From Chara braunii (Eukaryota > Plantae > Charophyceae), in NCBI GenBank assembly GCA_003427395.1, contig BFEA01000002.1:9527766-9578171 (forward strand): a stretch of 50,406 nt of DNA. Reading direction: 5' to 3'. The position numbers and the translations under genes were made by a program. The notes beneath the pieces are model-generated. The model searched no databases. It was not told the DNA's origin and was given only the letters and a program-made list of their open reading frames with translations. Below, piece by piece: positions 1 through 50,406 of this stretch (the first letter of the stretch is position 1; each line of letters starts with the position of its first letter).

Positions 1-3000
1 CTCTCTCTCTCTCTCTCTCTCTCGACTACTACCTCAGACTCAGTTAGCGACCGAGCGCTGCCGAAAAGGAACTCACACCTTCGGGCGCTGCTCGTCCGCC
101 TGTATTCCCCGCGTACGCCTCCCTTCAATGTTCTTCTCCTCGTCCTTTATACTCGCGGTCCCGGACGGATGCCACCCCCTTCGCCCCGCCTCGCAGCGCC
201 TCCCTTCTAGTTGATGCCAAAATTTCCCGACATTCAGACTTCCTGCTCAGCATACCCTCCTTCCTTTGTGATCTGCCTCCTTCGTCTTTTCGGCCACTCG
301 TCTTCCGCCTTCCCTTCCACATCGGAGTCGACTCCGCTCTTCTTTGATAATCGCCTTGTAGTATCCTTGACCGAAATTTTCCGAAATTTGAACTTCCCGC
401 TTAGCATCCCCTCCTTCCTTTGGGATCCACTCCCCTTTTGTCCTTTCGGCCATTCGTCTTCCCTTCTCTCTTTTGTGTGGGATTCGACTTTCTGGAGGCA
501 TCGCGTGTCGCCCGACAGTTATCATTAATCATACACGCTCTCTTTTTGATAACCGACTCGACCTGCCCCGCCTAGTATTTCTTCCACCCCACTTCGTCTT
601 ATCGGCCAATAGTCTTCCTTTTTCTCTTTCGTGAGGGATTCGACTTTCTGGAAGCATCACACGCCGCCCAATCAGTTATCACTAATCATACACGATAACT
701 GCCAACCAAAATTTCCCAAAATTCGAACTTTCCCGCTTAGTATTCCCTCCTTCTTTCGGGGACCCACCCCTTTTCATCTTATCGGCCAACCGTCTTCCCC
801 CCTCCCCTGTCGCTTTGAATTCGATTTTCTTGGGAGCAGCAGACCATTTTGACCTCGGCGCTGGGCGAATTAGTCGGTAGCTCTGTTTTACCCGACGGCT
901 ACACTCTCTCTCTAAGACAACTGTTTTGTAGAGCTGGAAGCTCAGCTCCGTCGAAGGCACCCCCTTTCTATCCTTTTCTCTCGGATTTCGTCGGTGCGAG
1001 TTCACGATCCGACCTCCTTTCTTTTACCACAGTCCTTCGGCCGTGCGCAACCACCCTTCGTCGTGCCAGGCCATAGTGTTACATGCCGCCCCTTGCAGTC
1101 CACCCCTCAAGGTGCCAAAAAAAAACTAAANTTTTGACTAAATTTCTAACTCCCGCCCCNGTCTTTTCTTCCNATGTCCCTTCTTCNCCCATCCCATCCA
1201 ATAGGATTCGCCCTTCCTCGCAGTGGCCGGATCGATCAGAGGTACGAGGCATACCCTTGATTCTGATCGCGCTCCCTTTCGTCCGTCCTTCCACCCAGCT
1301 TCCGGCTCCCTCCCTTCCGCAACTCTCCGCCCTGCTCCTTCCTTGGTAGTCTGAGAAAAGTTCCGAGGAGCGCGCGCCTTCCCTTATTCGGTTATCAAGA
1401 ATTTCCAGCTCCCGCTCGTTCACCCGAGTCGACGTTTTCTTGCTTCTNGCCTTGCAACNAACCGTGGCACACAGTCCCTTCCGTCTTTTCACCTTCCCTC
1501 CTTTTGTTCGTAACAGGCCGGCGGGACAGTGGACCCCCCCCCTCCCCGAGGATGANCCTTCAGTTCGGTCGACTCCCGGTCATTCAGGAAANGCAATCCC
1601 CCAGCTTGCAGATATTATTCCTCCCTCTCAGGTCGGTGCCCTATATAGATCCTCCCCCTTTTTCGTTCGTTGGATGACACGATCCGAGCAGCCCGCGACC
1701 AACTCGTCCTGCCAGGTCTCGTGGCGTGCCCCCCTTTTCCTCGTGCGAGCACCAGCTCCTTCCCATTCTTCCAGTCAGCGGCCTAGCCCAACCATTCCTT
1801 TTCCGCATCGGGCTTTCTCCTGCTCTCCCGACAATTTTTCTGAAATCGATCGCCACGGGGCATCCAAATCCTGTATCCAACTCTTCCGGTCGCGCAGTGC
1901 TAAGACCGATCCTTCCGCATCGGCGATCTTCATCTTGATTGGCTTATCTCCGGAGCTTGCGCGTCCCCGTTATCGGCCACCACCTTCCTGAGCCCTGTAC
2001 GGCCTCCTCTGTCTTCTTTTCTCCCTCCTTCTCGGTCTCACTTTGGCCCCACCTGATTAACACTGTCTTGCCTTGAGAAGCAGTCCCCTCTCTTCAATCT
2101 TCACGTGATCAAGCAGCTCCCCCTTCATTTTCATTTTCCTTCCTTCCCCTTTTGAGTTTGCGATGGCTATCTTACCAGCCGCGGGTCAACTTGGATCATG
2201 ATTGGCGCGGCATTGGTCCGATCACCAGCTACCGGCGCTTCGCCCGTACCTGTTCATTGCAGATTTCCAAAGGGAAATCGATCCGGCGCCCGCCACCGTC
2301 TAAGGACTTATCGCAGCCCTCGTTACGAACCCATCCTTGGTGCAACCGCGTTTCGGCCTCTTCTGCCCCTGAAAAGTCCTGCGACCAAGCCCGTGAGACC
2401 GGGTTTAATCCGTCCCCCTTTTTGGTCAAACCTGGATCTTCTCTCACTTCGTTATCCTGAGTTTTCCACGGCCTGCCTCAAGGTCAGCCATCAACCCTTG
2501 ATCCTTTACCCGAGGCACTAAAAACCTCAATCTCCTGGAATCCACCCGTTCAAATTCCCCCTTTTGTGCCTGTTTTCTCCCAAACCGGTCATCGTCACCA
2601 GCAGCCAGTTTCGAGCATCGCCTCGTGGCCGCTCCTTCGCATTGTCGCAGGAGACCTCTGGCGTGGTCGCTGCATCAGGATCGCGTCGGCCGTCGTGGCA
2701 TTTCTCCCCACCTCCCGGGACTGCAGACCGCGTTAGGCACGAGTAGACTCCGCTACGTACAACTGTGGTAGCCTGTTGGTTACTTCGAAACAGAGGTTCC
2801 TGTCCTTCACCAGCCGCCCATTTTCGATCTGATCTAGGCTCATCCCGATGCATATTGTCTGTCCCGCATTTTCAGTTTCCGATTCCGGGAAACTCCCGTT
2901 TTTCACGATCCGCCCGAGCCCGCTTAGGATCAAGTCGCCACCGCCACTCCAGGCAATCGGAGGGTTAGTATGAGGGCCCGAAAACCTGAGGACATCCAGA

Positions 3001-3116
3001 ATCATCATACCCACATGCATACATACGTCAAAACCATGCGAAAAACAGCAAAAAGAGAAATTATTTTTCATTTTAAATAAAGAAAAACCCTTCGGCTGGT
3101 GGGCAGCCTCCCGACA
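1..3116 (-). repeat. 3' LTR (partial; the window starts in its internal (CT)n tract)
   Basis: Near-identical to ~18700-21760. Begins TGTCGG on the minus strand just after the purine-rich tract downstream of integrase. Confidence 0.93.
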
Positions 3117-3136
3117 ACCAGCCCACACCCTATTTC
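3117..3136 (-). promoter_or_regulatory. Putative polypurine tract
   Basis: Minus strand GAAATAGGGTGTGGGCTGGT directly precedes the LTR TG. Imperfect purine run. Confidence 0.45.
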
Positions 3137-3436
3137 TCGCCATCCCCGGCGAGTGCTTCCCAAAGTATTTCCTTGTTCCTTATTTTGTCTCATCACATTT
3201 CCTCTGGTCCCCCCTTTTTTTTTGGTTGTCCCTCCCCTTTTACCGTATAAATGCCCTTTGATGCCCGCTCTTCCTAATTATAGTACAGTATTCCTTTGGA
3301 GTCGTAACATGTACCCTTTTTTGACACACGTCCCCCTAACTATGGTACGTCCTTCCTTTAGGTCCCGTGACACATGTCCCTCTCTGACTATGGTACAATT
3401 CCCCTTCTTAGGACTAAAGACTCATGGCGCATCGTC

Positions 3437-4273
3437 CTACGACCGTCTCCGTCTCCTTTTCCTCTTCTCGTGCCTTTCTCTCTTCCGTTTCCTTTCTTCT
3501 CTTTCCCGTTTGATTTTCAAGGCTTTCCTTGAGGCACTCCGCCTCTCCCTTAGCCGGCGCTTCCTTAACCGATCGTCATCACCTTCTTCTTCTCTAGGCC
3601 TTTTCTTCTTCCTAGGGGTCTTTGGTAGCGGAGGCTTCCGAACCTTATACCCTTTCCTGGTTGGGCGAGACGAGGCCCCTTGTCTGGAGGTCTCCCCCTC
3701 TTCATGAGTGATAGTCAGTTCTGTTTTTAGCACTTCCTTCCCTTTTAGTTTCAGCTCCTCCCCCAGGGTCCCCTTCGATCGGAAGATTTTAAGACGAGCC
3801 CCAGCGATAGGGTCCCGTAACCTACTCCCATCTAATTCAGCGAGCATATAAGCCCCCCCATCCAACCTCTTTAGGACCTTATACGGTCCCATCCACCGGT
3901 TCGCCAATTTCCGGCTCCAGGTCTTTTCTAGCGACGAATCGTACATCAGTACCATGTCATTAATCCCTATTGGCGCCTTTCGAACCCGCAGGTTTTTGTC
4001 CCACCTATCTTTCCCTTTCACCCTCTCTCTCTCGATGTTCTCACTGGCCGTGGCTACTCCGACATCCAAGTTCTCGGCTATCTGTTGTATCTGTGCTTCC
4101 AATAGCTCACCCCTAGACATGTTGGTTTTCCACGAGACACTTGTCCAAGTGTCAATGTGGAACTCAATGGGTAGGGGAAAATGCCTGCCGAACCAAAGGG
4201 TGTAAGGAGGGTACCCAGTACTCGATTTGACCGTGATGTTGTCCGCCCAAACCACGTATCGTAAATACTTGGG
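3437..4273 (-). pseudogene. pol: Integrase C-terminal part (GPY/F motif, long Arg/Lys-rich tail, no chromodomain)
   Basis: In frame with the upstream pol ORF across one TGA (4274-4276). Motifs STGYPPYTLWFG and LANRWMGPYKV...AYMLAELDG. Confidence 0.9.
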
Positions 4274-6830
4274 TCATTGTTCCTCGCGACCCTTGCACCA
4301 CTTTGCTAGGGCGTCCACAAGCGTCTGGTGCCCCCTTTCTACCAGCGCGTTGCTTTGGGGGTGATAAGCGGTTGTATAGGCCTCCCCGATCCCTGCCTTT
4401 TCTAACAACCCCTTCACCTTTTGGCTCAAGAATTCAGCTCCCTTATCTATGACTATTTTCCCGACACATCCATATCGCGCGATATACTCTAGGAGAAAAT
4501 CACTCACCTCCTCCACCGTCTTTTTCTTAATGGCCTTTGCTTCTACGAATCCGGTGAGGTCATCCCGGGCGTTGATTATATACCGAAGACCGCCGACCCC
4601 TTTTGGCATGGTCACCAAGTCGATATGGACCTTCTCGCCTGGGACCGTGGGAAGCGACGGAACTAAGGGTTCTTTGTATCGAACCGTCGCCCTTTTCTGA
4701 CAAGCTTCACAGGTAGAACAATACTTTTCCACTTCGGCGTATTGCCCGTCCCACCAATAAAGCCTGCGGACCTTATCGAAAGTGCCTTTAATCCCCTTGT
4801 GACCTCCAATGACCCCATCGTATAACTCTTCTATGACCGCCCTTCTCTCCTCCGGATCACACAGCACCCTCATGGGTATTGCAAATTTGGTGGGTCTTTT
4901 GAAGAGGTGGCCTCCCCGCAGGCAATATCCCAGCGCCTCTTGCTGGATCCTTTCAGTCCTTGTTTCCCTACCGGCCAAGTATAACCCTATGTCTCCGTAC
5001 TTTCCGTCGTAGAGATTTGCGAGAAAGGTCCTTGGCCCCCCTACTTCCCCTCGGCTGCCCCCAGCTATTTGCGCTCTATTTGCAGCGACTTTCATTATCG
5101 CCTCTTCGACCATTGCCTCTTCTTCCTTCTTAAGCCTAGGCATGTCCTCCTCTCGAATGGGAAGCCGAGACAATCCATCGGCGACCTGGTTTTTGGTCCC
5201 CGATATCCTCTCGACCCTATAGTCATAAAGGCTGATATGGATCATCCAGCGTGCGATGGTTGGATCCGTCAATGAGAAATCCTTTTGGAGGACCGCGGCC
5301 ACTGCCGTCAGGTCCACCGTTAGGAGAAATCGTCGTCCGTACAGGTAGTGACGGCAGGCTTTTAGGCAATGTAGTACCCCCAACACTTCCTTCTTGAATT
5401 GGCTATAATTTCTCTCTGCGGGGTTTAAGGTCCAACTTTCGAATCGCAACGGTCTCTCTCTCCCTTCCCCATCCTTTTGTGACAGGAGACCCCCTACTGA
5501 GTGAGGTCCAGCGTCCGTGGATACTATAAACGGACGACTCTCTTCGTCTTCAAAAAACGGGACTCCTAGGACTTCTCCACCTTCTTTGAACTCCCCCTTC
5601 AAGGCTTCCATGGCCGCTGTTTGTTCTTCTCCCCAAACCCATCCTTCCGATTTCCTGAGGAGTCTTCTAAGGGGTTCCGCCTTCTCTCCATAGGCTTTTA
5701 TGAAGATTCGCCAGTAGCCCACAACCCCTAGAAACTGTCGGACCTCCGTTATGGATTTGAGCGGTGAAGGCCAGGTCATCAACTTTACCAATTTCTCGGG
5801 ATCGGGCCTCCGCCCTTCCTTATCGCAAATGAACCCCAATATCTTGATGGAGGATACACCCCAACGACTCTTAGTCCCGCTTACCATGAGGTTGGCATCG
5901 TCTAGTTTCTCAAGGACGTCCCTCACATCTTGCATGTGGTCGGTCACAAACTTTCTAACCCAAGGGAAATCCTCGGTCTCATCCCTCTCGACCGGCCCTT
6001 TTATTGGGAAATCATCCAGGAAGACTTCCACCTTCTCCGGTATGAACTCCTTGAGGACCGCGATCATGGCCCTTTGGAACACGGCTACCCCATTGGTCCA
6101 ACCCATCGGTACCACCATCATTTGAACCAACCCTAAGGGTGTATGCATGGCGGTCATGTGCCTGTCCTGGTAATCTAAAGGAATCTCATCGTACCCTGAG
6201 AAGAGATCGCAAATAGAGTATATTGAGCGACCCGTTGACCCTTCCGCTAGCAAGTCGGCCTCCGGTATAGACCCCACGTCTCTTACGGTGACTGCATTGG
6301 TCGTCTGGAGGTTTTGGATCCATCTTAGTTTGTTGCTACCTCCCTTCCTTAGAAAGAACCACTTATTGGAGTAGGCACTCTCGCAAGGCTCCGCGACGAA
6401 TGTCCTGATCTTTCCCTTGATGAAGGTCACTATCTCTTCTTTCTCCTTTTGAGCATACTTCCATTAAGGCCTGTCCTTCCAAGGGACGTGCGAAATCGTG
6501 TGGATCCGGGCAGGCTTAGCATACCTTGGGTCGATTCTCCCTCTCTCCGAGTCGTTGAAGGCAATGGCCTTATCGCAGCCCCTTAAGGTCATTGCTATGA
6601 ACTCTTTTTCTTCCTCCATGAGATTCCTGTCTCCTATATCCATTTTGGCCAGTCTATCGACCGTTATCCTTCACCCTTCCATCTCTTTCCTCTTCCTGAT
6701 GATATCGGCTATCTCCTCTTCCGATATCGTAGCTTCCCCCATTCTATCCCGGCTGACCGCGGTGGGTTTCACTTTCTCCGCCACGGTTTTGTGCTTCTTA
6801 ATTCCGCCGGCTAGGGGGATCCCTCCAAAA
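4274..6830 (-). pseudogene. pol: Pol: reverse transcriptase, RNase H, integrase zinc finger and DDE core
   Basis: RT motifs DLFSGY, VPMGWTNG, FLDD. RNase H motifs TDAG and RNYSQFKKE. Integrase GHKG...CEAC, HIDL, IDKGAEF, SNALVERGH. The frame extends upstream of 6430 through two premature stops (KHKTVAEKVKP...). Confidence 0.95.
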
Positions 6831-8745
6831 AAGACAAACTGACGCACCCACCGAACTCTTCTTCCTCGCCCTCCTTCTCGTACCCCGTGCCGTTAATTAC
6901 TATCCTGTCCCCCACGTCTTCGATCTCCAATTGGTCCCCCTTGGGTCCTCTATCCATCAAGGGCACTTCCTCTAGACGGACTCGACACACCCTCGACTGG
7001 GCCCCCTTGCGCTTAGTAAGGTTGGTCCGGTTACATTCATCTTGCGCGTCCACGGTCTTTAGGACCACTCTGATTCCATCAGGACTTTGGATCGAGAGAG
7101 TTTGACTTTCATCCGGCAAATCAACCGTGGTTGCATGTACCGCGCTTAGCCAGGTCCTTCCGAGGATTAATTCGAAGGAACATTCTTTTACCGAAAAGAT
7201 CGGTACCGTGGCCCCCACACCAGCTACCTCAATTACGGGGCTATGACACACCCCTTCCGCCGGTTGCAGCTTGTTATCCACCATCACCATCGACATTAAC
7301 ACCCCTCGATCTATCTCCAGGCCTAGCTCTCGCGCGATGGAGTCCCTACATACCGTAGACTCGGACCCATTGTCCACTAAGGCCCTCATCTTTTTCCCAC
7401 TTACCACCGTCTGGAGCTGGCCGCTCCCTAGCACGTAGAACTTTTTGGCCTCTTCCCCCGAGAAGAAATTGGCCGGTAGCTCCTCCATGGTAATGCGGGT
7501 GGCCTGCACTTCTTCCTTGGTGGGACCTTCCACCAGCACCGTGGGCCCTACCGCGAGCGGGACTCTCACCTTCCTTGTGATGCTTAGGAGCTCCTCTCTG
7601 ACACTTTTGCTCGCGGCTAGATATTCTAAAAGGGTGCACTGCATGGGCTGCATCAGCGTCCGCCTAAGGGGTGCTATCGTGTCTATCTCATCCAGAGTGC
7701 ACTTCATTTCGAACTTTTTGGGCCCTCTTTTCTTAGGCGATTTTGGCGATGTGGGCTCCTCCTTTTTTTCCTCCACCGCCTTTGCGTCGGTCATCGACTG
7801 GTCATTGTCGCCGCTTTTTACTTCCGTACTTTCCGTCACGCTTGCTTGGTTTTCGGAAGTCTCTGTCCCAACTTGCGTCCTCACCCTTAGGCAGGGCCTC
7901 TCCTCTTCGGGCTGGGTATTCACGAACTTGATGCTCGATACTTGGGGCTCTCTAATGGACAATCCTCCCGGTGACTCCACCATTTGGATGTGAGCAGTGT
8001 TAGAGGAGCTTCCGGCTTCCGGCTTCTTACCGAGTCTAGCTTCCTGAAGGGTCACCCTCTTGTCCACGTTCACTTTCATCGATGGGTAAAAGGAGACTGC
8101 CTCGCCGCTACCCCCCCCCACAACCCACTTGTTTTCGTTAAGCTTGACCACTCCCAATCTCAAAGCCTCTGTGAGATAAGGGCAGTCCCTTTTGATGTGG
8201 TTTTCTTCGTTGCAGTAGACACACCCGGCCCGAGCTTGGGGATTGTTGGGACGCGGACCCCCTTGTGTTGTTGCCGCTATGGGCGCAGGCGGAACCGGTG
8301 GTGGTGGTGCCGGGGGTTGTGGCGCTCTAACCTCTGGTCGCGGCCCTTGGGCCCTAGCTTGAGGGGCCTTTCCCCACCTTCCATCCCTAACATCCTTCCA
8401 ATGGGAATTTCCCCAATCGGAACCACGATTCCCCCCTACTTCCCTGTCGTTCTTCCAACCTCCCTGGCCATTTAACTCGTTCCTCCATCCGGTAGGCCGG
8501 TCTCCCCACCGGGGACCAGGCGGAGCCGGTGGTGGTCTATCGCTCCCTCTAGGACCATCGCTCCGTGTCCCTCGCATGTGGCGGAGGGCCATGTCCAAGG
8601 TCTCTTTCATGTATTTTCTTACGTCCACCCCTCCCCCTGTGAAAACCACTTCAGCTACTTTCTCGAAATTTACAGAATCCCTCGGGGTCTTTTCAGGACC
8701 TCCTTCCTCTTCTCTTCGGGCAGATGCAGCATGAACATTACGCAC
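6811..8745 (-). CDS. Gag C-terminus (CCHC zinc knuckle) plus aspartic protease
   Basis: CVYCNEENHIKRDC knuckle. Retropepsin motifs ALVDNGSES and ILGRTWL. Confidence 0.9.
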   Translation of the reverse strand: MRNVHAASARREEEGGPEKTPRDSVNFEKVAEVVFTGGGVDVRKYMKETLDMALRHMRGTRSDGPRGSDRPPPAPPGPRWGDRPTGWRNELNGQGGWKNDREVGGNRGSDWGNSHWKDVRDGRWGKAPQARAQGPRPEVRAPQPPAPPPPVPPAPIAATTQGGPRPNNPQARAGCVYCNEENHIKRDCPYLTEALRLGVVKLNENKWVVGGGSGEAVSFYPSMKVNVDKRVTLQEARLGKKPEAGSSSNTAHIQMVESPGGLSIREPQVSSIKFVNTQPEEERPCLRVRTQVGTETSENQASVTESTEVKSGDNDQSMTDAKAVEEKKEEPTSPKSPKKRGPKKFEMKCTLDEIDTIAPLRRTLMQPMQCTLLEYLAASKSVREELLSITRKVRVPLAVGPTVLVEGPTKEEVQATRITMEELPANFFSGEEAKKFYVLGSGQLQTVVSGKKMRALVDNGSESTVCRDSIARELGLEIDRGVLMSMVMVDNKLQPAEGVCHSPVIEVAGVGATVPIFSVKECSFELILGRTWLSAVHATTVDLPDESQTLSIQSPDGIRVVLKTVDAQDECNRTNLTKRKGAQSRVCRVRLEEVPLMDRGPKGDQLEIEDVGDRIVINGTGYEKEGEEEEFGGCVSLSFLEGSP

Positions 8746-10195
8746 CTGTCTACCTCGGACAGCATGCCCCTATCCACTAGGGCTTGGGACAGACGCTTGA
8801 ACCTACGGGTAAAGGCTACCAAGCTCTCCCTTTCCCCCCTTGTAATACGTCTCAAGCCCTCCACGGTCGGGATCAGGTCATCACAGGCGAACGTCCGCAA
8901 CAAGCTCGCCCTGAAGGTCCTCCATCGTCCGTCTGAAGGGTAGATAGCTCGGATCGCGGTGTCTAGCTCAGGGTCTGAGTGCTGGATTAAATAATCGATC
9001 CACTCTCTCTCAGAGAACCTCTTGCGGTAAGCGTAGCTTTCCCATTTCTCCACGAACCCTGTCACATCTCGTCCATCGAAAAAAAGCGCCTCCAGACCCA
9101 AGTTGACGTCATAATAGGGCACCCGTCGGTCGTCATATCGACGAAAATAGGGACCTTCCATAGGCCCATCGGTTGCCGTATCGTACGGTTTGTACCACGA
9201 GGGATCGGGCTCCTCTACCCGGCCTCGAGGTCTTGATGGCTCCCAGGGGTGTTCCCCGTAGCGGCCCCGCTCATCCGGCCAATCTGCTTCCCACCGAGCG
9301 GGGTCCGGCCCTCTAAAACTCCGCTGGGTCTCCATCCCTTGACTCCTGCCCGTTATCTCACCAGGGGCCCAAGCCGCGTCTGCTTCTCTCACGGCCCATC
9401 TACGCGACCTTCTACCAGCCTCCGCCGGCCTTTCTTCTCTAAGACCCCTTCTACTTGGTCCCCCTTCCCCTTCTCTCTGGGGTGGTCGGTACCCCCTCCC
9501 ATCTCTTGGAAATCCTAGGGCTTCTCCCATTCTCGCGTTCGGTAAATCCCCCCACCGAGATTCTATAGGAAGGCCCCTCGAGCCCTCGGTTGCCCATCTC
9601 TTACTAGCATTCTCATTTCCACACCAGATCTCGGACCTAGCAAGCCCTGTCTTTCACTGGTGACGGCCTCCGGGACCCTTTCAACCCATCTCCTTCCCTC
9701 TCTCAAGTCCCTCTTGTCTTGACACTCCTCTTCTTCTCCCCTAAGTGGTCGATACCCTTGTCTATCCCTAGGGAATTCCCGTGTTCCCTCTAGCCTTGCT
9801 TCCGCATCCATTAGGTCTGCCCACCGGGACTCCACCGGAACGCCTCTCGCGGCTTCAGCTACCCCCTCGTTTACCGTCACCCGTGGCCCCACATCCCTGT
9901 GCACTCGCACCTCTGCGCCATCCCTTTGCCCCTCTGCGGCTTGTCTCTCTCCCGGAGCCATTTCCGGGACCCCTTCGGCCCTATCAAGCGTCTCTTTCCC
10001 CTCAGTTATTTCTTCCACTACCTTGCTTAGACTGGCCCCCAATTCGGGGCTCTTCACTGTCCCCCTTCATTCAGTGGCTTCCGGCGGACCAGGGAGACCA
10101 GCCCCCGCTTCACTCTCCATGCACCCTTATTCGCTACTTCTAGTCGCCTCCCTCGCTACCGTCCGTGTCACTACCCGGCTCGCCCTCCTCACCAT
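8670..10195 (-). pseudogene. gag: Gag N-terminal/capsid region (frameshifted, premature stops)
   Basis: Likely start MVRRASRVVTR at 10195, in frame with ORF 9563-10057. Frameshift near 9575 into 8670-9530, which has a retrotransposon-gag-like core (FDGRDVTGFVEKWE...W..FR...ESLVAFTRRF). Confidence 0.75.
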
Positions 10196-10931
10196 TGTCT
10201 CCGTTACTTCATGAGCTTTTTTCCTCCTCTGTTCCCTCCTCCTCCTCACTAGAATCCTCGTCTGCACCTTCTCCCTCCGACTCCTTACTGGTTACTGTCC
10301 ACCAAGAATCCCTGAGTTTCTTCTCCTTACTAGCAGCCAATGCAAGATTTGCGACCGCTAGGTCCGAGATGCTTCTAACCCCCTCTTGCGCACATCTCCT
10401 AATCAAATCCCTGTCCACATCTCCCGGCTGCCCGGAGAATAGAGGCTTGATGAACTCCCCAACGCGCGCCCACCACTCGAAATCGGTGTCAAAGCCTCTT
10501 CGTATTCGCTCGTCCTATCCCAAAACCGAGTTTCCACAAGGTGTGTCCTAGACGTCAGTGGCGCTCCTAGACACCTTGAGTCCTCCTCGAACTTTCTCTC
10601 TACTTCCAGCAAAGGCTCCCTCCAAGTCCTCGAGAATCTCACGCCACTCGCGTTTCCAATGCGGACCGAAAAGGTAGCTAGGGTGGTCCAGTTCCTTCTC
10701 TTCCACAAAGCCAGCCTTCGGACTTCCACTAGAAACTCCGTCTCGGCGCGGACTATCCGGTCCTCCCCCAATTCCGGGTTAAGCTCGACACTCCCCTCGA
10801 TCCTAACCTCGCGACCGTCCTCGTAGGTCTCTAATTCCCAACGAATCCTATTGGAGACGAACGTGGCTCTCATCCCCTCACCCCGAGAGAATGTCTATTG
10901 TGACCCCGTCGAGGATAGCGATTGTGGCCAT
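10140..10931 (-). pseudogene. Accessory ORF C5, unknown function (disrupted; acidic C-terminus)
   Basis: Fragments 10403-10873 and 10209-10418 can be joined by frameshifts. REVRIEGSVELNPE weakly resembles the family-C motif. Confidence 0.4.
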
Positions 10932-11042
10932 CTCTAGCAGCTTGACCCTGGCTAAGGACCCGGGCCTAACTCTCCTTCTTTCCAACACAGAGCAAGGATC
11001 CGCTGAACTTCTTCCCTCACTCTATCCAACCCCACAAGCTCC

Positions 11043-11801
11043 TCAAGGTCCGGCTCGGTCATCCCCTAACCTCCGTCGACGACAGGCAATAGCTACCCGA
11101 ATCAAGTCAGAGGTGTCCAACCCCGCTAGCTCCCCTTCACAAATCTTACCTATGTATCTCCACGATATCTTAGATTCTCTCGCGTGTCGACCCCACCCCT
11201 CAAAAGCGTAACCCAGGTCCTCTAGAGTCGACCAATCGTCTCTACAGGGGTCCCGAAAACACCAAGTTAGCAAGGTGTGTAGGTCTGATCCCGTGAACCT
11301 GAACTGACTTAGGATGGAAACCCTTCTTCCCACCACCTTCTTAACAGCCTCGGAGGGGTAAACCCGTTCAAAAATGAATCGGGGGACCTCCGCAGGCTCG
11401 CTGGAGAGGAACCGCGGTATTTCTTCCCAACCCCCGTAGGTCACTAGATATGCCTCTTCGCACCCTTCGTGAGGTCCCAACCCCTCCACTAACTCCCCTA
11501 GTCGGCCCCTTACGGCTTGAGCGTCCCAGAGAGGGTCCTGCCCAGTCCGTAAGCTACGCGCTATCTCAACAAAGCCTTCCTTCGAGAGGAATATCCTGGC
11601 TTCTCCAACCACGACCTGCCCCTGGCGACTCACCACGAAGCGTACGAACGCCTTCCCTCGTCGGGTCCCCCCCTCCTCTCGTAGGAGAGTCCTAGCTGGC
11701 TCGGCCAGCCGGGCCCTAGGCAGAGTGATTCTAATAACCTCCCCGGTATCCTCTACGGGCTCTATGGTCGCCCAGAGAGTCCTCGGAACCCTCCTTATCA
11801 T
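11043..11801 (-). CDS. Accessory ORF C4, unknown function
   Basis: 252-aa ORF. Its ATG overlaps the upstream TGA (ATGA, 11798-11801). Shares IFLSKE.F/WVE and EE.PR...P.F with C1. Confidence 0.65.
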   Translation of the reverse strand: MIRRVPRTLWATIEPVEDTGEVIRITLPRARLAEPARTLLREEGGTRRGKAFVRFVVSRQGQVVVGEARIFLSKEGFVEIARSLRTGQDPLWDAQAVRGRLGELVEGLGPHEGCEEAYLVTYGGWEEIPRFLSSEPAEVPRFIFERVYPSEAVKKVVGRRVSILSQFRFTGSDLHTLLTWCFRDPCRDDWSTLEDLGYAFEGWGRHARESKISWRYIGKICEGELAGLDTSDLIRVAIACRRRRLGDDRAGP

Positions 11802-12510
11802 CGGCCCTCAAAACCCCTCCGGTTTGCCACCTGCTCCTCTCCGAAGAAGCGAGCGTACGGAACGTCCGCGACGAGGGATCGGAGTCCCTCAAACTCCCTC
11901 AATCTTCCAAATATGGTGGATAACTTACTCCTTGGGGGAATTCCCACGTCCACGCACTGAGTATAAAGCCAAAACAAACCCCTAGCCCGCACCCCGGATT
12001 CTCGAGCAGCCCTAAGCACCGCCACTACTCTCTCTTCCGGGTCCCTTAGGAACGAACTGGCCAAGGACTGGGGCAAGTTAGCGTGAAGGACCCCGGAAGT
12101 GCGAGGGACCTCTCCGGGCTCGACGAAGGAAACTAGGGACCACGACTCGAAAGTCCCCTCCTCGTAATCTGTTAACACCAGGTTGTTTGCCAACAGCCTG
12201 GCGGACTCTCGGTACTCAAAGTGCGTAAGCCGTCCGGTCACTAAACCTCTCCAGACCTCAGTTCACCTCTCTTCGTAAAAAAAAATGGTTGCTCGGATCT
12301 CTAGGAAGCGACCGATGTCGGGTGGGCCTCCTCTCTCCACACCTTCTTTCCAAGTGAGCCTTCATTGGCCCCTTCTCTGATTAATCCCCCCTTCTCAGCA
12401 CTCATCCAATAAGGAGTCACCTGAGGGTCTCCTGGGATCAAGACCTTCTTGGGATCGCCGGCCTCTATCGATTCTACCACCCCTTCTTCACTGAGGACGA
12501 ACTTCACCAT
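11798..12510 (-). pseudogene. Accessory ORF C3, unknown function (one frameshift plus TGA at 12263-12265)
   Basis: The rebuilt GRFLEIRATIFF...LFWLYTQCVDVGIPPRSKLSTIFGRL aligns with C2 GRSLEVTAIIFI...LWILYTHYIDQGIPPRRKLWGIFRRL. Confidence 0.65.
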
Positions 12511-13174
12511 CGACTTTCGTCGCCCTAAAGACCCACCTGTGATAATCTTCCGGAGAGAGAGTGTAGGTCTTCTCTAAAGAACCCAGTCTACGGAAAATAC
12601 CCCAGAGTTTCCTGCGCGGCGGAATACCTTGATCGATGTAGTGTGTATAAAGTATCCACAGGGACCAGAATGTAAGACCCAAACCCCTACCCCTCTCTAG
12701 AAGACACACTATTTTTTCCTCGTCTGCCCTAGGCAACAGGTAGGATGGCACCCTCAGAGTTAAGGGGTATCTTGATTTTGGGAGTTCACCTTCCTTCGCG
12801 AACCTTTCCCTTTCCACGGACACGAACGCAAATCGCTTTCTAACCCTATTTACCCATTCTCCTCTCACCTCTCTTGCCTTCCGCAATAATTTTTCCAACC
12901 CACCCCCTTGTCCCAGAACTAGGGGTACTACAAGCTTTGCCCAAGCCTTCGGTGCTATGAAAATAATCGCGGTTACTTCAAGGCTTCGTCCAATACCTTG
13001 GCCTTCTAGTTCTTTGGACTTTATCCACACAAATTCCCCACTGACTGTGAACCTCCCTTCTTCTACCCTTTCCCAATCCGACAGTTTCTTGTTGCTAGGG
13101 ATCAGCCTAAGGGTCTCACGGTCTTCTAATGGGGACTCAAAGAAGCATCCATGCTTTCCATCATGGAACACCAT
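12488..13174 (-). CDS. Accessory ORF C2, unknown function
   Basis: Intact 228-aa ATG ORF overlapping its neighbours. Clear paralog of C3. Confidence 0.7.
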   Translation of the reverse strand: MVFHDGKHGCFFESPLEDRETLRLIPSNKKLSDWERVEEGRFTVSGEFVWIKSKELEGQGIGRSLEVTAIIFIAPKAWAKLVVPLVLGQGGGLEKLLRKAREVRGEWVNRVRKRFAFVSVERERFAKEGELPKSRYPLTLRVPSYLLPRADEEKIVCLLERGRGLGLTFWSLWILYTHYIDQGIPPRRKLWGIFRRLGSLEKTYTLSPEDYHRWVFRATKVDGEVRPQ

Positions 13175-13923
13175 TCATTTAGAAGGATCCTTTGCGGCAC
13201 TCCGAAGACCCTTTGGTATCCGTAGTCCCTTCCTCCCTCGCGGTCCCGGGTGGACTCCCTAAAGATCCCGGCACGAATCCTACAAGCCCTGATCCCGTAC
13301 GGCACCGGGTTTTCCACGCAATAGGTGTAGTACCAATGGAGTGACCTAACGGAGAGTTGCCACCCCTTTTCCCGCACTATGGACCGTACTATCATGTCGT
13401 ATCGTTCCTCCTCCCCGCTCACCCTTCGTAAAACAAATGATGGGAATATGGCCCTGACGCACCCTGTGGCACGGGGATATTCTTCGTCTCCCGCGCAGGT
13501 CACCCTCACCTCAATGGGTGGGCTATGCCTAAGGGATTCAGCCTCAAAGACCTGTCTCAAAATCGGACCTACCCGTGCCGCCCAATGATCCGCACGGTAC
13601 CACCCCAGGGCCAAATGAGTGACGTACTCGACCCAAGCTTCCTTACTCAAGTAGACTGTTCCTTCCGCACGGATCACTGTTCGCCTGGGTCTCTTCCCGT
13701 TCTGGGGCCTGTTCCGGGACCACCTGTCCCCCTCCCAAGTTCCCACTGCGAAACGAGCCCAGAGAAAAACCCCTCTCTCTAGCTCTACCCCCCTCTAACG
13801 ACCGGCTAGATACCGCTCTGTGCGGTGGTCTAAAGGGACGCTGAAGCACTCTCGGTCTTTGCTTATATCAGCTTTCTCAATCCGAACCCCTTCTTCTTCA
13901 GTACCTTCTATGATTCTAACCAT
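13126..13923 (-). pseudogene. Accessory ORF C1, unknown function (one in-frame TAG at 13795-13797)
   Basis: ATG at 13923 is in frame with 13126-13746. Motifs VYLSKEAWVE, EEYPRATG and LHWYYTYCVE match C2-C4. Confidence 0.65.
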
Positions 13924-14315
13924 CCCCTAGGACTATCTCCTCTATGATTTGAACTAGCGCTCTCCAGGAAGGCGTTCGGAATAGTGGGGACTGGCCTACC
14001 CCCTCGCGGATACGTCTGACACCCCAACGAGTAGAAATAGTTAATTTCGTAAGCCCCTAGCAGTTGCTTCTCAAGCTGCGCGTGACCGATCGCCTCCTCC
14101 TAGCTATCCAAATACCCCGCTGCTCTATCTACTCCCTCTTCCACGTACAAGGCTATGTCGAAGTGCCCGGTCCACCAGTAGAAGGTATAGCACCAAACAT
14201 CTACTCCGCCTATGTCACCCACACTAATCCCCGCGGGCTCAAACTCCAAAGGCCTCAAGCTCATGGATCCGCCGCTCTCACCATATGCTTCACTATCCCT
14301 ACCCGTACTTTTCAT
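13908..14315 (-). pseudogene. Accessory ORF B2, unknown function (in-frame TAG at 14100-14102)
   Basis: Reading through the TAG gives EEAIG...YFYSLGCQTYPRGGRP, collinear with B1. Confidence 0.7.
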
Positions 14316-14620
14316 CCATCCGACCCATCAAGATAAGCGTCTGGAATTACCGGCGCCGGGCGACCACCTCTCGGGTAGGTACGATATCCTAGAGAATAGA
14401 AATACTTGAATCCGTAACTCCTTAACTCCCCCCGCGAACAGCGGGAGTCGCCTATCGCCTCTTCCCACCCTCGAAGGAAGTTCTCCCCTTGATCTTGCCC
14501 CTCCTCTACATAAACACCTACATCAAAGTCCCCAGTCCATAGTCTAAAGGAGTAGCACCACACATCAACACTTCCGTGGGTACACACACTAATCCATTCG
14601 GGAGTGGCTTCTAGGCTCAT
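14312..14620 (-). CDS. Accessory ORF B1, unknown function (102 aa)
   Basis: Intact ORF with ATGA overlaps at both ends. Paralog of B2 (VDVWCY.F..WTG.FD...YVEEG). Confidence 0.7.
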   Translation of the reverse strand: MSLEATPEWISVCTHGSVDVWCYSFRLWTGDFDVGVYVEEGQDQGENFLRGWEEAIGDSRCSRGELRSYGFKYFYSLGYRTYPRGGRPAPVIPDAYLDGSDG

Positions 14621-15192
14621 ACAGTATAATCAAAGAAAACTTCCCTAAATTCTCACTTTCTATTGGCCACTCGAGAGACCACCTCTATCCCGCGAGGAAG
14701 AGAAGCCTGTGAGCTCAGAAGGATCAAATGGACCAGAGAAGGAACGTCGTCTCACTCGGCTACCTTCCTGTCCTCCCCCGCTGAGAGACTCCTCCCCACT
14801 CCCGGCCTAGAGACTAGCCGTGGACACAGGTTATCCACGAGGAAGGGTGGCAACCCCCTCCCTGGAGTCGGACCGAAGTCACACACCCGCACCCTACGTC
14901 CCCCACTGAACTGACCTCTTAGCCTATCCGGTACCACGCCTCTACTCGGCCCACCTCAGGCGTGGAATTACCCGGGTCCCAGGACAAGATCCACCTATGT
15001 ATCGGAAATCTCTAGCCTATCTATTCCCTCTCCTTTCTCCTCATCGTGAACCCTTCGCACTTCGTTCTCTTCTCCCTTTTTCGCCTCCTGCTGCCTCTTT
15101 TCTCTATTGGAATCACTGGAAAATCGGAAAAATCGAAAAAAGGGTGGGAAGAGCGGAGCTTTTAGGAAGAGGCTCTCAGGTGGGGTTGACAA
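14617..15192 (-). pseudogene. Accessory ORF A2 (several in-frame stops)
   Basis: ORF pieces 14995-15192 and 14752-14937 share one frame, which ends at the TGA overlapping the B1 ATG. Confidence 0.35.
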
Positions 15193-15267
15193 GCATACAT
15201 ACCTTGGGTCTTCAATACTCGTTATCGTAGTCCCAATAATCCCCCAGTTCTGAGTCCGAGAAATCGG

Positions 15268-15573
15268 CTAGACACCGGTCCACCAAGGAGCCGGCCTCCG
15301 ATCCCTCGCCCAAGGTCCCCCAAGTATCCCACTCTTCTTGAATGTCCTCACTATGAAGGTCAGGTATCTCCCTCTCTCCCCTTTGCTTCGGTACCCGTAG
15401 CACCACTCTCCTTTCCCCCAAGCCCCAAACCGGTCCCGATTGAGAGTCCCGCTCCCTCGTGGGAGTTGCAACCGTCGTCAGCCCCTGTGGATCGAGAATC
15501 GAAACCCCTAACCCCTCTCTAGACANGCTGGGACAACTACACAGGAAACGCACGGGTGAACCTTGATTGCCAT
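15268..15573 (-). pseudogene. Accessory ORF A1, first ORF after the PBS (two in-frame stops)
   Basis: ATG at 15573 (MAIKVHPCVSC...) is in frame with 15268-15471. Confidence 0.3.
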
Positions 15574-15615
15574 CCCCTTATCAGGCTGAAAGTCACGTGA
15601 GGGTGACAGGGTGGC

Positions 15616-15633
15616 AATCGCCAGCGTATGCCA
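15616..15633 (-). promoter_or_regulatory. Primer-binding site (tRNA identity unresolved)
   Basis: Minus strand ...CACTCACA-TAT-TGGCATACGCTGGCGATT has the CA/3-nt spacer/TGG layout typical of an LTR-PBS junction. Confidence 0.65.
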
Positions 15634-16709
15634 ATATGTGAGTGAAGCCCTCTTTCTTGCTGATTTTGCTCATCTCAAAACCTCCTCCCGCACGTAGACC
15701 GCCAACCTCCTCTCTCATACTAATCCCACATTCGCCACATGGAACGCGCACGCCGGATTCTCTAACGATTTACCCATCAGAAAAGCAGTAACGTGACAGG
15801 CCAGAGCACGCATGCAAACTCTTCCCCACTTCTTCTCTCCACACGGCAGCATGAATAAAGCTTTCGCTGATAGTCGAGCATATTGCCGCATTAACCAAAT
15901 TTCCTGAGAAGAAATAGGAGACCATTCTCACTTGACAGCCCACTAGCCTTTTCGTCACGGACTGAAGACTCGTGGCTTGCCCGCCGGTCATGTCTTTCAA
16001 GAACGCTTTCCCTTCTCCCACTGCCTAATCACTTGTGCGTCTCGGTCAATACTCCTTTCCTCCCACACAAACGTGTTACGCATGGGCTGAGTACTCGAAC
16101 CACAACACCATACCCTGTTAGCTCCCAGGCTACCTCCCTGACAAGAGCGTGATAAGCTCGCAAGCCGATCTCGTGCATAGCCCGTTGTGTTGACGTCAAC
16201 TTTCTTCACACATATTGACCCCTCGATCGCCTTTGTCCGTCTCAGCCCCTTTTGCTAACTTCATTCGCCTTCGACTGTGCCACGCGTACGTCTGTAACTG
16301 CTTCGTAGCTCGCACCCCGTTTTCCAGAATGACCACCCTCCGGCCTCTCTCGCTTTCCCCGTCACGCCACCTGTCGCGCCTGAGCTTATTCCACTCTCCT
16401 TACATGTCTCTCAGAACCGCCCGTGTTGACTCTCTCTCTCTCTCTCTGGGACCCAGCCTCACACACGTTTCTTCCCTTTGCTCTATTTCTCTCCGGCCCC
16501 TCGGCCTCAGGGCGTCAACTGCCGTGAATTGGCTTCAGGTCCCTCCTCCACCGGCTTTGCAGCCCGGTGTCAGCCGGACCGTCCGTACTGAACCCCTCCC
16601 CTGTCGTTTCTCACCCCCCCCTCCTCTTGCTTTGAAGGGCCCTCTACTCGCCGTGGGCACCGAACCCAGAGCGTAGTCACATGTCGTGTGCAACTACAGA
16701 ACTCGACGG

Positions 16710-17440
16710 AAAGGAAGGACCCTGTACGGGCGTTCGAATGATCTTAAAGAAAACAAGTACCCCGCACTTCGTTACTTATTAAATACGGTCTCATAACTCA
16801 AGAGGAACCAAGAACTCAGAACTTCGAGCCAGGTCGATTGCTAAATGCGGTTTCAGATTTCAGTGAGAAACAAGGACAACAGTTTTAGAACTCAAAGGGA
16901 AAGAAGGACTTCGTCCGAGCGTTCGAACGACCTTAAAGAAACAAGTACTCCGAACTTCGTACTTCGTCACTTATTGAGTACGGTCTCAGCACTCAAGAGG
17001 AACCAAGAACTCAAAACTTCGAGCTAGGTCAATTGCTAAAAGCAGTTTCAGATTTCAGTGAGAAACAAGGATAGCAATTTCATAACTCAAAGGGAAAGAA
17101 GGACTCCGTCCGAATGTTCGAGTGACCTTAAAGAAAACAAGTACTTCGCACTTCGTCACTTCGTCACTTATTGAATACGGTCTCAGAACTCAAAACTTCG
17201 AGTCAGGTCGTTGGCTAAATGCGGTTACAGATTTTGGTGAGAAACAAGGATAACTGTTTCAGAACTTCAAAGGGAAAGAAGGACTCGGTCCCTCACTGAA
17301 TACGGTTTAAGAACTCGAGAGGGAACAAGGGTTCCAAACTTCGAAGTTGGTCACTAACTGAGTGCGGTAACGGAGCTCAAAAGGAAACGAGGACCGCATT
17401 TTCAGAACTCAAAAGTGAAGAAGGACTCGGAACTCATAAC
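16710..17440. repeat. ~190-bp tandem repeat (about 3.5 copies) inside the LTR
   Basis: Recurring CTTAAAGAAAACAAGTAC...TGAGAAACAAGGA...CAAAGGGAAAGAAGGACT units. Confidence 0.85.
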
Positions 17441-18635
17441 TTTTTCGCTTGCGGAGTACAAATTCGAAGCTCGAAAAGAAGGAAAAAGAAGATTCCCTCG
17501 GATCATTTCAACTGCGTAGAACCCGACGTTGTTACAGAACTTCGAGTTCGGCCATACGCAGTGCTCAGTTCCCGAGAAAAGGATTCTCGCTGCACGAGCT
17601 CTCTCGCCACTCCTCGACGCTCGGTTGTTGGGAACCACCGAGCATGGAGCCTCCCCCGCCTCGCGCGCGGGCTCTCAATGACCTCTAGGCGCTAGCTTGT
17701 CGAAAACTTTCTTACGTGGCCCGTATCCTCGCGGTGGCCCCCCTACGTTCGCCTGCTGAGAACCCCCTGCGCAAAGCCTCGCGTAATCTTACCACGACAT
17801 GCCCGCGGGTTCATTCCCCCTTTCGCATCGAACGCGAATCCGCTGGCACCTCCTCGTTGCGCGCAGCCCACGCAGCCCGGCGCGGGCGGGCGACTGAGCC
17901 TCTTGTAACCTTCCACTCTCGCTCTACTCCCTTGCGCGGCCCCAGTTGTGGCGTTGTCGTGAGGAGCAGCGAAGATGCCCTCTTCCAGCGGTCGGTCTTC
18001 CTCCTTGTTGCCTCGTGAGCGCTACCGTGAACACAAGAGGCTCGTCCGCACACCGTGTCCTCTGAGCCTGACTCGTGCACGATAGTTAGTACGTGCGCCG
18101 CCTGATCTCCTGACGGCCACTCCCCCTTGGTGGTCACCGCGAGTTCCCGAGCTAAGTTCCACTGACGCCCCCCCCCTTCTAGTCTTCGCTGACGTGTTCG
18201 CCCGTTCGTTCCCCCCGTTGGCCGCGCCCTGGCTACCTCTCCGCTGCTCTCATCGCTGGGAACTCCTTCGAGCTCTCTCCCCTCTTCTCCTCTCCCGCCC
18301 GTGGCCCGTTCGTCCGCTCTCCGTGCCGAGCCAGCGAGTCGCCTCGCTACTCCATCCGACGTCTCCGTGCGCTCGAAGTGCCCAGTGCACCGTCCAGTCG
18401 TGCGCTCGGAGTAACACGTACGTCGCTTACTCGTGCGCTCGGAGTGCTCACTCCTCCCCCCCTGCGTGCACGGAGTTCATTCGTGAACTCCCTAACTCTC
18501 GCGTGCGCTTCCTCCGCTAGCGCGTCTATGCGAGCTCGCGAAAGGGTGCTCCTCCTCCGCCCTTCTCTCCCCCTCTCTCTCCTTCTCTCCCCGGCGCACT
18601 GACGTCTCTCTCTCTCTCCCTGTCCAGTGCACTGA

Positions 18636-18639
<4 letters not shown>

Positions 18640-18724
<85 letters not shown>
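18640..18724. repeat. (CT)n microsatellite inside the LTR
   Basis: Read directly; equivalent to 1-22. Confidence 0.95.
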
Positions 18725-18727
<3 letters not shown>

Positions 18728-20329
18728 GACTACTACCCCGGACTCGGACTAGCGACCGAGCGCTGCCGAAAAGGAACTCACACCTTCGGGCGCTGCTCGT
18801 TCGCCTTTATTCCCCGCGTACGCCTCCCTTCTATGCTCTTCACCTCGGTCCCAGACGGATGCCACCCCCTTCGCCCCGCCTTGCAGCGCCTCCCTTCTAG
18901 TTGATGCCAAAATTTTCCGACATTCAGACTTCCCACTCAGCATTCCCTCCTTCCTTTGTGATCCGCCTCCTTCGTCTTTTCGGCCAATCGTCTTCCGCCT
19001 TCCCTTTCGCATCGGATTCGACTCCGCTCTTCTTTGATAATCGCCTCGTAGTATCCTTGACCGAAATTTCCCGAAATTTGAACTTCCCGCTTAGCATCCC
19101 CTCCTTCCTTTGGGATCCACTCCCCTTTTGTCCTTTTGGCCATTCGTCTTCCCTTCTCTCTTTTGTGTGGGATTCGACTTTCAGGAGGCATCGCGCGTCG
19201 CCCGACAGTTATCATTAATCATACACGCTCTCTTTTTGATAACCGACTCGACCTGCCCCGCCTAGTATTTCTTCCACCCCACTTCATCTTATCGGCCAAT
19301 AGTCTTCCTTTTCTCTTTCATGAGGGATTCGACTTTCTGGAAGCATCACACGCCGCCCAATCAGTTATCACTAATCATACACGATAACTGTCAACCAAAA
19401 TTTCCCAAAATTCAAACTTTCCCGCTTAGTATTCCCTCCTTCTTTCGGGGACCCACCCCTTTTCATCTTATCGGCCAACCGTCTTCCCCCCTCCCCTGTC
19501 GCTTTGAATTCGATTTTCTTGGGAGCAGCAGACCATTTTGACCTCGGCGCTGGGCGANTTAGTCGGTAGCTNTGTTTTACCCGACGGCTACACTCTCTCT
19601 CTAAGACAACTGTTTTGTAGAGCTGGAAGCTCAGCTCCGTCGAAGGCACCCCCTTTCTATCCTTTTCTCTCGGATTTCGTCGGTGCGAGTTCACGATCCG
19701 ACCTCCTTCCTTTTACCGCAGTCCTCCGGCCGTGCGCAACCAGCCTTCGTCGTGCCAGGCCGTAGTGTTACATGTCGCCCCTTGCAGTCCACCCCTCAAG
19801 GTGCCAAAAAAAAACTAAATTTTTGACTAAATTTCTAACTCCCGCCCCCGTCTTTTCTTCCAATGTCCCTTCTTCACCCATCCCATCCAATAGGATTCGC
19901 CCTTCCTCGCAGTGGCCGGATCGATCAGAGGTACGAGGCATACCCTTGATTCTGATCGCGCTCCCTTTCGTCCGTCCTTCCACCCAGCTCCCGGCTGCCT
20001 CCCTTCCGCAACTCTCCGCCCTGCTCCTTCCTTGGTAGTCTGAAAGAAGTTCTGAGGAGCGCGCGCCTTCCCTTATTCGGTTATCAAGAATTTCCAGCTT
20101 CCGCTCGTTCGCCCGAGTCGACGTTTTCTTGCTTCTCGCCTTGCAACCAACCGTGGCACACAGTCCCTTCCGTCTTTTCACCTTCCCTCCTTTTGTTCGT
20201 AACAGACCGGCGGGACAGTGGACCCCCCCCCTCCCCGAGGATGATCCTTCAGTTCGGTCGACTCCCGGTCATTCAGGAAACGCAATCCCCCAGCTTGCAG
20301 ATATTATTCCTCCCTCTCAGGTCGGTGCC

Positions 20330-20338
20330 CTATATAGA
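20330..20338 (-). promoter_or_regulatory. Candidate TATA box of the LTR promoter
   Basis: TCTATATAG in a GC-rich context, conserved in the other LTR (~1641-1649). Confidence 0.3.
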
Positions 20339-21760
20339 TCCTCCCCCTTTTTCGTTCGTTGGATGACACGATCCGAGCAGCCCGCGCCCAACTCGTCCTG
20401 CCAGGTCTCGTGGCGCGCCCCCCTTTTCCTCATGCGAGCACCAGCTCTTTCCCATTCTTCCGGTCAGTGGCCTAGCCCAACCATTCCTTTTCCGCAGCGG
20501 GCTTTCTCCTGCTCTCCCGACAATTTTTCTGAAATCGATCGCCACGGGGCATCCAGATCCTGTGTCCGACTCTTCCGGTCGCACAGTGCTAAGACCGATC
20601 CTTCCGCATCGGCGACCTTCATCGTGATTGGCTTATCTTTGGAGCTTGCGCGTCCCCGTTATCGGCCACCACCTTCCCGAGCCCTGTACGGCCTCCTCTG
20701 TCTTATTTTCTCCCTCCTTCTCGGTCTCACTTTGGCCACACCTGATTAACATTGTCCTGCCTTGAGAAGCAGTCCCCTCTCTTCAATCGTCACATGATCA
20801 AGCAGCTCCCCCTTCGTTTTCATTTTCCTTCCTTCCCCTTTCGAGTTTGCGATGGCTATCTTACCAGCCGCGGGTGAACTTGGATTATGATTCGCGCGGC
20901 ATTGGTCCGATCACCAGCGAAATCGATCCGGCGCCCGCCACCATCCAAGGACTTATCGCAGCCCTCGTTACGAACCCATCCTTGGTGCAACCGCGTTTCG
21001 GCCTCTTCTGCCCCTGAAAAGTCCTGCGACCGATCCCGTGAGACAGGGTTTAATCCGGCCCCCTTTTTGGTCAAACCTGGATCTTCTCTCGCTTCGTTAT
21101 CCGGAGTTTTCCACGGCCTGCCTCAAGGTCAGCCATCAACCCGTGATCCTTTACCCAAGGTACTGAAAACCTCGATCTCCTGGAATCCGCCCGTTCATAT
21201 TCCCCCTTTTGTGCCCGTTTTCTCCCGAACCGGTCATCGCCACCAACAGCTAGTTTCGAGCATCGCCTCGTGGCCGCTCCTTCGCATTGTCGTCGGAGAC
21301 CTCTGGCACGGTCACTGCATCAAGATTGCGTCGACCGTTGTGGCATTTCTCCCCACCTCCCGGGACTGCAGACCGCGTTAGGCACGAGTAGACTCCGCTA
21401 CGTACAACTGTGGTAGCCCGTTGTTACTTCGAAACAGAGGTTCCGGTCCTTCACTGGCCGCCCGTTTTCGATCTGATCTAGGCCCATCCCGATGCACATT
21501 GTCTGTCCCGCATTTTCAGTTTCCGATTCCGAAAAACTCCCGTTTTTCACGATCCGCCCGAGCCCGCTTAGGATCAAGTCGCCACCGCCACTCCAGGCAA
21601 TCGGAGGGTTAGTATGAGGGCCCGAAAACCCGAGGACATCCAAAATCATCATACCCACATGCATACATACGTCAAAACCATGCGAAAAACAAAAAAAAGA
21701 GAAATTATTTTTCATTTTAAATAAAGAAAAACCCTTCGGCTGGTGGGCAGCCGTCCGACA

Positions 21761-22180
21761 CTGGTGACGTCTCTGGATCTCGCCTGGTGTGATCCAGGAC
21801 CTGACGTCCGTCTCCCGGTCCTCCGCCTCGCTCATCTCGCTCTTCCCACCTGAGTCTCGTTCCAGGTGGGCCTACTCCCAGTCCGCCGTGTCCATCTCGG
21901 TCTCGGTCTCATGATACGAGACCGTTACCTGCATTTTCGCCGTCACCCCGTCTCTTTTGCAGCGCCTCTCCACACGGTCTTTCGTCTCTGTGATAGCGTC
22001 CTGCAGCCTTCCATCAGTCCGCATTTCCTCCTCTTTTTCTCCCTCCACGTTGATCCTCAGTCTTAGCTCGTCACCCCCATCATAATCGAGTATGGTCGTA
22101 ATCTAGGGGCCCTCCCCGGACATAGGCTTCCATCGAATCTGGTGGTACCAATAGCAGGGTCTATACCTATGCAACGCCAT
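21761..22180 (-). pseudogene. Unknown ORF (140 codons, two TAG stops) cut by insertion of the giant element
   Basis: ATG at 22180 (MALHRYRPCYW...). The frame runs with only two stops to the LTR edge. Confidence 0.4.
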
Positions 22181-24372
22181 AGCCACCCAGAGATAGCCAC
22201 GCCCACAATAGCCAACGCTTAGAACGTTACTCGCCCGTACCGCACTAGAGGGCATAGGCCAGAACAGGACTCAGACCGTTGGGAGAATACAGCCTCAGTG
22301 TTTCCCCTCTATTCGCAGCACGTCAGCCTCACATGCTCACTCAGAAACCCAAGAGCAATCTCCCTTTATAACACCCAGTGAGGCCGCGCCCCCTGTGTTC
22401 TAAACGAGAGTCTCGAGTATCCCTTTTTAAACTTCTGCACTCTGGTTTTCTATAACTTCTATATTAATTAATTTAAAGAAAAATAGTTTACTCAAAAAGA
22501 AAATGAAAAGCGAGGCGCCAATGGTCAAATCTCATTACCACAGGCTGGACATAGTAATCCCATAATGTAATATCGACGACGCACCTTTTCACTTCAAAAG
22601 CAGACCACCGACCTACTCCTACCGGGTGCCCGTATCCGATGGTAAGGAGGGGGCTTATGACCCTCCATGCGGGGGTGATAAGCCTCCTACCGATGCGGCC
22701 GCGGGTCGCCCTTCTTTTGAGGCCCGACCACGCAGCACTCAGTCAGCACATATTCTCAGACGGAATAAGTGGGGTCGGCCAATTCGAGTCACTGCTCCAA
22801 ATTCAGACCGTTGGCTTCCCCGCGATGTGACAAGGAAGGTAAAGGAGGGCCGCGCCTGAAAACCGATAAAGTAATAATAACAAAAATATAATAATAATAA
22901 TAATAATAAATAAATAAAAATCGCAGAAAAGGAAAGATGACAGTTCAAATTTCCTCCACGAAGCAACCTCGCCTGAATAGTGGTGCGAGTCCACGCACAA
23001 GTCCAAAACCCGGCTTTCATTCTTATCCCTTCCTTTTCCTTTTTACACTTCCCTTTTTCAAGCCCCACTATATCTGCCCTCCAACATAGCTACTAGGGTC
23101 CTACCGCGCGAAGCTTAGATGCACAAATCCAGTACAGGTGATATACGAGAGGTTGGGCCTACTTAGGCCACAATACTACCGCCCGAACCGTTAGCCCCCT
23201 TACGAAAGGACAGGCCAAAAAGAGAGGAACCGTGTCAGGTATCAACCGATGGAGATATAACATAAATAATAGTAATAATAAATAATAATTAAAAAAAAAC
23301 AACTTTGAATGAATATTTAACGACGAACGACTATAGAACGTCGAGTTCTCTCGACCAGCAGCCGTCAATTCACATAGACTAGGCTCTCAACTATCATTTA
23401 TTTTCCTTTTGCATTTTCGTTTTTATTTTTATTTTCTTAGCTTTGTCTTTTTATGACAGTGACCATTGGTCTGTGTGCCCGACCCATAACTCAGTGGAAA
23501 AGAACACGGCGCGCAGTAGAAAAACTACTTCGGCTCCTTTGCCTTCGCGTCCTAGGGCAGACCCGACGGCTACCACGGTTACAGGCCGGTTGTGCTCTGC
23601 TGTACAGCAGGGCGTCGAGCCGGCATGGACCAAAGGAAGACCCTGTGGCGCACCCCTTTTGTTGAGGGCAACTCCACAGGGACCGGTCCGCACCGAGATA
23701 CAAACTGGATACTAGAAACAGCGGGCCCAAGACACGTCCATTAGACTGGAGCATCAGAGCGAGAACTGGTACCAGGCAGGGACTTGGTACATAGAGGAGG
23801 GCCGGGATACCACGCCCTCCGACAACGGGAAGGGGCAGAGAGGGGGTACGGGAGGCTGGCGCCTAGTCGGGTTGAGCCCGTTAGTCCACATGGCAAATAA
23901 TCAGGAATATTTTAACCATTCATCGCATGCATGCAATCCTAGCAATCCGATCGGAAAGGTCAGAAAGAAGAAACAAAGGGTTTGGGGAGAGAGAAAGAAA
24001 AACTTATGTGTGGCGAGATGCGGCCACTATTTCGTGCTCAGATTGCACGTGGCTTCAGGGGTAAGCCGTAGGAGTCGTGGACTCCGGGCGGGGGGGGNNN
24101 NNNNNNNNNNNNNNNNNNNNNNNNNNNNNNNNNNNNNNNNNNNNNNNNNNNNNNNNNNNNNNNNNNNNNNNNNNNNNNNNNNNNNNNNNNNNNNNNNNNN
24201 NNNNNNNNNNNNNNNNNNNNNNNNNNNNNNNNNNNNNNNNNNNNNNNNNNNNNNNNNNNNNNNNNNNNNNNNNNNNNNNNNNNNNNNNNNNNNNNNNNNN
24301 NNNNNNNNNNNNNNNNNNNNNNNNNNNNNNNNNNNNNNNNNNNNNNNNNNNNNNNNNNNNNNNNNNNNNNNN

Positions 24373-26100
24373 CTAATGGAAGAGTTCCGGAAGAAATCAT
24401 TCCAATCACGCAAGCATCATACCCATTCCATCACACACCAACTATTGACTTATTATGTAGAATCATGCACATCAAGGAAGAAGGAGAAGGAGGAATGAGA
24501 CAGAGACAGATGGGGATATCAAGATCGGAGGGAAGAGTTACACGAAGATAGGGAAAGGAAAAGAAGGTCCGACTTTACCACCGCAAAATCACACCAAAGA
24601 ATAGATTCGCAACCAAGAGGGCGCACTTGCCACCAAATTCCAACATGGCCCCGGGCCAGTCATCCACTCAACTCAAATCACCTGTCCGCATTCTGACACC
24701 GACGATCCCGGTCGTCGCGTGTCATCCTCCACCACTGCGATCGTCACCCCGCCAACTTAGTCTCGACGTGGCTTGCCTGGATCCCACAGTCCGTTGTGGC
24801 GATCTAGCGCACCGCTGACCAGTCTACAGTCAGCTCGTCAGGACTTTCCGACTCACACTGTACACATCACCTAGCCACTACTTCCCGGAAGCTGGCCGAT
24901 GAGTTGAGAGAGAGTTTTGCGGGGGCGCCAGCAGAATTTATAGTTGCGATAAGGGAGAGAGACGCGGAGAAAGGCGAAGGGTGAGGCAAAGGAGGGTATA
25001 GGAGAGTTTGAGAGTGACCGCCCGTCGAAAGCCATGTTGATCCCTCCTAACTCGACCTCAACCAATCAGAATCGTTGCGCAGTAAGAACTTACACGGCGC
25101 TTCTCCTTGGCTAGATGGGGAGAGAGGATCGACTGGGTTTTCGAGCGCGGATCTTAGAGCGGGAAGAAGAAGAGCGTGAAGGATAGCGCGAAACGGGTCC
25201 AAGATTCAGATGATCAAGAAGGAGAAAAAGGACACACACTGAGAAGGGGAGGGAAAAGCAGTTACAGAGGGGGGAGCGAGAAAGCGTGTGCGCCCGAAGA
25301 AGGACGGTGAGAGGAGCGCGGGGAGGAAGGAGGAGGGAGCTTGCTTGCATGGTGCCGATCGGAAAAAGGGGAATGGGCACCAAGACAGTTGCATTTTTTC
25401 CCAATCCTATGCTAATTCAAAAATCGAAAGCACCATATCCGCACGCAAAACAGGCGCGGGAAAGAAAGTCTTCCGTCCGTCCATATTCCTACAAGAATTT
25501 CCCAGAGTTTTCAAGGTCGAGGCCGAGAACATCCGCGCGCGGAAGGTCGCGCGGCATTCCGTTAATTCCGGGATTTCTAACTGCCGAGCCAAATTCCAAG
25601 CGCACTCGTTAAGGTGCGCGAAATTCCCAAGCCTTTTCAATCAAAACAGAAAAAAAAGGAACTGACAGATTCCCACAAGGCACCTTTAATCGGGCACAGA
25701 CAAGGGGGGGGGGAGAAGGGTCTCGGGGTCGAACTGTACACATCTGGATGCAGAGAAAACACGGGAAAAAGGAGGGGTCGGAAAGATGGCGCAGGTTCGG
25801 AAGCTAGTACGTTACAGACCGCTAAGTCCCAAACTTTTTCAATTGTATATTGTATGGGCTCTGTTCATGGTCATAGCTCAAGCTTGTGTCGGCTCTATCT
25901 GAACGCTTTCAAATTGCATGTTGTATTTTGAGTTGAATTTTGCGAGGTTCATTGCAGTGCAGAAGGCGGCGGTGAAAAGTCGGGGTATCCTATCTCGGAA
26001 GTTGCTGGAGATACAGCAGGCAAGAGTCTACTGTATCTGGTAAAATCTGGGAATGTCTGTGTGAGACACTGGATATCCAATGTGACATTCCCCCATACAC
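24373..26100 (-). mobile_element. Probable LTR remnant of another retrotransposon
   Basis: Minus strand GTATGGGGAA|TGTCACA at 26087 resembles a PPT/LTR start. 25590-25625 resembles 36303-36335. Non-coding. Confidence 0.3.
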
Positions 26101-26416
26101 CGCCATAGCCACCAGTGGGAATTAGGGTTACCGTAGCTACCCTGGCACGGTAACTCACGTTAACGCAGCTGCAACAACAGCGCAGAAACGTGTTCGGTCG
26201 CCCTTGCCCAAAATAGATTTTTGACTAGCCCCCTCTCCACCAACTTCTTACCCTGACCATTGTTTTTCACTCTCCTGCCCCGGGTAATTTAGAGTTATTT
26301 TCCCCCTTTTATAATAGTTCGAATTCACAGTTAGTATATCTACTGTTGACTAGTGTACTCTACAGTTCACCTACGGGGAACCTTCTTCCTTTTGTCTTTT
26401 CTTCCAGTGCCCAGGG

Positions 26417-26435
26417 AGATGTGTATAAGAGACAG
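26417..26435 (+). other. Nextera/Tn5 mosaic-end adapter (assembly artefact)
   Basis: Exact AGATGTGTATAAGAGACAG close to an N gap. Confidence 0.95.
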
Positions 26436-27219
26436 GGCTACGGGAGGCTGGCGCCTAGTCGGGTTGAGCCCGNNNNNNNNNNNNNNNNNNNNNNNNNNNN
26501 NNNNNNNNNNNNNNNNNNNNNNNNNNNNNNNNNNNNNNNNNNNNNNNNNNNNNNNNNNNNNNNNNNNNNNNNNNNNNNNNNNNNNNNNNNNNNNNNNNNN
26601 NNNNNNNNNNNNNNNNNNNNNNNNNNNNNNNNNNNNNNNNNNNNNNNNNNNNNNNNNNNNNNNNNNNNNNNNNNNNNNNNNNNNNNNNNNNNNNNNNNNN
26701 NNNNNNNNNNNNNAAGTAGAACATGTGCGAGCGACGAGAAAACAAACGGCCCGAAGTTGGTATTTACCTCGGTGGAATTGTTCATGCATGAGTTGGCCCA
26801 AATGCTTGCAACAATTCTGAGGGACGCGAGGCCCGTTTCCCCCGTGTTCACTTCAGCAATTCATTCATGGGCGTATCAACGGAGATAAGACCGTTGGTCA
26901 ATTTTTTTTACGAAGCCCTTGGTAGGCCAACCTCCCGAAGGGTATCGCGACCGCTTGTCTGCACTTTGTGGTCTATGGAGAGGGACTACCGGTATTAGCC
27001 ACATGGTCCTTGCGGAGCGAGTACCGTACCTGGCGTACCAGTAGCACAGAGTCGTTGGCATGCATATACATAATAATGAATGAACAGTTAGAGAGAAGGG
27101 CGTAGTAGCGAAGTAGATGGTGGGAGTGGGAGGAGGGGGAGTTTACAAGTGAGCCGCGTCGTGGTACTTTTCGCGCCGCGCTGCGCCGCCACCACCATCG
27201 CCATCAACCTTTTTGGTGC

Positions 27220-27648
27220 ATGCCGTGTACGGAAGTTGCTTCGTGTGCGGTTGTACGAGCTTCGTCCACGTGGCAAGTTATGGCTGTGGCTATGGCGGCG
27301 TGCTCCTCCTCCTCCTCCTCCGCATGTCGTGCGCTGTCGCACGCGCACGACTTGGGCGGGCGGACTGATAGGACGGCAGGCGGAAGCGTGGGGGAAAGAG
27401 CAGGCGGGGGAAGCGCTGGAGCTAGAGAATGGAGGGCCGCTTCTTCTCGTTCTGGTGATGGGCTGCGACCTGCTTCTTCTTCTTCTTCTTCTTCTTCATC
27501 TTCTTCAATGCTGGTCATGCGTGCGCGATGGAGAAATGCCAGCAGGATTGACGGTGCGGCTAGACGGTGCATTGACAACGTGCCACGTGGATCCTTTCTT
27601 GCTGGATATGGTGCCGTCAAGCTGGATCGCAACTCCGCACTCTCGCAG
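27220..27648 (+). CDS. Possible first coding exon of a host gene (Ser/Ala/Arg-rich, transit-peptide-like)
   Basis: ATG ORF MPCTEVAS...MAACSSSSSSACR ends at a CAG|GTTCGT donor followed by pyrimidine-rich intron-like DNA. No recognisable domain. Confidence 0.35.
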
Positions 27649-28084
27649 GTTCGTATGCGGCCGTTGTACCTCCGCCTCCTCTTGGTCTCCTCCCCAGCCT
27701 CCCTCCCTCCCTCCCCGTCCTCCTCAACTACGGCTCTCCTCTCTTCTCCTTTTCCCTTCTCGTCTTCTTTTTCTTCTTCCTAAACTTTTTCTTCTTCCCC
27801 CGTCCTCGTCGATGTCATTATGAATCCAGATCTTTCTTGTTTTCTTGTTTTGTTTATTTATTTATTTATTCTTTTTTAATTTGTCTTCCTCTCATTGTCA
27901 TTTCACGGGTGTCGGAAGGGTTATTTATTTATTTTCTGTTGGCCTTATGCGCTCCCTTGCACTTCCTCCTTTCTTCTTTCCTCAAATGTCCCGGGTTATT
28001 TATTTATTCTCTGTTGACCTTATGTGCTCCCTTGCACTTCGTCCTTTCTTCTTTCCTCAAATGTCCCAGTCCCTTCTTACGTCC

Positions 28085-28086
28085 TC

Positions 28087-28121
<35 letters not shown>

Positions 28122-28420
28122 CACACACACATTACACACACACACCCCCTCACATTACGCACACAAAGAAACCCACACACGCACACACAGAGACACAGAC
28201 ACACAGAGACACAGACACACAGACACACAGACACAGACACAGACAGACACACACGGACACACACACACACCGACACACACAGACACACACAGACACACAC
28301 AGACACACGGACACACACGGACACACACGGAGACACACGGACACACACACACACATAGACACACATAGACACACACAGACACACACAGACACACAGACAC
28401 ACACAGACACACACACACAG
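28085..28420. repeat. Compound (CT)n/(CA)n/(CAGACA)n microsatellite
   Basis: Read directly. Confidence 0.95.
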
Positions 28421-28756
28421 ACTTGTCTGCTCCTTTTCCCGCCTGTTTGCTGCCTTGTCCATCCATTTCTGTCCCCTTCTCTTCCCCTCTCTCCCCCTCT
28501 CTCCCGCGCTCTTCAGATCCTTCTACCACTGATTCTTGTCCCGAATCGGAGCTGTGTGTGATTGATGGTCAGCCCATCGGGGTTCGATCCCTTCCCGACA
28601 TCACTGGAGAGTTATATCCGAAGAGGAGGACGTTTTCGTTTCATGGTTGAATATCCCTATGTGAAGGGGGGGGGGAGGAGGGAGAGGGGGGGAAGAAGCG
28701 GAATTTCCTGTGTCCTTCTCCTTTAAGGGTTGTTTTTGCTTTCGGCTGACCGCAGC

Positions 28757-28787
<31 letters not shown>

Positions 28788-29509
28788 ACCTACCACATTT
28801 TTTATATGTTCGAAAAGTACACTATAATACTCTTTCTCTCAAATTCTTTCTCATCTTTCAGGACCTACCTACCACTACTCCTAAGGCTGTACAGGGGACC
28901 CCTGCAAGCATAGCTATCTACCTCTCGTGGTGAAGGGAGGTTACCTCCTCTCTCGCTGGAGGGTCCACTTTTGCATTTTGGCTAGCTGGTTTTGGGACTT
29001 ATAAAAAAGAAAGCAGAAATTAGAAGAAGATTTGAGGCCCGTGGCTCTGGGAGGGACGAGGTGAGAGTTGGCTGCCTAGATTCGATGATCCGCTTTTTGT
29101 TTTTTTTTGGGTAATAAATCGGTTTGACTGTGATCGGTTCTGACGGTCAGCGTGCGGCGAAAACGTGTTCTGCATCCGACATTCTCTTTTTTTTTTTTTT
29201 TTTTTTTGATGTTTTGTTATTTATACGAAACTGGGAAGCGGGCCCGGCGTTTCTTACAAGAACAGCAGCCCCGGTTCCGGATCCGGCTTTTTTTTTTTTT
29301 TCCCCACCCATTCGAGTTCATGGGATACGCACATGTAACTGTCAAAAAAAAGAAAAAAAAGAAGAAGTTAACTTCGTAATTACAGTAGTTCAAATCCGGC
29401 TTGGATTATGTGGATAGCCTCACTCGCCGCTAATCCGGCTTGGATTATGTGGATAGCCTCACTAAAGTTAGGGGCTCTAACCCCTCCCTCTCCCTCACCC
29501 CCCTCTCAA

Positions 29510-29553
<44 letters not shown>

Positions 29554-29575
29554 TATTATTATTATTATTATTATT
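29510..29575. repeat. (TTA)n microsatellite
   Basis: Read directly. Confidence 0.95.
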
Positions 29576-29800
29576 TTTAATCACTCGCCGCTTTGCCGCT
29601 CTCCCGGTTTCCCGTTTTCACGCTGCCGCTGGCGGCTCTCGTAAATTTTAGCGAAAATGCCGACAAACGGGTGAAAAAATAAATGGAACTTTTTTTTTCC
29701 ATCTTTTAAGAGTACCTTAGTAGTGTTAGGTTGGTAGTAAAACGTTAGTTAAAAAAAAAAAAAAAAAAACGGTGACCTACCATGTGGCTGAATGAATGCT

Positions 29801-29837
<37 letters not shown>

Positions 29838-30620
29838 TCAAAATTTTTTGAATGATACACCCCTTCCATGTAGCTGTTGATAAACAGACCTACGTTCGAA
29901 TCCTGGTAATGGAAGCATATGAAGAAAATACCGTACATTCTGAATTAGCGGGGGAGGGAGAGGGGGGAGGGGGGTCAGTTCGATAATGTTAGTTCAATGC
30001 CGTCGCCGTAAAAGGGATGATTAGCATGCGGTGTCCACCACACAGCAGACGAAACGAGGAAAAAAAAAGAGATTGTATCTGGCCACCTTCTGCTGGCAAA
30101 TGCACTCGTTTTTTCTTCGTGTCGTTTGCGGTGTGGCTAGGGCCATGCTGTCGGCGCAAGGATGGCACGCACGAAGCAAGAAACTGGCTTTTTTTTTTTT
30201 TTTTTTTTTTCCCCCCACAAATTCTGAACTCCAGGTTGTGGTAGAGGTTGGATGCTAGACATTTGACAGCCACCCCCGGTTGTCGGCCATGTTTTTGGGT
30301 TATGCAGATGGTCTGTAGAGGTCCCTATTCCGTATGAGACTCCCTCCCTCCCTCCCTCCCGCCCTCCCGCCCTCCCGCCCGCGCGCGTCATTTTCTCCCT
30401 TGCGCACCCCTACTCCCACAATCCTACCTCAGTGTTTACAGCTCACGGTTCTTTACGGGGACGCCTTTCTCTTCTCATTGTCAGTCCAAACCTCTCTTTT
30501 ACCCGAGCGTTGTTGGCCTCGTGGCTGGCTGCATGGGTGCATTTTGCGAGCCAGCGGCTGTTGGGTGATAAACAGGTCATGAGTTCGAACCCTATGATTG
30601 GTAACTTTGGGGGCTAACTG

Positions 30621-30727
30621 ACCTTCTTCCCCCGAATACAACGTACGGTCATTATAGCGGTATTTGGAGTATCTTTCAGTCTAAATACAGCTATAAAGAC
30701 CGTACGTTGTATTCGGGGGAAGAAGGT
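30621..30727. mobile_element. ~110-bp palindromic MITE (Tc1/mariner-like family)
   Basis: Perfect 30-bp terminal inverted repeat ACCTTCTTCCCCCGAATACAACGTACGGTC. Confidence 0.75.
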
Positions 30728-31367
30728 AACGTTCTCCAACCAAGAAAAAAATACACCTGGAGTAGACATGGCAGGAGTGTGCAGAGTGGGGAAAATAGTG
30801 GCCGCAGACACAGAACAGAAGACAGAGGCCACAGAACTTATGGCAGGAGTGTGCAGAGTGGGCAAGAGAGAGGCCGCAGAACAGAAAAGAACAGAGAACA
30901 GAGAACAGAGCAGAGAAGAACAGAGAAGAAGAGAACAGAAGAGAACAGAAGAGAACAAAAGAGGGGATGGTATAGAAATCATGATGTCACTCTCTATCCG
31001 TCTTCCTTCCCCCGAACATAACGCGTATTCGTCGTGGTGGTTTCGAAAAGGAAGTGGGGACGATTCGAATAGAACGCGCAGGCGTTGTATTCGAATTTCT
31101 TGAGGGCTGTATTCGAATTTCAGGGCTGTTCGAGTTGAACGCATGTGCGTTGTATTTTAGGCTACCAGCCGGGCCGCTCTGGTCCCGGGTGGCCAGCCAG
31201 GGAAGGTCCCAGCCATAAAAAAAAATAAAAATCCAAAAAATCCGAAAAAGAACTATGTTATGCAGAAAAATAAACTGAACAACTTTTTTTTTTTTTTTTT
31301 TTTTTAAGAGAAGAGAAGAGTCATATTATACAAGCCGGGAAACGGGCCCGGCGTCCCTCACATGTAT

Positions 31368-31745
31368 TGGATTGGATTGGAAAGAGCGAAGGCTAATCAC
31401 AGCGTCGACTGAGATCAGCGGCACGCGAACCATAAGCAAGTTGCTAAAAAATACAACCCGCCAGAATATGTGAAAACTCGGAAATTACTCAGAAGTTACT
31501 CTTCTGCAACACCAAGAGTATCTCTTCGAAAGATCTGCAACAAAGCTCAAGAGGAAGCCATAGCCAGGCTAACCCTGGTGATGGCTGTCTGGCTTCCCTC
31601 GACCGGTTTCGGCTAGAGCCAGTTCTAGCCTCATCAGGAGGGGTAAGTATCCGAGGTAGGAGAAAGGAAAAGCCCTCTCTCTTAAATAGTAGCAAATGTA
31701 ACTTCTATCTAGGCATCACGTAGCTAGTAAACCACTGAGGTAAGT
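31368..31745 (-). mobile_element. Penelope-like pLTR / retrozyme-type insert
   Basis: 12-bp flanking duplication CCTCACATGTAT, (CCAAT)n 3' tail, TATTTAA upstream of an internal hammerhead. Confidence 0.6.
31596..31642 (-). ncRNA. Type I minimal hammerhead ribozyme
   Basis: CCCUC-CUGAUGA-GGCUAGA(ACUGGC)UCUAGCC-GAAA-CCGG-UC-GAGGG: complete core, 5-bp stem I, 7-bp stem II, palindromic ACCGGU stem III. Confidence 0.88.
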
Positions 31746-32873
31746 CCTCACATGTATGCTGGCGGCTCCCGGTTATGAGCGAGGCATTACCGGCCAAGCC
31801 CATATCAGGAATCGTTGAGTCCCAAAAAGGAAGAAAGCAAGAAAACAACTGCCTCAGGGTCACATCGAAATTCTTCACCAAATTTAGAATAAAAATTCAA
31901 TTTTATTTTATTTTTATTTTTATTTTCATTTTTTTTATTTATTTTTGGCCCGGCCAGGCAAGTGACCCCGGGCCACTCTGGTAGCCTAGGTTGTATTCGA
32001 ATTTTTTTTTTTTAAGGGCTGTTCTAATTGAACTTATGTTCGATTTTTTTTTTTTGAGGGCTGTTCTAATTGAACTTATGTGGTTTGTATTCGAATAGAA
32101 CGCAACCTACGCGTTCTATTCGTTGACAACTCAACGCATATATATGCATTTAGAACGCATACCCGTTGTATTCAAATTCGAGTTGAACGCCTGTGCGTTT
32201 GTATCCCAAGTGCCTACCGTCTGGTAAAATCTGGGAAAGGGCGTCGCTGCACTACTCTCGAAATGTGCAAAACGAGAGTGATTCTTCCGCTAGAATATGG
32301 AAAGATGCACCGCCATGCTTTTTTTGTGCATGTCGAGAGTGGTGCAGCGAGGCCCAAAGTCGGGGTAAGCGCTGGCTGGACCCGGTTTCCAGCAGGTGCT
32401 GGTCCCCACCAATATAGATGGAGTCCCCAGGGACAGTTACTACCGGTAGGGGCGGCTCCTCTTATCNNNNNNNNNNNNNNNNNNNNNNNNNNNNNNNNNN
32501 NNNNNNNNNNNNNNNNNNNNNNNNNNNNNNNNNNNNNNNNNNNNNNNNNNNNNNNNNNNNNNNNNNNNNNNNNNNNNNNNNNNNNNNNNNNNNNNNNNNN
32601 NNNNNNNNNNNNNNNNNNNNNNNNNNNNNNNNNNNNNNNNNNNNNNNNNNNNNNNNNNNNNNNNNNNNNNNNNNNNNNNNNNNNNNNNNNNNNNNNNNNN
32701 NNNNNNNNNNNNNNNNNNNNNNNNNNNNNNNNNNNNNNNNNNNNNNNNNNNNNNNNNNNNNNNNNNNNNNNNNNNNAAAACAAAAAAAACAAACAAACGA
32801 AAGCCAACACAGGCGTCTCTCCTTGCACAAGTTGATCTCGGAGCAGGTCCGGGAATCTCTCCCAGTGCCGCAT

Positions 32874-33135
32874 GAAGTTTCATTAACCTCTCCTTGAAGT
32901 TTCATTAACCACTCCTTGGAAGTTTCATTAACCTCTCCTTGGAAGTTTCATTAACCACTCCTTGGAAGTTTCATTAACCACTCCTTGAAGTTTCATTAAC
33001 CACTCGAAGTTTCATTAACCACTCCGTAGCGAGCATCTGGGTGATTGAGAATTTCACCTCACCACTCCTTGAAGTTTCATTAACCACTCCTTGAAGTTTC
33101 ATTAACCACTCCTCGAAGTTTCATTGACCACTCCG
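32874..33135. repeat. 22-23-bp minisatellite (GAAGTTTCATTAACCACTCCTT)
   Basis: About nine tandem units, with a related unit near 33330-33390. Confidence 0.9.
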
Positions 33136-33197
33136 TCCGTAGCGAGCATCTGCTTGATTGAGAATTTCACCTCCTCAAGGACCATAGAGGCACGGTG

Positions 33198-33230
<33 letters not shown>

Positions 33231-33404
33231 GTCTAACTGCTGAGTTCAATAGTGTCCACGAGGTCCAAAGAATGGCTCCCAGTGCCGCATGAAGTTTTTT
33301 TTTTTCTTTTTTTTTCTTTTTCTTTTTTACATAACCACTCCTTGAAGTTTCATCACCCACTCCGTAGGGAGCATCTGCTTGATTGAGAATTACCATAGGC
33401 ACGG

Positions 33405-33455
<51 letters not shown>

Positions 33456-35486
33456 GTCTAACTGCTGAGTTCCGTAGTGTCCACAAGGTCCAAAGTATGG
33501 ATCCCTTCAAGCTCTGCGCAGCGGGAGTGAGCACCACGGGATTCCTGGGCCGACGGTGGGCCACCACCCCGAGGAGGGCGAAATCTTCATTCCACCCCAT
33601 CTAGAGTTGTCGTGAGAGTTCAGTGTAGACACATATGCAGCAAGTCCTCAATTCGAGTCCCCGGACACAACACCACGCAAAGAGGCCCGGCCTTAGATGC
33701 GCATCGAGCATACCAGTGCGCAGTGGGGATGGCCAGGGGTGGGCCATCAACCACCCCACAGGAAACAGGTATGCTTAACGACAGGGGGGGAGATCCATAA
33801 GAAGAAGTTTCCACTGTGAACATTTTCTTCTTCCCTTTGTGAAGGGAAGTAGCTTTTGTCCCCGGAGAGTAATTAAAAAACAAACAAACAAAAAAAAAAC
33901 ACCTTTTGGAAAAGTCCATAATGGTTCTGAACCACTCTCATTAAGCTTTAGATTATTTGGTAATTTAGACTATTAGCTGATGAATTAGTTGTAGCAGTAT
34001 TGGGTTTCTTTAGTTCCTTTAGAAGCCTGAATACCAATGAGGTTTTTAGGACTTTTTACAAGTGCCATATAAGCACTGATTTTATTATTATTATTATTTT
34101 TTTGAGAGCTGCGCCGCACTCTGCTGCAGTGCAATACAGAGGCAATGCTGAAGGGGTCGGGCAAGCAACCTTACCCATATGACCCCTCCGTAGCCCAGAA
34201 AAATTACTGATTTTTGCTACTGTAGCAGCTGCATATATTGGAGAATCAATCGAAGATCATCATTAGACATCAAATTATTAACAGTTTGGTTCTTTTTTTT
34301 TTTTCTTCGATTCTCACTTTTTTTTGTCCTTTTCTTTGAAGGGAAGTTGACGACAGGATCAAGAGACTCCGCCGCACGTTATAAAAAAGAAAAAGGCTCC
34401 GCCTTTGAGAGGGAGGTAGGGTTGGAGGAGGTGGCGGACGGAGTTGGGGGGACGGGTAGGCTGGGTGCATGAGGTGAGCACAGATATGGTGGTGCTAAAA
34501 TTTATACAATAGCCTGGTGGCTGCCTCGATTATGTAAAATCATAGTAGTTGCTTTCTGTTTCCGAAAGAAATGGAATGGTAGCGGATTCGCTCCTTTGTG
34601 GTAAAAAAAATTATAAACACACGCATGATTTCAAAGGCGCGAAGCACTGCAAAAAGGTCAAAGCACCCTACGAGGATGTAGCATGTACAGTTTTTGGGAA
34701 AAACTTGTCACAATGATCTCTTTTCATAACTACCCTGTCAAAATACACCTTTTTTTTTTTTTTTTTTTTTTTTTGTTCTACTAGAGAGTTTTAGGATCAC
34801 TTAAGGAGGAAGGTTGGCGAGGATTGACCGTCAGGAGTTTCTGTGGCTGGAAAAGAAAAAGAGGTCTCCACAGTCAGGGTATTATCAGGGGAGATGGATG
34901 AGTGATTATACGGTCTTCACCATGACACAAAAAAATGGAGAACCTTCCTTTTGACCAACAAGACTGGAAGTGGACTAGGCCTGGAGGAAGGATGTCCAAA
35001 AGGGATGCACCCTAACTCTATAAAGGGTGTATCTGTAAAGTCACCCTGGGGGTGTCTACCTACTAGGGACTATGATGCTCTGACCCTCTCACGCTCTACT
35101 CGGCGTTCCTTCATGGAGTGGACAAAAATGGGGAAAGGGCCCGACAAGCATGCCAAGGGGGTGTGCTGAGGGGGTGTGCCAAGGATTGTAGAGAAAAAAG
35201 TGAGTGCGGTGTCCCAGATCAGAACTGGAATCTCCTGTGCAGTTTTGGTTATGGTCGACAAATGGGGGCAAGGGACAAAATGGCAGGCAATCAACATCTA
35301 CCTAATTAAGAAGTACCGCTGGACACCAACCCGTGCTCGGCTCGGCGGCGTCTTTTCCCCGCCAGTTCAGCTTCTGCACTGATCTGCCCAGATTCTGCAT
35401 TCCGTCTCAGCGATGCGGCTTGCAGATCTCGCAAAGCCGCAGAAGACCCATCAGGACTGTTCGACTCGCTTGTCACCACCGAAGCC

Positions 35487-35599
35487 TACCGTCTTCACCC
35501 GAACAGAACGCCCGGTCCTTATTAGCTGCATTTGGCACAACTTTCACTCCAGAATGCAGCTATAATTACTGGGCGTTTTATTCCCGTGAAGACGGGGTA
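35487..35599. mobile_element. MITE, same family as 30621-30727
   Basis: TA-CCGTCTTCACCCGAACAGAACGCCC...GGGCGTTTTATTCCCGTGAAGACGG. Confidence 0.7.
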
Positions 35600-35912
35600 G
35601 CCACTACTCCAAGCGAGTTGGCACTTAGCATGCAGGAGAGCAAAAAGGACGCATTTACGTGATTTATAGTAGCGAAGGAAGCGGAGGAGGTATGGCAAAG
35701 AGAGATGGAGGGGAAGAAGAGGGAGCGGTGAAGACGGGGTAGCCACTACTCCAAGCGAGTTGGCACTTAGCATGCGGGAGAGCAAAAAGGACGCGTTTAT
35801 GTGATTTATAGTAGCGAAGGAAGCGGAGGAGGTATGACAAAGAGAGATGGAGGGGAAGAAGAGGGGAAGCGGAGGAGGTATGACAAAGAGAGATGGAGGG
35901 GAAGAAGAGGGA
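35586..35912. repeat. Tandem duplication (~142-bp unit plus a partial third copy)
   Basis: GTGAAGACGGGGTAGCCACTACTCC...GAGGGGAAGAAGAGGG repeated. Confidence 0.85.
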
Positions 35913-36681
35913 AGAGAGCCCTCGCAGGGGCCGTGTTGATCCGATCGGAGCCTTGCCACACGCTGCCGTCCAACTCTACAGTCACTTAGGATCGACGAGA
36001 TCCTTTTCGTGTCTTGGTGAAGGCGGCACGAGGTTACGAGAGGTGGTGTAAGGCGGGACCAAGATTCAATGGGATCAAGAAGGAGAGGAAGGCGTGAAGT
36101 GGGGAAGAAGAAGGCAGTTACAGTTTAGCGCTGAAGGCCCGAAGGAGGAGGACGAAGAGCGCAAGGAAAGATTGCATGCAGAAGCGCGCGCACAGAAAAT
36201 GCATTTGCTGGAACGTAAAGGCACCGAAACAGTTACGCGAAATGCCAGTGAAAGTTGCGCCTGATTCCTACAGCGAAATTGAAATTGAAAAGTTGGAAAA
36301 GGAAAATTTTAGCGCCCTCACTAAGGCGTGCGAAGATCCTGCGGATTCCCCTCGTTTCTACTCAAAAATGAAAATTCACACAAGTTGCGAGGGCATTTCC
36401 AGAATTCCCCAAAAAAGGACATGAACCCGAGCGGATTAACCGATGCAAGCCACCCATGGACACCCCACCAAAGACGAAGCCTGCAGAATTACATTGGAAT
36501 CCGAAAGACGAAACCAAAAACGTAGTCTGCAACCCCTTTAAGAAAAGAAGATTACAAGGGGTACAGGAACCAGTGCAAACACGTAAGCTCGTGTGTCACA
36601 TTATGTGACGCTCAGGGGTCTCCTGATTGCACGATGAAGGAGGAGAAGAAGAAGAAGAAGAAGAAGAAGAAGAAGAAGAAG

Positions 36682-36789
36682 AAATTAGCTCTTTTACTTA
36701 ATGTTATTGATCCAAAAATAGGTGGAGTTATGGTTATGGGATATAGAGGAACTGGTAAATCTACAACTGTAAGAGCATTAGTAGACTTA
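36682..36789 (+). pseudogene. chlI: Nuclear insertion of plastid DNA: Mg-chelatase subunit I fragment
   Basis: AT-rich 108 bp encoding [36 protein letters not shown] (ChlI Walker A region), flanked by (GAA)n on both sides. Confidence 0.9.
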
Positions 36790-37068
36790 GAAGAAGAAGA
36801 AGAAGAAGAAGAAGAAGAAGGAGGGAGAGAATGAGAAGAGGAAGAAAAGAAAAGGACAGCAGAACCACCGTCGATCCACCATCAAAGCTTGGTTTCTCCT
36901 ACAAAGGAAATTTTCCTTGGGAGTGAAATCCTGTCCACATGGATCGACAATAATGCCGATCTTTCGTTGTCCTTGGTACAATAAGTCTGTAATACGCCAG
37001 GCTTTACCTTCTATGCACCCTATGCGCTCTACGCCGGTTTCCTTCACGCGACAAAATGGCGGGCAATC

Positions 37069-37124
37069 TTTTTTGTTTTTTGTTTTTTGTTTTTGGAACG
37101 AGCCAGCAACCTCTACTAGATAGT
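37069..37124 (-). mobile_element. 56-bp 5'-truncated non-LTR retro-insertion
   Basis: (CAAAAAA)n tail on the minus strand and a 13-bp TSD ATGGCGGGCAATC (37056-37068, 37125-37137). Confidence 0.65.
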
Positions 37125-39556
37125 ATGGCGGGCAATCAACGTCTACCTAATTCAAAAAGTACCGCTGCTGCCATAAGAGGCAGAGAGAAAAGCGCCAAAG
37201 CTGTCAGATCTGTCCAGATCTGGACTGCAATCACGTCCAGAGCTTTGGTGTATGGCCCTGTGGTGTTTTTCTCTCTGCCTCTCACAGCAGCAGAGCAGCA
37301 GCAGCTGCTGTGAGAGGCGTGCTACTGACCTCCTTTCTCATTTTGGTGACTGGAGGCTGTTCTTTTCCTTGTTCTCTGTTTTTGTTCTGTCTGTATGTGG
37401 CAACGAGCCCAGGCCAGATACAGATACAGAAGCTGGCTTTGTGGAGACTTTAGCCGACTTCTTCTGCCTGCCGTGCACAGCATGAACCAGCAGCAGGACA
37501 TAGTGCACGGTCCGTTTGCCCCTTTCTTTGGGCCCACTGCCTTCCTACCCCATCGCACTCCCGGGCCTTCCGCGAGCCCTGAAAGTTTTGGGGTTGGGGG
37601 CGAGCTCATTTTCTGCAAGGCTGGGGCCGTGTAGTGTACTGGTGGCCAGTGTAATCGTCTTTTTTTGCTAGTGGGACCTTGCTTCTGCTGTCCCCCAATG
37701 GCCTCGTGGACTGTGCAGTTTTGGCAGCAAAGAAAAAAAAGAAAGGGAAAAGGAGATCGGAGGATGGGCAAGCGTGGGTGGGTATCCAGCATCAAAGCTC
37801 CTCCTGAGTGACTTGTGGGCTGTGAGTGGAAAGGATCTGGTGATCTGATGCTGTCTGTGTAGCTGGAAGGATTCCACACTCGGCACTCTTTTCTACTCGC
37901 ACTAGGACTTTTCTACTAAGCCCTGGACATGATCGCGGTGAGATTCATCCCGCTCTGACTGTAATTGCAGTCAAATACACTTTGGGAAGTTGCTAGTGTC
38001 AGTATGCCCTCAGAATATTCTGCCATTCGGACTGTCTGGCTCAGGCTCACCTGCTGGGATCCTGCTCCGCACGGACTCCCTCTTGTCCGAATATCCAGCG
38101 TATCCTGGGTGGGCCCAGGTTCAAAGCCCTCCTAACTGATTTAGGGGCCTCTGGGGCCTGATCCCCTTCTCTTGAGGACTTCGGCTGGTGGATAGTTGAG
38201 GGCATAATACTCACACGATGAGCACTTGTATAAATGTATCCGACTATACATACCGCCAGACCTGGAAGAATCGGACTGCAATCACGTCTATAAGCTTAGT
38301 AGAAAAAGTCCTTTTGTGAGTATACCTTGAACCACTACTTCAGGGTCCTCTAGGACTGCCGTGCAACTCAAAATGATATGGACAAGCCGTGGAGAGTTTA
38401 CGAAAGGAACGGGGTGGGAGGGATTCTCATAAGGGGCTATAACCCCAAAAAAACAAAAAAGGGTAAGACGGTAAGATTCTAAAAAATAAAAAGAATGGGG
38501 ACTTCCCTGTGGCCGAACAGTAGATGCAGGAGCTTCAAATCCTGACGGATATGATATAATATCGTTCAGGGGCAAAGAAGCCCCCAACTGGTGGCCCCCA
38601 CCCCTGCAAGGAAGAAAAAGTAGATCAGGCCCTTCGCTGGCCACTGCTTAAAACATGGGCAGCCTGCTCTGGCCATTGATTGCAGAGGATTGCGGATTAA
38701 GTTTCCAAAATTAATGATGCCAAAAAGTTCCCATAGCAAGTTTTTTTTTTTTTTTTTTTTTTTTTTTTCCCAATCTTCTACATGGGCTCCGACCGACTAG
38801 CATTGTGTAAAATGGAGTGTGGCGTTCTTTTTTTTTCTTAAACACCTGAACAATGTTTTTTTTTCATTTACACGAATGCAAAGAAAAGGACCCCCCCCCC
38901 CAAAAAAAGACATCAGTCTGACATCGACATCGTCACAGTACAGCCTGTGCATCCCTCATTCTCAAGCCTTAGCGCCGGGGAAAAGGCAAGGAAACCAACA
39001 CAGTACAGCCTGTGCATCCCTCATTCTCAAGCCTTAGCGCACGGGAAAAGCCAAGGAAACCAACTGGCCTACAATGACGCCGTCTGCCACGGCGCATTGA
39101 ACTGTCAGTGTACACGGAAATCTCAATATTCTCTATTTCTGCACAAAAAAAATGCGTTGGCGCAAAGCTTAAAAAACACCCCCCTCCCAAAAAAAAGCCA
39201 TAGAATTGAAGCTTCGCGCCAACACAAAGTGGCCAACTGAATGGCCAACAATGGCAACAAATTAATTAAAAAATTTCCTACTGGCCGATGGGCAGCTGCC
39301 TCCACAAAAACGAAGACAATCGACACTAGCAGTCGATGCGGAAAATGATCAGTGACTTACGTTTGTCACGGACGGGCGCACGTGGTCGAAAACGGCAGAG
39401 CACAAGCGTAAATCGGACCTAGTCGGTCCGAGCCCCAGCAAGGATTTGAAACTGGTGTTTGTAAAAAAACTGGTGTTTGACACTGTTTGTCATTCAATTA
39501 TGAGTGGGCTACTGCCACTGTTGCTTCCACTGCTGCACCTGCTCGTGCTCTGATGT

Positions 39557-39592
<36 letters not shown>

Positions 39593-39625
39593 CACTACCA
39601 CTACGATTACTACTACTACTGCTGC

Positions 39626-39651
<26 letters not shown>
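39557..39651. repeat. (CTA)n microsatellite
   Basis: Read directly. Confidence 0.95.
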
Positions 39652-39656
<5 letters not shown>

Positions 39657-39760
39657 TTCCCCCAAATAGAGCGGCCGGACATTATCGCTTTATCTAGAGT
39701 TAAAGGTGCCCCAAATAAAGCTATAATGACCATGCTTTCTATTTGGGGGAAGAGACGGTA
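39650..39760. mobile_element. MITE, same family (diverged)
   Basis: TACCACCTTCCCCCAAATAGA...TCTATTTGGGGGAAGAGACGGTA. Confidence 0.6.
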
Positions 39761-40504
39761 GCACTACCGATTGTACTTCAACAAATAGAGCCCTCGGAGC
39801 CTCACAACCCCTGTCCTGTCAGTGCATCAAAACCACTAGAGTCTTGCGGCTCTGACTGTGCACGGCCCTGACTTGCGATCCCTTCTGAGGGGGGCAGGGG
39901 AAAGCTGGGCTAGGCATGCAGCATTACCCCGCTGCAGAAGGTTCTGGTGCGGGTCGTTTACGGCCACAACTTTCGGGGTTATCGGTGTACTGGGGAAAAA
40001 TGGCTGGTGGTGCCAGGCAAAAGGAGGCGCACCCCCGGTTCATTCTTTTTTGGTGCACAGGGCATTTGGCGTCATTTCCTGGCTATTTGTTCCCATGCCG
40101 CGATTAACTTACGCACCGAGTTTTGCCAAGCCTGGGTCCCGGTTTGATTTTCTGCCGGTACTCTTGTGAAAAATAAAAAAGAACTCTCCAGTGTGATCAG
40201 AAAAGAAAGCAGGGCGTTATAGCGGCGCAACCATGTCCACAGAAGGGAAAAAATAAAATAAAATGAAACTACTCTTTGGACGTCATAGCGGGTGGATATG
40301 AAGAACAAAGTACTTGTGTGAGTGTGCCCTCACTGAGGGCGTTGCATTGGTCCACGATACTGACAAAAGAAAAAGGGGAAAAAAAATGAAATTACCCTTA
40401 TGCTGGGAAAGCGAGTGGTCCACGATACTGACAAAAGAAAAGGAAAAAAAAATGAAATTACCCTTATGCTGGGAAAGCGAGTAGGTTCATTCTGAATTGT
40501 AGTA

Positions 40505-40810
40505 CTATGAGGCTCGCCACACAGACTGTCGAATGTCGAAAATTTTTGACAGGTGTCAGAAAAATTTCGACAGTCGGGCGGTCGACAGTTTTCCCCCTCT
40601 TCGCCACATAGCCTGTCGAGGGGCAAGGTTTTTGGTCATGGCCAGGCGGACGGGTGTCACGGAACAGTCCCTGACAACGCAAATGTGAATGCAATTTTTG
40701 AAAGGTCGGCGGGCCACTGTCGAATTTCCGTCACCTGCAGGCTGGTGGAAACGGTTGCTGGAGGGCGGCTGTCGAAAGGACCATTCTGACACCTGTCGAA
40801 AGTTCTATGA
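40505..40810. mobile_element. Probable MITE with subterminal (C)TGTCGAA repeats
   Basis: Inverted pair TTGACAGGTGTCAGAA / TTCTGACACCTGTCGAA and many TGTCGA motifs in both orientations. Confidence 0.4.
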
Positions 40811-41917
40811 GTGTGCCCTCCATGCAAATGTCTCAGCAGCCCGTGGAATGTGCCCTGTGGCAAGGCACTGAAACATAATGAAAGAAACAAAACAAGTAGA
40901 CCAATCTGACAACCCGAAAACAGCCAAGATAGCGGGTAGATACCTTCTTGGCAGTATCGTTCAGGGCACTAGCTTGTTCACGTCCTGTCCCCGGTATGAA
41001 TCCTGTTGTTACAGTCTCTCACTTTTTTTTTGTTTTTTTTTTGTTTTACTGGCGGGTCCTGCGGGCACAAACATTTCCCTTCTGCCAAGGCACACCCAGA
41101 CCCCCGAAAAATGCGGTGTGACAAATATTCCCGTTTTTCCGAACACTGAGAAAGGTAGTGGTGGTTTAACAGGGGCTTGTGGGTCCAAACATTTCCTTTC
41201 TTCTGAGGCACGCCCAGACCCGCGAAAAATGCGGTGTGACAAATGTTCCCGTTTTTCCGAACAGTGACCTGCCGGACCAAAATGGCTGGCCGCAGCAGGC
41301 AAAAGGGAAATATTTTGCACCTGTGTAGGGCCTGATGGGGGTTATTCTAATTTTCTTTCCGCCCGCAATCCCTTCAGAGAAAGCGAGTACCATTTTGTCT
41401 TTTTTTCATTTAAAGAAAGCGAGTACCTTTCAGGTGTAAGATTGTGTTGTAGGTAATGGGAGGGCAACCAGCGAAAGGCCTACTATGAGGAGATGCTCAC
41501 AGCACTCCTCATGGTATCCCTAGCTGTCCCCCACCCCGCCCCCGCCAGCCCCCCCGCCCACAAAAAAAAAAGAAAAAAAAAGGGCTTTGTGTAATACGGA
41601 CTCTGGTTGCAGATGGTGTGCAAGTGTTCATCACTTGAATCTTGTCTTGGATCCTCATGTCATTTTCTGTTATTGTTCGCTAGCACTTTCCAGACTGTAT
41701 CTGACTGCAATAACGGGGCTGAATCTGACCGCCAATGTTTCCATGGTTCACCTCCAATGTTTTTGTAACCTAAGACTCCAGTAAATTAGGTCACCATCGT
41801 GCAGAGGAACAGCCTTCCGCCCGCGTATGAGGAGGCAGCTTGCATTTAAAAAAGAAAAAGAAAAAAAGGTCACCATTGAATGGACCCTTGGTGGAATGAA
41901 GGGACCACTTTGTGTTT

Positions 41918-42056
41918 GCAACTCTTTTTAGTCCAACTCTTTTTTGATCCAATTCTTTTTGATCCAACTCTTTTTTGATTGCCTCTTTTTTATCCAACTC
42001 TTGTTGGTCCAACTCAGTCGAATGTTTGCAACTCTTAGTCCTTTTTATCCAACTCA
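41918..42056. repeat. ~15-bp tandem repeat (TCCAACTCTTTTTTGA-like)
   Basis: Read directly. Confidence 0.8.
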
Positions 42057-42508
42057 ATAGGTGAGATTGAACTGGCGCCGCTGCTGCTTCGAGGCCTTTT
42101 CCGACAAGTACGAGACGTACAAATCCCAATTGTTTCGGCATTTCTTACCGTGAAAACCAAGCCAAGTTTGATTCTTCTCAATTATACATGAAAGCCCATA
42201 AGTTATTTGGCCTTCAGTTGAAGGTAACTTTTGTCTCATGAAAAAAAACAATTTGGAAAAGCAAAGCGAAAAAAGATAACAGAATTTCGCCGAAAATTGA
42301 TTCGGGAGCAAAACTGTACAGAAAACAATTGCTGGAGAGGAAATCCACTCAATAGGAGTCCTTGATGCGTCTGTCTGATGAATAATAGATGAAGAAGAAG
42401 AAGAAGAAAAAAGCCTTCCTTATGCTGTGATTGCGAAGAAGAAGAAGGAAAAAAAAAAGAATTCCTTATGCTGTGATTGCGGTCTGATACATGACTCTAC
42501 AGTACTAG

Positions 42509-43715
42509 TGTGAGTATGAGGTGAGTGAGGCAGTCAGTTGCCCCGTGTGGAAGTTTCCCTGCCTCACTGGCAGGGCACTACGAGCAAATGAAAAGCAGAA
42601 GAAAAAGAAAACAAAAACAACAGCAATGGAAGGAAAATGAGCGAGAGCGATAGGCAGAAAACCAAATTGCAATATCGCACTGAAGACTAAATAGCCCTGC
42701 ACCAAGCAGAAAGCACAATGCACCGAGACACAAGCCAAATAAGAGCAGTACAATGAACTCAAATGTTAATGTTGACACTCTCTCGCCACACCAACATAGT
42801 ATCCGATGTCGCTCTTCTTGACTGGCACTCAGCGCCCAGTCTATCCTACTCAGCACCTAAGCTAGCCTACAGCAATGACATGCAACAGGATCACTTCAAG
42901 CTGAAGACCAATGTCCGTGACGGTGTCGCTAATGCAGACTGCCAGCATACAGCTGGTGTCTCTTCTCCCCTCTGTCCTCATCCCCCTCCTCACCCGCAGT
43001 GTCCGCTCTCATCATCCGAAGACCACCATCGCCCACACCAGCATCTGCACAAGCAGGCCCGACTATGGCCGCTTGCGCCCACTGCCACCACAGTGCCCCT
43101 CTCACCTCGTGCGCCCCTGCTCGCTGGCCAGCGCAAGCAGGCCCGCTTGCCGGCCAGCGCCCAGCCAGCAAGCCAGTCCTCCAATGTGGCCGCTCTTGCA
43201 TGCACTGCCAGAATGTCCTCTGGCTAGGCTCACACTTTCCTATATGGGAAGTGAGCCCAGCCTCTGGCTGGCCTAGGCCTGGTGGGCGTGTGCCCAATAG
43301 CTTCACGTTGGGTCAAAGTCTTGGCACCCAGGCCCATTCAGACAGTTGCCTGGGCCTGCAGCAGTTAAGCTGCCCAAGTATGTGATGTGGCTGTTGTCAC
43401 TCGCTGCATTCTCATTGGCCTTAGGGCCTTCAGCCACATCGCTGCCTCGCTTCCCATTGGCCGAGAGCCTCTGGCCATGTCACGTGTGGAGTGAGCCCAG
43501 AGGCTCAGCATGTCAGCTCACACAGGCGTGGCCCTGTAACCAATTGGCGCGTGGAAACTGTCTGGCGCCCCCAAAATGCACAAATGACAAAAGTAAGGCC
43601 TCACGGCTTAAAGCAGGCCCACCTTCACTTAAGACGGGCACGAGGCTTGTCAGGGCCCTAGAGGGCAATCGGGTGCCAGGGCCAAGAAGGCCTTTGCGAG
43701 GGCTCTATCCTCGCA
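42509..43715 (-). repeat. 3' LTR of a chromovirus remnant
   Basis: PPT AAGGAGGAGGGAG (43716-43728) precedes TGCGAGG on the minus strand. The far end ...CTCACA at 42509 is inferred. Confidence 0.5.
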
Positions 43716-43754
43716 CTCCCTCCTCCTTAGCTTCGAAAGTCCGCTGAGATGCTT

Positions 43755-44510
43755 CTACGCAGGTGCTTTTCCCTTCAACTTTTGTTCATACTCTTCAACG
43801 ACCTAAGGTGCTGTCTTGATCAATTCCTCCCTGGTGAAGCAACGATCTTCCCTTGGATCCGTATGATGCTTGAATCTGACCCTGTACTCTCTTGTGGGGG
43901 GTCCGGCGGTCTTCCTCTGGCAACTGGCTTCGGAACAGGCAGATCTGCATGATCCAAAATGTCGTCGATGTCCACGCCGCCATCTATGGTTGGGTGGAGC
44001 ATTGACCTCCTTGATGGGAATCTGACAGTCTCAGCAAAAGGTGCTGGAAGCTTGGAAGCGTGAAAAACAGGGTAAGTGTGCAGGTGACTAGAGATTCTAA
44101 TCACATTGAAGGGACCATCCAGATCACTACCCACGATATCCAAGACTTCCCAAGGACAAAAATAATGAGGCATTAGCTTCCTAGAGATGTCAAACTTCTG
44201 TCCTAACGCACCAGCCTTAACCCAGACTCGTTCTCCTACCTGAAATGTGGACTGTCGTCTATGTCTGTTGTCAGAGGCAATCGTGGCCTTCTGTGCTTTC
44301 TTGATATGTTTGACAGCCTGCTGCAACAGCTTCTCATACTGGACACCAAATTCAATGGTTCCAGGTGTCACAGCGGGTTGGTTTTAGGAAGGCGAAAGTC
44401 TAGTGCTGATCTAGGCTTTCACCCCAAGTGTAGCTCATTCGGCGAGACTCCGGTGGTGCTGTGAACTGTGTTGTTGTACAGGCTGGTGATGAGAGGAAGT
44501 TTCTCCCCGC
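43755..44510 (-). pseudogene. Ty3/Gypsy chromovirus integrase C-terminus plus chromodomain-like segment
   Basis: YNNTVHSTTGVSP, FQVGERVWV, YPVFHASKL, then IDDILDH...EYRVRFK...EDR.FTREEL...VVEEYE across frameshifts. Confidence 0.85.
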
Positions 44511-46104
44511 CCTCATAGCCCCAAAAACCTCAGTGAAGCTCACTGAAGATCCATGTAGGCCAATCCTCCGCCACAACAGCTACATTGTGTGTCCACTGCA
44601 TGCACCTTACCAGCGATGATCTTCTTCCTGTATCCTCGCCCGCTCACATGCTTACCCAGGGCTTGCGCGACTCCTCTCTCTTCTCCTTAGCACAACCGAG
44701 GATCGTACTTGATATTACTCCCGTTGGAACGGGTTATGGAAATCCACCCTTCGCCAACCGAAACCTGCCTCGGTCACCTTCTACCCAGTGAAAGTCGTCA
44801 CCCAGCCCACGCCCCTCTGTCCCCCTGAAATGCCTACGAGATGCTCGCATTCAACACGGTTGGGAGATGCAAACGGGAACAGATCTACCCACTTACTAAA
44901 CCAAAGACCTGCCACGATGCCACCGTCCGAACCTGCCGATTGGCCACCGCTCATAGCCAGGCCGCATGTCTACACCATCCCACACCTTCAAACCTGCAGC
45001 CTAACAATGAAGTTATGCAAAAGGGGATCTTGTCTTGGCAGCATACCTTAGCTGGCCAGAACACCCAGTCCCGTTGTAGGAGAGGGGCGCGCACTCCGCT
45101 GGATGCAGTAACCTTGTCGTCCATACACTACTGAGATGAGTAACCAGCATAGCCAGCCCTCGATATCTCCTCCGCAAATACCATCCAAGCAGAGCCACAC
45201 CACACTGGTCCCATCACCATCTACCTCAGTGCGAAGAAACGACTACTCCCCACTGTCCCTGCAACTCGTAATCTCCAATCAACCCAACACCTCCCGAACT
45301 CCTCTTCCTCAACGTGACACTGCCATCGTGCCCGTGCTCTGCGTCTCCCCGAACACCATACTGCACCTTCGTGCCTCCGCGCATTCGCGCCTGGCATTCC
45401 CAGCCAGCCCCAGTGCTGCGCAACATTTTGCGTTTGCACAGCTTGGGTGCAGCGCTCCAGGTAGCGCTGAACCCGGGTAGTACCTCTCTTTTTACCGGCT
45501 CTGAGACTGACGCAATTGAGATCCCATCATTTTGCATTCGAATGTGGACGGCAAGTAGGCTTTTCCTGTGGGAGCTGTGCTTTGCTTGTGTTGCCATTGT
45601 CATTTTTGTGATTTTGCTCGTTTTTATTATTATCAACATTCATTGTTGTAATGGCACAACCTTATGGTTGTTTGCTCCTGCAGTTGTTGGGCTTGCTATT
45701 CCTTATAGATTTGAGTCAGAGGTGGTCATGTGATGTCATGTTTTGTGGTTATATCTGGTGGTCCATGGTGGACGGAATCTGATCTGTGGTCTCTCTCTGG
45801 GGTCTGCTCCAACAGTCCTTTTGTATTCTATTGAGGGATAGGAATAAGCTTTTCCTGTGCTTTGGGAGATCTGTTAAAATTGGATAGATACATCCATTAA
45901 AATTGGAATGCTTTGAGTGAAGGTAGGGAGACTTTAGGCCCGTTCACCCAGCTCGAAGAGCCTGAGTCAATCTACAGGGACGATTACCATGGCCCGCAAG
46001 CAAGGATGGCACACATAAATAGAGAAATGTTCCAAAATTTTCAAAATGCGCACGGGGGAAAGAAGGCAGGAAAAAGGAGCAGGCCTTTCCTGTGGCGCTT
46101 CATT

Positions 46105-46106
46105 GC

Positions 46107-46168
<62 letters not shown>

Positions 46169-46309
46169 CTGTTGTTGTTGTTGTTGTGGTGGTGGTGGTG
46201 GTGGTTGTTGTTTGTGGTTGTGGTTGTTAATGTTGTTGTTAATGTTGTTGTTAATGTTGTTGTTGTTGTGGTGGTGGTGGTGGCGGTTGTTGTTGTTGTG
46301 GTGGTGGTG

Positions 46310-46363
<54 letters not shown>

Positions 46364-47105
46364 GGTCGTGGTGGTTGGTGGTGTTTGTGGTTGTGGTGGT
46401 GGTTGTAGCTGTTGTGGTGGTGGTTGTGGTTGTTCTTGTGGTGGTTGTTGTTGTTGTTGTGGTTGTTGTGGTGGTGATTGTGGTGGTGGTTTTGGCTGTT
46501 GTGGTGGTGGTTGTGGTTATTGCGGTGGTGGTGGTTGTTGTTGTGGTTGTTGTGGTGGTGGGGTTGTGGTTGTGGTGGATGTGGTGATTGTTGTTGTTGT
46601 TGTTGTGGTTGTTGTTGTTGTGGTGGTGGTGGTGGTTGTGGTGGTGGTTGTGGTTGTTGTTGTGGTTGGGGTGGTTGTGGTTGGGGTGGTTGGGGATGGT
46701 TGCGGTTGCAGTGGATGTGGTTCTGGTGATTGGGGTGGTTGCAATTGTGGTGGTTGGGGTGTGGTGGTTGTGGTGTGGTGGTTGGGGTGGTTGTGGTTGT
46801 GGTGGTTGGGGTGGTTGAGGCTGTGGTGGTTGAGGTTGTGGTTGTGGTTGTTGTTGTTGGTTGTTTTTATCGGTTGTTGTTGTCGGTTGTTATTTGTTGT
46901 TGTTGTGTTGCTGTTGCTGTTGCTGTTGTTGTGGGTCATTGTTGTTTGTTGTTGTGGGTCATTGTGTTTGTTGTGTTTGTTGTGTTTGTTTGTTGTTGTT
47001 GTGGTTGTTTGGTGTGGTGATTGGGCGGTGGCTGTTGTTGTTGTGGTTGGGTGGTGGTTGTATGTTGTTGTGGTTGGGTGGTGGTTGTTTGTTGTTGTGG
47101 TTGGA
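46105..47105. repeat. 1-kb compound (GTT)n/(GGT)n microsatellite
   Basis: Read directly. Confidence 0.95.
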
Positions 47106-48006
47106 TGGTGTACACACGTGAATTGTTGAAACACAGACCGAGGTTTGAATCCAGTTGCAATCAGATGAACATAACAAAATCATTCTGAACCACCTGGACC
47201 CGTTTAGTACAATGATAACATCTCAAGGCCATTGCCGTTTTTTTTTTTCCCCTTTTCTGAAAAAGGTTGTGACTCCTTTAGTTGCCAGGAGTGCTGTGCC
47301 TTTTATTGTATTTACTACTTACTTAAATCATCATTTATTTAAACCACCACTACCTTTTACAGGCAAAATTGAAACCTCCTAAGAATGCGCTATATCCTAT
47401 TCCGCATTCTTCAGAGGCTGGGCAGCACCAAACCAAAATGGCTGGTGGCGCCAATAGTCGTGCTGGTGCTTCGGCAAAGCTTGGTGCGCAGTTCTTTTCC
47501 GCCTCTTCAAAAGGAGTGTCAGAGGTAGTGTTGGTTTGCTTAACTCAATAGTTTTTACTATCATGTTTTTGGTTTATCTTTGTCCAGGAGACATGCAGAC
47601 ATGCAGAGTGGAATTTGTTTGTGTCACGGGCAGCAGCTTCCACAACAACTCCCAGCAGCAGGTCTGAAGTGCTCTGCTCTGTCTCCACAGGTCACAGGAC
47701 CAGTTTGGCTTACCCTAGCTCTCATATTCAGTCTACATGTGCGTATCTCCTTTGTTTTCCCTTTCTTTGCCTTTCTTATCTCCTTTGGTTTTTCCCTTTC
47801 TTTGCCTTTCTTTTTCGTTTCTTTCACCCTTTTTTTTTTGTTTCTTCTCCCCCTCCCGCTCCCCAGTCTTTGGGCGTTGTATGGCTCAACTTGTTTTGAC
47901 TGCATGGGTGCAATGAAGCCCCAAAGAGACGGCAAGGTAAATGAAATACATCCGCTGAGGGGTGAGGGACGCCTCAACCGACGATCTAAGGAGCAAGTGC
48001 TGCTGC

Positions 48007-48119
48007 TACCGTCCTCACCCGAATAGAACGCCCAGTCTTTAATAGCTGTATTTTTTAAGGCAACAGTCAGTCCAGATAAAGTGAAAATGACTGGGTGTTC
48101 TATTCGGGTGAAGACGGTC
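48007..48119. mobile_element. MITE, same family
   Basis: TACCGTCCTCACCCGAATAGAACGCCCAGTC...GACTGGGTGTTCTATTCGGGTGAAGACGGT. Confidence 0.75.
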
Positions 48120-48512
48120 GCATTTCCATGCTCAATAAGCAAGAAGGTGGTCCAGGTTCATTGTGGACTCATTGAAATCATACGAACAGCGGGGTTGTCC
48201 CCACATACTAAAGGTGGCAACATCAAAACTCGGAACAATACAAAGTAAAAATGGCAAAGGAGAAAAGAAACATCTGGGCTGCGGGCATTCTGTGTGAATG
48301 CTTTTGCAAAAGGATTGCTCATTGCGAATCTGGCCCCTGTATGTGGACGGGAGGGAGTACCAGTGGTAAGGACTTGTGCTGATTGGCGAGAGCGAGGTGT
48401 GCGAGAAGTGCCGTGTCCGTGTGGTGTTGTGTGTCGTGTGTGTTGAGTTGGACACTACAGCCTTGCAGGGGTGGGGTGGATATCACGACCGGTATGGTTC
48501 CACTTCTGAACA

Positions 48513-48591
48513 CCGTGTCCTGGCTGTAGTGGTTACGATACTTGGCTCTTCTTGAGGCCGAGGTCGCCGGTTCGAATCCGTGCTTGCACGG
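48513..48591 (+). mobile_element. tRNA-derived (tRNA-Glu-like) SINE head or tRNA pseudogene
   Basis: A box TGGCTGTAGTGG, B box GGTTCGAATCC, CCGTG/CACGG ends. GGTTACGATACTTGGCTCT resembles plant tRNA-Glu. The anticodon arm is abnormal. Confidence 0.6.
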
Positions 48592-48876
48592 TGGAGGACG
48601 CCGGGCTCATGCTGGGATGGGTAGTGCCATCCTGTAACCTCAGCTGTTGGGGAGCTAGATGTGCAGATCCACTGAGCTGCTGATACTGGTGCATAAACAC
48701 CTTTCTTTCAATACTTAGAGATAGGGAAATCATCTGGGTGAGGTTGATGGACTCTCAGGTATGATGTCTAGTGCTAAGAATGCTCCACGGTCCGCGAGCA
48801 GGGAGGAGCAGGGAGGAGGGGAAAGCTTAGGGAAGAGATCGTCGAAGCCTTAGGGAAGTGGAAATTGGGGCCATTC

Positions 48877-49115
48877 CCGTCTTTCCTCCAATAGAACGTA
48901 CGGCAAGTGGTCACCAACCCACTTCTGTCTTCTGTCAACGGTGACAAACTCGGATGTAAAGGTTTCGCACAGGAGAAAGCACACAGACTGTCTGCAGCCG
49001 CAGATCTAAGATGTGGGAACACCTAAGGATCCCAAGTTACGGCTGTGGGCAGCTCTCAGTCTAATTGCAACGATAATGACTGTACAATGCGTACATTCTA
49101 TTCGGGTGAAGACGG
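48877..49115. mobile_element. Longer MITE, same family
   Basis: CCGTCTTTCCTCCAATAGAACGTACG...CGTACATTCTATTCGGGTGAAGACGG. Confidence 0.55.
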
Positions 49116-49663
49116 TCGTAAGCATGTCTCTTAAACCTGCTGAGGCTTCATACTGTTGGAATCGAGCTTCAAGGAAGCGCAACGAGGCGAGCATCAAGCA
49201 GGTTCAAGAAGTGTAAGGGAGGTCTCGTGGATTGCTTTCTACTCCAGTAGAGTGGAATCCTGGGCAGTCTGCGGGCCTCGCCGCACCACTCGCCAAATAC
49301 CAACATTTTGAATGCATCCATACTACTTCCATGTTCAGATTCGCTCATAAGGTCGGCGTTCTGCGAGTGGTGCAGCGAGGCCCTGCGTTGATGTGCTCGA
49401 GATTGTATCATGAAGGTATGAAGCAGAAGTTGTTTGCCAGAAATTAGTGTTATGAGCTGCTTCTTTTTTTGGGGGGGGGGAACAAAGCTCCAATCTATTC
49501 ATGGGGAGCAGCACATGCTGCGAACCGGGCCCAGCGTCCCTTTTGAAGGATTTTTTGAATACAGAGAAGAACCAGGGCCATTACCTGGTAATAGGAAAAA
49601 ATGCAATCTATCAAACCACTTGCTGCCTGCCAGCATTGATTGCCCTGGAAGCCCAGGGGATTA

Positions 49664-49975
49664 ACTGCACAGGAGTTTTAGGAGGGAAGGGAGCAGCATC
49701 TTCAAGGCGCCTGACAAACCTCTAACCAGCTAGCTCTCCCTTACGACAGTGAGCCTTTTACAGCCTTTTGCAGCAGAAAACGGATATATATAACCTACAA
49801 AAGTGTTACGGATTGGCGAGGAAAGGTTATGGGAAGTGGTCCGTGAAAAGTTTTTACACTGCACAGGAGTTTTAGGAGGGAAGGGAGCAGCATCTTCAAG
49901 GCGCCTGACAAACCTCTAACCAGCTAGCTCTCCCTTACGACAGTGAGCCTTCTACAGCCTTTTACAGCAGAAAAC

Positions 49976-49976
<1 letters not shown>
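49664..49976. repeat. ~120-bp direct repeat (49664-49782, 49858-49976)
   Basis: Near-identical copies read directly. Confidence 0.9.
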
Positions 49977-50010
<34 letters not shown>

Positions 50011-50013
<3 letters not shown>

Positions 50014-50396
50014 TCACAAACAGAACTGCCCGGTAAACTGTAGGCAGAGAGAGAGAAGAAGACAACAAACGAGGGGCTGTGACAAACTTTTTCGTCGGAG
50101 TTTCATATATATATATATTTCTTTGTTTCGTGGATGTTTTGCTGGCTTGCGATGGGGTGTGAACCGACAGTCTGCAGAGTTTTCCATCTGGTGTGGGTGA
50201 GTGATAGTCTACTTTGATTTGGTTAAGGTAGATTATCATTTACAGTGTAATCAGTGAGGGGATTCTGCAGATTGTTAGGGTTCAGCCTCCTGATGAGTTG
50301 GTGAAACTCCGACGAAACAGTTTGTCACAGCCCCTCGTTTGTTGTCCTCTTCTCTCTCTCTGCCTATGGTTTACCGGGCAGTTCTGTTTGTGACGA
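50011..50396 (+). mobile_element. Element with ~95-bp inverted ends in a (TA)n tract, containing a hammerhead core (Penelope-like remnant or MITE)
   Basis: 50011-50105 is the reverse complement of 50302-50396. CTGATGA-GTTGG...CCGAC-GAAA at 50290-50317. Confidence 0.6.
50267..50326 (+). ncRNA. Candidate (possibly degenerate) hammerhead ribozyme
   Basis: Intact core and stem II. GCAGAUUGU can pair with ACAGUUUGU as stem III (four GU pairs). Stem I has an A-C mismatch at its base. Confidence 0.5.
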
Positions 50397-50406
50397 TATA
50401 TACTAC

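Follow-up and report, generated by a model that had tools for sequence, protein, structure and literature searches.

Plant LTR elements usually carry one or two extra open reading frames (ORFs), whose function is unknown (PMC7264820, PMC6317226); in 57% of Ogre elements, the 5' extra ORF encodes a plant mobile domain (PMC6317226). Gag-pol is produced in LTR elements by frameshifting, leaky scanning being assigned to pararetroviruses (PMC5902531, in part), and the features of leaky scanning are few internal AUGs and nonoptimal starts (PMC5902531 and PMC11892635, both in part). Accessory proteins of transposable elements, for their part, show higher dN/dS values and more predicted host contacts (excerpts of PMC13547354).

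The window, i.e., the whole stretch of Chara braunii DNA analyzed (50,406 nucleotides), contains a minus-strand Gypsy element with seven supported ORFs ahead of gag, which are mostly tandem paralogs. The Chara genome paper reportedly describes Chara-specific Gypsy repeats. Our literature search yielded no publication that deals with additional ORFs in Chara Gypsy elements; it did not cover the genome paper or the supplements to it, where these ORFs may be mentioned.

Organization of the element and of the upstream cassette

The element belongs to the Ty3/gypsy LTR retrotransposons, with gag followed by protease, RT, RNase H, and integrase in the Gypsy order (Pfam scan) and with two direct LTRs (Table 1). 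The LTRs were 95.6% identical over 2,230 nt and 94.6% identical over 846 nt, and TGTCGG was the minus-strand beginning of both; their length is not measurable because the 3' LTR is cut off by the window. The primer-binding site that bounds the cassette in the original prediction is putative, as the inner end of the LTR is undefined and none of the 13 CA..TGG sites found could be paired with a tRNA. ARAGORN gave no matches, and Rfam gave none in positions 3000 to 22000. We take the RT motifs to be reminiscent of fungal Ylt1-like elements.

Table 1. Features of the Gypsy element, in positions of the window
Feature	Positions	Strand	Description	Evidence
ORF A1	14312..14620	-	102 aa, open, acidic; paralog of A2	ORF calling and alignment
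ORF A2	13908..14264	-	One internal stop at 14100-14102; start set by parallel with A1	54% aa identity to A1 over 97 codons
ORF B1	13126..13923	-	265 codons, one internal stop at 13795-13797; nearest to family II	Family-II-only profile, E 2.7e-11
ORF B2	12488..13174	-	228 aa, open, zero internal Met	66-71% identity to P0001-P0003
ORF B3	11798..12510	-	Two breaks in window copy	16-nt gap at 12366/12367 relative to L001; stop at 12263-12265
ORF B4	11043..11801	-	252 aa, open; start overlaps B3 stop	ORF calling
ORF C	10403..10873	-	156 aa in window copy, open; unrelated to A and B	80% identity to P0002 over 119 aa
AUG-poor stretch	14650..15573	-	Common to sister copies, without supported ORF	Longest stop-free run 121 codons, no AUG start
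5' LTR	18705..21760	-	Portion matching the other LTR	LTR-LTR alignment; inner end undefined
3' LTR	1..3116	-	Truncated by window start	LTR-LTR alignment
Repeat array	16697..17419	.	~195-bp units, LTR/leader region	2.6 copies, 84%; 4 copies of 92-nt core (repeat family D18)
gag	6811..10066	-	Duplicated N-terminal unit, zinc knuckle, protease; split into three ORFs in window copy	Pfam, ORF and protein comparison
pol	3437..6892	-	RT, RNase H, integrase; interrupted by stops	Pfam

Stop-free minus-strand stretches of at least 100 codons covered 71% of positions 10140 to 15573, compared with 16% in Markov shuffles, none of which reached 71% (0 of 200); with a threshold of at least 150 codons, the coverage was 55%, compared with 3% in the shuffles. 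The original prediction of about nine unknown ORFs was thus correct as to dense, co-oriented frames, but seven are supported, all within 10403 to 14620, and they fall into three unrelated families, A (two paralogs), B (four paralogs of ∼230 to 265 aa), and C (one ORF). Nor do supported ORFs fill the whole region to its gag-distal end, as had been proposed. The stretch from 14650 to 15573 matched neither the fetched Chara proteins nor the B profile, and its sister coverage dropped upstream of ∼15525 to 15620. This stretch, C, and A were considered as extra B paralogs and ruled out by profile and alignment comparisons; C showed no similarity to B. A sister gene model of C runs on into an acidic stretch at 10263 to 10412, which lies in a different frame in the window, with 86% identity over 50 aa downstream. 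The ORFs had been described as intact or carrying one lesion, and this applied to all of them except B3. The tandem paralogy of most of the cassette had not been spotted, nor had its avoidance of AUG.

In agreement with the original prediction, no recognized domain was found in the cassette, since Pfam gave no match near the cutoff for the 12 stretches scanned in 10212 to 15577 (best E, 0.027). The absence of a transmembrane-rich Env was likewise corroborated by maximal 19-residue hydropathy values of 0.4 to 1.0, a single stretch in B2 being borderline (1.87).

Selection, relatives, and divergence

The comparison of B2 with the sister locus L001 gave a dN/dS of 0.17 to 0.25, with 22, 15, and 52 differences at codon positions 1, 2, and 3, respectively, and that of B3 gave 0.18 to 0.35, values that come from a single pair of copies (window and L001) and from two of the seven ORFs. 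The wrong frames of the B2 and B3 comparison yielded 0.8 to 1.6. Similarly, the A1 and A2 paralogs showed a pN/pS of 0.37 (0.27 to 0.51), compared with 0.95 and 1.05 in the shifted frames. L001 was also broken, at a place other than in the window copy (B3). Among the near-fixed differences from sister contigs located inside ORFs, 16 of 18 were protein changing, a count that carries little weight because it comes from just the 40 best-supported of 1,536 sites, picked by support. Summed read depth over the cassette was similar to that over gag in all four runs (one sample).

B2 and B3 thus evolve under purifying selection, and we hold this with very high confidence jointly with the layout, the paralogy, the many sister copies, the B array of a second family, the abutting ORFs, and the AUG avoidance. 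The proposal of an accessory cassette kept at the protein level is sustained by dN/dS values well below 1 in one pair of copies, by the A1/A2 ratio, by the gag-like coverage in sister copies, which also speaks against a nested insertion, and by the presence of the array in a second, distant family. No match to a described extra-ORF family was found, as far as Pfam, PHROGs, PDB, BFVD, and the literature search reach.

Homologs of B were found by sequence searches solely in C. braunii gene models, and this absence outside Chara is weak evidence because each of the two profile searches by word index was limited to scoring ∼8,000 candidates; the database-wide searches covered B, not families A and C. 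B occurred in 32 C. braunii gene models; it preceded every gag/pol part in 27 of them and was present as two or more domains in 8. Another, distantly related Gypsy family (family II), whose gag is ∼27% and whose pol is ∼48 to 51% identical to those of family I, likewise bears a tandem array of B genes ahead of gag, and the B domain of family II was linked to that of family I by hhalign (96.8%; E, 2.5e-10). Identity between B paralog types ranged from 12 to 33%, and an alignment of 21 B sequences contained no invariant column, only Gly and Pro being nearly invariant, which argues against an enzyme. Within family I, B was 66 to 71% identical compared with 84% for gag, and in family II the median identities were 73% for B, 84% for gag, and 82% for RT-RH; judged by these identities, B diverges faster than gag. 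Such faster divergence equally fits relaxed constraint.

A whole-library HMMER search with a four-sequence profile returned five matches. A repeat protein from ENA (P0004) was dropped as a B relative, as its match covers only a 17-position stretch. No B2 relatives were found near the length of B2, and the ESM Atlas feature search gave no usable match for B2 or for a family II domain. Three pattern matches were obtained in viral contigs, none of them confirmed; one of six proteins matched PHROGs (E, 0.004), in a family without known function; the best E value of C and A1 against PDB sequences was 0.08; and exact look-up matched none of the nine window proteins. The label "virus-like" in the original prediction consequently holds for the gene layout but not for descent, no viral relative having been found.

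The AlphaFold model of a family II B domain (pLDDT, 73.6; pTM, 0.70) predicted an alpha/beta N-domain followed by a helical C-domain; the model of B2 from the window (four sequences) was of low confidence (pLDDT, 40). With the family II model, Foldseek retrieved nothing from PDB or BFVD with an E value of 0.001 or lower, and the ESM Atlas structure search, made from a poor Atlas model, gave TM values of at most 0.33. The top structural matches were to chimallin, a shell protein of phages, in the region of its N-domain (Z, 5.5; rmsd, 4.2 to 4.3; 93 to 105 positions aligned), with a Z below the 7 to 8 typically reached by unmatched models. A MAIN-like fold was not among the listed matches (the helical C-domain was not searched on its own), nor was the DNA-binding protein KorA, to which B had a weak, nonsignificant sequence match (E, 0.04). 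The B fold is likely new.

ORF junctions and AUG avoidance

The stop and start codons are fused at B3/B4 and at A1 and an upstream in-frame AUG of A2 (14315), and the ORFs overlap at A2/B1, B1/B2, and B2/B3; B4 and C are separated by a 173-nt gap containing AUGs. Internal Met codons were found in 7 of 1,353 codons of the cassette ORFs, compared with 34 of 1,512 in gag-pol (P, 1e-4). In the region from 13923 to 10406, AUG was the most underrepresented of the 64 triplets (17 versus 35 expected), and it was not depleted in gag-pol (95 versus 85 expected) or in the LTR. Out-of-frame AUGs in the cassette numbered 14 versus 22.9 expected (19 of 2,000 shuffles), and B4 has 739 nt without AUG in any frame. 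L001 contained 6 AUGs versus 11.8 expected, only 2 of them common with the window over 1,237 nt. This AUG test was made post hoc, after the low Met content had been noticed. The optimal start context, a purine at -3 plus G at +4, was missing at six of the seven starts, the exception being B1, and the start AUG of B3 was missing from L001 (one of two copies). The family II B domains are Met rich (4.1%), and therefore the B domain as such does not entail an avoidance of AUG.

The abutting ORFs and the avoided sense-strand AUGs resemble the pattern of leaky scanning or reinitiation known from badnaviruses, a pattern that family II does not share. The optimal context of B1, the seven out-of-frame AUGs held by A1, the 31 AUGs in the 3 kb upstream of the cassette, and the B4/C gap make simple scanning from the 5' end unlikely; cassette translation would call for shunting, for splicing, or for an internal start. 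Polycistronic translation from one RNA in family I is moderately probable. Of each of three RNA runs, 6 to 13% was read, and two of the runs had next to no reads on the cassette. The third gave 780 of 16.7 million reads over 13.5 kb, with an even spread over gag-pol and cassette and with 733 reads less than 95% identical, a pattern that does not establish transcription, as DNA carry-over would give the same.

Possible roles and comparison with known systems

The best explanation as a whole, which we put forward tentatively, is a seven-gene array, with B2 and B3 under purifying selection, expressed from one RNA and with a role in counter-defense. The tandem array of accessory genes (two A, four B, and one C), carried ahead of gag by a Chara Gypsy family, would be translated through leaky scanning and stop-start reinitiation, and its soluble products would bind host factors and thereby blunt silencing or defense. 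Such host binding, with duplication and fast divergence of B giving differing specificities, is suggested by analogy and is a possible rather than a probable role. It is doubtful that the Chara Gypsy lineage evolved a virus-style polycistronic operon of up to seven proteins in full, with leaky scanning over ∼4 kb, a new amplified fold, and a counter-defense or shell system aiding element expansion.

Other roles would accommodate part of the data. The B paralogs might be structural, forming hetero-oligomers at a ratio fixed by one RNA, in a particle layer or a replication compartment shielding the long element RNA. Tandem paralogs of constant size in two families, a cotranslated layout, and chimallin as top structural match are consistent with this role, but the Z value is below that of unmatched models, the B types are highly dissimilar and evolve faster than Gag, and a normal gag is already present, so that we consider it rather unlikely. 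Binding to the DNA or RNA of the element itself, e.g., to the 195-bp array, for integration targeting, transcription activation, or packaging chaperoning, agrees with the basic character of B1, B2, and B4 (pI 8.7 to 9.8), with the repeat array upstream, with the weak KorA match, and with the binding of VANC proteins to noncoding regions of their own elements (PMC10398659, in part). It is unlikely given the neutral B3, the acidic A1, and the lack of significance of the KorA match.

Movement of particles between cells, via plasmodesmata or into the germ line, in the manner of movement proteins or of MDG1 sORF2, has a precedent in MDG1 elements, where an ORF located before gag serves cell-to-cell transfer (10.1101/2025.03.14.642691, in part), and the layout resembles that of plant pararetroviruses; yet sORF2 has ∼70 aa and a transmembrane helix, no ORF here starts with Met-Gly, and apart from the borderline B2 stretch there is no clear transmembrane segment, which makes movement improbable. 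Finally, a captured or nested piece, or chance open frames no longer under selection, could be invoked in view of the breaks in both the window copy and L001, the scarce RNA reads with possible DNA carry-over in the third run, and the purine-rich strands that favor long frames. Against it stand the low dN/dS in the correct frame only, the different positions of the breaks in the two copies, the gag-like coverage, the array in a second family, and the low ORF cover of shuffles of equal composition; this reading is largely refuted, and we regard it as highly improbable.

A selected seven-gene array with paralog expansion, in two distant families, shows that an accessory module of several genes can be part of a retrotransposon. 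B2 and B4, being open in the window copy, are expressible unaltered and offer a likely new fold for structure solving.

Like the Chara element, the Ogre/Tat/Athila Ty3/gypsy elements are giant, with LTRs of at least 3 kb, tandem repeats, and sense extra coding capacity (PMC6317226, PMC6431247, PMC7264820). Ogre differs in that its extra ORFs number one or two and frequently encode a plant mobile domain, and in that it has an additional RNase H. In the cassette, Pfam gave no match to the plant mobile domain, even with E values of up to 1 admitted; a further RNase H was not matched in the 123 aa that separate RNase H from integrase, the ORF that follows the integrase core lying outside the Pfam scan. 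The env-like ORF of Athila and SIRE is located between pol and the 3' LTR and has transmembrane segments, whereas the Chara cassette is 5' of gag and not transmembrane rich. Planarian Burro is similarly giant, but it encodes a huge polyprotein of recognizable domains and has no paralog array (PMC6431247). Accessory ORFs upstream of gag are shared with the MDG1 group, whose sORF1 and sORF2 are short and form no paralog array, one of them being a transmembrane fusogen with an N-myristoyl motif (10.1101/2025.03.14.642691, in part), in contrast to the 102 to 265 aa of the cassette ORFs. As a functional analogy for the cassette proteins, we favor the VANC anti-silencing proteins of VANDAL elements, which, like B, are fast-evolving accessory proteins of a plant transposon; VANDAL is a DNA transposon and VANC is related to MAIN, with no sequence or fold link to B found (PMC5735166, PMC10398659, and PMC13547354).

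With regard to translation, green-algal bicistronic genes resemble the cassette in that the context of their upstream start is weak and AUGs are depleted ahead of the downstream ORF, but they are chlorophyte host genes with two ORFs, unlike this element-borne array in a streptophyte (excerpts of PMC11892635). The integrase and LTRs place the element outside the Caulimoviridae, and no protein common to badnaviruses or tungroviruses and the cassette was found. The pregenomic RNA of these viruses nevertheless shares with it abutting or overlapping ORFs before the capsid-RT polyprotein, few internal AUGs, and mostly nonoptimal starts. The viruses are episomal and have two such ORFs (I and II) over ∼900 scanned nt, compared with five to seven over ∼3.5 to 4.2 kb in an element with integrase and LTRs (PMC5902531, in part); their upstream ORFs are devoid of internal AUGs, while the cassette is strongly depleted of them but not to zero. 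Since leaky scanning has been described for pararetroviruses, AUG avoidance over 3.5 kb would extend this strategy to an LTR element.

Organization of the cassette and its sister copies

The element lies on the minus strand and carries gag, protease, reverse transcriptase, RNase H and integrase, arranged as in Gypsy elements; a primer-binding site was looked for in the sequence and none was placed. The original prediction had described about nine unknown ORFs filling the region ahead of gag. The dense filling was borne out, since minus-strand stop-free stretches of at least 100 codons covered 71% of the region, compared with 16% in shuffled sequences (0 of 200 reached the observed value). The count was lowered to seven supported ORFs (A1, A2, B1 to B4 and C), the first ~900 nt of the region, its upstream end on the minus strand, containing no supportable ORF. 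In an all-against-all comparison, A1 and A2 were 54% identical and B1 to B4 shared 26 to 38% identity across 85 to 127 amino acids, whereas no relationship was found between C and B or between A and B. The paralogy within A and B was visible in protein comparison but invisible at the DNA level.

Coordinates of features in the window
Feature	Position	Strand	Observation
LTR matches	1-3116; 18705-21760	-	95.6% and 94.6%
Repeated units within both LTRs	217-800; 18907-19513		Units of ~155 bp
Integrase frame	3440-3760	-	Long Lys/Arg-rich tail at its end
gag N-terminus, tandem duplication	9566-10066; 9000-9653	-	48% amino acid identity, 75 codons, pN/pS 0.35; both units continue into gag in gene models P0002 and P0003
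ORF-filled region	10140-15573	-	Seven supported ORFs
B1/B2 junction	13185-13186		~40-50% of the sister depth, taking two adjacent rows together, has a 1-nt length difference
Divergent upstream part	15525-16680		Many sister contigs diverge from ~15525; depth down ~tenfold or more
Integrase-like frame	43823-44383	-	187 codons, resembling the end of another Gypsy integrase (judged by eye)
MITE-like short inverted-repeat elements	30621-30728; 39650-39753; 48004-48122; 50005-50402

The possibility that the region is a nested insertion was also considered. Four DNA runs of one sample all showed the cassette at a summed contig depth (~800 to 4900 in X1) similar to that of gag (~1500 to 1800), a measure distinct from copy number; none of the listed contig pieces spans the region. 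P0002, a Chara braunii gene model of the window's type, contains B2, C and gag arranged as they are in the window. Thus, the cassette belongs to the element family and is no nested insert. Summed sister depth dropped to 65 to 230 upstream of 15620, and subfamilies seem to have the cassette in common and to differ in the leader or LTR. The length difference at the B1/B2 junction makes that overlap variable among copies.

Selection and relatives of the B family

Copy-to-copy DNA tests covered B2 and B3 in one pair of copies, the window and the sister locus L001 (87.6% identity, 1237 nt). B2 differed at codon positions 1, 2 and 3 in 22, 15 and 52 cases, with a dN/dS of 0.17 (0.11 to 0.28), or 0.25 (0.16 to 0.38) when transition weighted. 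B3 gave 0.18 to 0.35 and the wrong frames 0.8 to 1.6, in agreement with the proposal that the ORFs are maintained as proteins. For the A1/A2 paralogs, pN/pS was 0.37, with saturated synonymous sites, and ~1 in shifted frames. B3 is broken at different positions in the two copies, as expected from decay after insertion.

All credible protein relatives of the cassette from profile searches were C. braunii gene models, which suggests this alga or a near relative as the host; 32 such models contain B (the ENA repeat protein P0004 excluded). Three belong to the window's family and 29 to a second type, most of the latter in one distant Gypsy family (family II) whose gag and protease are ~27%, and pol ~48 to 51%, identical to the window's. 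B lies upstream of every gag/pol part in 27 models, two deviate and three have no core part; two or three B domains occur in eight, and P0033 is a stand-alone B model of 226 amino acids. The B-gag fusions may be gene-prediction joins. Family II holds at least four B paralog types (~20 to 33% identical). Its profile, searched against 1288 six-frame segments, matched window B1 (E 2.7e-11) and B2 (E 1e-3); B4 was matched only at E 0.13 and B3 was missed altogether. An hhalign comparison of family II with the window family's B gave 96.8%. In P0001, another C. braunii gene model, a B2-like domain is fused to a DUF659 protein, probably because gene prediction joined an insertion to it.

Translation signature and expression

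An AUG in the A2 frame overlaps the stop of A1, the pairs A2/B1, B1/B2 and B2/B3 overlap, the B3 stop is fused to the B4 start, and 173 nt separate B4 from C. Across A1 to C, sense AUG was depleted (29 observed versus 46 expected; 1 of 300 shuffles), whereas antisense AUG was not (34 versus 28.5). AUG ranked lowest of the 64 triplets over B1 to C and 54th in gag-pol. Internal methionines numbered 7 in 1353 codons of the full cassette ORFs, and 2 in 1097 once A2, both ends of B1 and the head of B3 are set aside, compared with 34 in 1512 in gag-pol; P0002 was likewise poor in methionine (1/293 versus 17/696). Against a reading by leaky scanning stand the methionine-rich family II (4.1%), the optimal B1 start context, the many AUGs in A1 and the leader, and the lack of the B3 start AUG in L001. 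Most likely, RNA would be entered near A or B1 and then read by a mixture of scanning and reinitiation.

Two of three poly(A) RNA runs held next to no cassette reads. The third gave thin, flat cover across the whole internal region, mostly from diverged reads, with the same upstream drop as in DNA. These data neither show nor exclude cassette expression.

Possible function and comparison with known elements

A family-II B domain was modelled from a 21-sequence alignment containing no invariant columns. The predicted structure (pLDDT 73.6, pTM 0.70) combines a beta-rich alpha/beta domain (~18-152) with a helical domain. Foldseek returned nothing at E 0.001, and the top match of a wide structure search, chimallin (Z 5.5), was within background; B might be a new fold.

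Host-binding accessory proteins would fit the cassette products best, since these appear soluble, without catalytic invariants, repeatedly duplicated and diverging faster than gag (cf. PMC13547354). Counter-defence may tentatively be proposed as their role. A structural shell would be unlikely, nucleic acid binding a still weaker candidate, and a function in movement improbable.

The element is Gypsy and, judged by the features tested, lies outside Ogre/Tat and is neither env-like nor sORF2-like. Gypsy elements are already known to carry extra ORFs: PMC6317226 counts 314 groups, limited to ORFs of at least 250 codons, a limit by which most cassette ORFs would escape that survey. No selected multi-paralog array with AUG avoidance appeared among the papers listed by our literature searches. 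The cassette is real and, while extra ORFs as such are known, it is built here on an undescribed protein family.
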